Source of the DNA: Escherichia phage myPSH1131
Sequence record: MG983840.1
Reading direction: 5' to 3' (one strand)
DNA length: 64,000 bases
Positions within the stretch are counted from its first letter, which is position 1, and the number at the start of each line of letters is the position of its first letter. Under the pieces are notes generated by a model that saw only the letters and a list, made by a program, of their open reading frames with translations, did no database searches and was not told the DNA's origin. Below are positions 1 through 64,000 of this stretch, one piece after another. The translations under genes and the position numbers were made by a program.

Positions 1-1
1 T

Positions 2-1060
2 GTTGTAGGTCAAACTGAGGCTCTAGAAAATGGATATGCCGGATACATAGATTTAGCTGACTCAAACGGTAGCTTAGTCGAAATTCTTCCTCTTAAGGAT
101 TATCTATTTATCTATACGGAGTTTGAGACTTACATTGGATCCCCAACTAACAACACATATCAACCTCTAATGTTCAAGAAGCTCTTCAACGACTCTGGAA
201 TCTTAGCACCTGAGTGTGTAGTTGAAGTTGAGAGCGGACATTTCGTGGTCACTCAGAATGATGTTATTCTACACAATGGTGCAACCAAGAAGTCTATTGC
301 ATCTAACAGGGTCAAGAATATGCTTATCAACGAAGTGTGTTTAGTAAACCCTTTGGCTACTAAAGTTCATCTTCACCAAGACAAGAAGGAAGTGTGGATT
401 CTTTATGTAGGACCCGGAGAACCTGCTGGGAGCTTTGCTTGTACGAAAGCCGCTGTATGGAACTATGAGTTTGATACGTGGTCTTTCCGTACAATCCCAT
501 TCTCTCATTGTATTGGTTTAGTCGATCCTCCTACTTTAGAGAAAGGTCCTACTTGGGTTGATTTCCAAGAGTACACTTGGGATGACCCTTCAATCAGTGA
601 ACTTGTGTGGAGAAAGGATTCTACTAACTTCCGTCAGAGAGTTACTGTAGTAGGTTCTTGGATGAAAGGTTTTTACCAAGTGGACATAGGTCCTTATGAC
701 TACTCTTATGATAGGCTGAATGATATTGTTGTCAAAAAGCCCCTAGAGATGAGACTGGAAAGAACTGGTATAGATTTTGACAACGTAACTAATGAATGGA
801 ATCAAAAGCACATAAACCGATTCCGTCCACAAGTAACCGGGTCAGGTACGTACATATTCCAAGCTGGTGGTAGTCAGTATTCGGATCAAGAGGATAGGCA
901 TATTCATAGTGAAAAGTCTTATACAATTGGTGTGGACAGACATGTAGGTGTCCGACTGAACCATCCGTATCTATTCTATAATGTTATAGATAATGATGTT
1001 AACAGTAATGCAGCAATCAATGGTCTAACTATTGAGTTTGCTGTTGGCGGGCGAAGATAA
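2..1060 (+). CDS. virion/tail structural protein, C-terminal part (gene starts upstream of window)
   Basis: Reading frame is open from position 2 to stop at 1060 (track ORF 170..1060 is its internal-Met part); beta-rich composition; sits at head of tail/fiber gene block. Confidence 0.5.
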   Translation, partial: VVGQTEALENGYAGYIDLADSNGSLVEILPLKDYLFIYTEFETYIGSPTNNTYQPLMFKKLFNDSGILAPECVVEVESGHFVVTQNDVILHNGATKKSIASNRVKNMLINEVCLVNPLATKVHLHQDKKEVWILYVGPGEPAGSFACTKAAVWNYEFDTWSFRTIPFSHCIGLVDPPTLEKGPTWVDFQEYTWDDPSISELVWRKDSTNFRQRVTVVGSWMKGFYQVDIGPYDYSYDRLNDIVVKKPLEMRLERTGIDFDNVTNEWNQKHINRFRPQVTGSGTYIFQAGGSQYSDQEDRHIHSEKSYTIGVDRHVGVRLNHPYLFYNVIDNDVNSNAAINGLTIEFAVGGRR

Positions 1061-1110
1061 TACTAAGGGAGCTTCGTGCTCCCTTTTCTTGTTTATTATA
1101 AGGAGGGTCT

Positions 1111-2079
1111 ATGGGTGCTGGTGGCTTTCGTAAGAATACCGGAAGAAACAACACAACACAACCTTATAGTGTGGGCTTTCTAAACACCTCTGAGAGTGTA
1201 GAAACCAATAACGTTGCAATATATGATGAACTCCAGAACATTAGCACTGCAACCAATCAAATGTTCCAAGCTATAGATGAAATCCACGAGGAGATTGATG
1301 TTCGTATTAAAGCTCTTCATGCTATGAATTTGCAATTCGATGAATTAGAGAACCGTGTTACAACAGAGATTGAGACTGCCATTGCAGATATCATAACACA
1401 AATGGGTAATCTATCCACTGATGATATTTGGGATAACTCTGTTCAGCCTCCTGTTAAGTTAGATTCAACTATGTCTGGTATTAAGACTTCTATAGAAGGC
1501 AATACAGCATCTATTCAAACTGTCGAAGGCATTGTCAATGATCAAGGACAAGAGATTGCCCTTATTCAGTCTGATTTAACTAACGGGACAGGTAGTGCTT
1601 CTCAATATATGAAACTCACTGAATATGAAGCTACTTGGGGAGTAAATTCCACAGTAAATGGAAAGACAGCAGGAGTAAAACTGACAAATAATGGTTCTGT
1701 AAGCCAATTCCAAGTCACAGCTGATAAGTTTGTGGTATCTGATGGCACATCAGGAAGTACTCCCTTCAAGGTTGAGAATGGAAGGGCTGTTATGGAGTTT
1801 GCTGATATTACTAATGTCAATATTACAACAGCTCAAATAGCAACAGCTAGGATTGAATGGGCACAGATTGATAATGTTAGTATAACAAATGCACAAATCA
1901 CAAGTCTCTCCGCTGATAAGATAACGGCTGGGTCTATGTCAGGGACTAATTGGCGTCTTACAGTTGGCGGTGACTTTGTTTTAGGTGGAACAGGTGGTGC
2001 ACAATTATGGATGAATGGAAACAGAATAGATTTCTACGACGGAAGTGGTGCTCTAAGAATTAGAATAGGGAGTTGGTAA
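1111..2079 (+). CDS. tail fiber-like protein
   Basis: RBS AAGGAGGG upstream; C-terminal half has short repeats (ITTAQIATARIEWAQIDNVSITNAQITSLSADKITAGS) typical of phage fiber shafts. Confidence 0.55.
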   Translation: MGAGGFRKNTGRNNTTQPYSVGFLNTSESVETNNVAIYDELQNISTATNQMFQAIDEIHEEIDVRIKALHAMNLQFDELENRVTTEIETAIADIITQMGNLSTDDIWDNSVQPPVKLDSTMSGIKTSIEGNTASIQTVEGIVNDQGQEIALIQSDLTNGTGSASQYMKLTEYEATWGVNSTVNGKTAGVKLTNNGSVSQFQVTADKFVVSDGTSGSTPFKVENGRAVMEFADITNVNITTAQIATARIEWAQIDNVSITNAQITSLSADKITAGSMSGTNWRLTVGGDFVLGGTGGAQLWMNGNRIDFYDGSGALRIRIGSW

Positions 2080-2080
2080 T

Positions 2081-3112
2081 ATGGCATATGGAATATGGAC
2101 ACAACCAGTAGGGCCGGGGCCAGCAACCCCCGCTCCCTTGTTTATTGATAGCGGAAGTACTTTCCCTCAGTTCAAGAATAGTATAAGAGGGAGCTTTAAC
2201 TTTAATGGAGCTGGGAGATCTTTCCCTATTAGTGGATGGGATGGCAGTGGTCAGATAGTTATTGTTCCTACCGGTTCTTTATGCTGGCAATGGGAAGTCC
2301 CTCCTAACCTAGTTCCTGATGTTTATTGTGTGAATAATATCTATGTAGAAAACAACTCCTCTTTTAGAGTTACTCTGAATCAGAACCCCGGTAGTAATCC
2401 ACTATTCGATTGTGGGTTCAACGTATATCAAATATGGCCTAGAGCGGATAGGAATTATGGAATTACCTTTTCTAATACAGCAGACTACTTCTCAATATCT
2501 GACAGTGGGGTCGTCGGTCAATGTATTTGGGCTTGGCAGGGGACCATAAACAATGCCCTTCAGATACCAAATATCGGTGGGTTCAATATGACCAATGCTG
2601 TTGTGTTTGCTAATTGGTCTGATGGAGGGGTAGGACTATCTTATACCTCTGATGACAGGGTTATTCGCGTCTATCAGAACAGACCCTATGTCAACGGAAA
2701 CACTAATGAAGGAGGGTCTGTCTTTGCGAGGGTTGCCGTATTCTGTAACGGAGCTGGTGTTCCTGAGCATAATGGAGGTTTGAATATTTACTCTCCGGGT
2801 ACCACACAATGTGTCTTCTCTACTAACAGAACACCTTTCACTGTGGATACTTTTATAGGATCAGGAGGTGGTAACACGGGAATGTCATACCCCATGATAC
2901 CTCTTACCTCTGGGATAGGTGCAATAAAAGGCCGAGGCAGTGGATGGAGATATCAGCAAATGAGATCTCACACAATGAGTGGTTCTACGATAGGAACTGG
3001 CTATGGAAGGTATTTGTTTCAGTGGGATCAAAATTACGACCTAGGAGCTGATACTGTAGTTAATTTATCAGTCCCTGTAATAAATGCAGCTAAGGTTTTT
3101 GCTGGACTATAA
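2081..3112 (+). CDS. putative tail fiber / receptor-binding protein
   Basis: G/N/S/T-rich beta-type composition, immediately follows fiber-like gene with 1-nt spacing. Confidence 0.4.
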   Translation: MAYGIWTQPVGPGPATPAPLFIDSGSTFPQFKNSIRGSFNFNGAGRSFPISGWDGSGQIVIVPTGSLCWQWEVPPNLVPDVYCVNNIYVENNSSFRVTLNQNPGSNPLFDCGFNVYQIWPRADRNYGITFSNTADYFSISDSGVVGQCIWAWQGTINNALQIPNIGGFNMTNAVVFANWSDGGVGLSYTSDDRVIRVYQNRPYVNGNTNEGGSVFARVAVFCNGAGVPEHNGGLNIYSPGTTQCVFSTNRTPFTVDTFIGSGGGNTGMSYPMIPLTSGIGAIKGRGSGWRYQQMRSHTMSGSTIGTGYGRYLFQWDQNYDLGADTVVNLSVPVINAAKVFAGL

Positions 3113-3124
3113 CAAGGAGATATT

Positions 3125-3907
3125 ATGGCAATTAAAATGGGTATTGAAGAACTAGACCCAATGGTTCAACAGGCTTCAAAGAAGTATGGGATTCCTGCTG
3201 CTTTGATTCATGCTGTAATCCAAAGAGAGTCTAGTGGTCGTCCTACAGTAGCTTCTGGAACTGGTCCTGTAGGTTTAATGCAAATCAGTAAAGGGTTGGC
3301 TAAAGACTACGGATATAAATTGGAAGATAGATTGGACCCAGCAAAGAATATTGATATGGGTGCTCGGTATATCAGAGACAACCTAAAAGCTTTTAACGGT
3401 GACGTCAAGAAAGCAATGGTTGGTTATTCAGAAGGTATCGGCGGAGCTAAGCAAATGTTCGCTGGTAAAAGAGGGTTTACTCCACAGGCTCTTGATTCAA
3501 TGAACAATAAACACTTTCTTCCTTTCTATGGTGATGCAGCTTCTCAGATTGCTAACCCTATTGGAGCTTTGCAAGCTGTTCAACCAGTTAACCAGTTTAG
3601 TCCGGATACTCTTGATAGAGAGAAGGCTGCTCAAGCTCCGACTCAGGCAGAAATTGCTGCTTCTAAGACTGGTGCTTTAGGCGGCAATCCAGTAGAGTTT
3701 TACTCTGATGAAGCACAGGAAGGAGAAGATCAGAAGCCTCAACAGAACTTTGGTAATGCAGTATTAGGAGTAGCTGCTATGCTTGCTGGTAAACCTCCTA
3801 CTTCTCAAACAGTTCAGAGGGCAAGTGCACCACATGCAGCAGGTTCTCAGTACAGTCCACAAACACAAGCAGTGCTCAGACGTTTGGCTAGCATTGGTGT
3901 GAAGTAA
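3125..3907 (+). CDS. lytic transglycosylase (SLT domain), probably virion-associated
   Basis: RBS AAGGAGA; motifs QRESSGRP and GLMQI characteristic of SLT-family transglycosylases; located among virion genes. Confidence 0.7.
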   Translation: MAIKMGIEELDPMVQQASKKYGIPAALIHAVIQRESSGRPTVASGTGPVGLMQISKGLAKDYGYKLEDRLDPAKNIDMGARYIRDNLKAFNGDVKKAMVGYSEGIGGAKQMFAGKRGFTPQALDSMNNKHFLPFYGDAASQIANPIGALQAVQPVNQFSPDTLDREKAAQAPTQAEIAASKTGALGGNPVEFYSDEAQEGEDQKPQQNFGNAVLGVAAMLAGKPPTSQTVQRASAPHAAGSQYSPQTQAVLRRLASIGVK

Positions 3908-3926
3908 TAATCGTTAAGGAGGACTT

Positions 3927-4979
3927 ATGTCTTTATTTGGAAAATCAGCTTCTAGCAAAACCACAGTGGCTCCTTCCTCTCAGGTTGATGCCCTGCTGAA
4001 GCAGATTGTTGCTAATGCTCAGAATATGCAGAACAACGATCAGGGTTTTATTTCCCAACAGCTGGCTGGGTTCAATGGCAACCAACAAGGTGCTCTGAAT
4101 AACTTAGCAGCTTCCACAACTCAAAAACAATTGGCTAATATGTACACACCTCGTACACAGCAAGGATTGGACCAACTAAATGCTCTTGCCCAACAGTATC
4201 AGAATATTGTTAATAGTGGTGGAGTGACGGCTGAAGGGGTTAATAACTTTAGTAAAGGTTTGAATAACTCAGCTCTTGCACAAGCTACTAGCAAAGCAGC
4301 TTCTAATGTCTCTCTTGGTAATGGCTCTGACTCTGGCTCTCTCCGTAGGGCTGCGGCTCAAGGGGCTGCTTTGAATGGTGCTAACACTAACCTGTCTCGT
4401 ACTATCAGTGGCAAGAATATGGGGATCAGTGCTCTTCAACAAGACCAAAACTTCCAGAGAGGCTTACTTGGTGCTCAGTCAGGGTTAGCTGGACAGAATC
4501 TCAATCTTGGTGCTCAAGGTGTTCAGGCAACTCAACAGGCTATTCAGAATCAGCTCATGGCTGGTAATTTACAACAGCAGCAAGCTCAGGCTCAAGCTGA
4601 TATCAATTGGCAGAACGCTATTGGCTCTCAGCAGTATGGATGGAATCAGCTTAACAACCAGCTTAATGTACTAAACAGTGTAAGTCCAATGGCTGGATAC
4701 ACAATTAAGAATGCTGCTCCGGGAGTTAATGTTGGACAGCAGCTCCTAGGTGCTGGTATCACTGGATTAGGTATTGCAGGTCGTATGGGTGCTTTCTCTC
4801 CTAATCAACAGACTCAGAATGCTTGGAGTTCCTATAACAACTCAGGTGGGCAATCTGGAATGGCTGGTCCTATGATTGGGGGTTCTAATCTTTCTCAACA
4901 GAGAGGTCAGTCTAACTGGTTATCCACAGCAGGTAGTAATATCTTAGGTGGTGTCTTAGGGGCATTTGGAGCAAACTAA
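3927..4979 (+). CDS. Q/N/G-rich virion protein (putative internal/ejection protein)
   Basis: RBS AAGGAGG; low-complexity Q/N/A/G-rich 350 aa; diverged paralog at 11147..12100. Confidence 0.5.
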   Translation: MSLFGKSASSKTTVAPSSQVDALLKQIVANAQNMQNNDQGFISQQLAGFNGNQQGALNNLAASTTQKQLANMYTPRTQQGLDQLNALAQQYQNIVNSGGVTAEGVNNFSKGLNNSALAQATSKAASNVSLGNGSDSGSLRRAAAQGAALNGANTNLSRTISGKNMGISALQQDQNFQRGLLGAQSGLAGQNLNLGAQGVQATQQAIQNQLMAGNLQQQQAQAQADINWQNAIGSQQYGWNQLNNQLNVLNSVSPMAGYTIKNAAPGVNVGQQLLGAGITGLGIAGRMGAFSPNQQTQNAWSSYNNSGGQSGMAGPMIGGSNLSQQRGQSNWLSTAGSNILGGVLGAFGAN

Positions 4980-4991
4980 AGGAGAATATCT

Positions 4992-5960
4992 ATGTCACTT
5001 TTTGGTGGAGGCGGAAGTAAAACTACTTCCCAAATGATTCGTCCTGAATACATTCAACAGTATATTGACCAGCTTAATAAGCAGATTGGTAATACCAGTT
5101 CAGGGGATTATGTTTATCGAGATAATGTAGGGTTTAATAATAACCAGACAGAGGCACTTAACAACTTAGCACAATCTGGTGCTCTAGGAACTCTCTCACA
5201 GCAGTATATGGATGCAGCAGGTCAAGGGTTAGGGTATCTAGATAATGCCTATAAAGGCTATCAGAGCCTCTCTGGACAAGGTGGGATTACTGGAGAACAG
5301 ATTGGTGCTCTCGCTGGTCAATTATATGATGATGACGCTGTGCAAGCAGCCATTACAGCTAATAATGAACAAGTTCAACAGAATCTAGCACGTAATGCTC
5401 TTCCTCAGTTAGCTCAGCAGTATGCTGGTCAGCAAGGTTCAGGTGCTCGTATGGCTAAATCTTTTGCCCAAGGTGATGCTCTGAATCAGATGCAAGGGCA
5501 AGCAACAGATATTACCAACAGTGCCTATAACTCGGCTATTAGTCAAGCTGAAAGCATTCTCTCTGGTAATAGACAGAATCAGGCAGCTGCTCTCTCTGGT
5601 CTTTCTACTATTGGTTCTAACCTTTCTAACCTAGGTCAGCAGGGTGCTAATTTGTCTCAACAGCAAATGATGAATCAATGGAATGCAGGATTGCAGCAAC
5701 AACAGCAACAACAGAATGAATATGATAATGCCTACCAGAATGCTCAGAACGCAGCTAATTGGGGATGGCAAGATATCAACAACCAACTCGGTGCAGCAGG
5801 TGTACTTAACGGTGCTCTCGGACAAACTACAACCACTAAAACCTCTGGTGGCAAAGGTGGTTTCCTTGGTGGAGCTATGAGTGGTTCAGCAGCAGGCTCT
5901 TCCTTTGGGCCTTGGGGTGCATTAGCTGGGGGTCTAATCGGTGGGTTGGCTAGTACTTAA
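4992..5960 (+). CDS. Q/N/G-rich virion protein (putative internal/ejection protein)
   Basis: RBS AAAGGAGA; Q-rich with poly-Q tract and G-rich C-terminus; paralog at 12504..13472. Confidence 0.5.
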   Translation: MSLFGGGGSKTTSQMIRPEYIQQYIDQLNKQIGNTSSGDYVYRDNVGFNNNQTEALNNLAQSGALGTLSQQYMDAAGQGLGYLDNAYKGYQSLSGQGGITGEQIGALAGQLYDDDAVQAAITANNEQVQQNLARNALPQLAQQYAGQQGSGARMAKSFAQGDALNQMQGQATDITNSAYNSAISQAESILSGNRQNQAAALSGLSTIGSNLSNLGQQGANLSQQQMMNQWNAGLQQQQQQQNEYDNAYQNAQNAANWGWQDINNQLGAAGVLNGALGQTTTTKTSGGKGGFLGGAMSGSAAGSSFGPWGALAGGLIGGLAST

Positions 5961-5973
5961 TTAGGAGATAAAT

Positions 5974-7623
5974 ATGCAACAGACAACTTACGCTCAGGTC
6001 AGAAGTCGTGACCCGAGAAATACTTTCTATGGTGTTAATCCGGGAGCGGCTTCGGCCTCTCCTTATATGGCTAGACCCGTTCAGACAGCAGATATTTCTA
6101 TGTATCAACGACCTGCTGTACCTGCTGGGTTATCTGCTCTTGTAGGTCAAACTTCAGTTGATTATCAGAATATGTTGAATCCTGTTCAGAGTAATGGTCT
6201 TCCTTCTGACATTCCGAATGATGTACAACCTCAATCACAACAGGCTGTAACTCTTCCTGAGTTTGAGAACCAAGAAACCATGCAAGCTGCTGGACTTTCT
6301 CCTTCTGCTATTCCTCAAGAATCAGAACCTCTTCCGGTAACACCTCCTACTAAACCGCTAGAAGCTGGTCCTATGGAGTTTACTCCTTCTCAGGTAGAAC
6401 AGGCACAAGGTGTGATTAACACTCTTGCTCAAGGACAAGACACTGGTGATGGAATGGCTGCTGCTACTCGTGCTAAAGATCAAGAGCGTGTTAACAACGA
6501 TATCTTGCAAGTTGCGAAAGCTAAAGACCCTTCAGAAGCTTGGAACAAACTACAGAAAGAACCATTCTATCAGAACTCTAGTTTCTATACAGGTTTGATG
6601 GGTGTAGGTCTTTCCATTATGTCAGGTAAGTCTCCTATTGAAGCTTTCCAGATTGGTCAGGGAATGGCTAATCAGGATGAGACTAAGAAGCAACTGGAAG
6701 CTAACCGTGATGCCTTGATTGAACAAGGCTTCTCTCAAGACTCGATCGCAGCTGCTATTGCTAACGGAGACCCGTCTCTACTGAAGATGAGAGCTGTAGA
6801 CCCTGCTCAGAAAGAAGCGCTGTATGCTGCTCGTGAAGAACGACAAAATGCTGAATGGGATAGACGTCAACAGATTCAAGAGCAAACTATGCGTGAGCGT
6901 GCTGATGAAACTCGTCGTGCCGCTGAAGAAAGAGCTAACATGAACTTTGAACGTCAGAAAGAGTTGATTGGTTATCGTGATAAGGTTAAGGCTGAACGTG
7001 CTGAACAAGCTGCTCAGAGTTTTAACTTTAACCCGAAAGAAGTTCGTCTTGCTCAGAATACAGCTGAAGGTACGGTTGCTAAGCAGTGGGCAGAGAAAGG
7101 TGGCCTGTTTAACCAGTCTAACAAAGACTTGGATTTGGCTGATAAAGCTGTTAAGGATAAAGACTATCAGACAGCTCGTTCTGCTTACATGCAGGCTATC
7201 ATGAACTCTGCAAGGGCTGAAATCGGTGCTACTCGTTCTCTTACCGAAGAAGACTTAGGGCACTTTGCAGAAGACCCATCAATCTTCGTTCGTGTTGGCA
7301 ACAAGTTTGCACTGAAATCTGGATGGCGTCCTACTGATTCTGCTCTTGCTTATGCTCGTAAGCAAGCTAACGTTGGTCACACCTCTGCAATGAAAGGTGT
7401 TGCTGATGCTAAGAGAGCTACGATTGAAGCTTACATCGGTTCTGGTATGGATAAGAAGAGAGCTACTGCATTGGTTAACCGTGCAATCCCTTCTGGTGGT
7501 TTCTATGACCCTCTAGGTGTTTTCTCTGAACAAGCAGAAGAAGCAGTTGGTGGTGCAGTAACCAATCCTAAGCTTAATGGTGCTTTATCAGCTGTCGAAG
7601 ACACTAGCTGGTTCACTCAATAA
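5974..7623 (+). CDS. internal virion protein (549 aa)
   Basis: RBS TAGGAGA; P/Q-rich N-terminus then charged coiled-coil-like region; truncated paralog at 13486..14319. Confidence 0.5.
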   Translation: MQQTTYAQVRSRDPRNTFYGVNPGAASASPYMARPVQTADISMYQRPAVPAGLSALVGQTSVDYQNMLNPVQSNGLPSDIPNDVQPQSQQAVTLPEFENQETMQAAGLSPSAIPQESEPLPVTPPTKPLEAGPMEFTPSQVEQAQGVINTLAQGQDTGDGMAAATRAKDQERVNNDILQVAKAKDPSEAWNKLQKEPFYQNSSFYTGLMGVGLSIMSGKSPIEAFQIGQGMANQDETKKQLEANRDALIEQGFSQDSIAAAIANGDPSLLKMRAVDPAQKEALYAAREERQNAEWDRRQQIQEQTMRERADETRRAAEERANMNFERQKELIGYRDKVKAERAEQAAQSFNFNPKEVRLAQNTAEGTVAKQWAEKGGLFNQSNKDLDLADKAVKDKDYQTARSAYMQAIMNSARAEIGATRSLTEEDLGHFAEDPSIFVRVGNKFALKSGWRPTDSALAYARKQANVGHTSAMKGVADAKRATIEAYIGSGMDKKRATALVNRAIPSGGFYDPLGVFSEQAEEAVGGAVTNPKLNGALSAVEDTSWFTQ

Positions 7624-7690
7624 GACCTAAGTCCTGCCTTCTATAATGTATATAGGGGGTAGGACATTTTTATTTATAAAAGGAGACGTT

Positions 7691-10600
7691 ATGGCTAACA
7701 TTAAACCGTGGGAAGAAGCTTCCAAAGCTCCTGCGTATCTGAATGCCTCTCCGGAGCAACAAGCTCAAATGAGAGAACAATATAAGGCAGCAGGTGGCTC
7801 TATTCCTGAGGAACAACCAGTAGCACAACCACAACAAGAAGAACGTGGTGCTATAGGTGAGTTTGCTCAAGGTGTGTCAAATGCTCTTCAATCTGGTGGT
7901 GCAAATATTGCAGCTAGTGCTGCTAAAGGTATTGGTGGTTTAGTTGAGATTGGTGAGAATCTAGCTGGAGCACAAACTAGTTATGGTAAGCGTATCCAAG
8001 AGAACTCTCAGAATCTTCTGAAAGAACGTATGGATAAGATTGAGGATGGGATTGGTAAAACTGTCGGTCAGTATGCTGGCGTTGCTGGTGATATCGGTTT
8101 GACAGTTGCTAACCCATTGGCTGCTGCTGCTATCATCGCAGGTCGTGAGACAGGTCGTGCATATGCAGACCAAACCCCTGAAGAGGGAGAAGATAAGTCT
8201 ATTCTAGATGCAGCCTTAGTTGGTGGTGCTAACTATGCGGCTCAGAGAATCCTTCCGGGTGCTGTCGGTACAGCTGAGTCCACACTTGGACGTATTGGTC
8301 AGAACGTTGCTAGTAACGCAGTGGCTGGTGCTAAAGGTGGCGCTCTTGTGGGTGCTGCTGAAGCTCAGAACAAGCATGGAGATGATACAACCTTTGCTAA
8401 TGTATTAGAGGGTGCTATCGAAGAAGGTGCTATGGGTGCTGCATTCGGTGGTGCAGTTGGTGGAGTTCATGGTTTGATTAGCCGTCCAGATTCTGCTGTC
8501 TTCAAGAATACTCCAGAGTATGCGAAGACTGATATTGCTGCTGATGATGAACTAATTCGTAGTGCTAAGAATATTGATGAACTGAAAGAAGCTTACTCTA
8601 AAGCTGAAACTGCTAACGCTGCTTCTGCTCTGAATCTTCTGGATGAGAATGGATTCCGTATTACAGATGCTGTTGCTGTGGATTCTCCTGCTGCTCAGCG
8701 TATTCTTAATACTGACCAAGCTCGTGCTGAGAAAGCTGCTTCTGTTCAGAAAGAACATTCCAACATTCCGGGCCTTAATCCTTTAGCTTCTCCTGCTAAG
8801 ACTCGTGGTAAAGCATTTGCTGATAATGAGCACAACCAGAAGCAGGCTGTTGCTATGAAGGATGCAATGGCTGACTACACCAAAGACAACACGAAAGCTC
8901 TTACAGATGTTCTAGATAACCTAGACCGTGAATTAACTTCTCTCCGAGCTTCTGGTGATTTTACTGGTAGTCCGATTGATATTAAGAATCGTACACAAGC
9001 TGACCGTGATTTCATTGATGCTTACAAGACTTTCTACAATGAAGCAAATCGATTCAAAGCTCGTGAAGGTGAAGATTTTAATAACTTTGTAGAGAAAGCT
9101 ACTGAACTACAGAAGATGGCTGATAATGTTTCTCCAGAGATGAAGAAAGCTATCGGTGGGTTGAAGAAACTGAAAGGTATGCCTGAAGGTTTTAATCCTA
9201 TTCAAGATGCTTATACTCTGAACAATACAGCTAAATTCATGAGCAACCAAGATCGTGGTTGGACTTCCTTGACTGATGATGGATTCCGTGAAGCTTCTTC
9301 ACCTAGTCTGGTAATGAACACTCTTGGTGCTGCTAAGTATGCTCTGAATCGCTTCTCTTCTCAGCGTGCTCGTTCTCAACGTGTTAAGCAACAAGAATCT
9401 AACAGTGAAGCTATCCGCTCTCTTGCTCGTGGTGATTTGGAAGTTGCTCGTGCTAAATCTACTGCTGATGAAGCTCGTGCTAAGATGGAAGAAGAACCAG
9501 TTGTTGATGACATTAAATTTAAGACGCAAAATGACGTAGAAACCGAACCGGTTCGGGAGCCTTCTTCTAGTACTGTGACGGAAGAAAATCTTCCTTCTTC
9601 TACTCCTCAAGAGACTCCTCTTACAGCTCGTGATTTAGTTGCGCAAAGACGCGCTATCCGTCAGGCTGAACAGCGTCGCGCTGAAGAAGAGGCATTGGCT
9701 GCTCAAGAAGCTCCGGTCGAACAGGCTCCACAGGCTGAACCTCTCCCTGCTCGTAACCCTCTAGAGGAGCGTCGTGCAATGGAACAGCAACGTGCTCAAG
9801 AAGAGGCCGCACAGGCTCCAGAACCTACCGTAGAGGAACCAACAGTCAAAGCTGAGCCATTACCTGCCCGTGCTCCTAAAGCTCCTAAGGAAGCTGTACA
9901 GGACGTTAAACCGGCAAGTGGTGTAGAACGTTTAGCTGCTATGTCTAGTGCTGCTCGTCAGGCTACTAAAGATCGTGCAGAACGCTTTGCTCGTTCTCTG
10001 TACTCTAAGGCTGCTAAAGCTAAAGCTACTGCTGAAAACTTCTTGGCTTATAAAGGTGATCCTAAGGAACTGATGCGTCGTATTCGTCAGGAAGATAATG
10101 CTATCAACACTGAACGTCATGAAGAAATGGCTCGTAACCAGTTGGCTTCTCAGCAAGGTATTGCTACTGCTAAGAACAACACTGTACGAACTAATTTTGC
10201 TGAATGGGTTAAGGAACGTGGTCTGCCAGAAGACATTGCTACTAAGGCATTACGTGCTGAAGAGAAAGGTTTAGGTGGGAACGTAACTAACTTGGATAGT
10301 CTGAAACGTCGTGCTGAAAGGTTGTATCAGAAGCAGCGTGAAGATGAGTTTGATAGACTGTACCAACAAGCTCTAGAAGAGAATAAAGCTTTCGATAACA
10401 AGAATGCTCCTAAGCTGGTTGACCAGAAGAAAGAGCTTCAGTCTGAGATTGATACTTTGATTGATGCAGAACCTTTACGTCCTGCTCAGAAAGACGCTAT
10501 GCGTAAATTGATGAATGACTTTGTAGATGGAAAGTTTAAATCTTCAGAGAAGGCTGGTAGGGAAGAGGCTTTGGAAGTTGGTCAGATGAAGGATATTTGG

Positions 10601-11038
10601 GATGGGTTTATTAACACCTATAACAGAGAAGTGAATGCCTTCAACAAAGCTAACAAGAACTCTCAGTACGAAGCTGCTGCTAAGCATTTACAGGCTCGTG
10701 AAGAACGTCTTGCTACACTCAGGAAAAAGGCTCAGGCTCGTTCGGATGCTAAAGCTGCTGTTGAGAATGAACGTAAAACTCTAGAGGCTATTGCAGCTCA
10801 GAAGAGTGAGATTGAGAAGATGATGGAAGGTTTACCTAAACCTGTTCGTGAGGCTCAGGAATCTCGTACACTGAAACAGTTGGCTGCTCACCACGATAAG
10901 AACTCTCCAGTTCCTCCAGAGAAGTTCCGTAGTTACATTGAACGTATCCATAACGCCGAGTCAGACTACCTTGATCGTCAGCGTCGTTTAACTGATGCAG
11001 AGGAAGATGCTCGTCAGGCTAAGTGGAACAAGATGTAG
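7691..11038 (+). CDS. large A/E/K/R-rich coiled-coil virion protein (about 1115 aa)
   Basis: Start chosen at ATG 7691 preceded by AGGAGA (track ORF begins 7646); long charged, Ala-rich sequence; size and position fit an internal core/ejection protein. Confidence 0.5.
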   Translation: MANIKPWEEASKAPAYLNASPEQQAQMREQYKAAGGSIPEEQPVAQPQQEERGAIGEFAQGVSNALQSGGANIAASAAKGIGGLVEIGENLAGAQTSYGKRIQENSQNLLKERMDKIEDGIGKTVGQYAGVAGDIGLTVANPLAAAAIIAGRETGRAYADQTPEEGEDKSILDAALVGGANYAAQRILPGAVGTAESTLGRIGQNVASNAVAGAKGGALVGAAEAQNKHGDDTTFANVLEGAIEEGAMGAAFGGAVGGVHGLISRPDSAVFKNTPEYAKTDIAADDELIRSAKNIDELKEAYSKAETANAASALNLLDENGFRITDAVAVDSPAAQRILNTDQARAEKAASVQKEHSNIPGLNPLASPAKTRGKAFADNEHNQKQAVAMKDAMADYTKDNTKALTDVLDNLDRELTSLRASGDFTGSPIDIKNRTQADRDFIDAYKTFYNEANRFKAREGEDFNNFVEKATELQKMADNVSPEMKKAIGGLKKLKGMPEGFNPIQDAYTLNNTAKFMSNQDRGWTSLTDDGFREASSPSLVMNTLGAAKYALNRFSSQRARSQRVKQQESNSEAIRSLARGDLEVARAKSTADEARAKMEEEPVVDDIKFKTQNDVETEPVREPSSSTVTEENLPSSTPQETPLTARDLVAQRRAIRQAEQRRAEEEALAAQEAPVEQAPQAEPLPARNPLEERRAMEQQRAQEEAAQAPEPTVEEPTVKAEPLPARAPKAPKEAVQDVKPASGVERLAAMSSAARQATKDRAERFARSLYSKAAKAKATAENFLAYKGDPKELMRRIRQEDNAINTERHEEMARNQLASQQGIATAKNNTVRTNFAEWVKERGLPEDIATKALRAEEKGLGGNVTNLDSLKRRAERLYQKQREDEFDRLYQQALEENKAFDNKNAPKLVDQKKELQSEIDTLIDAEPLRPAQKDAMRKLMNDFVDGKFKSSEKAGREEALEVGQMKDIWDGFINTYNREVNAFNKANKNSQYEAAAKHLQAREERLATLRKKAQARSDAKAAVENERKTLEAIAAQKSEIEKMMEGLPKPVREAQESRTLKQLAAHHDKNSPVPPEKFRSYIERIHNAESDYLDRQRRLTDAEEDARQAKWNKM

Positions 11039-11146
11039 TAGAGAAAGACTAGCTTAAAAGAGGAACCTCATGAGGAATAAGAACGAAGATTGTAAGTATA
11101 GTTCAAACCGAGGTCATAATATAATAGATTTCATAAGTATTAGAAT

Positions 11147-12100
11147 ATGCAGAACAACGATCCGGGATTCATCTCCCAACAGCTGGCTGGGTTTAATGGC
11201 AACCAACAAGGTGCTCTGAACAACTTAGCAGCTTCTACTACTCAGAAGCAATTGGCTGATATGTACACACCTCGTACACAGCAAGGGTTGGACCAATTAA
11301 ATTCTCTTGCACAGCAGTATCAGAATATTGTCAATGGTGGTGGTCTAACTGCTGATGGTGTTAATAACTTTAGTAAAGGATTGAATAACTCAGCTCTTGC
11401 TCAAGCGACTAGTAAGGCAGCTTCCAATGTATCCCTCGGAAATGGTTCTGATTCAGGCTCTCTCCGTAGAGCTGCTGCTCAAGGTGCTGCTCTGAACAGT
11501 GCTAATACAAACTTAGCTCGTACTATCAGTGGCAAGAATATGGGAATCAGTGCTCTTCAACAAGACCAAAACTTCCAGAGGGGCTTACTTGGTGCTCAGT
11601 CAGGATTGGCTGGACAGAATCTCAATCTTGGTGCTCAAGGTGTTCAGGCAACTCAACAAGCTATCCAGAATCAACTCATGGCTGGTAATCTACAACAGCA
11701 ACAAGCCCAAGCTCAAGCTGATATTAATTGGCAGAACGCTATTGGCTCTCAACAGTATGGGTGGAATCAGCTTAACAACCAACTTAATGTATTAAATAGT
11801 GTAAGCCCAATGGCTGGGTACACGATTAAGAATGCTGCTCCGGGGGTTAATACTGGACAACAGCTCCTAGGTGCTGGTATCACTGGATTAGGTATTGCAG
11901 GTCGTATGGGTGCTTTCTCTCCTAATCAACAGACTCAGAATGCTTGGAGTTCCTATAACAACTCAGGTGGGCAATCTGGAATGGCTGGTCCTATGATTGG
12001 TGGTTCTAATCTTTCTCAACAGAAAGGTCAGTCTAACTGGTTATCCACAGCAGGTAGTAATATCTTAGGTGGTGTCTTAGGGGCATTTGGAGCAAACTAA
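11147..12100 (+). CDS. paralog of Q/N/G-rich virion protein, lacking the first ~33 codons
   Basis: Aligns to residues 34-350 of ORF 3927..4979 with scattered substitutions; upstream sequence unrelated. Confidence 0.45.
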   Translation: MQNNDPGFISQQLAGFNGNQQGALNNLAASTTQKQLADMYTPRTQQGLDQLNSLAQQYQNIVNGGGLTADGVNNFSKGLNNSALAQATSKAASNVSLGNGSDSGSLRRAAAQGAALNSANTNLARTISGKNMGISALQQDQNFQRGLLGAQSGLAGQNLNLGAQGVQATQQAIQNQLMAGNLQQQQAQAQADINWQNAIGSQQYGWNQLNNQLNVLNSVSPMAGYTIKNAAPGVNTGQQLLGAGITGLGIAGRMGAFSPNQQTQNAWSSYNNSGGQSGMAGPMIGGSNLSQQKGQSNWLSTAGSNILGGVLGAFGAN

Positions 12101-12112
12101 AGGAGATTTGAT

Positions 12113-12502
12113 ATGAGTATGGAGTCTAAAGGATATAAAGACCCTGCCAAATACGAAGCTTATCTTGAAAGACAGAGAGATTATAAGAGACGTAAAAGGG
12201 TCGAGGGTGACCCTTGGTATGATCCTGAAAAAGTGAGAGCTAAGAATCTCCAAAAGATGTATGGGATATCTCATGAAGAATATGAGAAAATGTGGGAAGA
12301 ACAAGAAGGGCTTTGCAAGATCTGTGGTAATCCAGAGAGTGTTAAACTTAAAGGTGTGGTTAAGCTACTAGCTGTAGATCATTGTCATTTATCTGGCAAG
12401 GTTCGTGGTCTTCTTTGTAATAACTGCAACAGAGCGATAGGTATGCTTAAGGATGACCCTGAGATACTTCGTCGTGCTGCTAGCTATTTAGAGGAGATAT
12501 AA
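12113..12502 (+). CDS. HNH homing endonuclease
   Basis: RBS AAGGAGA; HNH motif LAVDHCHLSGKVRGLLCNNCNRAIG plus CKICG; inserted between the duplicated virion genes. Confidence 0.8.
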   Translation: MSMESKGYKDPAKYEAYLERQRDYKRRKRVEGDPWYDPEKVRAKNLQKMYGISHEEYEKMWEEQEGLCKICGNPESVKLKGVVKLLAVDHCHLSGKVRGLLCNNCNRAIGMLKDDPEILRRAASYLEEI

Positions 12503-12503
12503 T

Positions 12504-13472
12504 ATGTCGCTTTTCGGAGGCGGGGGTAGTAAAACTACTTCCCAAATGATTCGCCCTGAATACATTCAACAGTATATTGACCAGCTTAACCAACAGATTG
12601 GTAATACTAGTTCAGGGGATTATGTTTATCGGGACAACGTAGGATTTAATAATAACCAAACAGAGGCACTTAATAACTTAGCACAATCTGGCGCTTTAGG
12701 CACTCTCTCACAGCAATACATGGATGCAGCAGGTCAAGGGTTAGGTTATCTGGATAATGCCTATAAAGGCTATCAGAGCCTCTCTGGACAAGGTGGGATT
12801 ACTGGAGAACAGATTGGTGCTCTCGCTGGTCAACTGTATGATGATGACGCTGTGCAAGCAGCCATTACAGCTAATAATGAACAGGTTCAACAGAACTTGG
12901 CACGTAATGCTCTTCCTCAGTTGGCTCAACAGTTTGCCGGTCAACAAGGTTCAGGTGCTCGTATGGCTAAGTCTTTTGCCCAAGGTGATGCTCTGAATCA
13001 GATGCAAGGGCAAGCAACAGATATTACCAATAGTGCATATAACTCGGCTATCAGCCAAGCTGAAAGCATCCTCTCTGGTAATAGACAGAATCAGGCAGCT
13101 GCTCTCTCTGGTCTTTCTAATATTGGTTCTAACCTTTCTAACCTAGGTCAGCAGGGTGCTAATTTGTCTCAACAGCAAATAATGAATCAATGGAATGCAG
13201 GGTTGCAGCAACAACAGCAACAACAGAATGAATATGATAATGCCTACCAGAATGCTCAGAACGCAGCTAATTGGGGATGGCAAGATATCAATAACCAACT
13301 CGGTGCAGCAGGTGTACTTAACGGTGCTCTCGGACAAACTACAACTACTAAAACATCTGGTGGCAAAGGTGGTTTCCTTGGTGGAGCTATGAGTGGTGCA
13401 GCAGCTGGCTCTTCCTTTGGACCTTGGGGTGCATTAGCTGGGGGTGTAATCGGTGGGTTGGCTAGTACTTAA
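12504..13472 (+). CDS. paralog of Q/N/G-rich virion protein (full length)
   Basis: Collinear with ORF 4992..5960 over 322 aa with few substitutions. Confidence 0.5.
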   Translation: MSLFGGGGSKTTSQMIRPEYIQQYIDQLNQQIGNTSSGDYVYRDNVGFNNNQTEALNNLAQSGALGTLSQQYMDAAGQGLGYLDNAYKGYQSLSGQGGITGEQIGALAGQLYDDDAVQAAITANNEQVQQNLARNALPQLAQQFAGQQGSGARMAKSFAQGDALNQMQGQATDITNSAYNSAISQAESILSGNRQNQAAALSGLSNIGSNLSNLGQQGANLSQQQIMNQWNAGLQQQQQQQNEYDNAYQNAQNAANWGWQDINNQLGAAGVLNGALGQTTTTKTSGGKGGFLGGAMSGAAAGSSFGPWGALAGGVIGGLAST

Positions 13473-13485
13473 TTAGGAGATAAAT

Positions 13486-14319
13486 ATGCAACAGACAACT
13501 TACGCTCAGGTCAGAAGTCGTGACCCGAGAAATACTTTCTATGGTGTTAATCCGGGAGCGGCTTCGGCCTCTCCTTATATGGCTAGACCAACTCAGACAG
13601 CAGATATTTCTATGTATCAACGTCCTGCTATACCTGCTGGGCTTTCCTCTCTTATAGGTCAAACTTCAGTAGATTATCAGAATATGTTGAATCCTGTTCA
13701 GAGTAATGGTCTTCCTTCTGATATCCCAAATGATGTACAACCTCAAGCACAACAGGCTGTAACTCTTCCTGAGTTTGAGAATCAAGAAACCATGCAAGCT
13801 GCTGGACTTTCCCCTTCTTCTATTCCTCCAGAATCAGAACCTCTTCCGGTAACACCTCCTACTAAACCGTTAGAAGCTGGTCCTATGGAGTTTACTCCTT
13901 CTCAGGTGGAACAGGCACAAGGTGTGATTAATACTCTTGCTCAAGGACAAGATACTGGTGATGGAATGGCTGCTGCCACTCGTGCTAAAGATCAGGAACG
14001 TGTTAACAACGATATATTGCAAGTTGCGAAAGCTAAAGACCCTTCGGAAGCTTGGAACAAACTACAGAAAGAACCATTCTACCAAAACTCCAGTTTCTAC
14101 ACAGGTTTGATGGGTGTAGGTCTTTCCATTATGTCAGGTAAGTCTCCTATTGAAGCTTTCCAGATTGGTCAGGGAATGGCTAATCAAGATGAGACTAAGA
14201 AGCAACTGGAAGCTAACCGTGCGTCATACATCCCAATTCTCTTCAGAAGTCTGGATGTTCATCTTCAAAGCATCCTGAGATGCCTCCATAGAACCAATCC
14301 GATTTACTTCCAAGGATAA
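13486..14319 (+). pseudogene. truncated paralog of internal virion protein
   Basis: Matches first ~245 aa of ORF 5974..7623, then diverges after KKQLEANR into unrelated sequence and stops. Confidence 0.45.
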
Positions 14320-14513
14320 CAACTTCTTCATTCATATACCCTCCTAGATTGTGTTTATAAAATTAGTAAGTTTCTCTTCACTTTCATCAAAAGCTTTTCC
14401 AGCTGCTTCCATCTCCCAAGTATCGGCATTGTCAATAAAGCTCTGAGCTTCTAATAGGTCGTGGATTAAGTCGAAGAGTTTATTTTTATCTGCTTGTGTG
14501 ATCATGTCAGTTC

Positions 14514-14741
14514 CTAGATTAAATCGTAATACTGAATAATGTCAGAGAGTTTGAACTCTCGAATCTCATCTTTCTCTACATCTATCGCTGTCATAATCCA
14601 ACAAGGTTTGCCACCGTTATGAAAACGGGAGCTAGCAACGGAGGTTCGGAGTGGAATAACGGACCGGTCAGCAACCTCGCCTCTCCAATTGCGATAGCGA
14701 AAGCGAAGCACTTGTTGCGTAGATTTTTGATCATCACTCAT
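14514..14741 (-). CDS. hypothetical protein (75 aa)
   Basis: ATG at 14741 overlaps the stop of the upstream HNH gene; the track ORF extends further 5' into the HNH gene. Confidence 0.35.
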   Translation of the reverse strand: MSDDQKSTQQVLRFRYRNWRGEVADRSVIPLRTSVASSRFHNGGKPCWIMTAIDVEKDEIREFKLSDIIQYYDLI

Positions 14742-15135
14742 TTCCTTTTTTGAATTGTTTTCTTGCATCATTCTCTTCTTTTGTTTTAATCTTATGACAA
14801 GGGTCTTTACACAGAACCTGAAAACCTTCTTTCTCACACAGAGCACGAGAGATGATCTCATCCCAAGTGGCTTCATGGTCAAGAGGAACTATAGGCTCTA
14901 TGTGGTCAATAGCCATATCCTTTACAGGGTGGTCAGAACCACACATGGCACACTTAAAGTGCATTGCCAGTCTACCTGTCTTTGGATTAATCTTCTGCTC
15001 TGTCTTGGCGTCTGCTAGTGCATCGAACATGGGCTTCCACTTTCTAGTCAGAGAACGAATCCCTGACTTGATAAAAGAATTGTAACGAGCTTCAGTCCAC
15101 ATTCCAGAGCATCTAGTCTTCTCAGCCTTCGCCAT
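14734..15135 (-). CDS. HNH endonuclease
   Basis: Motif CAMCGSDHPVKDMAIDHIEPIV and a further Cys/His cluster; N-terminal 60 aa shared with ORF 20560..20943. Confidence 0.7.
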   Translation of the reverse strand: MAKAEKTRCSGMWTEARYNSFIKSGIRSLTRKWKPMFDALADAKTEQKINPKTGRLAMHFKCAMCGSDHPVKDMAIDHIEPIVPLDHEATWDEIISRALCEKEGFQVLCKDPCHKIKTKEENDARKQFKKGNE

Positions 15136-15313
15136 AACCTACACTCATATCATCTTCTTCCCATACACGTTTATCTACTCGGTGTGATACTTTTTCACGT
15201 TTTTCTTTAATATAGCGGTTGCCTAATTCGTGGCTATATTTAATACGCTGCTCTTTACGAGATTCACGGTTGGAGGAGTTTTCATCATATGAACGATAAT
15301 CAAATTTACCCAT
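15122..15313 (-). CDS. small basic hypothetical protein
   Basis: 63 aa R/K/E-rich; a 57-aa paralog at about 20925..21108. Confidence 0.3.
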   Translation of the reverse strand: MGKFDYRSYDENSSNRESRKEQRIKYSHELGNRYIKEKREKVSHRVDKRVWEEDDMSVGYGEG

Positions 15314-15326
15314 TATAATATCCTTA

Positions 15327-16169
15327 TTACCAAGATTTATCTAACCATGTCCAGTCGAACAGGTCTTCCGGAGTCTGACCAACAAAGAGCAGCCGAGCAT
15401 TCTCAAGCATCTTCTCTTCATCTTCAGTATCGAACTTCTTATAATATTCCATTCGTACTATATGATACATGGTCCATCTATCTGTAACACCAGCCAACAG
15501 ACTAGCTGCTGCTTTCTTCCCTATTCCTTGACGTCGAAGCTGAAGCTTACCACCCCACATAACCTCTTTACGTTCCCCACATCCGGGGATGTTATCCGTA
15601 CCATCTCCAATCAACATTTGATAGAAGAAGTTTTGCCATGAAACTAAATCAGATACGTAATGAGGAGGGACTTCTTTCTGTCTTTCTCCACAAGCCCAGC
15701 GATAATGCCATCCGGGAGTTATCAACAAATCCTTGTCTCTAGTACAGATGATAGTATTCTTATCCCTACGTTGCCTTTCAGCTAGTGCATCATCAGCCTC
15801 TCTCCCAAAGACCTCAATGTATTCGTACTTGGCTTTAATGTAATCACCAACGTTTTGCCAGTGAAAAGGTCTTTCTCCGGGAGGTCTGTTTGCCTTGTAG
15901 TCTTGTTGCTTAGCAACATCGAAACGGAAGTTACCGCCTTCGCTGAAGTAGAATACAACCTTACTACAACCCGAGCGAGCTATAATTGTATCAATCTTGT
16001 ACTGAAGTCGTTCAATCATGAAATTGTAATCAACTGGAACACGTCCTGTGTCAAGGAAGGGATGCTCCTGAGTAAGAGCACCCACTTCATACCGAAGAAC
16101 GTCAGCGTCCACTATAGCAACTTCAGGGAGCTTAACTTCTTCCATAAATATCATCCTGAGCTTGAGCAA
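15327..16169 (-). CDS. 5'-3' exonuclease / flap endonuclease (FEN family)
   Basis: PIN-like N-terminus (IVDADVL) and H3TH motif LIGDGTDNIPG...GIGKKAAASLL. Confidence 0.75.
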   Translation of the reverse strand: MLKLRMIFMEEVKLPEVAIVDADVLRYEVGALTQEHPFLDTGRVPVDYNFMIERLQYKIDTIIARSGCSKVVFYFSEGGNFRFDVAKQQDYKANRPPGERPFHWQNVGDYIKAKYEYIEVFGREADDALAERQRRDKNTIICTRDKDLLITPGWHYRWACGERQKEVPPHYVSDLVSWQNFFYQMLIGDGTDNIPGCGERKEVMWGGKLQLRRQGIGKKAAASLLAGVTDRWTMYHIVRMEYYKKFDTEDEEKMLENARLLFVGQTPEDLFDWTWLDKSW

Positions 16170-17021
16170 TAATCCAATCTAGGTCTGATACTGCTGATTC
16201 AATAGTTGAGTCATTAAACAGTAGATATGTTTTTCTCTGTTCGCCTTCAATATACGAGCGAGAATCTCTATCAAAAGAACAACCATCTCTAAGAACTTGG
16301 ACAACTTGGACATTGAAATTCTTTTCTAGTTCTCGTACCTCTGCATCAAAGCCTCCGTCAGTGAAAACAATAATGTCGTCCTGACCCAGCCCTTCTTGTT
16401 TGATGCTCTCTACAGCAAGATTCCCCATATGGTTGTTGCCAAACATAGGTTTTAAGAAGTCTTCACTTGTAGAAATCATCAAATCTCTTACAGACTTCCC
16501 TCCCCATTCTGGTCTAGGCTTTTCTTTCCATTCACGATCTTCATAGAGTGCTAGAAAGTTTTCTAGAGGCATACCCAATGCAGCAGCAGCTACATTATAC
16601 ATCGGCTCCTTGAAAGACTTGGTTGAATATCCATGATGGTATGAGTGTGCATTTACCCAAGCACTAGCTATCGTATCTTTACCACAACCCGGAGGCCCAT
16701 TAAGAATTACCACTAAAGGTTTATATTGGGAGCATTCCACCATATTAGTCAGTGCTGGATTGCCTTGAGATTCCATTTCTAATTGCTCCGTGTGGTCATG
16801 TGAGTAGTCTACTGGAGAAGTTTTGTTACCAGTAACTTTAGGTAAAATCGCTCTAGTTGTTTCTACGTATTTACCGCCATCAATATTGATTTGAAACTCT
16901 ACAAGCTCATTCTGTAACTCATATCCTGATAAGTTGGATAGCTCCTCCAACTCATCTCTGACGAAATTTAAATGTTTGATTTTAATTGCAAGAGCTTTCT
17001 TTAAAGCTTTTACCTCTTCAT

Positions 17022-17031
<10 letters not shown>
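16132..17031 (-). CDS. P-loop kinase (nucleotide or polynucleotide kinase-like)
   Basis: Walker A LNGPPGCGKDT; Asp-rich downstream motifs; substrate not assignable from sequence. Confidence 0.55.
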
Positions 17032-18315
<1,284 letters not shown>

Positions 18316-18552
18316 AATGCATCTCTTTATAAATAGTTTCCGTGTTCTTCTTCCAGTTAGATAAACCGGTAAGAACCCTCTGAGCAACTTCATCAGCTGC
18401 CCTACTTCTTTCAATCTCTAACTCTTGCTGGTGCTTCTCTTTGTCCAGATTACTGCTGTCTGTTTGGTACTCGTTAAACTTCATACCACCAAAGAATACA
18501 AGAGCTGAGAAAATGATAAACCCTATATTATCACTTAATGTACTTTGCATAC

Positions 18553-18576
18553 TGTCTCCAACGAAAAAAGCCACCC
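18553..18576 (-). terminator. intrinsic terminator downstream of SSB gene
   Basis: Minus-strand hairpin GCCACC-UUCG-GGUGGC followed by six U. Confidence 0.6.
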
Positions 18577-18607
18577 GAAGGTGGCTAAGCTATAACAAGG
18601 AGAGTTA

Positions 18608-19354
18608 TCAGAAAGGCGAATCGTTATCATCTTCATAAGTAGAAGCAGGCTCTTTATCAATCGTAGGAATTGAAGGAGTAGCTTCTTTCTGTTCTGTTTC
18701 AGAAGCACGAGTAATTTCACGACCAGCCAGAGGCATGTTCTTAGCGTCATTAGCTTGAGTAAGCAGATTGCGCTGGAACGGGAACATCAGTTGATAAGAT
18801 GCTACGTTCTCGTCGGTTTCAGCATACGGTTCGAAGAATACCAGAGGACTACGAGCTTCACCAACTGCTGCACGATATTTAGTTGGGATTGGAGAAATGG
18901 TCTTGATGGAGTTTTTAACTTCACCAGCTTTGTTAGTGTAAGAGTTAACCAGAATGTTAACAGGCTGACCTAACAGAACATCCTTGAACCAAGACAGATC
19001 ACCTTTCAGTGCTTGAATACTTGGGTCAACCATCTTGCAAAGATCAAGAATACCAGAGTTCTTAGCTCGTGGGTTTACATCATAGCTCTTGAACTGGCAA
19101 GCCGGACGTGGTTCTAATGCCTTACCATCGGAATCTTTACCAGTAGCATCAACACCAATCAGCTCGAAAGCTAAATCCATACGGAAAGCCGGATTCTTAG
19201 GAGTTACTGCTTTGGTCTTCGGGTCAATCCAAGGGTCACGATTGTGAACACCCAAACCTACTACACGAACGATACGTGCTTCGTATTCACCATCAGGGAT
19301 TACATCGTAGTTGGATTTACGGGAAGAAGTTGCGATAGTTGGAATCATAGACAT
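18608..19354 (-). CDS. single-stranded DNA-binding protein
   Basis: 248 aa with acidic C-terminal tail ending EDDNDSPF, as in phage and bacterial SSB tails; motif identification otherwise weak. Confidence 0.5.
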   Translation of the reverse strand: MSMIPTIATSSRKSNYDVIPDGEYEARIVRVVGLGVHNRDPWIDPKTKAVTPKNPAFRMDLAFELIGVDATGKDSDGKALEPRPACQFKSYDVNPRAKNSGILDLCKMVDPSIQALKGDLSWFKDVLLGQPVNILVNSYTNKAGEVKNSIKTISPIPTKYRAAVGEARSPLVFFEPYAETDENVASYQLMFPFQRNLLTQANDAKNMPLAGREITRASETEQKEATPSIPTIDKEPASTYEDDNDSPF

Positions 19355-19428
19355 AGTGTAATTTCCTTATTTAATTTGAAAGATTGTTGCTCTCTTTGAG
19401 CGGTTATGTATAATATACATTACATATA

Positions 19429-19802
19429 TAGTGTAGGAACTACCGGAAGGTAGTAGGTTTTGTCCAAACAAAAGTCTCTTTAGAATTATTTGTTGGAGAT
19501 TGTCTCTTATAAACCCGAGACTGCCTAGCAGTTACATAAGCTCTAGCTTTTTCTGTAGCTGCATACTTATGGTTAAATTTCATGGTAGTATATCTCTAAG
19601 TGCTATAATGTATATAAGTTATAGCTGATAAAGTTATTGCACGGGACTGACGACGATAAGGCGCAGACGACAATCTCTCATAAGTTTGTAAGAAATTGAG
19701 AGACTACCGGAAGGGCAGGAGCCACCTGCGAGATAAAAATAGAGAATTAAGGAATCCTTGATTTAGGTTGTAGGGACTCCTAGGGACTTTGATTCTCTAT
19801 TT
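19429..19802. promoter_or_regulatory. intergenic regulatory region with hairpin and inverted repeats
   Basis: ACTACC-GGAA-GGTAGT hairpin at 19429..19444, partial copy at 19703; 11-bp inverted repeat AAATAGAGAAT / ATTCTCTATTT (19737..19747, 19792..19802) flanking two TAGGGACT direct repeats. Confidence 0.35.
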
Positions 19803-20046
19803 AAAAGAATATTAATTACTTATTACCTAAATAATTAACTAACTTACTTAAACCAAATTCAATAAGAATAGATAAAAAGATTATTCCTAAGAAAGCTAAA
19901 AAGTAAAGGATATAAGTTACCATTCAAGTAAACCTTTAAAGTTAGATTTTTCTACTATCCTCTGATAACGAAGATTAGAATCAGCTTGTTTCTTTAACAT
20001 CTCATTATACTGATCTCTGATAGAGTCTTTATGTACTACAGGTTCT

Positions 20047-20550
20047 TTAAATAACGAGATCTTGTTCTTTTCTTCTTTCATCAAAGACCTTCCTAATCTC
20101 TTGCAGAGAAACAGCTTTATAGTTAATTTGCTCCATTGATGTACAGAAATATCTCCAATCATCAATTACGTGGTTATGAGTATGAGCATAAATATTAAAC
20201 TTCCCTCTCATCTCATCAGTGTGAATAGGAATATGAGTTACCCAAAACTCTTTATATTTATAATCACCAGAGATTCTACGGAAGACTTTCATCATATCAG
20301 GGAGAAGTTCTAACCTGTCATGGTTCCCTAAGACTAGATGCTTCTCTCCTCTTACTTCAGCGATGATATCAAGGGCATACTTTTCAAACACCCAATCACC
20401 GGTAAAGAAGATTTTATCACGTTTAGTTACATGATCAAATGCAGCTAGGATTGCTTTGTCATGTTCTTCGATGGTTTTAAATTGCTTACGAAAACTACAG
20501 ATGTTGCGATGGCCTAAGTGACCATCCCCTGCAAAATAAACTTCAGCCAT
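20047..20550 (-). CDS. metallophosphoesterase (calcineurin-like phosphatase)
   Basis: Motifs GDGHLGH, FTGDW, GNHD, THIPIH. Confidence 0.7.
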   Translation of the reverse strand: MAEVYFAGDGHLGHRNICSFRKQFKTIEEHDKAILAAFDHVTKRDKIFFTGDWVFEKYALDIIAEVRGEKHLVLGNHDRLELLPDMMKVFRRISGDYKYKEFWVTHIPIHTDEMRGKFNIYAHTHNHVIDDWRYFCTSMEQINYKAVSLQEIRKVFDERRKEQDLVI

Positions 20551-20559
20551 AAAGACCTC

Positions 20560-20943
20560 TTAGATAGTTAATTTGTGATCTTCCTCCGCTCTGTTTCTAA
20601 CAGAGACGGCTTCTTCTAGGGTTGAGAAAGTTCCTAGGTATTTAGTTTTACCTTTACAGAGAAGCTTGACTTTATTTAATCGAGCACTCCGTTGTAAGAG
20701 TTCGACTAAGGAGTGATAAAAGAAAAGCCCTCGAGGAGAAATCCAAGAGGGTTTATCACACTTAAAGTGCATTGCCAATCTTCCTGTCTTTGGATTAATC
20801 TTCTGCTCTGTCTTGGCGTCTGCTAGTGCATCGAACATGGGCTTCCACTTTCTAGTCAGAGAACGAATCCCTGACTTGATGAAAGAGTTGTAACGAGCTT
20901 CAGTCCACATTCCACTACAGCGAGTCTTCTCAGACTTCGCCAT
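20560..20943 (-). CDS. homing-endonuclease-like protein lacking HNH motif, AP2-like C-terminus
   Basis: First 60 aa match the HNH protein at 14734..15135, then diverges; C-terminal KTKYLGTFSTLEEAVSVRNRAEE resembles AP2-type DNA-binding domains. Confidence 0.35.
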   Translation of the reverse strand: MAKSEKTRCSGMWTEARYNSFIKSGIRSLTRKWKPMFDALADAKTEQKINPKTGRLAMHFKCDKPSWISPRGLFFYHSLVELLQRSARLNKVKLLCKGKTKYLGTFSTLEEAVSVRNRAEEDHKLTI

Positions 20944-21122
20944 AATCAGCTTCTTCCCAAACTCGTTTGTTTACACGATGGCTTACTTTGCCCTCACGAG
21001 GAATACGACCAGTTCTCTGATCAAACAGTTGATGTTTAATCTTTTGGTCTTTACGAGATTCACGATTGGAGGAGTTTTCATCATATGAACGATAATCAAA
21101 TTTACCCATTATAATATCCTTA

Positions 21123-21845
21123 TTACCAAGATTTATCTAACCATGTCCAGTCGAACAGGTCTTCCGGAGTCTGACCAACAAAGAGCAGCCGAGCATTCTC
21201 GAGCATCTTCTCTTCATCTTCAGTATCGAACTTCTTATAATATTCCATTCGTACTATATGATACATGGTCCACTTATCTGTAACACCAGCTAGTAATTTA
21301 GCTGCTGCCTTCTTCCCTATTCCTTGGCGTCGAAGCTGAAGCTTACCGCCCCACATAACTTCTTTACGTTCCCCACATCCGAACAGGTCTTCCGGAGTCT
21401 TATGAACGATAATCAAATTTACCCATTATAATCCTTATTACCAAGATTTATCTTCAGCTAGTGCATCATCAGCTTCTCTCCCAAAGACCTCAATGTATTC
21501 GTACTTGGCTTTAATGTAATCACCAACGTTTTGCCAGTGAAAAGGTCTTTCTCCGGGAGGTCTGTTTGCCTTGTAGTCTTGTTGCTTAGCAACATCGAAA
21601 CGGAAGTTACCACCTTCGCTGAAGTAGAATACAACTTTACTACAACCCGATCGAGCTATGATTGTATCAATCTTGTACTGAAGTCGTTCAATCATGAAAT
21701 TGTAATCAACTGGAACACGTCCTGTGTCAAGGAAGGGATGCTCCTGAGTAAGAGCACCAACTTCATACCGAAGAACGTCAGCGTCCACTATAGCAACTTC
21801 AGGGAGCTTAACCTCTTCCATAAATATCATCCTGAGCTTGAGCAA
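21123..21845 (-). pseudogene. disrupted second copy of FEN 5'-3' exonuclease
   Basis: Track ORFs 21438..21845 and 21123..21416 match N- and C-terminal parts of the 15327..16169 protein; middle part missing. Confidence 0.55.
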
Positions 21846-22707
21846 TAATCCAATCTAGATCTGATACTGCTGATTCGATGGTTGAGTCATTAAACAGTAG
21901 ATATGTTTTTCTCTGCTCTCCTTCAATATATGAGCGAGAGTCTCCATCAAAAGAGCAACCGTCTCTAAGAACTTGGACAACTTGGACATGGAAATTCTTT
22001 TCTAGTTCTCGTACCTCTGCATCAAAACCTCCGTCAGTAAACATGACAATATCATCCTGACCTAACCCTTCTTGTTTGATGCTTTTTACAGCAAGATTTC
22101 CCATATGGTTGTTGCCAAACATGGGTTTTAAGAAGTCTTCACTTGTAGAAATCATCAAATCTCTTACAGACTTCCCTCCCCATTCTGGTCTAGGTTTTTC
22201 TTTCCATTCACGGTCTTCATAGCGTGCTAGAAAGTTTTCTAGAGGTATGCCTAGTGCAGCAGCAGCTACCTTGTACATTGGCTCCTTGAAGGATTTGGTT
22301 GAATAATTGTGATGGTATGAATGGGCATTGACCCAAGCATTGGCTATCGTATCTTTACCACAACCCGGAGGCCCATTAAGAATTACTACTAAAGGCTTAT
22401 AATGGGAATCTCCCACCATGTTGGTCAGTGCTGGATTGCCTTGAGATTCCATTTCTAATTGCTCCGTGTGGTCATGTGAGTAGTCTACTGGAGAAGTTTT
22501 GTTACCAGTAACTTTAGGTAAAATCGCTCTAGTTGTTTCTACGTATTTACCGCCATCAATATTGATTTGAAACTCTACAAGCTCATTCTGTAACTCATAT
22601 CCTGATAAGTTGGATAGCTCCTCCAACTCATCTCTGACGAAATTTAAATGTTTGATTTTAATTGCAAGAGCTTTCTTTAAAGCTTTTACCTCTTCATTCA
22701 TTCCCAC
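21808..22707 (-). CDS. P-loop kinase, second copy (full length)
   Basis: 299 aa collinear with 16132..17031 with scattered substitutions; Walker A GPPGCGKDT retained. Confidence 0.55.
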   Translation of the reverse strand: MGMNEEVKALKKALAIKIKHLNFVRDELEELSNLSGYELQNELVEFQINIDGGKYVETTRAILPKVTGNKTSPVDYSHDHTEQLEMESQGNPALTNMVGDSHYKPLVVILNGPPGCGKDTIANAWVNAHSYHHNYSTKSFKEPMYKVAAAALGIPLENFLARYEDREWKEKPRPEWGGKSVRDLMISTSEDFLKPMFGNNHMGNLAVKSIKQEGLGQDDIVMFTDGGFDAEVRELEKNFHVQVVQVLRDGCSFDGDSRSYIEGEQRKTYLLFNDSTIESAVSDLDWIIAQAQDDIYGRG

Positions 22708-22794
22708 TGAAGTCGTTCAATCATGAAATTGTAATCAACTGCCTCCTGTGTCAGGTGAGTAAGAGCACCTACTTCATACCGAAGAACGTCAGCG

Positions 22795-23504
22795 TCAGCG
22801 TCCATAGTCGAACAGGTCTTCCGGAGTCTGACCAACAAAGAGCAGCCGAGCATTCTCAAGCATCTTCTCTTCATCTTCAGTATCGAACTTCTTATAATAT
22901 TCCATTCGTACTATATGATACATGGTCCACTTATCTGTAACATCAGCTAGTAATTTAGCTGCTGCCTTCTTCCCTATACCTTGACGTCGAAGCTGAAGTT
23001 TACCACCCCACATAACCTCTTTACGTTCCCCACATCCGTAAAGTTAGATTGTTCAAGCGAAGATTAGAATCTTTCTTTAACATCTCATTATATTACTACA
23101 GGTTCTTTAAATTCAGCTAGTGCATCATCAGCCTCTCTCCCAAATACATCTATGTATTCATATTTACCTTTAATATAATCACCAACATTTTGCCAGTGAA
23201 AAGGTCTCTCTCCGGGAGGTCTATTTGCTTTATAGTCTTGCTGCTTAGCAACATCAAAACGGAAGTTACCACCTTCGCTGAAGTAGAACACAACCTTGCT
23301 GCAACCTGAGCGAGCAATGATTGTATCTATCTTGTACTGAAGTCGTTCAATCATGAAATTGTAATCAACTGGAACACGTCCTGTGTCAAGAAAGGGATGC
23401 TCCTGAGTAAGAGCACCCACTTCATATCGAAGAACGTCAGCATCCACTATAGCAACTTCAGGGAGCTTAACTTCTTCCATAAATATCATCCTGAGCTTGT
23501 GCAA
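22795..23504 (-). pseudogene. fragments of third FEN exonuclease copy
   Basis: ORFs 23088..23504 (N-terminal part) and 22795..23013 (C-terminal part) match the FEN protein; catalytic middle absent. Confidence 0.5.
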
Positions 23505-24111
23505 TAATCCAATCTAGATCTGATACTGCTGATTCAATAGTTGAGTCATTAAACAGTAGATATGTTTTTCTCTGTTCGCCTTCAATATATGAGCGAGAGT
23601 CTCCATCAAAAGAGCAACCATCTCTAAGAACTTGGACAACTTGGACATGGAAATTCTTTTCTAGTTCTCGTACCTCTGCATCAAAACCTCCGTCAGTAAA
23701 CACGACAATATCATCCTGACCTAGCCCTTCTTGTTTGATGCTTTTTACAGCAAGATCCCCCATATGATTGTTGCCAAATATAGGTTTTAAGAAGTCTTCA
23801 CTTGTAGAAATCATCAAATCTCTTACAGACTTCCCTCCCCATTCTGGTCTAGGTTTTTCTTTCCATTCACGGTCTTCATAGCGTGCTAGAAAGTTTTCTA
23901 GAGGTATGCCTAGTGCAGCAGCAGCTACCTTGTACATTGGCTCCTTGAAGGATTTGGTTGAATAATTGTGATGGTATGAATGGGCATTAACCCAAGCATT
24001 GGCTATCGTATCTTTACCACAACCCGGAGGCCCATTAAGAATTACTACTAAAGGCTTATAGTGGGAATCTCCCACCATATTGGTCAGTGCTGGATTGCCT
24101 TGAGATTCCAT
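23467..24111 (-). pseudogene. N-terminally truncated third copy of P-loop kinase
   Basis: ORF starts at internal MESQGNPALT; upstream homology continues to about 24280 out of frame. Confidence 0.5.
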
Positions 24112-24561
24112 TTCTAATTGCTCCGTGTGGTCATGTGAGTAATCTACTGGAGAAGTTTTGTTACCAGTAACTTTAGGTAAAATCGCTCTAGTTGTTTCTA
24201 CGTACCTACCGCCATCAACATTGATTTGAAACTCTACAAGTTCATTCTGTAATTCATACCCTGATAAGTTGGATAGCTCCCTGTCTGCTGTATTTAACTA
24301 TTTACTTTAGCTTCAAGTGTTTCGAAATCCTTTAGACAAGAAGAACCCGAACAGTTCAATACTCAAGTCAAATCTAAACCATCAGTGTGAACCCAAATCA
24401 TTCTTCTTCCTCATATTCCCAATTTCTTTCATAATATCCAGAGTTATAGTTTAGGGCGCACTTCTCGGCCTCTTCTATGTCGTCGGTGTTTAGGATATTC
24501 ACCCACCCTCCAGCTTCATCAAAACCTTCTTCTTCCTCGTTAATCCATACACTATATTTCT

Positions 24562-24972
24562 TCATCGAATCACCAAAGGCTCTTCAGAGTACACAGGAGC
24601 GGCTATTTCTACAGGAGGTGCTGCCCTAAGGTCATTAAGTCTTACGCCCTTCAGCATACCGTCTAGGTGGTCCTTTTTGGGGATTCCAACAGGGAAGTCA
24701 TCAATCCAGATATCGACGAAGAAGCCTAACTGTCGACACACCTCATCCTTCTGCACACCATTACAAAAGATGACAGGGATTTGCAGGGTCTCTGCATCAT
24801 AGAGGATATCCACGTTATCATAACCATTAGGCTCTGAGAAACGGAAAGTCACGAATCTTACATCATGTCCATACCCTTTCATCAATCCTATCACATCTCT
24901 CCACAGTCGTCTGTCTGCTGTGTAAGTGTCATCATAATCTAAACCAATATTCATGTCAAACCCTTTAGACAA
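24562..24972 (-). CDS. hypothetical protein (136 aa)
   Basis: ORF with shortened paralog at 29977..30297. Confidence 0.4.
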   Translation of the reverse strand: MSKGFDMNIGLDYDDTYTADRRLWRDVIGLMKGYGHDVRFVTFRFSEPNGYDNVDILYDAETLQIPVIFCNGVQKDEVCRQLGFFVDIWIDDFPVGIPKKDHLDGMLKGVRLNDLRAAPPVEIAAPVYSEEPLVIR

Positions 24973-24993
24973 GAAAAGCCGCCCGAAGGCAGC
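24971..24993 (-). terminator. putative intrinsic terminator
   Basis: Minus-strand hairpin GCUGCC-UUCG-GGCGGC (one G-U pair) followed by UUUUCUU; copy at about 30300..30322. Confidence 0.45.
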
Positions 24994-25000
24994 TTCTTAT

Positions 25001-25177
25001 TTAACTGTTCACTTTAGCTTCAAGTGTTTCGTTTTCAATACTCAAGTCAATCACTACACCAGTAAGCTCAACGACTGCTTGGCGAAGGGCATCTTTACCC
25101 ATAGAGTGTACTTGAGATAAGAAGAAAGCTTTACCTTCTTCAGTGGATAGGGTTTCTTTTAATTCAGAAGCAGTCAT
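25001..25177 (-). CDS. small hypothetical protein (58 aa)
   Basis: Below track size cutoff; ATG 25177, stop 25001; repeated at about 30327..30503. Confidence 0.3.
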   Translation of the reverse strand: MTASELKETLSTEEGKAFFLSQVHSMGKDALRQAVVELTGVVIDLSIENETLEAKVNS

Positions 25178-25186
25178 TGATATTCC

Positions 25187-25381
25187 TTATGTTATGTTAT
25201 AAATTCGCATGATTGTACCACCGGTTAGTTCAATTTCGGCAATCTTCTCATCTCGTTCTAAATCTGTATACACTAGCACATTCTCAAATACACCTGTTGC
25301 GTCAGTATAAAGGATGTTATACTTCGGAGGTGGCTTACGGTAGATACCTTCCATCACTCTTTCTCCTCTCGTTCTTTCCAC
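25187..25381 (-). CDS. hypothetical protein (64 aa)
   Basis: ORF; paralog at 30512..30706 differs in the middle. Confidence 0.35.
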   Translation of the reverse strand: MERTRGERVMEGIYRKPPPKYNILYTDATGVFENVLVYTDLERDEKIAEIELTGGTIMRIYNIT

Positions 25382-25537
25382 AGTTCAGCAAGTTCTAAAT
25401 AAAACTCAGCTTCATCAGGACGTCCTTGTTCATTACAGATGGCGCTCTGACGATAACACCAATCCGATGGCATCTCTTCCACTTCAATCTCCTTGTTACG
25501 AACCAATCAATAAGAATAGTTCATTCATCTTATTTAT

Positions 25538-25729
25538 TCACTCTACCAATGCAGGTACTTCTATCCTTTTAACTGTGAATGACTTGTTTGGAAACTTTCG
25601 AACTAGCTCTGCTGCTTTGGTTATTGCTAAGTTCTCTGTCTCAAAGATACACAGTTGACCATTTAATGCTACGAGAGTGGAGCCACCACTGTAGATGGCC
25701 CAAGATTGATAATAACCACGAACACTCAT
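25538..25729 (-). CDS. hypothetical protein (63 aa)
   Basis: ORF; paralog at 30863..31057. Confidence 0.35.
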   Translation of the reverse strand: MSVRGYYQSWAIYSGGSTLVALNGQLCIFETENLAITKAAELVRKFPNKSFTVKRIEVPALVE

Positions 25730-25737
25730 AACTCACC

Positions 25738-27582
25738 TTAGTGCGTATGCATCCAGTTAAGTCCAATCTGACAATCAGAGGCCAGAGGACATTCCATATT
25801 CAAATACTCACCAGCCTTCTTAACACAAAGCTCGGTGTGCTCTTTGAGTTTCTGTACATCGTTACGATTAACTGAGAACTGGCCCTCGTCGTGCATATCA
25901 ATTACCTTAGCACAACGAACTCCATCCTTCTCAATCCACTTGTTAAGGAACATCATAGCGTATTTCATAACAACAGCACCAGCACATTGCAGGAGAGTGT
26001 TAAGTGCTTTATGAACCATAACTTTACCAGTGGCATCTCGTCTCATTGTAATCTTACGACCATCAACACCAATCAAGTATCCTTGAGCAGCTTTCTCTGT
26101 CATACGATCAATGAGGATTGCAATACATGGGTTCTCTGCCAAGAAACGTGCTCGCATCACTGAACCTTCGTCAGCCCCACCACCTACAATTGAGCCAAGC
26201 TTAGCGTCGCCAGCACCGTAGTTGAATGCATAGATAAACGTTTTAGCATTGTCACGAGTAGGAAGACCAGCAAGTTTCTGGTTGTGGGAGTGGATATCAC
26301 CTTCAAGGAGAATATCACGATACATAATAGCAGAAGCTAAACCACGTTCTGCCAGAGCTTTCTTAGCTGGGTTGTTCTCTTCGATTGCCTCAGCAAGCAT
26401 ATCCCTACACTCTTTAATGAGGTAGTGAGCTAGCATACGAAGTTCAAGTCCAGAACCATCATACCCTAAGAATACTTCTTTGCCAGCGGGTATGTAATAT
26501 TTGTAAGCACCTATAGGTTTGTCTTTCTTCCCCGGCTTACCTTTCTCGTAAATTACGTTAGTACCTTTTCGTATATAACAACCATCAGGAACAACGTTAG
26601 TAATAACGAAAGGATGAGAATGATCACTGTCTGAGTTATAGTCAGACTCAAACAAACTGCGGCACTCGTGACCAAACAAACCACGGGAGGGAATATTAAC
26701 CACGATACGATGTTTGAATCGAAAAGTCGGCGTAGCGCAGCTGTTAGCTTCTGCCGAAAGTTTACCATCTTCGCGCTCCTTTGCTATGAGTCCACTGATA
26801 AGACCTAGCCTGTGAGCCGCTACAACGCGTCTCTTAAGCAAACTTCCGACACTCCCTAGCTCACCCCCTAACCCTTCTTCAAGGGTCTCCTCGAGGTTTG
26901 TAGGAGCTGTAGGCCACTTGTTTGATGTGGCTAGTGCTTTCTTAATCTCATCAAACGTTACAGGATTACGGCGATTAGGGTTTAATCCCAAACCAAATAC
27001 GTAAGCCTTCATATAATTCTTAGTTTTAAACCTGAAATGCTTTTCTAAGAACTTCTTAATATCAGCGTCAACCATCTCGGCTGTCTGCTTCTGCTTAGCA
27101 TTGCCTCGCATCCAAGCAGTATACCATGCTTGGTACGTTCCATACTTTCTCATATCTTTCTTGATTTCGAAAGTATTCCAAGGCTTCTTAGATACGTTAA
27201 ACTCTGGAGGAAGAAATCCCTCATCCATAAGAGCTTCTTTAACTCGTGCATCTTTCGATGGGTCAAAGTCTACGTATTCGACACAGGTGAAAGCTCCACC
27301 AATGTCTTCCCTCTTCAGCCCAACCCTATCACAATAGGCTTGAGGCCACTTCTGTAAAGCTCCAGACTTCTTAAACGGCTTCATATAAGTAGAGCCATCT
27401 AATCTCATCTTAGGTAAGAGAGGAATCAGTTCTTTGTCAATATTAACAATAATCTCTTTAAGGAGGTGAACATACCACCGAGCATTTCTTCGGTTGAAAC
27501 TCACTCCGTGCTTTGCTTGCTTAGAGATTATATCAGCGACAGTCATCTCTGTCAAAAATGGAAGAGCGTCCGGGTTGCTCAC
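25738..27582 (-). CDS. DNA polymerase, family A polymerase domain
   Basis: Motif A YDGSGLELRMLAHY, motif B RDNAKTFIYAFNYGAG, motif C VIDMHDEGQF; no 3'-5' exonuclease motifs in this ORF. Confidence 0.85.
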   Translation of the reverse strand: MSNPDALPFLTEMTVADIISKQAKHGVSFNRRNARWYVHLLKEIIVNIDKELIPLLPKMRLDGSTYMKPFKKSGALQKWPQAYCDRVGLKREDIGGAFTCVEYVDFDPSKDARVKEALMDEGFLPPEFNVSKKPWNTFEIKKDMRKYGTYQAWYTAWMRGNAKQKQTAEMVDADIKKFLEKHFRFKTKNYMKAYVFGLGLNPNRRNPVTFDEIKKALATSNKWPTAPTNLEETLEEGLGGELGSVGSLLKRRVVAAHRLGLISGLIAKEREDGKLSAEANSCATPTFRFKHRIVVNIPSRGLFGHECRSLFESDYNSDSDHSHPFVITNVVPDGCYIRKGTNVIYEKGKPGKKDKPIGAYKYYIPAGKEVFLGYDGSGLELRMLAHYLIKECRDMLAEAIEENNPAKKALAERGLASAIMYRDILLEGDIHSHNQKLAGLPTRDNAKTFIYAFNYGAGDAKLGSIVGGGADEGSVMRARFLAENPCIAILIDRMTEKAAQGYLIGVDGRKITMRRDATGKVMVHKALNTLLQCAGAVVMKYAMMFLNKWIEKDGVRCAKVIDMHDEGQFSVNRNDVQKLKEHTELCVKKAGEYLNMECPLASDCQIGLNWMHTH

Positions 27583-27598
27583 TTTATACTCCTTTAAA

Positions 27599-28021
27599 TT
27601 ATTGGTAAAGTAAATCTGTAAATGCTTGGTTATCTTCTACTACATTCAGCATGGTTGCTTCATCACTATAAGCCCTAACTGTCCCGTTGACAACTGTCCA
27701 AGGAGGGGGCGGAGGTGGTGTATGTGTAGCTCTGGCTTCACGAGGTTGTTCTCGTACCAGATGAGCCACAACCCTCTGATTAGCAACTTCTTCTCTTTCT
27801 CTAATAGCTCTCTGAATGTAGGCCAGCTTCATACCCCAAGCTTCTTCAAACTCTTGAGGGTGTTTATCACTGATAACCACATACTGACGTTCAGGAATAC
27901 CAGAGCGAATCTCTGATAATAATTCATGGAACAAATCTAGTTCATGTTCAGTGAGATTCATTTCGATATCATCCCACTTGAGAACTAAGAAACGGTTTTG
28001 GTGTCTAGCTGGTAATGGCAT
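27599..28021 (-). CDS. hypothetical protein (140 aa) with poly-Pro tract
   Basis: ORF directly upstream of the polymerase gene; no recognisable motifs. Confidence 0.35.
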   Translation of the reverse strand: MPLPARHQNRFLVLKWDDIEMNLTEHELDLFHELLSEIRSGIPERQYVVISDKHPQEFEEAWGMKLAYIQRAIREREEVANQRVVAHLVREQPREARATHTPPPPPPWTVVNGTVRAYSDEATMLNVVEDNQAFTDLLYQ

Positions 28022-28184
28022 CCTACTCCACCTCTACTTCAATGTAAGTTCTCTCACCGACGTCATCTTTTAAGACCCATGACTTGGCATCTTCTTCAGA
28101 CTTAAAAGCTTTCACAACGCTGTAACCACCTTCCCATTCATCACCGAACCAGCGCTGTCCTACGTAAATGTATTCTTTCATTAC

Positions 28185-28469
28185 TCAACCTTTTGGGAAT
28201 GGCATCAAAAATTCCATAGCAGATTTAATCTCATTATTGATTCGTGAATCACGATAAGAGATAAACTTACCTTTGCTATCACGTAACATCACATGGGTTC
28301 TGGCTGTTTTGTGAGGGAGCAATGTGATACTAGTTGGAATAGCATCAATCCCTACAGCGTATTTGTCAATAGTCTTACTTTCAGCCAACAGATAAGACCA
28401 AGTACGCGGTTTCTGCTCCGGGCGGTTAGGGTATGTGTCCCGAATTTGAACCATAGCTAACTTATTCAT
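28185..28469 (-). CDS. hypothetical protein, member of tandem paralog pair
   Basis: Shares ARTxVxLR...GKFISY...PFPKG pattern with neighbouring ORF. Confidence 0.4.
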   Translation of the reverse strand: MNKLAMVQIRDTYPNRPEQKPRTWSYLLAESKTIDKYAVGIDAIPTSITLLPHKTARTHVMLRDSKGKFISYRDSRINNEIKSAMEFLMPFPKG

Positions 28470-28470
28470 A

Positions 28471-28725
28471 TTAAACTCCTTTAGGGAATGGGATGAGATT
28501 TTCTACTGCAACACGGAAAGATTTTTCTACGTTCTTATTCTTATAAGAGATAAATTTTCCATCAGCTCCTCGAAGGAGTACGTTAGTGCGAGCTGTATTT
28601 GGGTTTTGTTGAATCATAGAACGAATGATGTTCTCTGAACCTCTATGCTTATTGGTGAATTTCCAACTGATAGTTTTACCGGTACGAGTTACATCAATGA
28701 TATTTACGATTTTTACAATAGACAT
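28471..28725 (-). CDS. hypothetical protein, member of tandem paralog pair
   Basis: Paralog of 28185..28469; C-terminus LIPFPKGV. Confidence 0.4.
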   Translation of the reverse strand: MSIVKIVNIIDVTRTGKTISWKFTNKHRGSENIIRSMIQQNPNTARTNVLLRGADGKFISYKNKNVEKSFRVAVENLIPFPKGV

Positions 28726-28794
28726 ATTTATTACCTAAGAAGTTTAATTTGGTTTATATAAAAGAAAAGGCCACCTGATTAGGCAGCCTTTGTT

Positions 28795-29088
28795 CTAGAG
28801 ACGAAGCCAAGTTTGATAGTCAGCTTCAGTGTAATGGTTGTTTCGAGAGTTGTTTTTCATTTCCTTGAGAGTAGCTCTCAGGTCAATGTTATGCTCTCTC
28901 CTTGTTCTATTCGGGTCTGTATCTTCTAATAGATGGGAGTGATCACTACAAGAGTAGTGCTTATAGTGGTCCCTGTATCCTCTACTTGGAGAATACTTGG
29001 TCATTAAAGTTGCAACTCTTTTTACACCCTCTGCTTTACAGAATTTACAATAAGTGTGAATTGTACATCTTTTTGTTTCTGCTGACAC
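28795..29088 (-). CDS. Cys/His-rich hypothetical protein
   Basis: CTIHTYCKFC...HYKHYSCSDHSH suggests metal binding. Confidence 0.3.
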   Translation of the reverse strand: MSAETKRCTIHTYCKFCKAEGVKRVATLMTKYSPSRGYRDHYKHYSCSDHSHLLEDTDPNRTRREHNIDLRATLKEMKNNSRNNHYTEADYQTWLRL

Positions 29089-29098
29089 TATAACCTCT

Positions 29099-29413
29099 TT
29101 ATGAGCTTAAAGCTCCTTTGCGTGCTCCAGCTGCTTTTCCAGCTCGATCACCACTTTTGCCGCCGTTTGAACGGTTTGAGCTGACTGATTCAACACGTAA
29201 GTTGCTTGACGCATTAGAGCCTCCAGACTTGACAGCTCGTTTGTGTCCAACGTCTTTACCTCTGACAGCAGCTTTTCCATCGCGCTTTTCAACGATGCGA
29301 CGTGCACGGTGGCGCTGAGCATCTCCGCTCTTGCTCCCAATTCCCGTTTCACCGCGCTTGATCGCAGTCCTTCTTTCTTGTGCATAATCTCTCTTTCCTA
29401 CATGATCTGCCAT
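29099..29413 (-). CDS. basic G/S/K/R-rich hypothetical protein in a GC-enriched patch
   Basis: Locally GC-rich by eye; ORFs open in three frames so the frame assignment is uncertain. Confidence 0.25.
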   Translation of the reverse strand: MADHVGKRDYAQERRTAIKRGETGIGSKSGDAQRHRARRIVEKRDGKAAVRGKDVGHKRAVKSGGSNASSNLRVESVSSNRSNGGKSGDRAGKAAGARKGALSS

Positions 29414-29579
29414 TTAAAACTCCTTAATATATCAGTGTACACTAAGGAGTATACATTATAAGTTACTGTTAAGCTTTCTTTTCCATTGCTTTAACAATCG
29501 CCTTACAGAACCAGAACGAACAATGTCATCCGATTCTCCGTCTACAATCGCTTTCTTTCCAATTCTATAAGTGTGAACC

Positions 29580-31060
29580 CAAATCATTCTTCTTCCTCAT
29601 ATTCCCAATTTCTTTCATAATATCCAGAGTTGTAGTTTAGGGCGCATTTCTCGGCCTCTTCTATGTCGTCTGTGTTTAGGATATTTACCCATCCTCCGAC
29701 TTCATCAAAACCTTCTTCTACTTCGTTAAACCATACACTATACTTTTTCATCGAGAGGTTCTTCCCCAATCTTTTACATAGCATCGACCGTTAACCCACT
29801 TTGTCTCTGACTTAAACTCTTGAGACAACCTCACTTCACAGTCTTCTCTACTGGCATCTCCTCCGATATCAATCAGATACAGGAATAGAGCTATACCTAA
29901 AGCCCAAAGAATTATCTTCTTCATCGAATCACCAAAGGAGCAATTCCGCATTCTCTAAAAGTGGCAGGCATATAATCTACATCACCTTCAGATGATGTAT
30001 GACCAGCTCTCTTCGAGGAAGCATTCTAATCCAGATATCGACGAAGAAACCTAACTGTCGACACACCTCATCCTTCTGGACACCATTACAAAAGATGATA
30101 GGAATCTGCAAACACTCTGCATCAATCTTAATGTCATGATTATCGTACCCATTAGGCTCTGCAAAGCGATAAGTTACAAAGCGTACATCATAGCCCTTTT
30201 CTTGCATTAATGCCACTACAGAGCGCCACAGCTTTTTATCTGAGGTGTAAGTGTCATCATAATCTAAACCAATATTCATGTCAAATCCTTTAGACAAGAA
30301 AAGCCGCCCTAAGGCAGCTTCTTATTTAACTGTTCACTTTAGCTTCAAGTGTTTCGTTTTCAATACTCAAGTCAATCACTACACCAGTAAGCTCAACGAC
30401 TGCTTGGCGAAGGGCATCTTTACCCATAGAGTGTACTTGAGATAAGAAGAAAGCTTTACCTTCTTCAGTGGATAGGGTTTCTTTTAATTCAGAAGCAGTC
30501 ATTGATATTCCTTATGTTATGTTATAAATTCGCATGATTGTACCACCATTGGCTTCAATAGCAGCAACCATTTGGTTTCGTTCTTCATCCGTGTAAACTA
30601 ACACACTTCTAAACTCGCCTGTTGCATCAGTATAAAGGATGTTATATTTTGGAGGCGGTTTACGGTAAATACCTTCCATCACTCTTTCTCCTCTCGTTCT
30701 TTCCACAGTTCGGCTAGCTCTAGATAGAACTCAGCCTCATCAGGACGACCTTGTTCATTACAGATGGCGCTCTGACGATAACACCAGTCCGATGGCATCT
30801 CTTCCACTTCAATCTCCTTGTTACGAACCAATCAATAAGAATAGTTCATTCGTCTTATTTATTCACTCTACCAATGCAGGTACTTCCATCCTTTTAACTG
30901 TGAATGTCTTGTTTGGAAACTTTCGAACTAGTTCTGCTGCTTTGGTTATTGCTAAGTTTTCTGTCTCAAAGATACACAGTTGACCATTTAATGCTACGAG
31001 AGTGGAGCCACCGCTGAAGACGGCCCAAGATTCATAATAACCACGAACACTCATCACTCA
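29580..31060 (-). repeat. diverged segmental duplicate of the 24.3-25.7 kb gene block
   Basis: Same order of small genes and terminator as 24300..25735 with substitutions and a deletion in the 136-aa gene. Confidence 0.65.
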
Positions 31061-31422
31061 ACCTCAATATTATATAGAGTTTTCAGTGTATCTTTAATCC
31101 AAGTAATTCGTTTTTGGTTCTTGTGGTGTGATCTGTTATCTCTATCTCTGAAATATTGGTCACAGCCAAAAGGGTATGTATGGTCCGAGAATTTATCTTG
31201 GTTAAACATGTTCTTCATGTCATCCACGTCTAGATGTTTTGTGAAATAATAATACTTCTTATAACAGCGGAAGTTGAAGCATAGTCCGTGATCTTCGTTA
31301 AACCAAGGAGGACACTCTTCTGTTTGAGTTATATGATAATACTGGAGGAGGAAATCTTCCATCCCTCTCTCCTTGAATAAACACCTAAGTGTTCTATAGA
31401 TTATATTAGTTTCTTTCATCAC
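31054..31422 (-). CDS. Cys-rich hypothetical protein (122 aa)
   Basis: ORF unique to the second copy of the block. Confidence 0.35.
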   Translation of the reverse strand: MMKETNIIYRTLRCLFKERGMEDFLLQYYHITQTEECPPWFNEDHGLCFNFRCYKKYYYFTKHLDVDDMKNMFNQDKFSDHTYPFGCDQYFRDRDNRSHHKNQKRITWIKDTLKTLYNIEVE

Positions 31423-31427
31423 TCACC

Positions 31428-31793
31428 TTAGTGTGTGTGCATCCAGTTAAGTCCAATCTGACAATCAGAAGCCAGAGGGCATTCCATATTCAAATACTCA
31501 CCAGCCTTCTTAACACAAAGCTCGGTGTGCTCTTTGAGTTTCTGTACATCATTACGGTTCACTGAGAATTGACCTTCATCGTGCATATCAATTACCTTAG
31601 CACAACGAACCTTATCTTTCTCAATCCATTTGTTAAGTAACATCATAGCATATTTCATAACAACAGCACCAGCACATTGCAGGAGTGTGTTAAGGGCTTT
31701 ATGAACCATAACTTTACCAGTGGCATCTCGTCTCATTGTAATCTTACGACCATCAACACCAATCAAGTATCCCTGAGCAGCCTTTTCTGTCAT
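31428..31793 (-). pseudogene. C-terminal fragment of family A DNA polymerase (second copy)
   Basis: 121 aa matching the last ~120 aa of the 25738..27582 protein including HDEGQF; homology stops abruptly upstream. Confidence 0.6.
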
Positions 31794-31875
31794 ACGATCA
31801 ATGAGGGGTAATTACGATGCAGTGAACGCCCCATTTCAGGGTCATCACGCCTAGTGGAACCTGAAGAACCTGAAG

Positions 31876-32403
31876 TTATCCCTGAAGAACCTTCAACAGA
31901 TATCCCGTGTTCTGGAACTCATCAACAATAACAATAGCATCATTGAAAGAACGACCACGGAGATATTCCAGAGGTACAAACTCAATGTTACCATTTCCGA
32001 TTTGGCATTCATAGAATCCCTTACCATATCGCTGAGTAATAACATCAATGATAGGCATCAGGTAAGGTTCAAACTTCTCACGCATTCCTCCCGGAAGTAA
32101 CCCAAGAGAGTTGCCCATGCCGACAGAAGGGCGACTCAGAATGATCTTCTGAATCTTACCGCTCTTCAGTGCATCAATAACTGTGGAAGTGATTACAAAG
32201 GTCTTACCACAGCCCGCAGGAGCGTCTGTGAACACAACTTGTTTAGTCTTAATAGCATTGAGTAGCTCAGACTGAAACTGGTTCTGAGGGACTACAGGCT
32301 TTGCTAAAACCACCTCTTCATACTCTCGCTTACCTTTACGAGTAACAAGTGCTTCCCGACGAAGGTCTTTCCGTGATTCTTTCCGTGATTGACGACGACT
32401 CAT
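31876..32403 (-). CDS. phoH: PhoH-like ATPase, apparently C-terminally truncated
   Basis: Walker A DAPAGCGKT and Walker B IVIVDEFQN; ORF ends shortly after Walker B, short of a typical PhoH. Confidence 0.6.
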   Translation of the reverse strand: MSRRQSRKESRKDLRREALVTRKGKREYEEVVLAKPVVPQNQFQSELLNAIKTKQVVFTDAPAGCGKTFVITSTVIDALKSGKIQKIILSRPSVGMGNSLGLLPGGMREKFEPYLMPIIDVITQRYGKGFYECQIGNGNIEFVPLEYLRGRSFNDAIVIVDEFQNTGYLLKVLQG

Positions 32404-32585
32404 TTACGCTCTCCAATTTCTTCGTAATGACACTCAGTAGTTAAGCAGTCTTTACAGATTGCTGTATAAACCCTGACGTTAGTAAATCGTTTGTTCTTCC
32501 CTTTGGTTGGAGAGCCTTTGGCAAGCTCTCTGATAACCTTGTTACTTAAATGAAGGTTTGTTCCTTCACATTTAGAGCACTTCAT
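32400..32585 (-). CDS. zinc-ribbon protein (61 aa)
   Basis: CSKC ... CKDC spacing typical of a zinc ribbon. Confidence 0.35.
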   Translation of the reverse strand: MKCSKCEGTNLHLSNKVIRELAKGSPTKGKNKRFTNVRVYTAICKDCLTTECHYEEIGERK

Positions 32586-32901
32586 GGTTCATATCTTTAT
32601 GAATCCTGTAAACAGCTGTCGCCATACAAGCAACAGCCTCGTTGTGTGGGAGGTGCATCCCTGTAGAACCATCCCAATCTTTGAACTCATTGTCAAAGAC
32701 TCCGGTAGGCTCTGGATATAGAGCTTGCAGCTCCACTAGATCATTAGCAACTTGTTGCCATTTATCATCAGACCAGATAGGGTCATCCAACCAGTAATAC
32801 AAATAGGAATGGATGATCAATTGCCTTCTATGCCGATTGATTACTTCAGCGGGACTTATCTCACTTCCATTTGAAGTCCTAAATGTATTACTGTCAATCA
32901 T
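32572..32901 (-). CDS. hypothetical protein (109 aa)
   Basis: ORF; no confident motif. Confidence 0.35.
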   Translation of the reverse strand: MIDSNTFRTSNGSEISPAEVINRHRRQLIIHSYLYYWLDDPIWSDDKWQQVANDLVELQALYPEPTGVFDNEFKDWDGSTGMHLPHNEAVACMATAVYRIHKDMNHEVL

Positions 32902-33152
32902 TTCACAACCTTAAATTTGAATGTTGTTGGGTGATAATAATGCAACCTATTGATAGTGTGCTTTGTTTCGAGATATATCCTGCAAGAGTGGCACATGACA
33001 TGGGTCAGACCAGTTACAGGGTTAGGTTTGAAGTTGGCGACAGGCTTCTCTTTCTTACAGAAGCTACAGACTTTCTTTTCCATCTTTTCTCCAGTGGTCA
33101 ACGAATTGCTGAAACACCTTATGGTCGAATGTGAAACCACGAGCAATCCCAC
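32898..33152 (-). CDS. zinc-finger-like small protein
   Basis: CSFC ... CHSC pairs; true start possibly internal Met at 33083. Confidence 0.3.
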   Translation of the reverse strand: MGLLVVSHSTIRCFSNSLTTGEKMEKKVCSFCKKEKPVANFKPNPVTGLTHVMCHSCRIYLETKHTINRLHYYHPTTFKFKVVK

Positions 33153-33313
33153 ACTCTACGAAAGTAGAAGGCATATAGTCTACATCATCTTTAGACGTAT
33201 GACCATAAACTTGAATAAGCTTTTTAATCTTATCCTTCTCTCTTCGAGGAAGCATCCTAAATGCCTCCTGAATATCTGTAATATGTTTGATTTTCATCAG
33301 AAAGCCTCTGATA

Positions 33314-33715
33314 TTAACTCTCCAAAGTTTTCTTCAGAGCTGCCCATGAGATTGGGTAGAGCTTAGCCATCTCTTCATCTACGGATTTAGCAAACACTCG
33401 AACTTCATATTGAGCGTGAGATGAGAGTCGCTGACGACACAACTCAAACCAGCCATACAAAGAACCAGTCCACACCCACTCAGTGATCATCCCCTGAGGA
33501 AGAACAAATCGAGCTTGCTCTGGTGCAATAAATTCAATCAACTTGTCATATGTTGCTAGAGAAGCTTCATATGCATCGTTAATCAACATTAATGCTTCAG
33601 CTCGTTCTCCGTCGATGAGTTGAATCCCTGAACCTGCATGGAGGTCCGAAGGTCTCGCAAAAATCTCTTTAGGGATGAAGACTTCAACTGCTCCATCTTT
33701 ATACCGCCGGGACAT
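33314..33715 (-). pseudogene. ThyX-like (flavin-dependent thymidylate synthase) remnant
   Basis: Upstream in-frame SWNEMSRRY resembles ThyX RHR...S..E.S.RY signature but RHR is replaced; ARFVLPQGMITEW...LRVRAGMRVGQ fits ThyX C-terminal region; N-terminal part absent (in-frame stop at 33800). Confidence 0.4.
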
Positions 33716-33809
33716 TTCGTTCCACGAGAATCCAACCTGATGCTTGCCCAGCTGTCTCGCAATTGCGATAGGTGCTTTGCATCGGAAACTGACTTGTATC
33801 TACTACCAA

Positions 33810-43597: not shown

Positions 43598-44401
43598 TTA
43601 GTAGTTTACAACAGTGCCATCATTCAGGGTAAGACTGTTAATCTGCAACACACGACCAAGCTGGCGATCACCAATCGGTGCATTCCACCCAGAGCGGTAG
43701 AAGTTACGACCACAGAAGAACAAGATCACATTACTTGCTACAGTTGAACCATTCTCAGGGTGCTTGATATTAGCGATGTAATAACCACGACGTAAAGTAC
43801 GACGGGTTACAGGGTTGATCTCTAACCCTTGTTCTTCCACTTGCATTGTTTCAGGAACAGGCTCCGAAGACTCTTCAACAACTGGTTCAGCTGTCAATGC
43901 AAAGTTCTCGTCATCTGCTGATTCAGCAAACTCTTCCACTTCTTCAACAGGCAGTTCGTAAGCAACGCGGTAGTCAGGATCAACACCAGAGAAACTCTTA
44001 ACAAACTCAACGATGTTGTGAGTGTAAGTTTCCAGAGTTGTTCCAGTCAGGCCCGGAGCTGTATTAACTTCCAGAACCCAAGCGTTAGTACCTTTGCTAA
44101 TCAGGTCAACAGCACCGAAGTTCAAACCCAGAGCAGATACAGCTTTGTGGGCTTGAATCAGAACCTGATCAGGCGGCGCATCTTGGAAGTTTGAGGAATA
44201 AACCCAACCAGTATGATGGTTTCGAACGTCTTCACGATAGGAAGGATCTTCACGATAACCATTACGGCGAATCTTTTTCTGAACATAGGTGATAACACCT
44301 TCAAACACATGAACACGCCATTCACGAGTGAAGATGTGAGAGCTAACACCCGGAGCTGCTTTCCAACGATACCACGTTGACGTTATCGTTAAACGCTTCA
44401 T
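43598..44401 (-). pseudogene. 5'-truncated ATP-grasp gene copy with chimeric N-terminus
   Basis: 267 aa; residues after REWRVHVFEGV match the ATP-grasp protein; first part contains a 31-nt patch identical to 52259..52289. Confidence 0.5.
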
Positions 44402-44472
44402 TTTCCAGTCAAAACCGCTGTCCCAGTTAGTTTATCCGAACTAGCCTCATCTTTCGAAGAGGCTAAAGCAGA

Positions 44473-44658
44473 TTACTCTGTAATAAAGATTTTGATTACA
44501 CCGCAGATTGCTGCACTTTCAAACACTGCAACAGCTTCACTTCCTTGAAAGAAGGCCACTTTGCCATCAGAGAAGTTAAACATGTCAGCATCGAGGTCCA
44601 TTGCTCGCATCTCACCAGCTGCATTGGTATCTTTAAACAGAACTTTATACTTATTCAC
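44473..44658 (-). CDS. small protein (61 aa), copy 3
   Basis: Two substitutions relative to copy 1. Confidence 0.4.
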   Translation of the reverse strand: MNKYKVLFKDTNAAGEMRAMDLDADMFNFSDGKVAFFQGSEAVAVFESAAICGVIKIFITE

Positions 44659-44903
44659 AGATATGTTACTCCCTTGTCTTGTTGTGCTTCAGTGATGATA
44701 CGCTCTACACATTCCATAGAGTACTTATCACCACGTTTTAGGAAAGTTACAATTGCAGAGAATTGATTACCAATCATTCGCTGATTAGTAATACCCAACT
44801 CCTCACACAATTTACGCAACTCTTTACGAGAGCCTACAATAAGAGGCTCTTTTTGTTCCATCATTCCATTTTGTACTAGATCTTCCAATGAAAACATATC
44901 CAT
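44655..44903 (-). CDS. small protein (82 aa), copy 3
   Basis: Near-identical to copies 1 and 2. Confidence 0.4.
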   Translation of the reverse strand: MDMFSLEDLVQNGMMEQKEPLIVGSRKELRKLCEELGITNQRMIGNQFSAIVTFLKRGDKYSMECVERIITEAQQDKGVTYL

Positions 44904-44909
44904 ATATCC

Positions 44910-46070
44910 TTAGTAGTTTACAACAGTGCCATCATTCAGGGTAAGGTTATTAATCTGCAACACACGACCAAGCTGACGATCACTAATTGGTGCGTTCCAT
45001 CCAGAGCGGTAGAAGTTACGACCACAGAAGAACAAGATCACATTACTTGCTACAGTTGAACCATTTTCAGGATGCTTGATGTTAGCGATATAATAACCAC
45101 GACGCAGATTACGACGGGTTACAGGGTTGATCTCTAACCCTTGCTCTTCAACCTGCATTATTTCAGGGACAGGCTCCGAAGACTCTTCAACAACTGGCTC
45201 GGAGCTTTCCGCTGATAGTGCGTAATCCTCATCACCTGCTGGTGAAAATGTTTCTTCCACTTCTTCCACGGGAAGTTCGTATGCAACACGGTAGTCAGGC
45301 TCAACACCAGAGAAGCTCTTAACAAACTCAACGATGTTGTGAGTGTAGGTTTCCAGAGTTGTGCCAGTCAGGCCCGGAGCTGTATTAACTTCCAGAACCC
45401 AAGCGTTAGTACCTTTGCTAATCAGGTCAACAGCACCGAAGTTCAAACCCAGAGCAGATACAGCTTTGTGAGCTTGAATCAGAACTTGATCAGGAGGCGC
45501 TTCAGTGAAGGAGTTAGAATAAACCCAACCAGTATGATGGTTACGAATATCTTCACGATAGCTTTCCAGTTCACGATAACCATTACGACGAATCTTCTTC
45601 TGAACGTAAGTGATAACACCTTCGAACACATGAACACGCCATTCACGACGTGGGCCTTGGATGCCTTTGGTGTACAGAGGAGCATCCGCAACACCTTCTC
45701 GCGGAAGACGAACAGTGATCCCCTCACCAGAGTGACCAGTCAAGGTTGCACGTTCATAAACAATTTCATTCCGGTTCCAGTTCTGAGCTACTTCACGATC
45801 TACGGTGTATTCAACAGTTTTGACTTCAGCTAAACGCAGTGCGTTAAATGCTGCAACTTTGTTAGCGGCTCGGTTCAAGGCAACCACAGAGTTCAATACA
45901 GTTGCACCGCCAAAGAAAGAATCATTATATCGACGGTTTCCGTAGTTGACAACAATATCACCAACTCGAGAACGATAACGAGAACCCTCTGATACCAGAG
46001 ACATTACGTTAGCATTTAGTCGAAGTTCCTGAATCTTATCACGAAAGTGACCGCACCCATTATCAGCCAT
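44910..46070 (-). CDS. ATP-grasp family ligase (RimK-like fold) with unassigned N- and C-terminal regions
   Basis: Core LGLNFGAVDLISKGTNAWVLEVNTAPGL resembles ATP-grasp nucleotide-binding region; 386 aa. Confidence 0.55.
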   Translation of the reverse strand: MADNGCGHFRDKIQELRLNANVMSLVSEGSRYRSRVGDIVVNYGNRRYNDSFFGGATVLNSVVALNRAANKVAAFNALRLAEVKTVEYTVDREVAQNWNRNEIVYERATLTGHSGEGITVRLPREGVADAPLYTKGIQGPRREWRVHVFEGVITYVQKKIRRNGYRELESYREDIRNHHTGWVYSNSFTEAPPDQVLIQAHKAVSALGLNFGAVDLISKGTNAWVLEVNTAPGLTGTTLETYTHNIVEFVKSFSGVEPDYRVAYELPVEEVEETFSPAGDEDYALSAESSEPVVEESSEPVPEIMQVEEQGLEINPVTRRNLRRGYYIANIKHPENGSTVASNVILFFCGRNFYRSGWNAPISDRQLGRVLQINNLTLNDGTVVNY

Positions 46071-46074
46071 GCCG

Positions 46075-46290
46075 TGCCGTTGGTTAGTGTACTAACCATT
46101 CGTGAAAAGATACAAGCATACAAGCATGGTCGTGAAACAAAGTTTTTCGTAAGGTTCGTGGTAGTTCCAACGTTTGGCCAAATTGTGAATGTAGTCGTTT
46201 GGCCGGTAAGTCGTGGTGAAAAGTTCGTGCAAGGTTTGCGTGGTTTTAACCGTGCCAAGGTCGTGGGCCATTAGTCGTGTAGATTTTTAC
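46075..46290. promoter_or_regulatory. CGTG-motif cluster with 8-bp inverted repeat (candidate operator array or origin)
   Basis: Ten CGTG occurrences in about 210 bp, several as (G)TCGTGAAA; inverted repeat TGGTTAGT-GT-ACTAACCA at 46081..46098. Confidence 0.4.
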
Positions 46291-46473
46291 ATAATCAGCA
46301 AGTACGTTGTTGATCACCGTTGGGAAAGGAACCTCAACCTGTGTTTCAAGTACTTGACCAATACCAGCTTGCATCCACTTCTGGATTGCACGAAGGTTAT
46401 CACATCCTGTGCTCGTCATCGGGATACGTCGAGTAGTTACAACGTTATCCAGCATCATCTTACGAATTTCCAT
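46246..46473 (-). CDS. hypothetical protein (75 aa)
   Basis: ORF between the GATase-like gene and the CGTG cluster. Confidence 0.3.
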   Translation of the reverse strand: MEIRKMMLDNVVTTRRIPMTSTGCDNLRAIQKWMQAGIGQVLETQVEVPFPTVINNVLADYVKIYTTNGPRPWHG

Positions 46474-46475
46474 AC

Positions 46476-48640
46476 TTAACCTCTATTCAATGAACATTTA
46501 GGAGAATTACAATAAACTTGATTCATAGAACCAAGCGTACAATATCGGAAGTTTCGATGTTGTTCATAAATTGATGCTGCGTCTGCGTGCGTAGCTTTTA
46601 CGGGCAACAGTTGGATGTACCCGTTCTGGTAACATGTTGTGTATCCGAGGGTTGACCACATTGCTTTGGTGAAGTCAGTGCTTCGGTTTCCGTCGAAGCT
46701 GACGACAGTTTTGCGGAGAGCTGTTCGTGATTCAGGAAACACACCTGCTTTCTCAGCAGGTTCCTCCTTTTTTGGCTTAGTTGAGATTGCAAAAATACTG
46801 TTGCTACGTTTCTCAACATAAGCATCAACAACATCCTCCAGAGTGATGCCTGTCTGTTTCGCTGAGGAAGGTAATACAGTCATACGACCGATCATATCTT
46901 CAGTTACACGTAAAGCGAATTCAGGACGACGGGCGTTTGTTGTATCTGTTGCTTTAATCCAGACATAACCATCTTTGATCGTAGCATTAGACACTTTCTT
47001 CTTTACTTCTACAGCGCAGACTTTACAGATATCTTCACCACGAAGACGACTAAGTTCATCATCGAACTCATTCTCTGTTTTAACTTCACCGCAGATTTCA
47101 CAAACACCAATAGGAGTTTCCTCCTCCTCTTCCTCTTTAGGTTTAGTCAAACCTTCCAGACATTCAGGATGCCAATAGCACTGATATGCGAAGACTGCTT
47201 TAGGTGCATCCTTCCAATCAATGTGCTTGTCACAACCACCACAATCACCATGAGAGTGTGCTTCCCAGAATTTACGAGTGATAGTAACGCCATTCTTGTT
47301 GACGAAACTATCATTCATGTCAAAAGGGATATCATCATCAAAGTCAGCAGTAGTTGACTCAGGCTCCTTTTTCTCCAGAGATGGGTCAACAAAACGACCT
47401 GCTGTGATCACTAAACGAACCATAGCATTAACTTCGGAGATGCAGGATACCGTCCCACGGTAAACAATTTTAGGGTCTTTCAGTGCGTCCTGATAAGCCT
47501 TAATGTCTACGTTATGAACATCACCTTCAATGTACTCTTGAGACTTCTCATCGTAGATATAACCAATCATCTTACCACGAGAAGGAACAGCACCAGCAGT
47601 TGCATAAGGAACAAACTCATGCGGAGTGATTTCCACAGTCATATCGCGGCGAATATCAATGTTTCGATCGCTTGCGATTTTGTTTTGACTTACCACTGCG
47701 TTTCTTCGACGAACGTCTGCCGCTGTCACTCCCGGCTTCGTGTCGTAAGGATTGCTTGTACTGCTTTTTGAGGAACTTTGATAGTTGCTTTGGCTGTAGT
47801 TGTTCGAGTAGTAATTGCCCCAACGATTGATTACCGTAAAAACCGGAAGCTCGTGGGCGACCTCTTCAACCAGAGTCATGCTGTTGTTTGACATATCAAA
47901 GATATATTCTGTACCAACTTTGCATTCAAAATGCTCGTCAATACGGTTCTTGTGAGATCTAGAACGCTTCAGAATCCACATCAACATATCTTCTTCAGAA
48001 GCACCAAACCAATCTCTGTTACAACGTGCGAGGTGGAATGGACGCTCTTCGTTACGGATGATATGAAGACGATTATCAGAAGCATCATGCCAGATTAAGG
48101 TGAAAGCACCATCCAGCTTTTGAATAGTCTCTGCTGCACCAATAGTGTTAATAGAGTGGCAGATGTTCTCACTGTCTACCTCGAAGTTTTTGCTGTCAGG
48201 TAACAGATCTTGGTCCATCAAGGTTCCATTATGAACCAGAGTGATGTTACCATGTTGGAAAGGATGGGCGTTCTTGGCGTTAACTGCACCTTTCGTTGCA
48301 TGACTTATGAACCAGAGTGATGTTACCATGTTGGAAAGGATGGGCGTTCTTGGCGTTAACTGCACCTTTCGTTGCATGACGACTGTGACCAACAATCCAT
48401 GAAGGTGCTACAGTGTAAGCTGTTTCACCAGTGGTGTGCTTCTTGTACTCATCTTGTAGGATGAATGCGAAAGAAGGAAGAGCTTCTTTATAAGTGAAGA
48501 CTTCCTTAGTGCTTTTACGCTGACCAAAGATACCGGAGGAATGTTGTCCTCGGAATACTCCAGCATAAAAGAGTTGGTTAAATACGTCTAAATCAGTGCT
48601 TGACAGATTACCGCCAGCTAATACGATGCCACAAATTTTC
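46476..48640 (-). CDS. class-II glutamine amidotransferase (Ntn)-like domain fused to long C-terminal region; frame disrupted as assembled
   Basis: Upstream frame encodes (I)CGIVLAGG...FRGQHSSGIF and FQHGNITLVHNG, the Cys1 and HNG signatures; initiation position is ATT not ATG (RBS AGGTGG); 76-bp tandem duplication at 48229..48380 shifts frame; track ORF 46476..48395 is the downstream part. Confidence 0.5.
48229..48380. repeat. perfect 76-bp direct tandem duplication inside the GATase-like gene
   Basis: Unit TTATGAACCAGAGTGATG...CGTTGCATGAC occurs twice back to back (48229..48304, 48305..48380). Confidence 0.9.
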
Positions 48641-48956
48641 TAATCCACCTGAAGGGTAAACCCTTTCATCTAATTAACCTTTAAATTGTGCCCCTTTATC
48701 AGAGGCACCCATTGATTACAGCGCTTGCTCTAACTGATTTTCCAGATGGTCTGGAATGTACCCTGTGATATTGCTATCACTGTGACCAGACTCACGTAGT
48801 AAGTCAAAAATAGCACGAATACGTTGTTCTGGAGCGTGTCTTGAGATAGGTCTGCTGTACGAAGCATAACCAAAATCTCTTGATACAAGTTGTTAGCGTT
48901 CCCTCGTTCCCTCGAACATATCCAAGGAATCCATAGAAGTCTGACATAAGAGTAAG

Positions 48957-49742
48957 TCAACAAGAACCTCTCCGTTGGACTTCTGAATGCAAATCAGATT
49001 CATCCAGATTGTAATCCAGAGGAAGGTAAGGAAGCATTGGGGCAAATCGTACAGTATTTAAGTGCTCAATAAACTGATCATTGCTCATATCTGCGTTATC
49101 TAAAGCCAGCTTCTTCAACATCAAGAAGCGGTTAACCAGATTGAGAAGTTGACCACGTTTCCACTTAGGCTCACTGATACGGAACTCAATTGAACCGTAT
49201 TGGGCAAGTGGCAGAAGGTTCAGAGATGTATATTTATCCCATGAACGAACCAGACGGTTGAAGAATTCTTCACCATCGTAGTTAAATGCGTCAGAGGCAT
49301 TCATTACCTGTGCTTGTACCACTGCAAACGCAGGGCAGAAATTGCTACGGTAACGATGGTAGCCTGAACACTTGAACAACATCTTTTCATAGAAGGTCCA
49401 AGCAAGGATGGTCTTCTTGAGGATATTACTATCAGCATCCCTCATATCCATATGAACGTGAGTAGAGCAACGCCAAGTCCCCTCGGCGTGCGATTCAGCT
49501 ACTGCTTCACTCAGGTTGTTGATAGCGTCTAACAACTCCTGTCCGTTGTAAGGTCGTGAACATACCATTTCACAACCGTTACGCAGGGAACCATCCTCTG
49601 TGCAATCCCACATATCTGCTTCGATATGTTCAGAACCTTCGAGTTCAAGTTCAATACCGACACCGCACTGAAGTGCAATTGAACTATGCGCCTCAGTTAA
49701 ACGACCTTCTCGATATCCAAAAGTTTGCGCTACAGTTGTCAT
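48957..49742 (-). CDS. amidoligase-like (carboxylate-amine ligase-like) protein
   Basis: GVGIELELEG...EDGSLRNGCEMV...CSTHVHMDM pattern resembles putative amidoligase enzymes; assignment by motif memory only. Confidence 0.45.
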   Translation of the reverse strand: MTTVAQTFGYREGRLTEAHSSIALQCGVGIELELEGSEHIEADMWDCTEDGSLRNGCEMVCSRPYNGQELLDAINNLSEAVAESHAEGTWRCSTHVHMDMRDADSNILKKTILAWTFYEKMLFKCSGYHRYRSNFCPAFAVVQAQVMNASDAFNYDGEEFFNRLVRSWDKYTSLNLLPLAQYGSIEFRISEPKWKRGQLLNLVNRFLMLKKLALDNADMSNDQFIEHLNTVRFAPMLPYLPLDYNLDESDLHSEVQRRGSC

Positions 49743-50356
49743 AACGAATCCACCAACGTAATATTATAATTGCTAAGGTTTTCAGAGATGTGATGAAAAT
49801 GCTCCAGAAGTCGCATCGGTTGTTGACCATAAGAGTCACGAGGTGCTTCCAGATCTACCTGACCTACCAGTGCACCTTTATAATGCACTTTACCATCTGT
49901 AGGATTGATGTAAATATAACGAGTAACCAATCCATCAAATTCAGGATTGAACAGACTGTAAACCATTTCACCAGAGATCGAACGACCAATTCCAGGAGCG
50001 TTTCGAATCTTGTTACCCATCAAACCCTTCGCTCTCTGACGAACAGGGTTGATATGAGTCCAGCTTACAGTGTTACCGTTATGGAACAGATAACCAACAT
50101 CAGGTGATTCAAGAATCAAGGTTGGGTCGAACACTGGAATATTCATCGTAGTGTTTCGGAGATTCCCATGCTCGTTCTTGTACCACTGCTCTACAACAAA
50201 ATACAGAGCCTGTTCTGCTTCATGCGAGAAGTCATCGCTGCGGAAGTTACCGCTCTGCTCAACACCAATCACAAAACACGGAAGGTTGATATTGCCTGCT
50301 CGTTTAGCAATCCATGTACCATTATAGTAATGAGAAAAATCAGCTACTAAGCTCAC
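49739..50356 (-). CDS. hypothetical protein (205 aa), partner of amidoligase-like gene
   Basis: ORF overlapping amidoligase start by 4 nt; second copy at 51119..51736. Confidence 0.4.
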   Translation of the reverse strand: MSLVADFSHYYNGTWIAKRAGNINLPCFVIGVEQSGNFRSDDFSHEAEQALYFVVEQWYKNEHGNLRNTTMNIPVFDPTLILESPDVGYLFHNGNTVSWTHINPVRQRAKGLMGNKIRNAPGIGRSISGEMVYSLFNPEFDGLVTRYIYINPTDGKVHYKGALVGQVDLEAPRDSYGQQPMRLLEHFHHISENLSNYNITLVDSL

Positions 50357-50588
50357 GATAACCTCTTATGCTACCTGAAGGAGTTTGATCTGCTGGTCAG
50401 CTTCTTTAACGTTGTTCCCGTTAATGATTTCATGAAGCTTCTCAATCGGAAGGCGAGAGTGCAATGCCATCAGATTGTACATATAAAACTGCTGAACAAC
50501 CTTATAAACCAGATCGTAAACAAACTTACTGTTTTCACTATCACTAATACAGAAGTTAGACAGCGAACGGTATTCGATACCATAGTCT

Positions 50589-51122
50589 TTATAAAGGCGA
50601 TACCACGTTGCTTAAACGTACGTTGTCCTCTTGGAGACGTGTATGCCGAAGTCGTTGCGTCGATGAAAAATCAATATCGTTTTGCGTAAACATGCCTACC
50701 ACTGCAAACGCAGGGCAGAAATTGCTACGGTAACGATGGTAGCCTGAACACTTGAACAACATCTTTTCATAGAAGGTCCAAGCGAGAATGGTTTTCTTGA
50801 GGATATTACTATCAGCATCCCTCATATCCATATGAACGTGAGTAGAGCAACGCCAAGTCCCCTCGGCGTGCGATTCAGCTACTGCTTCACTCAGGTTGTT
50901 GATAGCGTCTAACAACTCCTGTCCATTGTAAGGTCGTGAACATACCATTTCACAACCATTACGCAGGGAACCATCCTCTGTACAATCCCACATATCTGCT
51001 TCGATATGATCGGAACCTTCGAGTTCAAGTTCAATACCGACGCCGCACTGAAGTGCAATTGAACTATGCGCCTCAGTTAAACGACCTTCTCGATATCCAA
51101 AAGTTTGCGCTACAGTTGTCAT
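50589..51122 (-). pseudogene. truncated second copy of amidoligase-like gene
   Basis: First ~140 aa identical to 48957..49742, then diverges and stops. Confidence 0.5.
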
Positions 51123-51736
51123 AACGAATCCACCAACGTAATATTATAATTGCTAAGGTTTTCAGAAATGTGATGAAAGTGTTCCAGAAGTCGCATCGGT
51201 TGCTGACCGTAAGAGTCACGAGGTGCTTCCAGACCTACTTGCCCTACCAGTGCACCTTTATAATGCACCTTACCATCAGTAGGGTTGATGTAAATATAAC
51301 GAGTAACCAATCCCTCGAATTCAGGATTGAACAGACTGTAAACCATCTCCCCGGAGATAGCACGACCAACACCCGGAGCATTTCGAATCTTGTTACCCAT
51401 CAAACCCTTTGCTCTCTGACGAACAGGGTTAATATGAGTCCAGCTTACAGTGTTACCGTTATGGAACAGATAACCAACATCAGGTGATTCAAGAATCAAG
51501 GTTGGGTCGAACACTGGAATATTCATCGTAGTGTTTCGAAGGTGCCCTTGCTCATTCTTGTACCACTGCTCTACAACAAAATACAGAGCCTGCTCTGCTT
51601 CGTGAGAGAAGTCATCGCTGCGGAAGTTACCGCTCTGCTCAACACCAATCACAAAACATGGAAGGTTGATATTACCTGCTCGTTTAGCAATCCATGTACC
51701 ATTATAGTAATGAGAAAAATCAGCTACTAAGCTCAC
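51119..51736 (-). CDS. hypothetical protein (205 aa), second copy
   Basis: Collinear with 49739..50356 with scattered substitutions. Confidence 0.4.
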   Translation of the reverse strand: MSLVADFSHYYNGTWIAKRAGNINLPCFVIGVEQSGNFRSDDFSHEAEQALYFVVEQWYKNEQGHLRNTTMNIPVFDPTLILESPDVGYLFHNGNTVSWTHINPVRQRAKGLMGNKIRNAPGVGRAISGEMVYSLFNPEFEGLVTRYIYINPTDGKVHYKGALVGQVGLEAPRDSYGQQPMRLLEHFHHISENLSNYNITLVDSL

Positions 51737-51745
51737 GATAACCTC

Positions 51746-53059
51746 TTATGCTACCTGAAGGAGTTTGATCTGCTGGTCAGCTTCTTTAACGTTGTTCCCG
51801 TTAATGATTTCATGAAGCTTCTCAATCGGAAGGCGAGAGTGCAATGCCATCAGAGTGGACATATCACACTGCTGAACAACCTTGTCAACCTGATCGTAAA
51901 CAAACTTACGGTTTTCACGATCACTAATCCAGAAGTTAGACAGCGAACGGTATTCGATACCATAGTCTTTATAACGGATTGCAGATGCTTTGCCATAGAG
52001 TTCTTTACGGCGAGTATCTTTGTCCATGATTACTGCTGGGAGAGACAGGAAGTAGTCACACAGCACACCCAACATCATCTGAGTTTGTAGAGTGATATCT
52101 AAAGCACCTACTACACCAAGATGTACGTGACCGCCAGCAGTACGAAGTCCCTTGTTCTGAGAAGTGGGGGACGGATTTTTCTGACCAGTGAAAGCGTTGA
52201 AGTCAGGAGTACATCCAAAGATGAACGCTGATTCATTAAAGGTCTTCATTTCTTCTTCGGTGAAGATGTGAGAGCTAACACCCGGAGCTGTTTCCATGTC
52301 CAGTTTGTTCAGGACATTATTGGTAAGATCGATACCACGTTGCATGTTATCCAACTTGTCGTCTATTGCTTCACGTTGCGGTTTCATACTCGTCCGGGTC
52401 TTGATCTTTAGCAGCGTCTTCGTAAGGCCCTTAACCACTCTGACATTGTTTACTTGGCTCTCTTCATCTTCAAAATAGAAGGTTCGATCTAACATCAAAT
52501 AGAACAGACAACGATCAGCAGGAACATTCTCAGTTGCTACACCCATAAAACCTTTTTCGTGCCAGCGTAAACAGGAGGGACGATCTTTGTCCACAAATGC
52601 TTCCATAGCTTCCAGTACAGCACGAGGTGTGGTTCGGTGTTCAGGGTTTTTGTCGTTCCAACGTTCGATGTTATTTTTAGGAGGTGTGTCTTCATCTTCA
52701 TATGAACACCAACTTAAAGCTTCAGCTACGTGCTTTTCATCACGCCAGCGTCTGAAACCTAACATCTTCATGTGAGTTCCGGAGTTCCAGATATGCTTGA
52801 TTTTACACATATCCATTTCTCGGCTTAGCCGGAACTCTTCTCCATCAGCACTACGAACGTTAGCTTCTTCATGCCACACTCGAACGTGCATATTCCACCC
52901 ATGAGTTGCCTCATAAGTGTTAGGTTCAAAATATTCATCATACTCTTCATCGTCTTCATCAACGCCACCGTTATAGTTGCGAAGCTGAAGGAACCCATAA
53001 CAAGGGGGGTTGACCGTTAAAACATTACCTTCAGTATCTTCTAATGTTACTGGAAACAT
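51746..53059 (-). CDS. hypothetical protein (437 aa), acidic N-terminus, GGHVHLG motif
   Basis: ORF; LRTAGGHVHLGVVG segment; function not assignable. Confidence 0.4.
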   Translation of the reverse strand: MFPVTLEDTEGNVLTVNPPCYGFLQLRNYNGGVDEDDEEYDEYFEPNTYEATHGWNMHVRVWHEEANVRSADGEEFRLSREMDMCKIKHIWNSGTHMKMLGFRRWRDEKHVAEALSWCSYEDEDTPPKNNIERWNDKNPEHRTTPRAVLEAMEAFVDKDRPSCLRWHEKGFMGVATENVPADRCLFYLMLDRTFYFEDEESQVNNVRVVKGLTKTLLKIKTRTSMKPQREAIDDKLDNMQRGIDLTNNVLNKLDMETAPGVSSHIFTEEEMKTFNESAFIFGCTPDFNAFTGQKNPSPTSQNKGLRTAGGHVHLGVVGALDITLQTQMMLGVLCDYFLSLPAVIMDKDTRRKELYGKASAIRYKDYGIEYRSLSNFWISDRENRKFVYDQVDKVVQQCDMSTLMALHSRLPIEKLHEIINGNNVKEADQQIKLLQVA

Positions 53060-53070
53060 TATACCAACCT

Positions 53071-53433
53071 CTATTGGTTTTTAATTAACTCAATCGACTT
53101 ACGGATATAAAGAATATCTCGGAAGTTTCGATAGTTGTTCATAAATTGGTGCTTCTGGAAAGTAGCTTCTTCCAGCGCTTTCTTTGCTTCTGCGTAGCTT
53201 TTACGGGCAAGATGTACAACCCGATCTGGTAGCATGTTTGCATGACGGATGACATACTTGTGAGCTTTCATGTTGCTTTGCTCACGAGCAATCTTACCTT
53301 TAGCAACTTTGATACCATTTGCAATCCAAGCAAGTTCTTGCTCAAGCTCATCGTTGGACATTCCACCGAGGTTTGATGCAACCTTGTTCAGAGTTTCAAT
53401 ATTAACGTTGCCCTTGATGGGACGTGTATTCAT
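53071..53433 (-). CDS. hypothetical protein (120 aa)
   Basis: ORF; its 3' end is homologous to the 3' end of the GATase-like gene (46540..46650 versus 53110..53240). Confidence 0.4.
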   Translation of the reverse strand: MNTRPIKGNVNIETLNKVASNLGGMSNDELEQELAWIANGIKVAKGKIAREQSNMKAHKYVIRHANMLPDRVVHLARKSYAEAKKALEEATFQKHQFMNNYRNFRDILYIRKSIELIKNQ

Positions 53434-53435
53434 AC

Positions 53436-53588
53436 TTACTCCTGTTGTTTACACTCGTCAATAACCCACTGATAAGTGGATTGCCCAGAAAAGAAACACT
53501 GAATAAATCCAGATGTTCTCTGCGTTACCAGTGCTAGTGCACAAATCACTACCGCTGCTGCTAGCAGTTTTAAATCTAATTTAGACAT
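53436..53588 (-). CDS. small membrane or signal-peptide protein (50 aa)
   Basis: MSKLDLKLLAAAVVICALALVTQ hydrophobic N-terminus; below track size cutoff. Confidence 0.3.
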   Translation of the reverse strand: MSKLDLKLLAAAVVICALALVTQRTSGFIQCFFSGQSTYQWVIDECKQQE

Positions 53589-53605
53589 ATTTCCTCTCGT
53601 TGAAT

Positions 53606-53632
53606 TTAAAAAAGGACTCTCCGAAAAGAGTC
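53606..53632 (-). terminator. putative intrinsic terminator
   Basis: Minus-strand hairpin GACUCU-UUUCGG-AGAGUC followed by C then six U. Confidence 0.5.
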
Positions 53633-53814
53633 AAGCTTTAAATACAAAAAGATATTACCCAATATCTGTGGATAACCTGCTCTTAAAATATCTATCCGAC
53701 GGATGTTTGAGGAACACTCCTCGCCCTAGCATCGGCCCCATACGGGAAATATATTAAGATTAGGTTAGTTGAGTCAGAATAACTCACATAGCCCTCCGAA
53801 GAAGGCTATAGATG

Positions 53815-54282
53815 TTACTCTACCTTAACTGAAGGACAGTATTTCTCTTTCTTGCTGCGATACATCACAACAATCCAGTTTGAATCACGACGTTGCTTTT
53901 TAAGTCGTTTCTTTTCGGCACGAATTTCGTATGTGCTATCTCGGCGATCTCGGAGTTTGTCACGCACCTTAGTTAAAAGCCACGTTGTACCAATTATGAA
54001 ACCGACTAAGCTTCCAGCAGCACCTAAACCAACCATAGGAGCAGCAAACCAAGTCCACCATACAAACGTACCTGCTGTATCGTGCCCCATCAGTGAGCCT
54101 CCGATAAGACATAACGCTACATATACCATAGCGGATAGCACTATTAATACAGCAAAGTTTTGAACTGTTCGCCAGAAGTATTCACAGAAGTTGGTCATGT
54201 TGTCCCAATGATAATTGGGTAGGTTTGACATATATTTGTTGAATCTGTGCAACCAGCCGTTCTTGTTAATCTTGATCATCAT
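53815..54282 (-). CDS. membrane protein (155 aa)
   Basis: Two hydrophobic segments (VLIVLSAMVYVALCLIGG; AAPMVGLGAAGSLVGFIIG) and basic C-terminus. Confidence 0.45.
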   Translation of the reverse strand: MMIKINKNGWLHRFNKYMSNLPNYHWDNMTNFCEYFWRTVQNFAVLIVLSAMVYVALCLIGGSLMGHDTAGTFVWWTWFAAPMVGLGAAGSLVGFIIGTTWLLTKVRDKLRDRRDSTYEIRAEKKRLKKQRRDSNWIVVMYRSKKEKYCPSVKVE

Positions 54283-54512
54283 TCGCCTTTCTTAGCACGA
54301 TCTTTGGCAGTTTTGCCAGTGCGGATGCGATGAGAAACGTTAACCAGAGTGCCACCATCAACTACGGTAACGCTCTTGTTTTTAGCCAGATCAAATACAG
54401 TCTTCTCTGTGCCACCCAAGCGAATTTGCTTAGGCTCACTGAAGGTTTGGGTTGATTTGGATTGGAACTGGAACGGTTGACGGATTGCATCGATTGCGCT
54501 TACTTTAGACAT
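54279..54512 (-). CDS. hypothetical protein (77 aa)
   Basis: ORF with 4-nt overlap to downstream gene. Confidence 0.35.
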   Translation of the reverse strand: MSKVSAIDAIRQPFQFQSKSTQTFSEPKQIRLGGTEKTVFDLAKNKSVTVVDGGTLVNVSHRIRTGKTAKDRAKKGE

Positions 54513-54945
54513 AGTGGAAATTCCTTAAAAAGTTATGGCTGCGTAGAGGGAATTCTCTACGCAAATTGGACCGCCTAAAAAGAGGCGTCATAGTACTAAA
54601 AGGAGGAGAGAAGAGGGCTTATTTAGCTACCTTTTTCTGTCCGTTTACAAACCAGATAATTGAACCGTCAGGCTGGCGTTGACCGAAGCCTTTCTGGTTG
54701 ATCATATCATCATAAGAATATGCTTTTGTTTTCACTTACTTACCCTTACATCGGAGTTAAGATGATCTCTGCTTTGGCAAACTTCTCGCCAACTTCAAGA
54801 GTGTCAGAAACAGGACGAGGTTCGCCAGTAATTCAACATCTCCAGTTGCAAGTTGCAAGTTGATATCGGTTATAACTTCACCATTAATCCCCATTTTCAC
54901 TGGCTGGCCTAAGAACTTCTTCTTGTTCCCCTTTCCTGTTGAAGA

Positions 54946-55173
54946 TTAAGAGGTACGTTGATTGACATCATCAAGACCTTTAACAGATAGTACACCTGTG
55001 GATAGATTCACTACAGGAACCCAGCCACTGGCTATACGGATGTTACCAGAAGCATTTTCAACCCTCATATAATACTGAGGAGAGGCACTTCCGTGCTGAA
55101 CCATGAAGGGGTTTCCGGGAATGATTGTTTCCAATCGAACCGTATTATCCTTTTTCTTTGGGATGATTTTCAT
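54946..55173 (-). CDS. small protein, GDVF-motif paralog family member
   Basis: About 75 aa, MKI start, TIIPGNPF segment; weakest family member. Confidence 0.35.
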   Translation of the reverse strand: MKIIPKKKDNTVRLETIIPGNPFMVQHGSASPQYYMRVENASGNIRIASGWVPVVNLSTGVLSVKGLDDVNQRTS

Positions 55174-55421
55174 TATGTATTATCCACCAAAAGTTCTGCC
55201 GACACAGGAATAACTCGACAATAAATAGAAGGTGCTGTTACATTGCCATCAGACAGACGAAGAGTGATTGATCTGTCAGAGTTGATAGTAACGTTTGGAC
55301 TTGCAGACACAGACCCTTTGACATACAGGGTTGCATTGTCAGGAAACTTAAACACAGCTCCGCTGGGAAGTGAGTTGAGGTCAACTGTAGTCACTTCTTC
55401 TTTCTTGTGAGTAATCTTCAT
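55173..55421 (-). CDS. small protein, GDVF-motif paralog family member
   Basis: Start at internal MKITHKK (55421); NSLPSGAVFKF motif. Confidence 0.4.
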   Translation of the reverse strand: MKITHKKEEVTTVDLNSLPSGAVFKFPDNATLYVKGSVSASPNVTINSDRSITLRLSDGNVTAPSIYCRVIPVSAELLVDNT

Positions 55422-55422
55422 A

Positions 55423-55653
55423 TTATTTACCCTGAATAATAAGTTTAGATTCGAACAGATCAACAGTATTGGACAAAGGGACAGGAAAGAAAATATCTTT
55501 AGGGTTCCGAACACACATTGCAGAATGCTCCCCTGTTTTTATCCAGAATTTAGGGACTACATCGTCACCAGTAAAACGAAAAACATCTCCATTCTCCAAG
55601 TCAGAGAAAGTCTTGGAGGGTGTTTTGCTTTTTGGTACTAGCTCAAAATTCAT
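55423..55653 (-). CDS. small protein, GDVF-motif paralog family member
   Basis: SDLENGDVFRF motif. Confidence 0.4.
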   Translation of the reverse strand: MNFELVPKSKTPSKTFSDLENGDVFRFTGDDVVPKFWIKTGEHSAMCVRNPKDIFFPVPLSNTVDLFESKLIIQGK

Positions 55654-55661
55654 CTTGATTC

Positions 55662-55973
55662 CTATTTAAGTTTGAGGCTAATGTTAAGGTGCATACATGC
55701 TCTGTTCTGTACAGCAGCATAACTTCTACCGAGCATGTCAGCCATTCTCTGAATAGACATGAACCCAGCATTACGGATAAGGAACTGGTCCTCTTCTTCA
55801 GACCATTTAACTCGGATTGAAGCTCTTGATATGCCGAATTTAGTGCAAGCTGTGTTAACAGCATTCTCCGTTACATTCATAATCTGAGCTACTTCTTGAA
55901 CCGAGTACTCTTTGATTAGTCTCCGAAGATTTTCAATCTGCATCGGAGTCCATATAGTTCTTCGTGCTTTCAT
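55662..55973 (-). CDS. DNA-binding protein with two helix-turn-helix-like repeats
   Basis: Repeats W..MQIENL...SVQEVAQIMNVTENAV and WSEEEDQFL...SIQRMADMLGRSYAAV. Confidence 0.45.
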   Translation of the reverse strand: MKARRTIWTPMQIENLRRLIKEYSVQEVAQIMNVTENAVNTACTKFGISRASIRVKWSEEEDQFLIRNAGFMSIQRMADMLGRSYAAVQNRACMHLNISLKLK

Positions 55974-56423
55974 ACATCCTCCAATTAATTGTTAAAACTA
56001 TCAGGGGAGAACACTAGCTCTGGGCCACGCTGTAGATATCGGCCTACCTTCCACAGCTAATCAGCTAATATACTCCCCTAATAGTTTATGAATAGGGGGA
56101 GGGGACGAATCCTCCCTTATCCTATTAGTTAATATTGCATGTAAGATCTAACAATCGGTTGCCTTTGTAGGAATAAGCGTAAAGCCAATCCAGCACTAAA
56201 CTCCCGCCCCCTTAGTGGGCTGGGTTATTAAAGGGTAACGCCCTTATGGGCTAGTTACATGAATGTTAGTTTGATAGGAGATCTGAAGTCCTATCTCAAA
56301 GGACTCTCGTAAGAATCCTTCACGATAAGCTCTTAACAAGATTGGTCACACGGCTGATCACCACATGTTTTACAAATCACTGGTGAGTAACTACAGGCCT
56401 AAGAACTTCTTCCTTTTATTTTC

Positions 56424-56642
56424 CTAAAACCGCTCTATTATCCCACTCAGGGATGCGTTGCGTATGTTTGTCGTGGCGTTTGGGCCGTAAGTACGTATAC
56501 AGACACAGCATGAACGAACAACAGTAGCGCCACGCTGAACGATACGGACCTCTTCCTTAACCAGATTAACACGAGCACCACAGCAAGGAGAGTTGACATA
56601 AGAGTAACCAGCTTGTGTATTCTTGATTGTTTGCTTAGACAT
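56424..56642 (-). CDS. Cys-rich small protein (72 aa)
   Basis: CC pairs (SPCCGARV, SCCVCI). Confidence 0.3.
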   Translation of the reverse strand: MSKQTIKNTQAGYSYVNSPCCGARVNLVKEEVRIVQRGATVVRSCCVCIRTYGPNATTNIRNASLSGIIERF

Positions 56643-57239
56643 TTGAGCTTCCTCTTGTTAGTTTAGGTAAACCACCCCAATCACTGCTGCACTCATTCAT
56701 GTGGAATGCAGATGGGAAAAGTAATTAAAGGTGATTTACCTAAAACAACAAAGGCCACCCGAAATGCGTTTCCCATAGTCGCTGACATTGCATGAATCCA
56801 AAAGCCTTCCAGTTTCAGAGCACCATTAGCTACTGCATCCATACGTTCAGGGCGGTTCATACGTTTGGTTGATACTTTCATACCTATCTCTCTTTGTTAG
56901 TGGAGGCATTATTGCCAGTTGATATAAGGGATAGCCCTAGTCAGTAGACTAATCCTGACCGCGTACTCATTGCCGACCTTCTCTGCCTAAGAGTTCAGGT
57001 TCTAGAGCTATCTCTTATTCCAACTGGTGAAGACTCCCTACCCCTAGGAAGTCTCCTGAATCCCAAACTAATACGTACCCCTACATATCAGAAAGTCTTT
57101 CGAAAATTAACAGGTTTTAGTCTAGCACCGGATGTTCGAGCAAGCTCTCCCTAGCGGTGTGGCATATGCCTGAATTAATAAGTTAATGAGGAACACCCTC
57201 ACATAGCCCTCTGATAAACACAAGGGCTATAAGTCGATG

Positions 57240-57458
57240 TTACTTTTGAGTCAAACACAGATCGGGACGTGGCATAACAGTGGTTGATAGACCGAAGACT
57301 TCAACATAACCGCTGCTCAAGTTAGCAGCCTTACGCAAACCGTCAGAGGTCTTATCTTCTAGCATCAGCCAGAAACGTTTATCGTAAGAGAAAACATCAC
57401 CGCCCTTAACATCTTCTGCATTTGCATATTTAGGATAATCAACTACTTTAATTTCCAT
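57240..57458 (-). CDS. small protein, GDVF-motif paralog family member
   Basis: EDVKGGDVFSY motif. Confidence 0.4.
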   Translation of the reverse strand: MEIKVVDYPKYANAEDVKGGDVFSYDKRFWLMLEDKTSDGLRKAANLSSGYVEVFGLSTTVMPRPDLCLTQK

Positions 57459-57716
57459 TCACTTACCTTTATTAGTAATTACTGCATCTGGGATAAGGAT
57501 TACAGGAAGATTTGAATTAAGCTTCATAACCTGATTAGTTCTTAAACCAAGCACAACTGTTCCAGAATCTTTCCTGTTCGACTCGGTTACGTGTGGAGTG
57601 AATAAACTAACAACCAAATAGTGATCGACGCATGTAGATTTAACTTGGAATACATCTCCAAGCTTTAAATCACCCACTGTAAGATCTGGGTCTTTCATCT
57701 CAAGATCAATCTTCAT
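57459..57716 (-). CDS. small protein, GDVF-motif paralog family member
   Basis: GDLKLGDVFQV motif. Confidence 0.4.
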   Translation of the reverse strand: MKIDLEMKDPDLTVGDLKLGDVFQVKSTCVDHYLVVSLFTPHVTESNRKDSGTVVLGLRTNQVMKLNSNLPVILIPDAVITNKGK

Positions 57717-57942
57717 CTTTAGCCTCTATGTTGGTTATGTGAAGATCACTACGTACTTGGCAGACTTCATCCCGTTTAAAAGGCATGAGCTTTCCAGTTA
57801 CCACATCAACACAGTTGACATAATTGTCTGCGTACAATGTGTCGGTTCTGATGTAAAGGGATTCTTTACGCTCAAACAGAACCCCCGGCTTCATGTTATT
57901 TAAGCGAAGCATTGTACGATCGGATTTAATATTAACTTTCAT
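57706..57942 (-). CDS. small protein, GDVF-motif paralog family member
   Basis: NNMKPGVLFER motif. Confidence 0.4.
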   Translation of the reverse strand: MKVNIKSDRTMLRLNNMKPGVLFERKESLYIRTDTLYADNYVNCVDVVTGKLMPFKRDEVCQVRSDLHITNIEAKDED

Positions 57943-57944
57943 CT

Positions 57945-58202
57945 TTAATCCACCTTATTGGTAAGTCGAGCATTATCAACTACCTGAACAACAGTATCTT
58001 TTCTCAACATTGTTATTCTATCCGAAGTGAGATCTACTACTACTCTTTCGTCAGGCTTCCAACTAGCTGAATAAACGGTTGAGGAATCTAGCTTTACTGT
58101 AAGATATATTTTATTTTTAGGTGGAACAGTTTCAAAAACACTCCCCACCTTCAGGTCTTTCAGTTGCTTGACTACAGGGGCTGTATTAATATCATGCTTC
58201 AT
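57945..58202 (-). CDS. small protein, GDVF-motif paralog family member
   Basis: Start at internal MKHDINT (58202); KDLKVGSVFET motif. Confidence 0.4.
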   Translation of the reverse strand: MKHDINTAPVVKQLKDLKVGSVFETVPPKNKIYLTVKLDSSTVYSASWKPDERVVVDLTSDRITMLRKDTVVQVVDNARLTNKVD

Positions 58203-58488
58203 TGTTAATCTCCTGCTGTTTAGCAATAGCCACTCGCAAGTCTTCATTAGCACGAGCAAGGCGTAACACTTCGTGGTTGAGGTTCTGAAGACGCTTGTTT
58301 CTGTCCTCTACTTGCATAATAAGATCGTTAAGTGTTACTTTAACTTTCTCATTATACATCTCATCCACTCGAACTAGGGATTTATACATTCTTTCCCAGC
58401 TTGCTGCTTTGTTTCTGAGAACAATAAATCCTAGAACACTGATAGTTAAACAGCTTACAAAAAGGAATTTATATACTTCTAAAGTCAT
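58192..58488 (-). CDS. membrane-anchored coiled-coil protein (98 aa)
   Basis: N-terminal TM segment FLFVSCLTISVLGFIVL then charged coiled-coil-like region. Confidence 0.4.
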   Translation of the reverse strand: MTLEVYKFLFVSCLTISVLGFIVLRNKAASWERMYKSLVRVDEMYNEKVKVTLNDLIMQVEDRNKRLQNLNHEVLRLARANEDLRVAIAKQQEINNEA

Positions 58489-58687
58489 ATTATTTACCCT
58501 TTATCAGAGATTAAAAGTAATATTATTTAAGTAAGTTATATTTAGTAAACTTATTTTCTAAGAAATTTTCAAAGGGTCTATATACAGAGCATTACCCATA
58601 GTCCCAGAATACTACCATCTTTTTCAATAAATTTACTAAGTGGTTGGTTTATAAAGGAATTTAGTTTGTCAAATCTGGCACTAGTGA

Positions 58688-59005
58688 TTATTCCCTAGAG
58701 CTGTTATCGAACACTAAATCACCACAATACATAGGATTGGCATACCATTTTGGCACCCCTTCGCTCTTACTCTGAAAGTAAGTCCCACTATACAGCGGAA
58801 CATAATTCTTCTTAAGGGCACGTTTAGCAAGTCGCTCGCTTTCTCCAATGGCTTGCTTAGTCATCGGATTTTTATCACGAATCAGCTTTACATAACGTTT
58901 ATAAGGTTTCTCCTGTTTTAATAGTACCGGAATCCACTCAAACTGGTTCTTTTGTCTTATCACCTGTTCAGCGGTCAGTTTTCGTTGGGCCATTCTATTT
59001 ATCAC
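58688..59005 (-). CDS. hypothetical protein (105 aa)
   Basis: ORF downstream of tandem terminators. Confidence 0.4.
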   Translation of the reverse strand: MINRMAQRKLTAEQVIRQKNQFEWIPVLLKQEKPYKRYVKLIRDKNPMTKQAIGESERLAKRALKKNYVPLYSGTYFQSKSEGVPKWYANPMYCGDLVFDNSSRE

Positions 59006-59114
59006 GGTATCCGCAACTAAAGCCTTACATGCGGTTGGCTGAATGGGCGTTTTAAATCCGTGCGTGCGTAACTGCCGTTGTTATCAGAACTTGATACCTC
59101 CTGTTTTACGGGCA

Positions 59115-59143
59115 TAAAAAAGCCCCAGCCGTAGCCGGGGCAA
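59115..59143 (-). terminator. intrinsic terminator
   Basis: Minus-strand hairpin GCCCCGGC-UACG-GCUGGGGC (one G-U pair) followed by six U; weaker hairpin about 80 bp upstream. Confidence 0.6.
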
Positions 59144-59283
59144 ACCTGAAAGCAACACATGACCGTTGCTATAAATACACTCGCAAATGCACTTACAGCA
59201 ACGCAAAAAGCCGCTCAAAGGCGGCTATGCGGAAGCTTCAAATGGGGAGAGGGCACGACGCGACAGAAAGAGCGTCATAGTAC

Positions 59284-59457
59284 TAAAAAGAGAGGCTATT
59301 GGAGAGGTTACTTATTGCCTTCCTTAATGCCTTGTTTTCTTGTTTAACCAATTCGTTTTCTTCTTGCAAGGATGCTACCAGATGGACCAGAACATCAACT
59401 ACTGCATCACCTTGCCGCATCTCTCTGACTTTATTTAGAATCTCTGAATAAATCATT
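59284..59457 (-). CDS. small coiled-coil protein (57 aa)
   Basis: ATG overlaps stop of upstream gene (ATGA); heptad-like leucine spacing; below track size cutoff. Confidence 0.3.
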
Positions 59458-59896
59458 TTACCCTCGCCTCTTTGATGGGGTCGATGTATTTCTCAACGCC
59501 CCACTTGTGTTTACTATCTGCGTAGAAAACATCAGGTGCACATTGGCTTGTTTTAGGGAAGGCTTGCGGGTCTTTCGTGCTCCCCTTAAACTTCTGTTTA
59601 CCTCGAGTGCGACCATTACAGAAGATTTCTAACTTCTTCTCTTCTTCTGTTTTAGCTCCCCCGCTCTGTAACAAAGAACGTTTATGATCAGCCAACAACA
59701 ACGCATCAGCCCGATGGACACGATGGCCTACACGCTTTGCCACACTGGAAGGAACATGGGATTCAGCCTCAGCCTTTGCAGCACGACGTTTTAAACTACG
59801 CTTACTAACGTGATTAGTTGCCTTCGGTTTCTCTTTCTCTAGTTCAGAGATAGCAAAACAACGACCGCCCTTCATGCTGATTTTAGATTTAGCCAC
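59453..59896 (-). CDS. basic hypothetical protein (147 aa)
   Basis: K/R-rich ORF. Confidence 0.4.
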   Translation of the reverse strand: MAKSKISMKGGRCFAISELEKEKPKATNHVSKRSLKRRAAKAEAESHVPSSVAKRVGHRVHRADALLLADHKRSLLQSGGAKTEEEKKLEIFCNGRTRGKQKFKGSTKDPQAFPKTSQCAPDVFYADSKHKWGVEKYIDPIKEARVK

Positions 59897-60487
59897 AATC
59901 TTATTCCTTTCAGTGATAAGTTATATCGGGCAAGCCCATCAAGGCGATAGGCTTGAACAAATAACTTAATCAAGTAAACTAAACGATTTCCAACTGTTTC
60001 TTATTGGCACTACTCACCGTTGTAATTCGTCCGGTTGTACATTGATACACTACACGACGACCAAACGAGTTTTCTTAAACTGAAATATTAGTGATATTGC
60101 TATAAAGATACCTTTGAAATATAAATACCGTAGTTCCCGTAGTCGTAAACTCTGATTGAGCAAATGACGCTTTAACAGCCATTTTCCTAACTTCTTCTTT
60201 ACGCTGGTTAGTGTGTACAGTATCCCAATGATTGTTATCACGTTGGCGCTGTAATATCTTACTACATTTGCGATGGTTTCCCGTGCTGCGATGTTTCTCG
60301 CAAATAGGACACTTGCCAAAATTATTACTGAATATCATTTTCTCAATCCCAACTTTCTTAAGATACGGCCTAACGTTGTTTCTTGCGTGATAATATAGCT
60401 GATCGCTTCACGTTCCAACGTTTCAATAAGGCGCTAGGATTAAGATAGCGCCTTATGCCTTATTCTTGCTGCCTGACGGCCATAATC

Positions 60488-60964
60488 TCAGCCGCTTTTC
60501 AATTCTTCTGCATGTCCCTTGTTCGGGCAACCCTTGTAAAAGTTAGGATTATCGACTTCAATTTCACGACCTAGTGCAAAATTTTCGAAAGCATTTGACC
60601 AGCGAGCGCGGTTTTGTTCCATTTTGGTTTTAATTTGCGCTTCTTTCGCATCTTCTTTAGCTTTCGCCTCACCTTCCAGATTAATCCACTTTTTACGACC
60701 ATTTGCCGCATCGGTGTTAAACTTGATAGGAGTTAAGAAAGTAATTGCGGTAGCGATAACATCCATATCACGGAAACGTTCAGTTAACAGGAAGTCAACC
60801 GCCGCCTGCAATACATCTAACTTCTTACCGTTGCTACGAAAGTGCTGCAAATGCCCTAACAGGAAGTTAGAAACATCTTGTTTGATCGCCGCGTTATTAC
60901 TGCGAATGTTGTTAGCCAGAGCATTAAAACCGGATTCGTTAACCAGAGTAAAGATTTTAGCCAT
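60488..60964 (-). CDS. hypothetical protein (about 158 aa)
   Basis: Start at MAKIFTL after RBS GAAAGGTGAA (track ORF begins three codons earlier). Confidence 0.45.
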   Translation of the reverse strand: MAKIFTLVNESGFNALANNIRSNNAAIKQDVSNFLLGHLQHFRSNGKKLDVLQAAVDFLLTERFRDMDVIATAITFLTPIKFNTDAANGRKKWINLEGEAKAKEDAKEAQIKTKMEQNRARWSNAFENFALGREIEVDNPNFYKGCPNKGHAEELKSG

Positions 60965-61787
60965 AATATTCACCTTTCAATTGTAAGGGCGCTATTGCCC
61001 CGCTCTCTATGAGCTTGTTTAAGTCACTATTAACTTAACTATAACCACTCGTTGTTAAGTAGTTATAGGTAAGCGGGGCGGTCTTATCAGGAGTTAACCT
61101 TGCCGCCCCCTTATCCGTGATGTTTCATCTGGTATCTTTAATTAGTCGCTATAAACGAAGCCGACCTGATAGCGATGATCAATCATCACAATAAGGCTAT
61201 GCGTCCGACTCTATTTAATTACATTGCTGTAACCGTCGGCAATATCGTCTACTTTGTTTTCGCTCCCGCTTATCCTTTTGTATCAGCTCTCTATCGCTAG
61301 TCATCGCCCACTACGGGATACTATTGCGAAAGAGTCACTAACCGCCTAATATTCCGGCGTTTTATATCTTTCAGCAGGTTTACTACATAACCCGGCTATG
61401 TACTTTCATCCTATGATGAATCTCAAGCCGTTCACATCGTAAACGTTCGCATTAAACCTTATTGTTAAATAGCAATTTGCCACTTTTTAACCACTCCCCG
61501 CCGCTCTCAATTGAGCGTTAATTCGTCGGACTTGCCTACCCTGATTAACTTCTTTCACTGTAGCACCGTGTTAGCAATGACCGCCGCTACCCTTAACCGT
61601 GGGCGATTAGCTCAAGTCTTTGCGTGTACTCAATGAATCCGTTTATCAATGGTGACGTTTCCAGTAAGGGAATGTAAAACTGTTTACCCTGATAATTTAG
61701 GGAGTTTTACGCCGTTTTATCTGGTATGCTTTCCGATGGTTATTATCATCAAGCATATTCAACCGATATAGGAGAATGTTTAAATTA

Positions 61788-62417
61788 TTAAAGAGCGGTA
61801 AATCTATCAGTGTGCTTTCTCACACTATGCAACTGTTAGCCGTTGTTACGCTTTTCACTGAAGCGATGATTTGCTTAGTGAGTGCTCATTATGAATCATG
61901 TTGTTTTCGCTGTCAACCGCTTTTTAATCTTTTTTCGTCGTTCCCGCTATTGGGAGGATATATCAATCAGCTTTGTTTGATTGAAGATTAAGCGGTGAGG
62001 CTTAACTTATGATTCATATTGTTAAAGAGCGTTTTTAGCCTTTTATAGTGTCTGCTAATCACTGCATCATTGAAGGCTTACTGATTCATTAACAGGACGC
62101 CTAACCCTGAACTACTCGCTGCACTATGTGCCACCTTTCCCGCGATACGTTGATTTGGGAACTTGTTAGCGGTGTATCTGCTAACTTGTGGTTAGTATGG
62201 ACTACTTTAACCACGTTTGCAACTCTTTTTATCATCTTCTTTTAATTCCTTTCCCTTATCTCGCGTGAATCTATGCGAAAGGGCAAGATGATAAGTTTTT
62301 AAAGAGCGGGATTTTTTAAGTCATCGCTGACTATGCTCACTATATGTCAGGCTGTTTTCGGTGTCAATACTCTTTTTGAGAATATTTTCACTTTCTAGCC
62401 TGATTTTTAAAGAGCGG
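61788..62417. promoter_or_regulatory. four copies of TTAAAGAGCG(G) motif in low-coding region
   Basis: Motif at 61788, 62012, 62299, 62407 (plus strand); region 60974..62750 has almost no long ORFs. Confidence 0.35.
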
Positions 62418-62644
62418 GGCAATTTCTTGCCTTGTATGTTTTACATCGTACCCGATGAAATGAAGTATACGCTAATCAGATGAGGTTGCAATAGGGTAAA
62501 GCAAATTATTTTAAACTTTTTCACTATAGGAAGGTAAAAGAGCAGGCGCACGCGATACATCATAGAAAATGGCTTGTAAAGCGATATTTAGCGGCCTAAA
62601 ACGCATCACAACGAGCTAAAAGGGAGTAAGGCATACAATCACCT

Positions 62645-62675
62645 CATAAAAGAGAAAAGCCTCACTAGGAGGCTT
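62645..62675 (-). terminator. putative intrinsic terminator
   Basis: Minus-strand hairpin AGCCUC-CUAGU-GAGGCU followed by U-rich tract, just after stop of 62751..63122 gene. Confidence 0.45.
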
Positions 62676-62750
62676 ACAGGAAGGATTAGAGAATCAGATA
62701 AATTATGACCATAGGCATGACTACGGCACAATACAGGAGAAAGATTAAGC

Positions 62751-63122
62751 CTATGGATTTACACATTGACCGTTACCGGATGCCATTTCATTCATGGACT
62801 CATCAAAGAGCGTCAACGATGAGCGCATCAAGTGATCTACCGTGATTTGCTTACCAGTGGTTTCATTTACCAGTTGAATAGTTTTATCGTATGATTGTAC
62901 ATGTTCGAAATCATTCACATGTAAAATAATAACTTTAGGTGACTTTTTACCAGTTTCGTAATTCTCTACGAGATAGGTACACTGTAAACCGTCAACCGTA
63001 TCAGGGGAGAATGTTGCAGCCTTTACACTACCCATATCCGATAGCAGGACACCTAACAGGAGAACAACCAGAAAGAAGCCTACAACCGTTTTAACGACGA
63101 ATTTAATAAACCACATAGCCAA
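62751..63122 (-). CDS. small secreted or membrane-anchored protein
   Basis: N-terminal hydrophobic segment VVGFFLVVLLLGVLL. Confidence 0.4.
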   Translation of the reverse strand: MAMWFIKFVVKTVVGFFLVVLLLGVLLSDMGSVKAATFSPDTVDGLQCTYLVENYETGKKSPKVIILHVNDFEHVQSYDKTIQLVNETTGKQITVDHLMRSSLTLFDESMNEMASGNGQCVNP

Positions 63123-63309
63123 TCAACCTTTAATAATGAGATTAAGCACATCGAGAGCGGCAACAATCAGTAAGTAATTTAAAGAAATGAAGCCCACGAC
63201 AAACAAAAACAAAAACAGCACATCCAGACCTTAGAAAACGTAAGAATACAGCATATCAGTAATGAACAGCAGGAAGGTCGCACCAAACAAGCAACGCCAA
63301 AAATAATCA

Positions 63310-63585
63310 CTATTCATCGTTGCTATTCTCGCCAAAAAATGCTACGCTAATCTGTTCCACTTCTTCCAGCGACAGGAGAATCCCGCGTTGGGCTAAATAC
63401 TTCCCAACGGTTATATAATCTTGCACTAAACAGACAATAGGAAAGCGTATATTTTGAATCTCACCTTTGGAAAGAAAAGACAAATATCCAACGTCGATTG
63501 ATTCATCAAAGGACAATGTAACGCCACCGTAATTATGCGTATCAATTAACGCAATAGTTTCATTTCCCATTGGTATCATCCCCAA
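63310..63585 (-). CDS. hypothetical protein (91 aa)
   Basis: ORF in early-like region. Confidence 0.35.
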   Translation of the reverse strand: MGMIPMGNETIALIDTHNYGGVTLSFDESIDVGYLSFLSKGEIQNIRFPIVCLVQDYITVGKYLAQRGILLSLEEVEQISVAFFGENSNDE

Positions 63586-63826
63586 TCAGACCATGATTAA
63601 GCAGGTTAGCCAGCGACAAATCACCGTCAATATAGATTGATCTGAAATCATCGCGGGTAATTTCGAAATCAGCAAAGGCTAGCCAATCTTTAAGAGGCTG
63701 ATATTCCATCCTGCAAAAAGTGATAACAGGCAAGATTATCTGACCATCAAGTGTATTAAACAGGATAGAGCTTCCACCAACAAAACAAGAAAAGCCATTA
63801 GATAACTTAATTTCTTTGATAGCCAT
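63560..63826 (-). CDS. hypothetical protein (88 aa)
   Basis: ORF overlapping downstream gene start. Confidence 0.35.
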   Translation of the reverse strand: MAIKEIKLSNGFSCFVGGSSILFNTLDGQIILPVITFCRMEYQPLKDWLAFADFEITRDDFRSIYIDGDLSLANLLNHGLIGDDTNGK

Positions 63827-64000
63827 TTTTACACTCCCAAAATAGGTTATTTTACTTACTAGCCTTAATGCAGTTGGCTAAATTAACGTGAACGGTATAA
63901 ACAGCGTTATCAGCGTTATTGTAAATAGTCGTGGCGATCATCGACTCATTGATCGGGCCATAGCTCACAAGATTAGTAACGGCTTTAACGTCTTCATAAC

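Follow-up and report, generated by a model that had tools for sequence, protein, structure and literature searches.

Does this stretch of Escherichia phage myPSH1131 DNA (MG983840.1) carry a second, diverged set of DNA ejection genes, or did the second set come about in some other way? The window, by which we mean the whole 64,000-nucleotide stretch that was analysed, is identified by its sequence as Kuravirus, a phiEco32/SU10-like coliphage. An earlier note made from the sequence alone had described a block of virion genes present twice, the second copy diverged, truncated and interrupted by an endonuclease gene. If the duplication were real, this would be the first kuravirus with two divergent ejection-protein sets and an unusual ectopic capture of structural genes.

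The repeated block and the ejection module

Self-BLAST of the window and the open reading frame coordinates agree that the block is present twice, at 3927..7623 and 11147..14319. Positions 4021-4985 align with 11142-12106 at 92.3% identity over 965 nt, and 4977-6709 with 12489-14221 at 94.9% over 1734 nt (E = 0 for both); overall, 4021-6709 is found again at 11142-14221 with 92-95% nucleotide identity, the two copies being colinear and on the same strand. The reading frames of copy 1 lie at 3927-4979 (350 aa), 4992-5960 (322 aa) and 5974-7623 (549 aa), and those of copy 2 at 11147-12100 (317 aa), 12113-12502 (129 aa), 12504-13472 (322 aa) and 13486-14319 (277 aa).

The identification of these as virion-protein genes holds, since they correspond to the ejection proteins gp21-gp23 of phage SU10. 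Gene 1 of copy 1 (3927..4979, plus strand), an ES17 allele, matches phrog_4287 'DNA ejection protein' (E = 3e-117) and is equivalent to SU10_021. Gene 2 (4992..5960, plus strand), equivalent to SU10_022, matches the same family (E = 1.5e-108) and shares 33% amino acid identity with gene 1, of which it is, on sequence comparison, an old paralog; gp22-related loci in IMG/VR number three and add little to the GenBank set. Gene 3 (5974..7623, plus strand) matches phrog_12130 over its full length and is equivalent to SU10_023. Upstream lies a single-copy gp20-like ejection protein gene with a lytic transglycosylase domain (3125..3907, plus strand), of the size and position of SU10_020 (260 aa); natural relatives carry PF01464 SLT at the gp20 position, and ES17_21 is annotated as 'lytic transglycosylase'. 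Downstream, a gene for a large gp24-like ejection protein (7646..11038, plus strand) matches phrog_14629 over profile positions 1-1115 of 1473 and is truncated after 1130 of 1473 codons, where copy 2 has its left junction.

In SU10 the module gp20-gp24 has the same order and sizes (260, 350, 322, 549-551 and 1473 aa) and is followed by a terminator and convergent genes (PMC9509320); its assignment to ejection proteins is proteomic, and gp24 is one of five such proteins released from the virion (PMC9509320). The matches to phrog_4287, phrog_12130 and phrog_14629, together with the SU10 annotation, place the genes of the window in this module, the counterparts of SU10 gp21-gp23 being those of copy 1, which is 99.9% identical to ES17. 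Unlike the SU10 module, that of the window has gp24 cut at 1130 aa, lacks the terminator and holds a partial second gp21-gp23 set, an arrangement seen in 0 of 75 deposited kuraviruses.

Copy 2 is incomplete at both ends, as the earlier note had described. Its first ATG, at 11147, is codon 34 of gene 1, and 33 codons are therefore absent. Its gene 3 fragment (13486..14221, plus strand) comprises 245 codons, and homology to copy 1, ES17 and MN03 stops at 14221; the frame stays open for another 32 codons, unrelated in sequence, before a stop at 14319, and exact protein look-up found no record of the chimeric 277-aa product in any assembly. The amino acid differences between the copies are scattered, as had been noted, at 10 of 317, 6 of 322 and 7 of 245 positions.

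Relationship of copy 2 to other kuraviruses

Alignment to phage ES17 showed that window positions 1-11037 correspond to ES17 16832-27868 with 99.94% identity. The ES17-like backbone resumes with an early/middle gene block on the minus strand at 14222..20568, which corresponds to ES17 29011-35356 with 99.84% identity; overall, the backbone is 99.9% identical to ES17. The backbone position of ES17 27869-29010 is occupied by copy 2, and the window is about 6.7 kb longer than its ES17 equivalent.

Copy 2 does not share this ancestry. Its two aligned parts are 99.6% and 97.8% identical to phage MN03 at the nucleotide level and just 92-95% identical to copy 1, and the copy is 98.6% identical to EcK-vB and to the ENA scaffold L014. 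The gene 1 fragment (11142..12106, plus strand) is an MN03-like allele, 99.6% identical to MN03 28924-29897; its product is identical to that of MN03 at 317 of 317 residues, the four differences in its sequence being synonymous without exception. The gene 2 allele (12504..13472, plus strand) likewise belongs to another lineage: its 322-aa product occurs unchanged on L014, where the gene order is endoVII, 322, 551 and 1473 aa, and agrees with MN03 at 321 of 322 residues. Between the two copies, dN/dS is 0.03-0.10 and 125 of the 158 differences fall in third codon positions. The closest relatives of copy 2 are thus alleles of other phages (MN03, EcK-vB, L014) and not copy 1.

Because copy 2 is nearer to MN03 and the differences are mostly synonymous, the two copies are, on this sequence evidence, orthologous alleles and not paralogs, copy 2 deriving from an MN03-like lineage with no divergence in place. 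The earlier description of a diverged duplication does not survive these comparisons: divergence of copy 2 in place is ruled out by the identity to MN03 and the dN/dS values, and refuted by phylogenetic placement. Relatives offer no precedent for a duplication either; the block is single-copy in 75 of 75 GenBank kuraviruses, and the six natural contigs that bear the endonuclease gene have the usual single-copy gene order.

The junctions of copy 2

At the left junction, ES17 identity of the gp24 gene stops at 11037 (ES17 27868), and the TAG TAG that follows comes from filler sequence. ES17 27869-28905 is absent throughout the 64-kb window. The gp24 gene has thereby lost 343 codons, its 3' quarter, together with the convergent terminator, and copy 2 stands in their place. 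Between the two lies an orphan filler of 104 nt (11038..11141), a member of a 98-104-nt length class described below, which matches neither ES17, MN03 nor the other references, yields no hit at E <= 1 among 50,697 phage records and does not occur in IMG/VR or in metagenome contigs from JGI. A search of this filler for a terminator or promoter gave nothing above shuffled expectation.

The right junction (14221..14222) is blunt, corresponds on the MN03 map to the loss of 5,470 nt (31612 joined to 37083) and has no microhomology. Its flanks are both 100% MN03-like, the switch to ES17-like sequence falling between 14318 and 14367. Neither IMG/VR nor the JGI metagenome contigs contain the 33-mer spanning the junction, and megablast of window positions 10500-14800 against E. 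coli genomes and plasmids returned no match. The MN03-like flanks at this position would be compatible as well with a real deletion variant that existed in the population, which counts against a chimeric joint there. A displaced piece of the region comprising the terminator and the 3' end of gp24 (20678..20730, plus strand), 94% identical to ES17 28906-28957 and MN03 36978-37029, lies 9.6 kb away from the truncated gp24 gene, where it opens the next re-copied block.

A patchwork across the window

The repeat is one of many. Self-BLAST of the 64-kb window yielded 28 internal repeat alignments of 70-100% identity, and at least 15 diverged re-copies similar to the block described here are distributed across its entire length. 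The ES17 start coordinates of 13 blocks climb monotonically while their ranges overlap. The same segment may be present in up to three alleles, the nearest lineage differing for each: 44427-46038 is 100% identical to ES17, 43115-44327 is 97.8% identical to MN03, and 41691-43004 is at most 95% identical to both. Of the span of ES17 16832-74100, the window lacks 11.2 kb of conserved sequence and has 10.7 kb in two or more copies. No tRNA was found in the window; every kuravirus carries one (PMC9965538 table).

Runs without a match to any reference have a preferred length, with 11 of the 22 measuring 98-104 nt. They are composed of 18-35-nt kuravirus snippets from kilobases away, or of nothing known, and the joints consist of ordinary bases with no runs of N. 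One 98-nt filler stands for a 44-nt stretch between colinear blocks, the flanks of which show a conservation of 98.6% or more across 98 records. At other places in the window, several duplicated blocks adjoin without a 100-nt filler, and no consistent 100-nt zone of allele switching was found beside every joint, mosaicism near the joints being irregular. That the fillers are shuffled versions of the sequence they replace was ruled out, as the base counts differ. About half of the fillers hold an open frame on the minus strand, close to our estimate for chance, which is uninformative as to whether they preserve the flanking reading frames.

Origin of the repeated block

These observations suggest that the window is a mixed-strain assembly or scaffold chimera in which the second copy is an artefact and no real duplication exists, a reading to which we assign a probability of about 0.86. 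Copy 2 would be such an artefact because it is a fragment of a related strain and one of more than 12 such joins in the window. Judged by their nearest relatives, the fragments represent no fewer than three Kuravirus genotypes that occurred together, one ES17-like, one MN03-like and one or more others. The earlier suggestion of an assembly chimera is supported in kind; its restriction to two related phages and to this locus falls short of a pattern that involves at least three genotypes and affects the whole window.

The specific route of assembly and scaffolding is a matter of inference. The fragments follow reference order and are joined bluntly or through about 100 nt of orphan sequence; a run of 100 N is commonly used to represent a gap of unknown length. 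Most likely, contigs from mixed strains would have been placed in order against a reference, with fixed-length gaps between them that were filled afterwards; a different kind of computational concatenation would explain the pattern just as well. By such a route, 11142-14221 would be the head of an MN03-like gp21-endoVII-gp22-gp23 fragment set after the previous fragment had ended inside gp24; this MN03-like fragment would contain an internal misjoin or deletion of its own, of 5.5 kb, before merging into ES17-like sequence. Mixed-strain and reference-ordered scaffold chimeras share with the window blocks that are sorted by reference start, overlap and carry the alleles of different strains; reference-ordered scaffolds further resemble it in the peak of joint lengths at 98-104 nt and in the 98-nt joint that replaces a true 44-nt stretch. 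They differ in that the joints of the window are bases containing 18-35-nt snippets rather than Ns, and some are blunt. Because actual bases make up the fillers, gaps in a scaffold would explain them only with an additional gap-filling step, and the duplicated blocks that adjoin without a filler mean that no single simple scaffolding rule accounts for every joint.

Among readings that invoke a real molecule, illegitimate recombination between co-infecting kuraviruses, which placed an MN03-like gp21'-endoVII-gp22-gp23' segment into an ES17-like genome, is improbable, though it agrees with the natural allelic origin of copy 2, with the intactness of the copy 2 reading frames, one of which starts at an internal ATG, and with a net gain over ES17 of just about 6.7 kb. 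Against it, 343 codons of gp24 and the terminator are deleted, the arrangement occurs in no relative, and at least 12 further events of this kind, mostly with orphan joints of about 100 nt, would be needed in one genome, along with the loss of about 11 kb of conserved genes and the tRNA. If real, the recombinant would probably be a partially diploid and defective phage. The stronger proposition, that a single molecule of an ES17-like kuravirus carries the partial ejection set of an MN03-like phage and that both sets are expressed and packaged together, strikes us as more doubtful still.

Very little probability attaches, in turn, to a synthetic or model-generated imitation of kuravirus genomes with copy-back and skip-ahead jumps. 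Such an origin could explain why the fillers are short snippets from elsewhere in the genome, why joint lengths are regular and why the exact sequence has no match in IMG/VR, JGI metagenome contigs, E. coli genomes or plasmids. Copy 2, however, holds an endonuclease cassette that is rare, having been seen on just a few metagenome contigs, and its differences from those contigs are natural and mostly synonymous, which makes real reads from an unsampled strain the easier explanation. A computer-generated imitation would look similar to an assembly artefact, and the feature is unreal either way. The window is unfit for mining paralogs, truncations or gene fusions, since 12 or more further "duplications" within it have the origin assigned here to copy 2.

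The endonuclease gene between gp21 and gp22

The mixed-strain chimera would nonetheless preserve one genuine biological feature of the block. A free-standing gene of 129 codons (12113..12502, plus strand), located exactly at the start of gene 2, encodes a protein of the Endonuclease VII family (His-Me finger; PF02945, E = 6e-26, 90.6 bits against a cut-off of 23.6) with the motif CxxC...DHCH...CNxCN. The earlier note had placed an HNH endonuclease here; the reading frame is indeed present, but a Pfam scan at E <= 0.01 gave Endonuclease_7 alone and no match to HNH (PF01844). Endonuclease_7 and Pfam HNH form one structural superfamily, and given the family matched, the protein is HNH-like only in the broad His-Me-finger sense.

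The protein is 98% identical to P0001, which natural kuravirus contigs encode between the genes for the 350-aa and 322-aa proteins, while exact protein look-up found no identical record. The boundaries of the cassette are those in the contig L003, and it occupies the identical position on L003-L007 and L014; at the gp21/gp22 site none of the 75 GenBank kuraviruses has it. Between lineages the cassette is 96-97% identical and its flanks 91-94%. It takes over the ribosome-binding site and start codon of gene 2 and supplies gene 2 with new ones. From these comparisons the cassette is judged real, natural and polymorphic, and the endonuclease is probably a homing-type mobile gene.

A mobile gene of this kind could in principle have produced the repeat itself, as the earlier note had proposed: the enzyme of a co-infecting phage would have cut the resident genome, and repair would have copied the flanks of the donor. 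Such gene conversion is compatible with the polymorphism of the cassette among kuraviruses and with its slightly higher conservation relative to the flanks, as expected of a mobile homing gene. Homing repair and co-conversion, however, act at the homologous locus, where the recipient allele is replaced. In the window, the resident junction between gp21 and gp22 in copy 1 (4980-4991) is still empty and purely ES17-like, on which grounds homing-driven conversion is rejected. The donor fragment, moreover, lies ectopically, 7 kb downstream, has non-homologous ends (the 104-nt orphan on the left, the blunt joint on the right) and removes the 3' quarter of gp24, leaving the proposal highly improbable. 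A tandem segmental duplication within one genome, followed by divergence and decay of the second copy, accounts for colinear copies on the same strand but can practically be dismissed, given the near-identity of copy 2 to alleles of other phages (99.6% to MN03, 98.6% to EcK-vB and L014), the almost exclusively synonymous differences from copy 1, which a truncated non-functional copy would not show, and an endonuclease insertion held in common with independent natural contigs.

What stands from this locus is a small result: an Endonuclease VII-family mobile gene, as its distribution suggests, at gp21/gp22 in some wild kuraviruses and in none of the 75 deposited genomes. It resembles the free-standing homing endonucleases of lytic phages (T4 seg/mob; the Endonuclease VII-family gp13.5 of Kayfunavirus EcoDS1) in being a small reading frame placed precisely between conserved structural genes, present in some lineages, missing in close relatives and better conserved than its flanks. 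It differs from them in its takeover of the gene 2 ribosome-binding site and start, and its best relatives in phage databases are 46-59% identical; its homing role is putative. The zinc-binding beta-beta-alpha-metal core is similar to those of T4 endonuclease VII (gp49, 1EN7; E = 1.6e-5) and Hpy99I (3FC3; E = 2.5e-6), from both of which the 129-aa protein differs in length and N-terminal part. No sign of a Holliday-junction resolvase or restriction role was seen for the reading frame, the genomic context of which resembles that of a selfish insertion.

Ejection-protein genes of a kuravirus

When searched by megablast against 50,697 phage records, window 1-20000 matched some 100 coliphages of the phiEco32/SU10 type (genus Kuravirus), with Escherichia phage ES17 (MN508615.2, 75,007 bp) as the top match. 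Direct BLAST aligned window 1-11037 to ES17 16832-27868 at 99.94% identity and window 14222-20568 to ES17 29011-35356 at 99.84%. The flagged genes encode kuravirus ejection proteins. The five ejection proteins leaving the head were identified as gp20-24 by virion proteomics (PMC9509320); the corresponding SU10 genes, SU10_020 to SU10_024, are annotated with sizes of 260, 350, 322, 551, and 1473 aa, with a terminator and convergent genes downstream. In PHROG, the 350-aa and 322-aa proteins were both assigned to phrog_4287 ("DNA ejection protein"), the 549-aa protein to phrog_12130, and the large protein to phrog_14629. gp21 and gp22, which share 33% amino acid identity, are old paralogs and represent the sole genuine duplication at the locus, present genus-wide. 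A segment of approximately 200 nt within gp23 (window 6124-6324 and 13636-13836) could not be aligned to two metagenome sequences, L003 and L014, although the sequence on either side of it aligns at 92-98%; this part of the ejection protein may be hypervariable.

Two alleles of one gene block

Self-BLAST confirmed the recurrence of the gene block reported in the earlier note: 4021-4985 recurs at 11142-12106 with 92.3% identity, and 4977-6709 at 12489-14221 with 94.9%. As described there, the second gp21 begins 33 codons in, the ATG at 11147 being an internal methionine of gp21, a 129-aa ORF (12113-12502) separates the second gp21 from gp22, and the second gp23 is cut, its homology ending at 14221 after 245 codons while the ORF adds 32 unrelated codons to 14319.

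Copy 2 (11142-14221) is 99.6% identical to kuravirus MN03 over 11142-12115 and 97.8% over 12489-14221, 98.6% identical to kuravirus EcK-vB over the latter interval, and 98.6% identical to L014, an ENA metagenome scaffold, over 12061-13635; its gp21 fragment is the same as that of MN03 at 317 of 317 residues. Comparison of the two copies gave dN/dS values of 0.03-0.10, with 125 of the 158 differences at third codon positions. To judge from these sequences, copies 1 and 2 are orthologous alleles, each of which evolved as a working gene within its own lineage. Sequence 12489-14221 occurs at exactly one place in all 75 matching phage records.

Junctions flanking the second copy

At the left junction, the window follows ES17 as far as ...AAGATGTA (window 11037) and continues into a 104-nt filler starting TAG TAG, which matches neither ES17 nor MN03 nor any other reference compared, hits no phage record at E <= 1, and is absent from IMG/VR and JGI metagenome contigs. 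This junction truncates gp24, leaving 1130 of 1473 codons, and the 1,037 nt lost here (ES17 27869-28905) were found nowhere else within the window. The allele switches shortly before block 1 ends: six of the seven mismatches of block 1 to ES17 fall in the final 100 nt before the junction (window 10936-10990), some of them carrying the MN03 base. The right junction (14221|14222) is blunt, without microhomology. Its flanks are both 100% MN03-like and lie at MN03 coordinates 31612|37083, leaving a 5,470-nt gap, and the switch to ES17-like sequence occurs between 14318 and 14367. No plus-strand terminator was found after the truncated genes; a piece of the gp24 3'-end and terminator region reappears at 20678-20730. 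The junction region has no match in E. coli genomes or plasmids.

A window-wide patchwork

Self-BLAST of the window yielded 28 repeat alignments with 70-100% identity. Against ES17 the window resolves into 13 blocks, whose ES17 starts rise monotonically (16832, 20852, 28906, 35767, 41901, 51967, 52138, 52138, 54378, 57055, 60477, 66037, and 70627) and whose ranges overlap. Certain segments exist in triplicate, and the three copies are closest to three different lineages. The ES17_79/80 region (ES17 52138-53749) occurs as three tandem alleles at 41691-46038, with fillers of 99-110 nt between them: the first (41691-43004) is at most 95% identical to ES17 or MN03, the second (43115-44327) is 97.8% identical to MN03, and the third (44427-46038) is 100% identical to ES17. 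Their origin is the same patchwork that produced the flagged block. The ES17 30566-31821 region, comprising an exonuclease 3' end and the adjoining gene, likewise has three alleles, at 15777-17032 (99.8% ES17), 21453-22708 (96.2% MN03), and 23112-24280 (99.3% MN03), the last two joined without a 100-nt filler.

Other repeats were also observed. A 208-nt sequence is 100% identical at 35290-35497 and 39700-39907, adjoining a 1.33-kb repeat with 93% identity (35542-36872 and 39895-41222); these are two alleles of the ES17 47692-49253 region, placed 4.4 kb apart. A 76-nt unit that is single in ES17 (55966-56041) forms a perfect, 100% identical tandem duplication at 48229-48304 and 48305-48380.

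Fillers and missing sequence

Of ES17 16832-74100, 11.2 kb are absent from the window and 10.7 kb are present at least twice. Kuraviruses carry a single tRNA (genome table, PMC9965538); ARAGORN detected none in the window. Eleven of the 22 stretches aligned to no reference are 98-104 nt long, and the fillers are made up either of 18-35-nt kuravirus snippets whose source lies kilobases away or of unrecognized sequence. One 98-nt filler takes the place of 44 nt between two blocks that are perfectly colinear; the 98 related records, whose identity on each side of it is 98.6% or higher, all lack it.

Individual replacements vary in content. The 100-nt filler at 52352-52451 takes the place of 1,767 conserved nt (ES17 58710-60476, genes ES17_86-88) and contains three short pieces of that region in scrambled order, and that at 56399-56498 takes the place of 1,435 conserved nt (ES17 64602-66036), the tRNA-Arg region as judged by position in MN03. 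A 243-nt stretch (46039-46281) replaces 323 nt that cover ES17_80 codons 1-25 and the whole of ES17_81; it has no match, has stops in two of three minus-strand frames, and its surroundings show at least 98.6% conservation across 98 phage records. At the nucleotide level, the 455 nt at 53820-54274 match nothing in ES17, in MN03, or in any further reference locus compared; they contain a minus-strand open frame of about 151 codons resembling a small membrane protein, and may be a real accessory gene, specific to its lineage, in place of ES17_91.

Origin of the apparent duplication

We conclude, with a probability of roughly 0.86, that the "diverged duplication" arose artefactually, through the chimeric joining of related strains, the window-wide pattern being the decisive point. 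The second explanation in the earlier note, an assembly chimera, pointed in the right direction but set the extent too narrowly; the pattern spans the whole window. Fixed-length gaps are a convention in joining contigs. Contigs from a strain mixture would have been ordered along a reference and joined by such gaps, which would later have been filled with bases, a step we infer from the joints being bases rather than Ns. The peak of joint lengths near 100 nt, the reference-sorted overlapping blocks, and the several alleles per locus form a pattern that such joining would be expected to yield and that recombination does not. A real molecule, an illegitimate recombinant of two kuraviruses, is very unlikely; it would be without an intact gp24 and would need a dozen similar events in the same genome, with joints of approximately 100 nt. 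A model-generated or otherwise synthetic sequence imitating kuraviruses would look similar to an assembly artefact; we consider it slightly less probable still, and if true it would leave the verdict on the flagged duplication unchanged. Duplication in place followed by divergence is contradicted by the closer kinship of copy 2 to other phages than to copy 1 and by the signatures of purifying selection in the truncated copy. Homing-endonuclease-driven conversion would exchange the allele already present at the matching locus, and is contradicted here by a resident gp21/gp22 junction that is empty and ES17-like and a donor fragment lying 7 kb away with non-homologous ends.

An Endonuclease VII-family cassette at the gp21/gp22 boundary

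The feature worth keeping is real: a polymorphic cassette of the Endonuclease VII family that some kuraviruses carry between gp21 and gp22. The inserted ORF does encode an endonuclease, but the family is not HNH as such; its Pfam match is Endonuclease_7 (PF02945, E = 6e-26). The 129-aa ORF has the core CxxC...DHCH...CNxCN and matches the solved structures of Hpy99I and T4 endonuclease VII. The nearest endonuclease relatives in the phage database are only 46-59% identical, and none of the 75 phage records matching 12489-14221 has an endonuclease at the gp21/gp22 site. A protein from a large collection (P0001) is 98% identical; its gene lies on five contigs, one of 74,935 bp from ENA and four from Logan, all with the gene order 350 aa, endonuclease, 322, 551, and 1526 aa, each gene once. 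In a scaffold whose gp22 is exactly the protein of copy 2, the genes run endonuclease, 322, 551, and 1473 aa. The endonuclease gene is natural. The cassette has identical limits in the window and in L003. It begins at the ribosome-binding site and ATG that gp22 uses in empty alleles, and supplies gp22 with a new ribosome-binding site. Between lineages the cassette is 96-97% identical and its flanks 91-94%, a pattern consistent with a mobile, homing-type gene.

Follow-up and report, generated by a model that had tools for sequence, protein, structure and literature searches.

The gp83 gene of the sequence analysed here, a 64,000-nt stretch recorded for Escherichia phage myPSH1131 (MG983840.1; hereafter the window, at its full length), is split by an exact 76-bp tandem duplication, which is most likely no property of a replicating phage but belongs to the many lesions of a corrupted mosaic sequence. 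The ATT initiation codon of the same gene is evidently genuine, being fixed in Kuravirus and Suseptimavirus and not peculiar to the window.

The 76-bp duplication and the gp83 gene

The features of this region are:

46476..48636, minus strand: ortholog of phiEco32 gp83 (phi32_83), split by the 76-bp duplication
48280..48636, minus strand: ORF of the N-terminal fragment, gp83 residues 1–110 followed by KSCNERCS and a stop
48229..48304: first copy of the 76-bp unit, encoding ...HATKGAVNAKNAHPFQHGNITLVH on the minus strand
48305..48380: second copy of the 76-bp unit
46543..46640: foreign 98-bp segment, which in the alignment takes the place of 44 bp near the 3' end of gp83

Tandem Repeats Finder reported an array at 48229–48380 (period 76, 2.0 copies, 100% matches, score 304), and direct string comparison showed the units at 48229–48304 and 48305–48380 to be identical, in agreement with the first-pass annotation, which had described an exact 76-bp duplication breaking the gene. 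The array is the sole long exact tandem repeat of the 64-kb window, and an exact repeat of 76 nt cannot have originated by chance. Since the self-match at an offset of 76 is exactly 76 nt long, neither edge of the duplication shows microhomology.

Because the extra 76 nt equal 3 x 25 + 1, the reading frame of gp83 is shifted, as had been claimed. The ORF read in the ATT frame comprises 118 codons (48283–48636, with the stop codon at 48280–48282); it stops just short of N110-G111 and is without the oxyanion-hole Asn-Gly and everything downstream. A second ORF (46476–48395) holds the remainder of gp83. Deleting one of the 76-bp copies gave a single minus-strand ORF of 694 aa, close to the roughly 700 aa predicted earlier. 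Even so, this duplication-free ORF is not wild type, because of the foreign 98-bp segment near its 3' end. The segment is in frame (+54 nt), yet it abolishes the conserved CSEC (Cys-x-x-Cys) motif; it is assembled from pieces of the gp89 region ~5–7 kb distant, and scans of the public contig collections did not find it. The intact ORF of ~676 aa by which the Kuravirus gp83 group is recognized was not found in the window, where the gene is both split and altered by the foreign segment.

Uniqueness of the duplication was judged against ~70 sequenced relatives (68 or more records). In these relatives the junction probe maps as two pieces on one 76-bp span, i.e. all of them carry a single copy. 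A 30-mer spanning the junction had no match in viral_contigs, genome_contigs or metagenome_contigs, and the two protein products specific to the window, when looked up, were on record nowhere. Programmed frameshifting and a functional split gene were considered and rejected, since the relatives are all intact and single-copy; a functional split is also at odds with the position of the break, which parts the oxyanion-hole residues from the fragment bearing the nucleophile.

By its sequence, the gene is assigned to the class-II (Ntn) glutamine amidotransferases; it is orthologous to gp83 of phiEco32 and belongs to the Kuravirus amidoligase cassette. The window gene shares 97–98.8% nucleotide identity with 68 Kuravirus records and is neighboured by gp84 and gp82, a synteny common to phiEco32, SU10 and ES17. 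The deduced protein matches PHROG 4736 (E = 4.5e-201) and the Pfam families GATase_6 (54.9 bits, cut-off 27) and GATase_7 (27.3 bits, cut-off 25), with GATase_4 scoring 21.1 bits, under its cut-off of 23. A search of the PDB with the single gp83 sequence gave no match, but a search with the family profile did (E = 4e-14), aligning Cys1 to Cys1 of GlmS (1xff) and of PurF. Residues R28, N110, G111 and D128, which are invariant in 13 phage homologs, align to GlmS motifs, with R28, N110-G111 and D128 being the counterparts of Arg26, Asn98-Gly99 and Asp123 of the GlmS/PurF type.

The protein consists of this N-terminal class-II (Ntn) amidotransferase domain and a Cys-rich C-terminal region of ~450 aa. 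No Pfam match was obtained past residue 193 and no SIS domain was found; the PDB profile matches span the glutaminase domain only. Since neither a SIS domain nor any other C-terminal Pfam match is present, the product name 'L-glutamine-D-fructose-6-phosphate aminotransferase' carried by many records is unsupported; the adjoining amidoligase and ATP-grasp enzymes presumably provide the acceptor. The cassette has been hypothesised to be a peptidoglycan-modification cassette (PMC5498523). We consider the amidoligase/GATase cassette to be probably accessory.

The mosaic window and the origin of the duplication

The window lacks credibility as a single genome and encodes no viable phage. Its backbone is that of phage ES17 (99.8–100% identity), with ES17-identical blocks alternating with extra copies (88–96% identity to ES17) and with spacers of ~100 bp. 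The extra copies show a third-codon-position bias and are closer to other strains. Thus, the diverged duplications elsewhere in the window, with which the exact duplication had been contrasted, are not old paralogs but alleles of natural strains (MN03-like, 98.4%; phiEco32-like, 97.9%) lying beside ES17 alleles. The ~100-bp spacers are composed of 17–40-nt fragments from distant loci, and the frame is kept open in 2–3 of the 29 unmatched ones, close to what chance would give; the spacers are therefore neither selected nor coding-aware.

Compared with the near-identical ES17, the window contains more than 15 other anomalies that break genes, essential genes included. Such rearrangements are shared by none of the ~70 sequenced relatives, and the suspect junctions include stretches at 44328–44426, 50598–50696 and 52352–52451. 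The primase/helicase is in four fragments, gp25 is truncated, the genes for PhoH, ThyX and GGCT as well as gp80, gp84, gp86 and gp119 are truncated or broken, and gp62, 65, 66, 71 and 87 are missing. The features expected of a faithful genome, i.e. intact essential genes and colinearity with close relatives, were not found. Five more lesions are located inside 2.5 kb of the duplication, and the gene adjacent to gp83 is itself affected:

48716..49742 (3' boundary approximate), minus strand: gp84 amidoligase gene, broken by four lesions

Three of these are deletions, of 80 bp (junction 48982/48983), 1 bp and 4 bp (near 48839), and the fourth is a tandem insertion of 8 bp (48897–48904), all four of them absent from phiEco32, FH3, SU10 and ES17.

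We infer from this context both that the duplication is an artefact and what process generated it. An ES17-type backbone is interspersed with other Kuravirus alleles, deletions and ~100-bp junk spacers, as would be expected if strains of a mixture had been chimerically assembled or mis-joined, or if the sequence had been generated or perturbed in silico. Three explanations of the exact identity had been offered earlier, namely a recent event, a population variant and an assembly error; the context, with its more than 15 other anomalies, favours the third. The duplication differs from the other anomalies in being the only exact tandem event and in having no ~100-bp spacer. The left flank of the junction has a best match of 98.5% and the right flank one of 99.8%, with no decisive switch of strain ancestry there.

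It is improbable that the duplication is genuine and very recent, having arisen through replication slippage or illegitimate recombination, and that it constitutes a null allele of a dispensable gp83 in a real phage or sub-population. The exact identity of the copies fits a recent event. In addition, since the private synonymous (third-position) changes of the surrounding gp83 allele look natural, the underlying sequence comes from a real, unsampled strain, where a genuine duplication could have arisen. The cassette is missing in many podoviruses and annotated as accessory metabolism; if it is accessory, as seems probable, a knock-out of gp83 could be tolerated. However, the duplication is present in 0 of the 68 or more relatives and in no public contig, and the window contains fragmented essential genes and more than 15 other non-natural junctions; the lack of junction microhomology is a further, weak, argument. 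As the sequence as a whole is not a faithful genome, a single lesion in it is left without independent support.

If the duplication is an artefact, there is a slim chance that it is of a particular type, namely an uncollapsed overlap of de Bruijn-graph contig ends (k-1 = 76, k = 77) left behind on closing and rotating a circularly permuted contig. A k of 77 is in common assembler use, the length of the unit equals k-1 for this value, and the copies are exact and without microhomology. Nevertheless, nothing in the sequence points to an assembler, and the commonest assembler using k = 77 leaves overlaps of 77 nt, not 76 nt. Moreover, the scrambled ~100-bp spacers are not made in this way, and a second process would still be needed. 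We keep this type only as a low-confidence variant of the artefact reading, since it leaves the other anomalies unexplained. Since the window is a mosaic without a viable phage, this duplication, and probably most duplications of the window, should not be taken as biology.

The ATT start codon and the adjoining hairpin

The initiation region of gp83 has the following features:

48634..48636, minus strand: ATT initiation codon, with the TGT codon of the catalytic Cys (48633–48631) directly next to it
48645..48650, minus strand: Shine-Dalgarno sequence AGGTGG, 8 nt 5' of the ATT, as read from the sequence
48652..48665, minus strand: stem-loop AAGGG-TTTA-CCCTT, abutting the Shine-Dalgarno sequence

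On the minus strand, the start context reads AGGTGG (48650–48645), ATTAGAAA, ATT (48636–48634) and TGT GGC ATC. An N-terminus of the Met-Cys-Gly-Ile type, encoded as ATT-TGT-GGC-ATC behind AGGTGG, is thus present as previously described. The restored ORF begins with TAG-AAA-ATT-TGT-GGC; the in-frame TAG two codons 5' of the ATT (48642–48640) rules out a canonical start further upstream. Downstream, the first ATG in frame is codon 115, with no canonical in-frame start before it. The absence of a canonical in-frame alternative, the suitable Shine-Dalgarno spacing and the conservation of the codon are together what is expected of an AUU start. We propose that gp83 is normally translated from this conserved AUU codon and that the initiator Met would then be cleaved off, exposing the catalytic Cys1.

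The ATT is neither an oddity nor an error of this sequence: across 68 public phage records, identity in the 101-nt start region is at least 99%. The ATT start is in fact already known: it has been annotated in phiEco32 since 2008 (EU330206, paper 2008), and the gene is likewise annotated from ATT in SU10 and in both RefSeq records. Since the ATT is conserved in the relatives, an ATG at the initiation position, which the first-pass annotation had named as a possible outcome of resequencing, is not expected even in perfect reads. A Suseptimavirus homolog with 82% amino-acid identity has ATT too, and among 80 viral-contig homologs the codon before the catalytic Cys is ATG in 61 and ATT or ATC in 16. 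Between the window and phiEco32, all 6 differences in the first 85 codons are at third positions of the ATT frame. In SU10, the protein was detected by proteomics with 9 peptides (SU10 paper). A literature search on AUU start codons returned general papers only.

It is very unlikely that the ATT is no start, that the protein is instead made from the internal ATG (Met115), with the 114 upstream codons being an untranslated leader, and that the duplication consequently lies outside the real gene. Such a start corresponds to the 562-aa ORF that automatic gene calling places at the internal ATG in ES17, FH3 and most other records, and the expected mass given in the SU10 paper, 63.8 kDa, is that of the truncated model. 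The 114 codons in question, however, hold the catalytic Cys1, R28, the GH-R-AT-G motif and NAHPF, which remain conserved between phage families at identities as low as 33%, and without residues 1–114 the amidotransferase fold would have no nucleophile. Furthermore, the upstream substitutions are third-position changes in the ATT frame, homologs have their ATG exactly at the ATT codon, and a strong Shine-Dalgarno sequence is situated 8 nt 5' of it. Because gene callers disallow ATT starts, the initial 114 codons of gp83, and with them the catalytic cysteine, are left out of the gene in most GenBank records of Kuravirus, those of ES17 and FH3 among them.

In a position-specific hairpin count with controls, a positioned hairpin was found at 13 of 15 ATT/ATC loci versus 6 of 50 ATG loci. 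The sequence of the stem varies from locus to locus among the AUU/AUC genes, and with 14 ATT/ATC upstream regions aligned by MAFFT, RNAalifold predicted no pairs, the stems being out of register. In a rough tree of phage Ntn-amidotransferase genes, AUU/AUC starts occur in at least six separate branches, nearly always accompanied by a compact stem-loop next to a strong Shine-Dalgarno sequence. The initiation region GG(T/A)GGATTAGAAA-ATT-TGT-GG is near-identical in Kuravirus and a marine Melvirus-like phage, the proteins of which share 35% identity.

As a tentative idea, about which we have more doubt than confidence, the hairpin, the Shine-Dalgarno sequence and the AUU/AUC codon might form a dedicated translation-initiation module, perhaps sensitive to IF3 or setting the level or timing of glutaminase expression. 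The glutaminase would be potentially harmful under this proposal, and the module may have arisen more than once or been passed on through recombination. The recurrent hairpin-SD-AUU/AUC arrangement of this enzyme family is the sole item worth following up here; if true, it would represent a case of start-codon-level control in phages.

Comparison with known systems

The gp83 gene of phiEco32 (ABY52884.1 / YP_001671828.1, 'glutamine amidotransferase') shares 98.3–98.5% nucleotide identity with that of the window and has the same neighbours, the gp84 amidoligase gene upstream and gp82 downstream. Its 5' region is identical (AGGTGG-ATTAGAAA-ATT-TGT), and the CDS is annotated from the ATT. In contrast, phiEco32 encodes an intact protein of 676 aa, whereas the window copy has the 76-bp duplication and the 44-to-98-bp replacement near the 3' end. 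The class-II domains of GlmS and PurF (PDB 1xff, 1ecb and 6lbp) likewise have the Cys1 nucleophile right after the initiator, but gp83 differs from these enzymes in having neither a SIS nor a phosphoribosyltransferase acceptor domain.

With the general class of artefacts made up of chimeric or strain-mixture misassemblies and uncollapsed contig overlaps, the window shares alleles of different strains side by side, essential genes truncated at block boundaries and an exact short tandem repeat without natural counterpart. Unlike in standard assembler artefacts, the ~100-bp spacers made up of 17–40-nt fragments match no assembler signature that we could assign.

In E. coli, infC (encoding IF3) and pcnB are AUU-initiated, and IF3 discriminates against AUU starts. 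The gp83 start resembles those of infC and pcnB in that a conserved AUU lies behind a good Shine-Dalgarno sequence and a canonical alternative is absent; unlike in infC, the AUU/AUC codon of this phage family is accompanied by a hairpin abutting the Shine-Dalgarno sequence.

The 76-bp duplication and its effect on gp83

The window belongs to a phiEco32-like coliphage (Kuravirus, Gordonclarkvirinae), and the gene region considered here is matched by 68 public records at 95–99% identity. The broken gene is the ortholog of phiEco32 gp83, flanked by gp84 (amidoligase) and gp82.

46476–48636, minus strand: gp83, with its ATT codon at 48636–48634
48229–48304 and 48305–48380: the two copies of the 76-bp unit
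46476–48395: second ORF, carrying the rest of gp83

Tandem Repeats Finder returned one array at 48229–48380 (period 76, 2.0 copies, 100% identity), and direct string comparison bore out the exact duplication reported in the first-pass annotation. No other long exact tandem repeat occurs in the 64 kb of the window. At an offset of 76 the sequence matches itself over 76 nt and no further, which leaves no microhomology at either edge. The predicted loss of frame was also found: reading from the ATT, 110 codons are native, the frame changes at the second copy, and translation ends after codon 118. Dropping one copy gave a single ORF of 694 aa, in line with the roughly 700 aa expected. A probe spanning the junction aligned to each relative in two parts that share one 76-bp span, so all of them have a single copy. 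The junction-spanning 30-mer had no exact match in viral, genome or metagenome contig collections, and neither of the two window-specific protein products is on record among catalogued genes.

Mosaic structure of the window and probable origin of the duplication

Self-comparison of the window revealed many kilobase-scale direct repeats of 88–96% identity. Its backbone consists of long blocks at 99.8–100% identity to ES17, the closest relative. Between these blocks come additional copies of neighbouring regions, places where ES17 sequence has been deleted, and unmatched segments.

1–11037: block at 99.8–100% identity, corresponding to ES17 16832–27868
14222–20568: block at 99.8–100% identity, corresponding to ES17 29011–35356
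44427–46038: 100% identical to ES17
11038–14221, 20569–24380, 29415–31906, 41223–46038 and 50598–52451: examples of anomalous regions

The extra allelic copies are 88–96% identical to ES17, with differences concentrated on one codon position (e.g. 59/12/3 and 52/10/5), and they are closer to other phages than to ES17: 43115–44327 is 97.9% identical to phiEco32 and 11142–14221 is 98.4% identical to MN03. By their sequences, these copies are natural alleles of other Kuravirus strains. At one spot, a dispersed exact repeat of 208 bp (35290–35497 and 39700–39907, 4.4 kb apart), the extra copy coincides exactly with the ES17-type copy (ES17 47731–47938). The spacers, about 16 short segments unmatched to ES17, are not natural. 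About a dozen are 98–104 bp long, most of those 99–100 bp, and they are strings of exact 17–40-nt fragments, with skips, from loci kilobases away; an open reading frame is kept in only 2–3 of the 29 unmatched segments, approximately the chance level. A further record in this group, PP350014.1 (phage PH444), is an unannotated "UNVERIFIED_ORG" Kuravirus-like sequence that, at 114,913 bp, is about 1.5-fold the usual genome length and may be another problematic assembly.

Many genes are broken. The virion protein gp25 is truncated at residue 1115 of 1473, the primase/helicase is split into four fragments, PhoH, ThyX, GGCT, gp86 and gp119 are truncated, as is the ATP-grasp enzyme in all three of its copies, and gp62, 65, 66, 71 and 87 are absent from the window. 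On the minus strand, 51749–53080 is a single open frame made of gp88 residues 1–225, a 100-bp spacer (52352–52451) and gp86 residues 68–268; it is a chimeric ORF created by an anomalous junction, with gp87 wholly missing. Further lesions lie near the duplication.

48716–49742: gp84 amidoligase, with four lesions
junction 48982/48983: 80-bp deletion in gp84
1-bp deletion in gp84
48897–48904: 8-bp tandem insertion in gp84
about 48839: 4-bp deletion in gp84
3' part of gp83: 44 bp replaced by 98 bp

None of these occurs in phiEco32, FH3, SU10 or ES17, and the segment inserted in the 3' part of gp83 had no match in public contigs. The mosaic blocks, unnatural spacers, broken genes and nearby lesions together mean that the window cannot faithfully represent a single replicating phage; as written, it is a non-viable genome.

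The 76-bp duplication is most economically, and in our judgement probably, read as yet another lesion in a corrupted sequence, i.e. an artefact. The source could be i) an assembly in which several Kuravirus strains present together were mis-joined or fused into a chimera or ii) in-silico generation or perturbation of the sequence. As 76 equals k-1 for k = 77, an uncollapsed graph overlap is a conceivable cause, held with low confidence; no clear strain switch between the flanks was seen at the junction. The main rival, a real duplication of recent date that inactivated an accessory gene, draws on the natural appearance of the gp83 allele but has no independent support, and we regard it as unlikely. 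The initial interpretation is supported in part: among the recent event, population variant and assembly error proposed, the context favours the last.

The ATT start codon and the adjacent hairpin

On the minus strand, AGGTGG (48650–48645) is followed by ATTAGAAA and then by ATT-TGT-GGC-ATC, as first described. Two codons before the ATT there is an in-frame TAG, and no in-frame ATG, GTG or TTG occurs between that stop and codon 115, so that residues 1–114, which carry the nucleophile and most conserved motifs, need the ATT for translation. Within the first 85 codons the window differs from phiEco32 by six substitutions, each at a third position of the ATT frame, and 68 records show at least 99% identity over the 101-nt start region. 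The CDS is annotated from exactly this ATT in the GenBank record of phiEco32, in SU10 and in both RefSeq records. The ATT start thus appears genuine, is conserved and is already on record; an AUU start is indeed uncommon among bacteria at large, though not within this family. SU10 proteomics has detected the protein.

Because ATT is not accepted as a start by gene callers, the annotated gp83 begins internally and lacks its catalytic N-terminus in most Kuravirus and Suseptimavirus records, e.g. ES17 (NC_070984 54267–55955), FH3 (OR886155) and SU7 (MZ342906). The automatic annotations of ES17 and FH3 begin at Met115, leaving a 420-bp "gap".

Distant homologs have their start codon at exactly the same position.

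ATG at this position: Cronobacter phage 009; Proteus phage 3H10_20; Vibrio phage Vp_R1; Salmonella phage SE131; Aeromonas phage LAh_9; Pseudoalteromonas phage HP1; Pseudomonas phage p2-10_Or1; Salinivibrio phage CW02

Across 80 IMG/VR loci, Cys is directly preceded by ATG in 61, ATT in 12, ATC in 4 and TTG in 1; of the remaining two, one has TGC before Cys with ATG preceding, and the other lacks Cys in the aligned column. The Paundecimvirus phages K4 (a Pseudomonas phage) and FBPa8 have ATT-ATC-TGT and ATT-ATT-TGC, respectively. Their start may be ATC, or ATT one codon further upstream, leaving a one-residue propeptide. In each of these records the annotated start is an internal one further downstream.

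The ATT/ATC loci have a compact stem-loop (stem 5–8 bp, loop 3–5 nt) ending 0–3 nt before a strong Shine-Dalgarno sequence.

48652–48665, minus strand: hairpin of the window
Hairpin-bearing loci of the survey: L016 (FBPa8), L020 (K4), L021, L064, L065, L073, L075, L079, L082, L089, L091, L095, L098

The stems vary by locus (AAGGG/CCCTT, AACCTC/GAGGTT, GGGGT/ACCCC, GCCCT/AGGGC, ACGACA/TGTCGT and others). A positioned hairpin was found in 13 of 15 distinct ATT/ATC loci vs 6 of 50 ATG loci (Fisher's test, p about 1e-7, uncorrected for phylogeny), the rate in shuffled controls being 21%. The ATT/ATC loci are scattered over six or more positions of a rough neighbour-joining tree, with ATG sisters lacking the hairpin. 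The marine Melvirus-like phage T4S1-k141_470236 (L021, PQ867847.1) shares about 35% protein identity with Kuravirus, and its initiation region is nearly identical (AGGAGGATTAGAAA-ATT-TGT-GG vs AGGTGGATTAGAAA-ATT-TGT-GG at 48631–48650 of the window). In Kuravirus, an alternative fold is predicted to be able to sequester the Shine-Dalgarno sequence. These data suggest a possible selected initiation module of hairpin, Shine-Dalgarno and AUY (AUU or AUC) start, and this start-site architecture is the sole lead meriting a small follow-up.

The gp83 protein and known systems

By sequence, the N-terminal domain of gp83 is a class-II (Ntn) glutamine amidotransferase. Pfam class-II GATase models match residues 76–193 with scores above the gathering thresholds, PHROG 4736 is matched with an E value of 4.5e-201, and a profile of 13 phage homologs matched the glutaminase domains of GlmS (1xff) and PurF, Cys1 on Cys1. 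R28, N110-G111 and D128 are invariant in the phage homolog alignment. The C-terminal two-thirds contain several Cys-x-x-Cys pairs (e.g. DCGGCDKH, VCEICGEV and ICKVCA), the C-terminal region of the relatives' gp83 has CSEC...CNSPKC, and an acidic linker also lies in this region; putative zinc-ribbon-like modules are suggested.

The gp83 cassette also includes a COOH-NH2 ligase, an ATP-grasp enzyme and a gamma-glutamyl cyclotransferase; it is conserved across several podovirus groups, and a role in peptidoglycan modification has been hypothesised (PMC5498523). No isomerase or PRTase domain was found in gp83, and its C-terminal 450 residues (46476–47900) have no Pfam family match. GlmS shares with gp83 the glutaminase domain with Cys1, but its SIS domain is absent from gp83; because of this absence and the unmatched C-terminal 450 residues, the widespread product name "L-glutamine-D-fructose-6-phosphate aminotransferase" is unsupported. 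All the features fall within known kinds of system.

Follow-up and report, generated by a model that had tools for sequence, protein, structure and literature searches.

In phages, early-region ORFs have yielded most of the host-takeover and anti-defence proteins discovered so far. In the 64,000-nucleotide stretch of Escherichia phage myPSH1131 (MG983840.1) that was analysed here, referred to below as the window, seven small ORFs lie in two tandem groups, and the locus raises the question of whether they form one family and, if so, what such a family may do. A first-pass annotation had described them as proteins of 70–85 aa that share an MK(I/V) start and a GDVF-type motif but are strongly diverged elsewhere. 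It did not recognise the family, suggested host takeover or anti-defence as its role, and proposed alignment and structure prediction as checks.

The window is a phiEco32-like Kuravirus, and the stretch with the seven genes is 99.8–100% identical to phage ES17. All seven ORFs are present on the minus strand and are 72–85 aa long. They are listed here with the two promoter-like sites that precede them; the E values are those obtained with the profile HMM of distant relatives described below.

54946..55173, minus strand: m1, 75 aa (81 aa elsewhere), orthologue of ES17_95 / phi32_96, PHROG 7431, E 2.4e-11
55173..55421, minus strand: m2, 82 aa, orthologue of ES17_96 / phi32_97, PHROG 7832, E 9.3e-12
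55423..55653, minus strand: m3, 76 aa, orthologue of ES17_97 / phi32_98, PHROG 10911, E 8.3e-5
57240..57458, minus strand: m4, 72 aa, orthologue of ES17_109 / phi32_113, PHROG 6570, E 2.7e-8, dN/dS 0.09
57459..57716, minus strand: m5, 85 aa, orthologue of ES17_110 / phi32_114, PHROG 9955, E 6.8e-10
57706..57942, minus strand: m6, 78 aa, orthologue of ES17_111 / phi32_115, PHROG 16423, E 9.6e-14
57945..58202, minus strand: m7, 85 aa, orthologue of ES17_112, E 3.7e-11
61888..62367, minus strand: two near-consensus sigma70 promoter-like sites, TTGACA-17-TATAGT at 62367-62339 and TTGACA-17-CATAAT at 61916-61888

The two groups are inside a leftward early block driven by sigma70, with the promoter-like sites at its head and both groups downstream. 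The positions of these sites match early promoters described for phiEco32 and SU10 (PMC8948821, PMC4281155), and an early location of the seven genes fits the published Kuravirus layout (PMC9965538, PMC4281155); the early-region placement made in the first-pass annotation is supported. Each ORF is preceded by a Shine-Dalgarno-like element, and the spacing between neighbours is −11 to +2 nt, so that they overlap or abut (m2, for example, overlaps the start of m1 by 1 nt). The ATG starts of m2 and m7 are those of ES17_96 and ES17_112; longer GTG/TTG versions were also in the ORF list. About 100 phage records contain orthologues of the seven genes. These ORFs are real, translationally coupled genes of the early block.

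The motif by which the proteins had been grouped held up in part. The G and F of the GDVF-type motif are invariant in all seven, and [LIVMF]xxGxxF is present at residues 17–19 in every one, but the strict MK(I/V) start is found in only four (the remaining three begin with MEI, MKH and MNF) and [LIVMF]xxGxxF alone is not significant, being present in 31 of 400 other window ORFs. Pairwise similarity is weak, and most comparisons are non-significant: BLASTP gave significant pairs only for m5–m7 (2.5e-6) and m6–m7 (1.2e-4), and narrow profile-profile comparison (hhalign) was convincing only for m5–m7 (97.5%). The non-significant pairwise BLASTP and narrow subfamily HMM comparisons were replaced by distant-relative profiles. 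The key HMM was built from 20 distant relatives, none of which has a BLAST match to any of the seven. It finds all seven at E values from 9.6e-14 to 8.3e-5, with m3 as the most divergent, and the next window ORF at 0.45, leaving a gap of four orders of magnitude between the seven and some 400 other ORFs. The PHROG families of the seven cross-match one another, m6 connecting most of the kuravirus PHROGs, and individual distant relatives each match 3–7 kuravirus PHROGs simultaneously. Matches of the seven to PHROGs are full-length at E 1.6e-24 to 3.7e-49, with the exception of m7, which has no counterpart in phiEco32, has m5 as its nearest paralogue and matches PHROG 9955 at 6.3e-13. By the PHROG cross-matches, the distant-relative HMM and the relatives that match several PHROGs, the seven are homologous; they are one genuine, diverged paralogous family, as had been proposed.

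This family is far larger than supposed. An exhaustive search put its size at 580 clusters or more when relatives are grouped at 50% identity; the majority are stand-alone proteins of 67–90 aa, and some are two-domain fusions. The pattern in full-length matches of about 70–85 aa is MKI ... L..G.VF ... YYM ... V.L..G ... V., and large multi-stretch matches from the same search (1475–2710 aa) were rejected as low-scoring repetitive noise. PHROGs 7431, 7832, 10911, 6570, 9955 and 16423 (also 8365 and 12612), which are separate families of "unknown function" in that library, become one superfamily here. Coliphage N4 gp21 (74 aa, uncharacterised) is a member as well (broad family HMM E 1.6e-17, full length), and its predicted fold is alike (BFVD TM 0.77/0.81); unlike the kuravirus arrays, it is single copy, and its gene lies within the first 16 kb of N4, with middle genes around it and the replication genes close by, and not at the very start of the genome. 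A Tenacibaculum MAG protein, a real match of which there is a single case, has a SprT-like protease fused to five repeats of the family domain, which are very basic. When the family consensus was compared with phage records, mainly kuraviruses and two Vibrio phages were found; one distant member used as a tblastn query had no match in such records, and the further relatives from a second search with the broad alignment were all metagenomic proteins.

The alignment and structure prediction proposed as checks were carried out. The AlphaFold model of m6 (pLDDT 84.3) has six strands, and that of m3 (pLDDT 79.8) is a barrel closed by the pairing of the N-terminal (MKI...) strand with the C-terminal (...AELVI) strand. 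The family fold is predicted to be an SH3-like small beta-barrel, with SH3-like domains as structural neighbours, and the seven window members are soluble, single-domain proteins of 72–85 aa. The only conserved positions are M1, K2, I3, L14, L17, G20, V22, F23, Y29, Y30, M31, A46, V47, L49, G52 and V63, and conservation is limited to the hydrophobic core and two glycine turns. Two loops are insertion-prone and vary in length, and these loops and the exposed surface are wholly different between paralogues. No polar, catalytic or ligand-type residue is conserved in the family alignment. Its members are mostly acidic, with a median pI of 5.3 and a pI above 8 in only 11% of relatives. With the L2 C-terminal domain, EF-P/eIF5A domain I, KOW, Tudor, CarD-RID and UvrD-CTD there is a resemblance of fold only and no sequence relationship; neither the KOW glycine pattern, the EF-P modified-lysine loop nor the Tudor aromatic cage is conserved in the family.

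The family is indeed unrecognised, in that no curated library or paper assigns it a function. Pfam, NCBIfam and the PADLOC defence models gave no match to it, and the best hit in a PDB sequence profile search, an antibody heavy chain at E 0.15, is spurious. Among the top structural matches there was no solved anti-defence or host-takeover protein, and a literature search covering the early genes of phiEco32, anti-defence in Kuravirus, N4 gp21 and SH3-like paralogues in phages turned up no functional work on the family.

Comparison of related genomes reveals how the arrays vary. Seven kuraviruses have 7–11 copies each, representing at least 13 subfamilies overall, and other kuraviruses have two to four more copies than the window. 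The window is without two or three copies that are present in ES17, phiEco32 is without m7, and in some kuraviruses the position of m3 is held by a different 84-aa paralogue. Two metagenomic phage scaffolds carry tandem arrays, of 16 copies in one and 7 in the other, and family copies undergo cassette replacement between phages. The variation lies in the presence or absence of copies and not in their sequence; orthologues are conserved. They are under purifying selection (median dN/dS 0.04–0.19), which implies that each copy is kept for a function; arms-race proteins often have raised dN/dS. In the five contigs that provide anecdotal information on their surroundings, distant members are found in blocks of small accessory genes adjoining conflict-type genes (NAMPT/PRPP synthetase, NADAR, reverse transcriptase, cREC_REC and nSTAND).

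The window itself departs from its relatives at the edge of the first group, where two further features are located.

54746..54830, minus strand: remnant of an eighth member, consisting of the last 27 codons and stop of the ES17_94 / phi32_95 orthologue (...GEPRPVSDTLEVGEKFAKAEIILTPM, then stop), with the 5' part missing
54831..54966, no strand assigned: 136-bp ectopic segment in place of the eighth member's 5' part and of the m1 3' end

In the window m1 is a chimeric, C-terminally truncated allele of the 81-aa protein, with VNQRTS in place of the last 12 residues (the C-terminal strand). Approximately half of the 136-bp segment matches another phiEco32 early gene (record 59894-60080) at 92%, and no phage record spans either of its junctions. 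The window sequence itself looks like a composite assembly. The window also has repeats that are not found in reference genomes. All seven proteins first proposed as a family are homologous, with the qualification that one of them is truncated here.

What might such a family do? We give about even odds to the proposal that in this large, unnamed family of virulent phages an SH3-like scaffold is used for early binders of different, most likely host, proteins. The fold would be a fixed scaffold with surfaces that differ by paralogue, and each paralogue would bind its own protein target stoichiometrically, in the cytoplasm and in the first minutes of infection. The targets would most likely be host proteins with housekeeping or defence functions, and each phage would possess a changeable set of binders, with copies gained, lost and swapped according to the hosts met. 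Because of the fold, the conserved core with its variable surface, the turnover of copies and the genomic neighbourhoods, a role in host takeover or counter-defence is the most plausible one to infer. Weighing against the proposal are the conservation of orthologues where arms-race proteins often have raised dN/dS, the single N4 copy and its place among replication-region genes, the absence of solved anti-defence or host-takeover proteins from the top structural matches, and the anecdotal character of the five neighbourhoods.

Several known systems bear on this proposal. Anti-defence and accessory islands of virulent phages, and lineage-expanded small-protein families, also show tandem early small genes, presence/absence variation and cassette replacement; such islands usually mix unrelated folds, whereas here one fold is amplified 7–16 times. 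The phiEco32 protein gp79 is likewise a small early kuravirus protein and a stoichiometric binder of host RNA polymerase, the sole characterised protein of this kind in the phage group, but its described parts are helical (N-terminal alpha-1 helix) and it is encoded by a single-copy core gene. It was rejected as a relative, since the family HMM does not match it and no beta structure has been described. The VapX antitoxin of Haemophilus VapXD is unlike the family in sequence, and a VapD-like partner gene is absent near the family genes. In the BASEL study, Fun/Z was the sole system tested that acts on Kuravirus. The resistance of kuraviruses to restriction-modification systems, for which they have no known inhibitor, would fit the binder proposal, but DNA modification has been put forward as another explanation for it (PMC11990801). 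A bolder version of the binder proposal, which we advance tentatively and consider possible rather than probable, is that the family is a phage mini-binder library. One scaffold of about 75 residues would have been diversified into dozens of specificities, each copy would neutralise its own host protein, with defence effectors and toxins among the targets, and cassettes would be exchanged between unrelated virulent phages (Kuravirus, N4-like, large marine and gut).

An alternative, modelled on KOW, Tudor, Sm and L2-SH3 domains, is binding to nucleic acid, to ribosomes or to RNA polymerase, by which the proteins would modulate how host or phage genes are transcribed or translated early in infection. 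The very basic repeats of the Tenacibaculum SprT-like fusion and the extensive rewiring of host RNA polymerase by kuraviruses (PMC12276001) would fit this reading, which we judge to have a small but appreciable likelihood, as the members are mostly acidic or neutral, basic and aromatic surface positions are not conserved, Pfam models for KOW, EF-P and Tudor gave no match at E up to 1, and only gp36 and gp79 were found when RNA polymerase of phiEco32-infected cells was analysed by mass spectrometry (PMC12276001). It is improbable that the proteins act on the phage itself, as accessory factors for assembly or replication or as virion components. The location of N4 gp21 near replication genes and the purifying selection on orthologues are consistent with such a role, but the copies are individually dispensable, as their absences from the window and phiEco32 attest, and a single conserved phage partner needs no such number of divergent surfaces. 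A virion or structural role in particular is not supported, given the early-block location and the SU10 preparations, in which 34 proteins were detected with no early product of about 8–10 kDa and no product of the family among them (PMC4281155).

Oligomeric sponges for small-molecule immune signals, like Tad1, Tad2 and Acb2, would also be small, abundant and early; the two-domain fusions hint at an oligomeric function, and NAD-salvage genes adjoin some relatives. A common ligand requires conserved pocket residues, however, and none are conserved; 7–16 very different copies per genome fit poorly with one or a few ligands, and none of the solved sponge proteins matches structurally, all of which makes this reading highly improbable. 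Finally, the mostly non-significant pairwise and narrow-profile comparisons and the commonness of the short motif might suggest a chance or compositional likeness, or that the ORFs are not genes. This has almost no probability: it is refuted by the independent profile that sets the seven apart and by the dN/dS values, and confident AF2 models of m3 and m6, the ribosome-binding site and tight coupling of each gene and the orthologues in other phage records also argue against it.

Early-region ORFs without assigned function are the largest unexplored portion of phage genomes. Here at least eight "unknown" PHROGs and N4 gp21 are merged into one family with a predicted fold, and its expansion into arrays of up to 16 copies is described. 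The members are a defined and tractable set of candidates, since kuraviruses (ES17 and the BASEL phages Bas86-93) and N4 grow on laboratory E. coli, and kuraviruses are used therapeutically. If the binder proposal is false, the family is another conserved ORFan group; if it is true, every paralogue would indicate a host target. A mini-binder library, should there be one, would be a natural counterpart of engineered scaffolds of the monobody or affibody type, from which many new inhibitors of bacterial proteins could be drawn.

The first-pass annotation had placed seven small ORFs in two tandem groups in this region, and all of them were found at the claimed positions on the minus strand. The features of the region are as follows.

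54746-54830: remnant of an eighth family member (the ES17_94 orthologue), recognized by comparison with phage ES17
54946-55173, minus strand: m1, ORF
55173-55421, minus strand: m2, ORF
55423-55653, minus strand: m3, ORF
57240-57458, minus strand: m4, ORF
57459-57716, minus strand: m5, ORF
57706-57942, minus strand: m6, ORF
57945-58202, minus strand: m7, ORF
61916-61888, minus strand: near-consensus sigma70 site, by sequence match
62367-62339, minus strand: near-consensus sigma70 site, by sequence match

In megablast searches, 54500-58600 showed 99.8% identity to Escherichia phage ES17 (Kuravirus, Gordonclarkvirinae) and 80-99% to about 100 further phiEco32-like phages; compared blockwise, it agrees with ES17 at 100% within blocks. 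All seven genes are annotated as 'hypothetical protein' in ES17 and phiEco32. GC skew shows that the genes run leftward beyond about 14 kb, through to the window's end. In phiEco32-like phages the leftward block on the right comprises the early genes, whose promoters lie at the head of the block and are used by host RNA polymerase with sigma70 (PMC8948821, PMC4281155, PMC9965538). A Shine-Dalgarno-like element precedes each of the seven genes and adjacent genes abut or overlap, an arrangement that implies translational coupling between neighbors. Between the two groups lie a D5-like regulator gene (55662-55973) and other small genes amounting to about 1.3 kb. Just upstream of m7, and overlapping its start by 11 nt, lies a minus-strand gene (58192-58488) whose 98-aa product has a hydrophobic N terminus and is otherwise coiled-coil-like; ES17 and phiEco32 both annotate it as 'DNA helicase', almost certainly wrongly. 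A family member in phage EcoN5 (P0045) carries the same label and another, A0A7L4XW47, is called 'Endolysin'. Given the size and fold of these three proteins, such labels are not credible and represent annotation errors.

Are the seven proteins related? In a MAFFT alignment only M1, G20 and F23 are invariant. G20 and F23 belong to the GDVF-type motif proposed in the first-pass annotation; the short motif alone is also present in 31 other ORFs of the window. Significant pairwise BLASTP matches among the seven were confined to m5-m7 and m6-m7, and subfamily HMMs and hhalign comparisons were convincing for m5-m7 only; among the weak matches, other family members were mostly top-ranked. Every one of the seven belongs, over its full length, to a PHROG of unknown function and in addition cross-matches the PHROGs of other members (m6, for example, matches PHROGs 6570, 7832 and 7431). 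When the family profile was searched exhaustively with HMMER, at least 580 cluster representatives were found at E values up to 0.001. A test HMM was built from 20 relatives found by HMMER, none of which has a BLAST match to any of m1-m7, and this model recovered all seven (E 9.6e-14 to 8.3e-5), the best unrelated ORF of the window scoring 0.45. In addition, single distant relatives match three to seven kuravirus PHROGs at once. Together, the cross-matches, the distant-relative HMM and the multi-PHROG relatives establish that m1-m7 are homologous, and they confirm the earlier claim of a seven-member paralogous family. Median dN/dS values for orthologues from seven kuraviruses are 0.04-0.19 across subfamilies, so that these are maintained coding genes.

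Coliphage N4 gp21 is a clear member by sequence (E 1.6e-17), and m1-m7, besides belonging to the listed PHROGs, fall with it in one gp21-like family that has neither a name nor a Pfam entry and on which we found no literature. Searches of Pfam, NCBIfam, PADLOC and PDB sequences with the family gave no match. Phages are already familiar for expanded families of small early proteins without a known function; the unification of the PHROGs with N4 gp21, the predicted fold and the array behavior appear not to have been reported before.

The family consensus is MKI-(about 10 residues)-L.DLKPGDVF-(3-8)-YYMKT-(variable loop)-AVNL.TG.L-(about 8)-V.PV.AELVI, and two loops of the alignment are prone to insertion. 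Except for K2, the informative positions (M1, K2, I3, L14, L17, G20, V22, F23, Y29, Y30, M31, A46, V47, L49, G52 and V63) are all glycine or hydrophobic. AlphaFold2, run with family alignments, gave confident models of m6 (six strands; pLDDT 84.3, pTM 0.71) and of m3 (pLDDT 79.8), with the same strand order. The m3 model has two further strands, one at the N terminus (residues 2-7) and a long one at the C terminus (residues 63-72), which we read as pairing with each other; such pairing would explain the conservation of the extreme N terminus (MKI) and of the C terminus. KOW, EF-P and Tudor domains share the predicted fold but not family membership. The pI of m1-m7 ranges from 5.2 to 9.9, and distant relatives are mostly acidic (median 5.3, with 11% above 8).

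Besides N4, the cultured phages matched by the consensus are mainly kuraviruses and two Vibrio phages; most relatives reside on metagenomic phage-like contigs of 15-147 kb, within runs of small genes that carry no annotation. The family is typically amplified in tandem. The largest array seen has 16 consecutive members in 6 kb, including one two-domain fusion (ENA ERZ16268292 scaffold_2832, 8838-14819; a 61-kb metagenomic, phage-like scaffold), and another contig has seven members. Database proteins also include several two-domain fusions. Only one cellular multi-domain context was found, MFV0249145.1 from a Tenacibaculum sp. MAG; this protein has a SprT-like metalloprotease domain and, after it, five very basic repeats in tandem that are related to the family domain (E 5.5e-9 to 1.1e-6 per repeat). 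The repeat has no Pfam model. At least 13 subfamilies occur in the seven kuraviruses compared, with 7 copies in the window, 9 in ES17, phiEco32 and ShigP1, 10 in Ptacy1532 and FS2B and 11 in MN03, and in some kuraviruses a different paralogue takes the position of m3. Single copies are therefore dispensable and exchangeable, and each orthologue is conserved where present.

Relative to ES17, the window is missing a segment of about 1.9 kb at 56327-56499 that holds ES17_99-106, including the family member ES17_102. In most kuraviruses a tRNA-Arg lies in this stretch; ARAGORN found no tRNA in the whole 64-kb window. An ectopic segment of 136 bp (54831-54966) takes the place of the 5' portion of the ES17_94 orthologue and of the final 12 codons of m1, the ES17_95 orthologue; m1 is consequently without its C-terminal strand and may be non-functional. 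About half of this segment matches another phiEco32 early gene at 92%, and its junctions are spanned by no phage record. Elsewhere, a dNMP kinase and 5'-3' exonuclease unit is present in three copies (15236-17031, 21032-22707 and 22689-24111) that are 91-100% identical in nucleotides over most of the unit and 93-100% in protein. The unit is single-copy in 72 of 72 matching phage records. The triplication suggests either a composite or mis-assembly of several co-occurring kuravirus strains or real recent duplications. From the primase/helicase to the DNA polymerase region, 41689-45552 contains three repeat copies (period about 1.3-1.4 kb, 90-98% identity), each with a 61-aa minus-strand ORF (41735-41920, 43161-43346 and 44473-44658); it is closest to SU10 (94%) rather than ES17, making the window a mosaic. 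Further direct repeats, dispersed, 300 nt or longer and 88-98% identical, occur at 49317/50697, 25726/31416, 24815/30140, 35759/40109, 4021/11142 and 4970/12482; taken with the repeated units just described, they are unusual for a podophage genome of about 75 kb.

What might these proteins do? The 34 proteins detected in SU10 include none of the family products, which argues against a role in the virion. The main alternative is binding to nucleic acid, the ribosome or RNA polymerase, which we regard as unlikely; it is prompted by structural neighbors and by the basic domain repeats of the Tenacibaculum protease. Polymerase purified from phiEco32-infected cells carried only gp36 and gp79 with it (PMC12276001), which argues against stable polymerase binding. 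A predicted barrel conserved only in its core, hypervariable loops and surfaces, predominant acidity, many divergent copies per genome, purifying selection on each copy and an early or accessory location together weigh against enzymatic activity, a sponge for small molecules or general nucleic-acid binding, and favor stoichiometric protein binders with different targets, a reading to which we give about an even chance. VapX and gp79 offer functional analogies only.

Among distant relatives, seven family members on a 96-kb phage-like contig are interspersed with an NAD-salvage pair of PRPP-synthetase-like and NAMPT/NAPRTase-like genes (6703-9706 of that contig). A 141-kb metagenomic phage-like contig with the member P0159 has an adenylosuccinate-synthetase-like gene (10307-11479), which could encode a PurZ-type enzyme of a phage with 2-aminoadenine DNA. 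The conflict-type neighbors of distant members comprise NAMPT/PRPP synthetase, NADAR, reverse transcriptase, cREC_REC and nSTAND. Kuraviruses are strikingly restriction-resistant without a known inhibitor, and DNA modification has been proposed instead (PMC11990801). The conflict-type neighbors and the restriction resistance lend indirect support to the protein-binder model, in which the predicted small, rigid barrel would allow each paralogue to bind a different protein target stoichiometrically, and such binding would serve host takeover or counter-defence.

Follow-up and report, generated by a model that had tools for sequence, protein, structure and literature searches.

BoxA is the RNA element of rrn operons that binds NusB and NusE and, in E. 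coli, the signal that keeps RNA polymerase from stopping there. Phage lambda carries a weaker boxA, of the CGCUCUUA type, which lies 5' of the boxB hairpin recognised by N. In phage T7, A1, A2 and A3 form a cluster of strong promoters for the host polymerase in non-coding DNA ahead of gene 0.3, near the early-gene end of the genome; the short early leader of T7 carries an RNase III site, and no boxA is known in that promoter region. Coliphage phiEco32 serves as a model of how a phage controls the RNA polymerase of its host, by means of its own sigma factor, gp36, and an inhibitor, gp79. Two of its relatives that match the DNA analysed here, ES17 and myPSH2311, have been proposed for therapeutic use. 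In rrn leaders, the boxB hairpin comes first and boxA follows (PMC8632103). Consensus boxA is also found outside rRNA, upstream of the CRISPR arrays of bacteria such as Salmonella and Vibrio and in the 5' UTR of suhB, where it protects or regulates long untranslated transcripts with respect to Rho (PMC7665894, PMC5725501). Such BoxA/Nus protection from Rho matters on long untranslated stretches, such as rRNA and CRISPR arrays (PMC7665894).

The DNA analysed here (the window; 64 kb from Escherichia phage myPSH1131) belongs to a phiEco32-like coliphage (Kuravirus), and the interval 60974-62750 corresponds to the known gene 124–125 spacer. The genes on both sides are on the minus strand, as are the features described below unless noted. 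The initial annotation had called the interval low-coding, which holds: the longest open reading frames within it are only 71 amino acids (plus strand) and 44 amino acids (minus strand). Upstream, an intrinsic terminator (AAGCCTCCTAGTGAGGCTT followed by a T-run; 62657..62675) closes the right-end early operon, consisting of homologues of genes 128-125, and published data on SU10 and 4E8 also annotate or list it as a terminator. Downstream, the first gene past the leader is a homologue of phiEco32 gene 124 with its Shine-Dalgarno sequence, AAAGGTGA (60488..60976), which in myPSH1131 is truncated to ~158 amino acids. Comparison of the flanking proteins with PHROGs and Pfam returned family labels only, with no informative function, and no tRNA or tmRNA genes were found in the 64-kb window. 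An association with a genome terminus had also been suggested. This is not supported: in phiEco32 the spacer occupies positions 72787-74730 of 77554 bp, whereas the termini, 193-bp direct repeats, are found at the two ends of the genome (PMC4281155). The alternative suggestion, an origin of replication, likewise has no support in these data, although it retains a small probability.

The interval had been singled out for four copies of a short motif, three of which were placed correctly on the plus strand (61788, 62299, and 62407); the copy assigned to 62012 is in fact at 62022. Exact matches to TTAAAGAGCG on the plus strand thus begin at 61788, 62022, 62299, and 62407, separated by 234, 277, and 108 nt, and are followed by G in three cases and by T at 62022. 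No further exact copies occur on either strand of the window. Read on the minus (sense) strand, the motif is GCTCTTTAANA, and all four copies fit the gammaproteobacterial boxA consensus, GYTCTTTAANA, perfectly. They share the strand of the flanking genes (4/4) and lie within 630 bp. These four are the only matches to the consensus, as written for the minus strand, in the 64-kb window, where 0.65 are expected, and at least 4 matches were obtained in none of 100 dinucleotide shuffles. The remainder of the ES17 genome has one extra match, antisense within the gene for terminase, as could well arise by chance.

Numbered against the direction of transcription, the copies are boxA-4 (62405..62415) and boxA-3 (62297..62307), both GCTCTTTAAAA, boxA-2 (62020..62030), GCTCTTTAACA, and boxA-1 (61786..61796), GCTCTTTAATA. 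The resemblance to rRNA leaders extends beyond the core. With its flanks, boxA-2 reads CGCTCTTTAACAAT compared to TGCTCTTTAACAAT in rrnB, and the extended consensus of the copies, to be set against the same rrnB sequence, is CGCTCTTTAAnAAt. The copies conform to C-GCTCTTTAA-N-AAT, and the E. coli rrnB leader itself is TGCTCTTTAACAATTTA. In several relatives boxA-1 is GCTCTTTAACAATTTA, a 16-nt identity with the rrnB leader. A degenerate boxA-like sequence, GCTATTTAACA, with A instead of C at position 4, is found at 61463..61473; it is nearly invariant in all relatives and lies inside a predicted hairpin (61491-61464).

Sigma-70 promoters accompany these elements. PA (TTGCAA-16-TATACT, 9/12; 62464..62491) has a predicted start at ~62457, placing boxA-4 at ~+43. 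PB (TTGACA-17-TATAGT, 11/12; 62339..62367), which has an A-rich tract upstream, is predicted to start at ~62332, with boxA-3 at ~+26, and PD (TTGACA-17-CATAAT, 11/12; 61888..61916), found in all relatives, at ~61881, with boxA-1 at ~+86. The three predicted starts therefore lie 26-86 nt upstream of a boxA. The overall number of promoter-like matches in the region, 9 compared to 7.7 expected, is not above chance, and it is the two 11/12 sites that stand out. A possible degenerate promoter (TTGCAA-17-CATACT, 8/12; 62194..62222), read directly off the sequence, is uncertain; in relatives, the third boxA is served from this site by a strong promoter, either TTGACA-16-TAGAAT or TTGACAAGCTAACACGATGTGTTAAGCTGTAAATG. 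The published account of the SU10 spacer (PMC4281155, text and Table S2) includes the same three sigma-70 promoters, PB and PD among them, as well as the terminator upstream, and describes the promoters as in phiEco32.

Sigma-70 promoters should have -35 and -10 hexamers 16-18 nt apart, with the sequence between them free to vary. Among relatives, the hexamers are indeed conserved and the spacers variable; PA, for instance, retains its TTGCA and GTATACT blocks around a variable spacer. Near-consensus promoters lie 25–120 nt upstream of most boxA copies in these phages. Conversely, spacer promoters scoring 10-12/12 have a boxA 25-120 nt past the predicted start with three exceptions: the copy in IMGVR5 departs from boxA by one mismatch, and in two cases another promoter intervenes. 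In myPSH1131, boxA-4 and boxA-2 have no promoter of at least 10/12 directly upstream and would act on transcripts that read through or that arise from weaker promoters. An internal control is provided by the right-end early operon, where translation begins at the very start and which has a sigma-70 promoter and no boxA; boxA copies stand only ahead of the long untranslated stretch.

These results bear on the first interpretation of the motif, an array of promoter elements or regulator-binding sites serving the early genes. Promoters for the leftward early genes are indeed present (PB and PD), but the motif is not part of them. A repeated 10- to 15-nt motif next to promoters in a non-coding region might at first sight suggest a DNA site: an operator bound by a regulator of phage or host origin, or the iterons of a replication origin. 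We consider this highly unlikely, as the motif is non-palindromic, always points in the direction of transcription, is irregularly spaced in a manner that differs between relatives, lies at distances of -85 to +86 from promoters, and is identical to a well-defined RNA element. Nor does anything support it as a DNA site for the HTH or sigma-like proteins of the phage, which the initial annotation had named for binding assays, and no copy of the consensus for the phage sigma factor gp36, TAATGTATA (tAATGTAtA), occurs in 60974-62750 when up to one mismatch is allowed. We therefore read the motif as an RNA signal on the opposite strand, not as a promoter, operator, DNA-binding site, or genome end.

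Each boxA copy is preceded by a hairpin 2-12 nt upstream. Hairpin A (GGCAA-GAAA-TTGCC; 62418..62431), again as read from the sequence, ends 2 nt from boxA-4; at this site relatives have other hairpins, GCAC-AACGAA-GTGC, GGCAC-TTA-GTGCC, or AGGCTA-n6-TAGCCT. Hairpin B (GTCA-GCGA-TGAC; 62320..62331) has a GNRA loop and is 12 nt upstream of boxA-3, and its stem covaries, GTCA/TGAC becoming TTCA/TGAA in phiEco32 and 4E8. Hairpin C (TTAGC...GCTAA; 62035..62058), 4 nt upstream of boxA-2, belongs to a module common to KBNP1711, 4E8, and SGF2, in place of which other relatives have promoter modules. Ahead of boxA-1 there are two leader hairpins (61809..61845), CAAC...GTTG (61845-61830) and, 12 nt from boxA-1, the boxB-like AGTGTG-AGAAAG-CACACT (61826-61809). 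RNAalifold analysis of 17 relatives reveals that, of 7 pairs in the boxB-like hairpin, 3 have two-sided compensatory changes (in 2, 5, and 7 sequences), as does 1 pair of the CAAC...GTTG hairpin. A hairpin on the 3' side follows boxA-2 only (TTAAGC...GCTTAA; 62005-61988), and nothing similar to boxC, a GU-rich element that is TGTGTGGG in rrnB, was found 3' of any of the four copies. BoxA-1 is unpaired in a span-limited consensus fold, but when RNAalifold is applied to a short window, the 5' half of boxA-1 pairs with AAAGCG further upstream. No covariation accompanies this pairing, and the accessibility of boxA-1 is thus not assured.

A hairpin next to almost every boxA copy raises the question of lambda-type nut sites, at which an N-like phage antiterminator would recognise boxA plus hairpin and confer resistance to intrinsic terminators as well as Rho. 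Rrn-type complexes suppress intrinsic terminators poorly, and two strong ones (59226-59209 and 59141-59122) lie 1.7-1.8 kb downstream of the gene 124 start, where read-through would call for N-like activity. In addition, the authors of a study of phage 7-11 expect some undefined antitermination strategy there (PMC8948821). We nevertheless find nut sites an unlikely explanation. Here the hairpin precedes boxA, as in rrn leaders, whereas in lambda it follows, and the hairpin sequences and loops differ between cassettes and between phages, making recognition of boxB by a single peptide a poor fit. Among the neighbouring proteins, which have no informative family match, none was identified as N-like. 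Moreover, the boxA here is of the rrn type (GCUCUUUAA), which binds NusB:NusE >10-fold more tightly than does lambda nut boxA (PMC2800207).

The array is retained throughout the group. Every relative examined, 14 of which were mapped in detail, has three to five perfect boxA copies in the same spacer and orientation. Across 61 distinct sequence contexts, the 11-nt core is constant in all spacer copies but one, the sole change being a T6C substitution in one copy of one metagenomic relative, while flanking positions are about 40-50% conserved. BoxA also persists where whole upstream promoter modules have been swapped between phages for unrelated sequence. This pattern indicates that the core is under purifying selection independent of context.

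Duplication has evidently played a part in the region, as PB and PD belong to a 34-nt repeat family (D3) and are 79% identical over 34 nt, implying that the promoter cassettes arose in this way. One could then regard the boxA copies as neutral remnants carried along with a duplicated promoter cassette and lacking a function of their own. We find this scarcely credible, and the conservation pattern already contradicts it: the core stays fixed amid diverging flanks, boxA remains when the module upstream of it is replaced, and only a single degenerate orthologous copy was found.

Beyond this group, the related Salmonella phage 7-11 lacks boxA in its right-end early region, and the array is therefore not a general feature of phiEco32-like phages in the wider sense. 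A scan of IMG/VR for paired boxA gave 51 matches, most of them tandem or coding repeats. In a quick scan, promoter-boxA arrays also turned up in a few unrelated uncultivated phage contigs, and the strategy may thus be wider than this phage group.

Between boxA-1 and gene 124 lies an untranslated, highly structured leader RNA of ~810 nt (60977..61785). It comprises domains I (61778-61492), II (61463-61190), and III (61189-61117), a GC-rich hairpin (61115-61069) whose 21-nt loop is invariant, and further hairpins at 61068-61039, 61038-61019, 61014-61002, and 61001-60986. The consensus folding energy is -227.7 for the sense strand, compared to -155.5 for the antisense strand and -95.2 ± 6.6 for column shuffles. 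Two-sided covariation is observed at 71 of 228 leader pairs; shuffles give 11.6 such pairs (maximum, 19), and controls in which the partners were slid give 5-11. With 532 G-U cells compared to 9 A-C cells, the structure is strand specific and RNA-like, a further argument, along with the energies of the two strands, against a DNA site. The inverted repeat TCGCTAT...ATAGCGA (61145-61176) pointed out in the initial annotation exists and lies among these RNA hairpins, although the pairing favoured by covariation differs slightly in register, with GGTCG/CGACC changing to AATCG/CGATT.

Coding potential of the leader was considered and rejected. There are no long open reading frames; in 20 relatives, the longest sense-strand run of the leader without a stop codon is mostly 40 amino acids, and substitutions have no 3-periodicity (114, 108, and 120 variable columns by position modulo 3). 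Taken together, the covariation and substitution patterns identify the leader as genuinely untranslated and folded on the sense strand. The RNA has no similarity to rRNA. Rfam 15 gave no match at gathering thresholds over the whole window, and at E values of ≤10 the spacer had only chance-level hits of 12-20 bits. No homologues were found in 5,426 E. coli genomes, an invariant 24-mer from the leader is absent from 185,579 GTDB species genomes, and the matches in IMG/VR and metagenomes are to kuraviruses only. These searches confine the structured RNA to this phage subfamily and, with its rich covariation, make the ~0.8-kb leader a candidate new large phage RNA.

We propose that the array probably serves Nus-factor-dependent processive antitermination of early transcription, of the rrn type. 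The sequences themselves show what the motif is, that it is unique to the spacer within the window, how it is oriented and conserved, where the promoters lie, that the hairpins covary, and that the leader is folded and non-coding; Nus binding, antitermination, and the purpose of the leader we infer. The spacer would be an early transcription control region, read on the minus strand beyond the terminator of the right-end operon. Initiation by host sigma-70 RNA polymerase would take place at the tandem promoters, of which three are recognisable here and up to four in relatives. Some 25-90 nt from each predicted start, the nascent RNA would present a small hairpin followed by boxA (GCUCUUUAANA), to which the host NusB-NusE(S10) dimer would bind. 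The bound dimer would nucleate a Nus complex (NusA, NusG, SuhB, and possibly S4) on the elongating polymerase, as on rrn operons, and this complex would both render the polymerase resistant to Rho and act as a cotranscriptional RNA chaperone. The modified polymerase could then cross the 0.8-1.5 kb of structured untranslated leader and go on to transcribe gene 124 and the early genes to its left. Some points weigh against the proposal. The leader is poor in C (18%, with 24% G) and strongly structured and may be a poor Rho substrate anyway, which makes the need for protection from Rho less compelling. Others are the two strong intrinsic terminators downstream of gene 124, the lack of a boxC-like element, the two copies with no promoter of at least 10/12 directly upstream, the uncertain accessibility of boxA-1, the T6C copy in a metagenomic relative, and the lack of boxA in the early region of 7-11.

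The same elements could in principle be turned against the host. With several consensus copies per transcript behind near-consensus promoters, and an affinity of NusB:NusE for rrn-type boxA of 5-8 nM (PMC2800207), early RNA might titrate NusB, NusE, and SuhB away from host rrn operons and so aid shut-off; alternatively, boxA might repress downstream expression, as documented for suhB (PMC5725501). We regard a sink or regulator of this sort as quite unlikely to be the main function. A suhB-type search requires boxA within 50 nt of the start codon, but here ~820 nt separate boxA from the nearest gene start. Titration does not exclude antitermination.

A more speculative extension of rrn-type antitermination, which we put forward only tentatively, is that the locus mimics an rRNA operon in its output as well. 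Promoters, boxB-like hairpin, and boxA might drive massive, Rho-proof, chaperone-assisted synthesis of a new large (~0.8 kb), multidomain RNA that functions in host takeover and is not a mere leader for gene 124. Such an RNA would, one can imagine, sequester Nus factors, ribosomal proteins, or RNases, or prime replication.

If the boxA copies work as we propose, a virulent phage makes direct use of the host's ribosomal antitermination machinery, without an N protein. This would fill a gap in explaining how host polymerase crosses >1 kb of untranslated RNA to reach the early genes, and it predicts a dependence on nusB, nusE, or suhB that is genetically testable.

How, then, does the locus relate to what has been described? 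The published phiEco32 and SU10 annotations cover the same region (gene 124-125 and SU10 120-121 spacers), and the existence of the spacer and its sigma-70 promoters is already published. BoxA, Nus factors, Rho, and structured RNA go unmentioned in PMC4281155 and the other Kuravirus literature that we searched, primary phiEco32 papers aside. As with the T7 early promoters, a cluster of promoters feeds one early transcription unit; unlike in T7, the leader is ~0.8 kb long with dozens of covarying helices. Upstream of CRISPR arrays and in the suhB 5' UTR, boxA occurs as single chromosomal copies, whereas the phage carries an array coupled to several promoters. The lambdoid nutL/nutR sites with N have in common with this locus boxA on early host-polymerase transcripts and, if our reading is correct, the use of Nus factors. 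They differ in that the phage studied here is virulent and has arrayed sites with an rrn-type boxA, a hairpin on the 5' side, and no known N-like protein.

The closest counterpart is the E. coli rrn leader, although it has one boxA where the phage has four in ~630 bp, and the phage lacks a boxC-like element, has short, heterogeneous hairpins, and makes an RNA that is unlike rRNA and leads into protein-coding early genes. What the two share is the layout: tandem strong sigma-70 promoters, a hairpin placed 5' of boxA as in boxB-boxA, an identical boxA, and a long, structured untranslated RNA.

The interval at 60974-62750 is the counterpart of the 1.9-kb gap between genes 124 and 125 of phiEco32 and of the gp119/gp120 gap of ES17, a spacer already published together with its promoters and terminator (PMC4281155). 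Its sequence is shared at 100% identity with Escherichia phages myPSH2311 and ES17 and at 84-99% with about 90 further phiEco32-like phages (Gordonclarkvirinae: Kuravirus, Nieuwekanaalvirus, and Suseptimavirus). Both flanking genes and the entire neighbourhood are encoded on the minus strand, so that, biologically, the interval should be read as the reverse complement of the sequence used in the initial annotation. The low coding content reported there holds, with ORFs of at most 71 aa (plus) and 44 aa (minus); in the lower two-thirds, substitutions among 20 relatives lack codon periodicity (114/108/120 for the three positions mod 3), and the longest stop-free stretch on the sense (minus) strand is mostly 40 aa. 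A genome terminus, also suggested, is excluded by the position of the interval. The gene 124 homologue (60065-60964, minus) is truncated to about 158-161 aa, versus 299 aa in ES17; the match to ES17 ends downstream of ~60500, with 327 mismatches in 900 nt, a difference that probably reflects a replacement or deletion. On the other flank, two small early proteins (62751-63122 and 63560-63826, minus; the first of 123 aa, hydrophobic in an N-terminal segment, the second of 88 aa) are labelled "terminase" or "polymerase" in PHROGs and several GenBank records. As they are small and a Pfam search gave no match, these labels are probably propagated misannotations.

Four irregularly spaced copies of a motif had been noted in the interval. 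A repeat search returns the same four-member family, 234, 277, and 108 nt apart; the positions 61788, 62299, and 62407 are correct, while the copy placed at 62012 lies at 62022, and exact TTAAAGAGCG has no further copy anywhere in the 64-kb window. [quoted passage not shown] The wider motif search proposed earlier finds only these four matches on both strands of the 64 kb, against 0.65 expected, and none of 100 shuffles reaches four; in the other 10 kb of ES17 there is a single antisense match, within the terminase gene, compatible with chance. In the rrnB leader of E. coli K-12, the hairpin GCCGCTGAGAAAAAGCGAAGCGGC comes after P2 and is separated by AC from TGCTCTTTAACAATTTATCAG. With their flanks, the phage copies share the consensus C-GCTCTTTAA-n-AAT; the one closest to gene 124 is GCTCTTTAACAATTTA in several relatives, matching rrnB over 16 consecutive bases. 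On sequence grounds, the motif is classed as an rrn-type boxA that occurs as a promoter-coupled array in a virulent phage with no known N. A DNA operator or origin iterons, in line with the regulator-binding and origin readings of the initial annotation, do not fit, since the orientation, asymmetry, and variable spacing of the copies do not suit them and the motif is identical to an RNA element; the interval also holds no copy of the gp36 consensus.

Every relative examined, comprising cultured phages and IMG/VR and metagenome contigs (14 phages mapped in detail), carries three to five perfect boxA copies in the same spacer, all in sense orientation. Among 61 distinct contexts of perfect copies, flanking positions are ~40-50% identical, and core position 2 is C throughout, though the pattern permits C or T. 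The modules upstream of a given cassette's boxA are wholly unlike between phages (four unrelated sequences precede the third boxA), while boxA and a few bases 3' of it stay in place. The sole decayed orthologous copy found is a T6C change, GCTCCTTAAAA, in the first-cassette boxA of IMGVR_UViG_3300045988_017452; this copy lies about 1308 nt before gene 124 begins. Neutral duplication of the copies is contradicted by this pattern, which, as read from these comparisons, is one of selection on the 11-14-nt core itself and not of recent duplication. The right-end early region of Salmonella phage 7-11 (78000-89916), a more distant relative, has no boxA consensus copy; the array is therefore specific to Gordonclarkvirinae. 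Two imperfect boxA-like sequences were also observed. TGCTATTTAACAA (61463-61473, minus), with A for C at position 4, is nearly invariant in 20/20 relatives, and a predicted hairpin (61491-61464) encloses it; the metagenomic contig CYGL01003862.1 shares only the leader, starting just upstream of this site. The two-mismatch TGCTCTTTTAC (62533-62543, minus; CGCTCTTTTAC in several relatives) has a conserved position between the upstream terminator and the first promoter, PA.

The promoter part of the earlier promoter or regulator-binding proposal is borne out for the interval. A consensus scan finds two 11/12 sigma-70 sites on the minus strand, TTGACA-17-TATAGT (PB, 62367-62339) and TTGACA-17-CATAAT (PD, 61916-61888), which are 79% identical over 34 nt. 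The SU10 paper lists both sequences, with one more, as early promoters "between CDS120 and CDS121"; it reports that the phiEco32 spacer likewise has three promoters and that a terminator closes the upstream operon (PMC4281155). Our terminator scan places this terminator at 62675-62657 (minus) in the window. The weaker PA, TTGCAA-16-TATACT (62491-62464, minus), keeps its hexamers in relatives, with a varying spacer. Start sites here are predicted positions. In 14 relatives, spacer promoters scoring 10-12/12 have a boxA 25-120 nt downstream of the predicted start, in up to four tandem cassettes, the exceptions being a mismatched copy in the relative IMGVR5 and two cases with a second promoter intervening. 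In the window, the strong promoter of boxA-2 (62020-62030) is lost and boxA-4 (62405-62415) is served by the weaker promoter only. A separate sigma-70 promoter, with no boxA, serves the right-end early operon (genes 128-125), which is translated from the start.

No intrinsic terminator was found between the promoters and gene 124, so that the ~810-nt leader from boxA-1 (61786) to the gene 124 ribosome-binding site (~60976, minus) would be contiguous with early mRNA, unless processed. Two strong terminators lie inside the early region, AGCCGCCTTTGAGCGGCT then T5 (59226-59209, minus) and GCCCCGGCTACGGCTGGGGC then T6 (59141-59122, minus), at a distance of 1.7-1.8 kb downstream from where gene 124 starts; early transcription must restart beyond them or read through.

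The leader is as conserved as adjacent coding sequence (even the most distant relatives keep 79-91% identity across 97-100% of it), and its alignment is rich in compensatory changes. RNAalifold on 19 distinct sequences gives a consensus energy of -227.7 for the sense strand, -155.5 for the antisense strand, and -95.2 +/- 6.6 for column shuffles, with 228, 195, and 183 (mean) predicted pairs and 71, 48, and 11.6 (maximum 19) two-sided covarying pairs, respectively. Standard pairs form in 99% of sense-strand cells; when the 3' partners are shifted by 1-3 columns, pairing drops to 32-45% and the covarying pairs to 5-11. There are 532 G-U cells against 9 A-C cells, a count that is biased in part, since the sense strand was the one folded. 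Three closed multi-helix domains are predicted (61778-61492, 61463-61190, and 61189-61117, minus), the third containing the inverted repeat reported at 61145-61176, followed by five hairpins, one GC-rich with an almost invariant 21-nt loop. Two invariant, single-stranded sense motifs each occur twice, ATACCAGAT(A/G)AAAC (61714-61727 and 61122-61135) and ATAAAACG followed by a hairpin (61707-61720 and 61352-61365), and could be protein-binding or tertiary-contact sites. The leader has no match in Rfam and no homologues in E. coli genomes, GTDB genomes, or IMG/VR and metagenomes beyond kuraviruses. It is a candidate new large structured RNA.

A literature search found boxA and phiEco32 nowhere together, with two primary phiEco32 papers outside its scope and a prior mention possible, and no description of boxA in virulent phages; Nus, Rho, and boxA are unmentioned for these phages in the 7-11 paper from the phiEco32 laboratory, the SU7 paper, and the gp79 structure paper. 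An IMG/VR scan for pairs of consensus boxA copies separated by 101-131 nt returned mostly repeats. A few non-kuravirus contigs carry three to four copies, all on one strand per contig, with unrelated flanks and sigma-70-like promoters upstream. Among these uncultivated phage contigs, L034 (9428-9625) has three tandem TTGACT...TATGCT-boxA cassettes, L037 (10009-10461) a 12/12 promoter and a boxA following a tRNA-like 3' end, and L056 (3777-4197) boxA, the hairpin GCGCTGAAAAAGTGCGC, and boxA. These arrays hint that the promoter-boxA strategy is not unique to this subfamily.

The sequence-level steps shown above point to a mechanism in which host sigma-70 polymerase would initiate at the tandem promoters and display hairpin and boxA on the nascent RNA; from there, we infer that NusB-NusE binds the phage boxA, nucleating the Nus/SuhB complex. 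At the exit channel this complex builds an RNA-chaperone ring (PMC8632103), and it blocks Rho termination of untranslated RNA (PMC7665894); polymerase would thereby cross the long structured leader into the early genes. Caveats are that the leader, being C-poor and highly folded, may itself serve Rho poorly as a substrate, that the two strong intrinsic terminators lie downstream, and that boxA-1 may be partly paired. The data would also fit a Nus-factor sink or suhB-like repression, neither of which excludes antitermination.

Small hairpins precede all four boxA copies: GGCAA-GAAA-TTGCC before boxA-4, GTCA-GCGA-TGAC (hairpin B) before boxA-3 (62297-62307), TTAGC...GCTAA before boxA-2, and AGTGTG-AGAAAG-CACACT before boxA-1 (61786-61796). 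In relatives, the last becomes AACGTG/CACGTT, AGCGTG/CACGCT, or GAGGTG/CACCTC, three pairs being kept through two-sided changes (RNAalifold, 17 sequences), and hairpin B changes from GTCA/TGAC to TTCA/TGAA; one RNAalifold fold pairs half of boxA-1 with sequence upstream. A lambda-type system relying on an N-like protein is a less likely alternative, given the position and heterogeneity of the hairpins. No boxC-like sequence lies 3' of the four copies. NusB-NusE binds rrn-type boxA at 5-8 nM versus 80-90 nM for lambda nut (PMC2800207). The phage has the rrn order, hairpin then boxA, whereas in lambda nut this order is reversed (PMC8632103).
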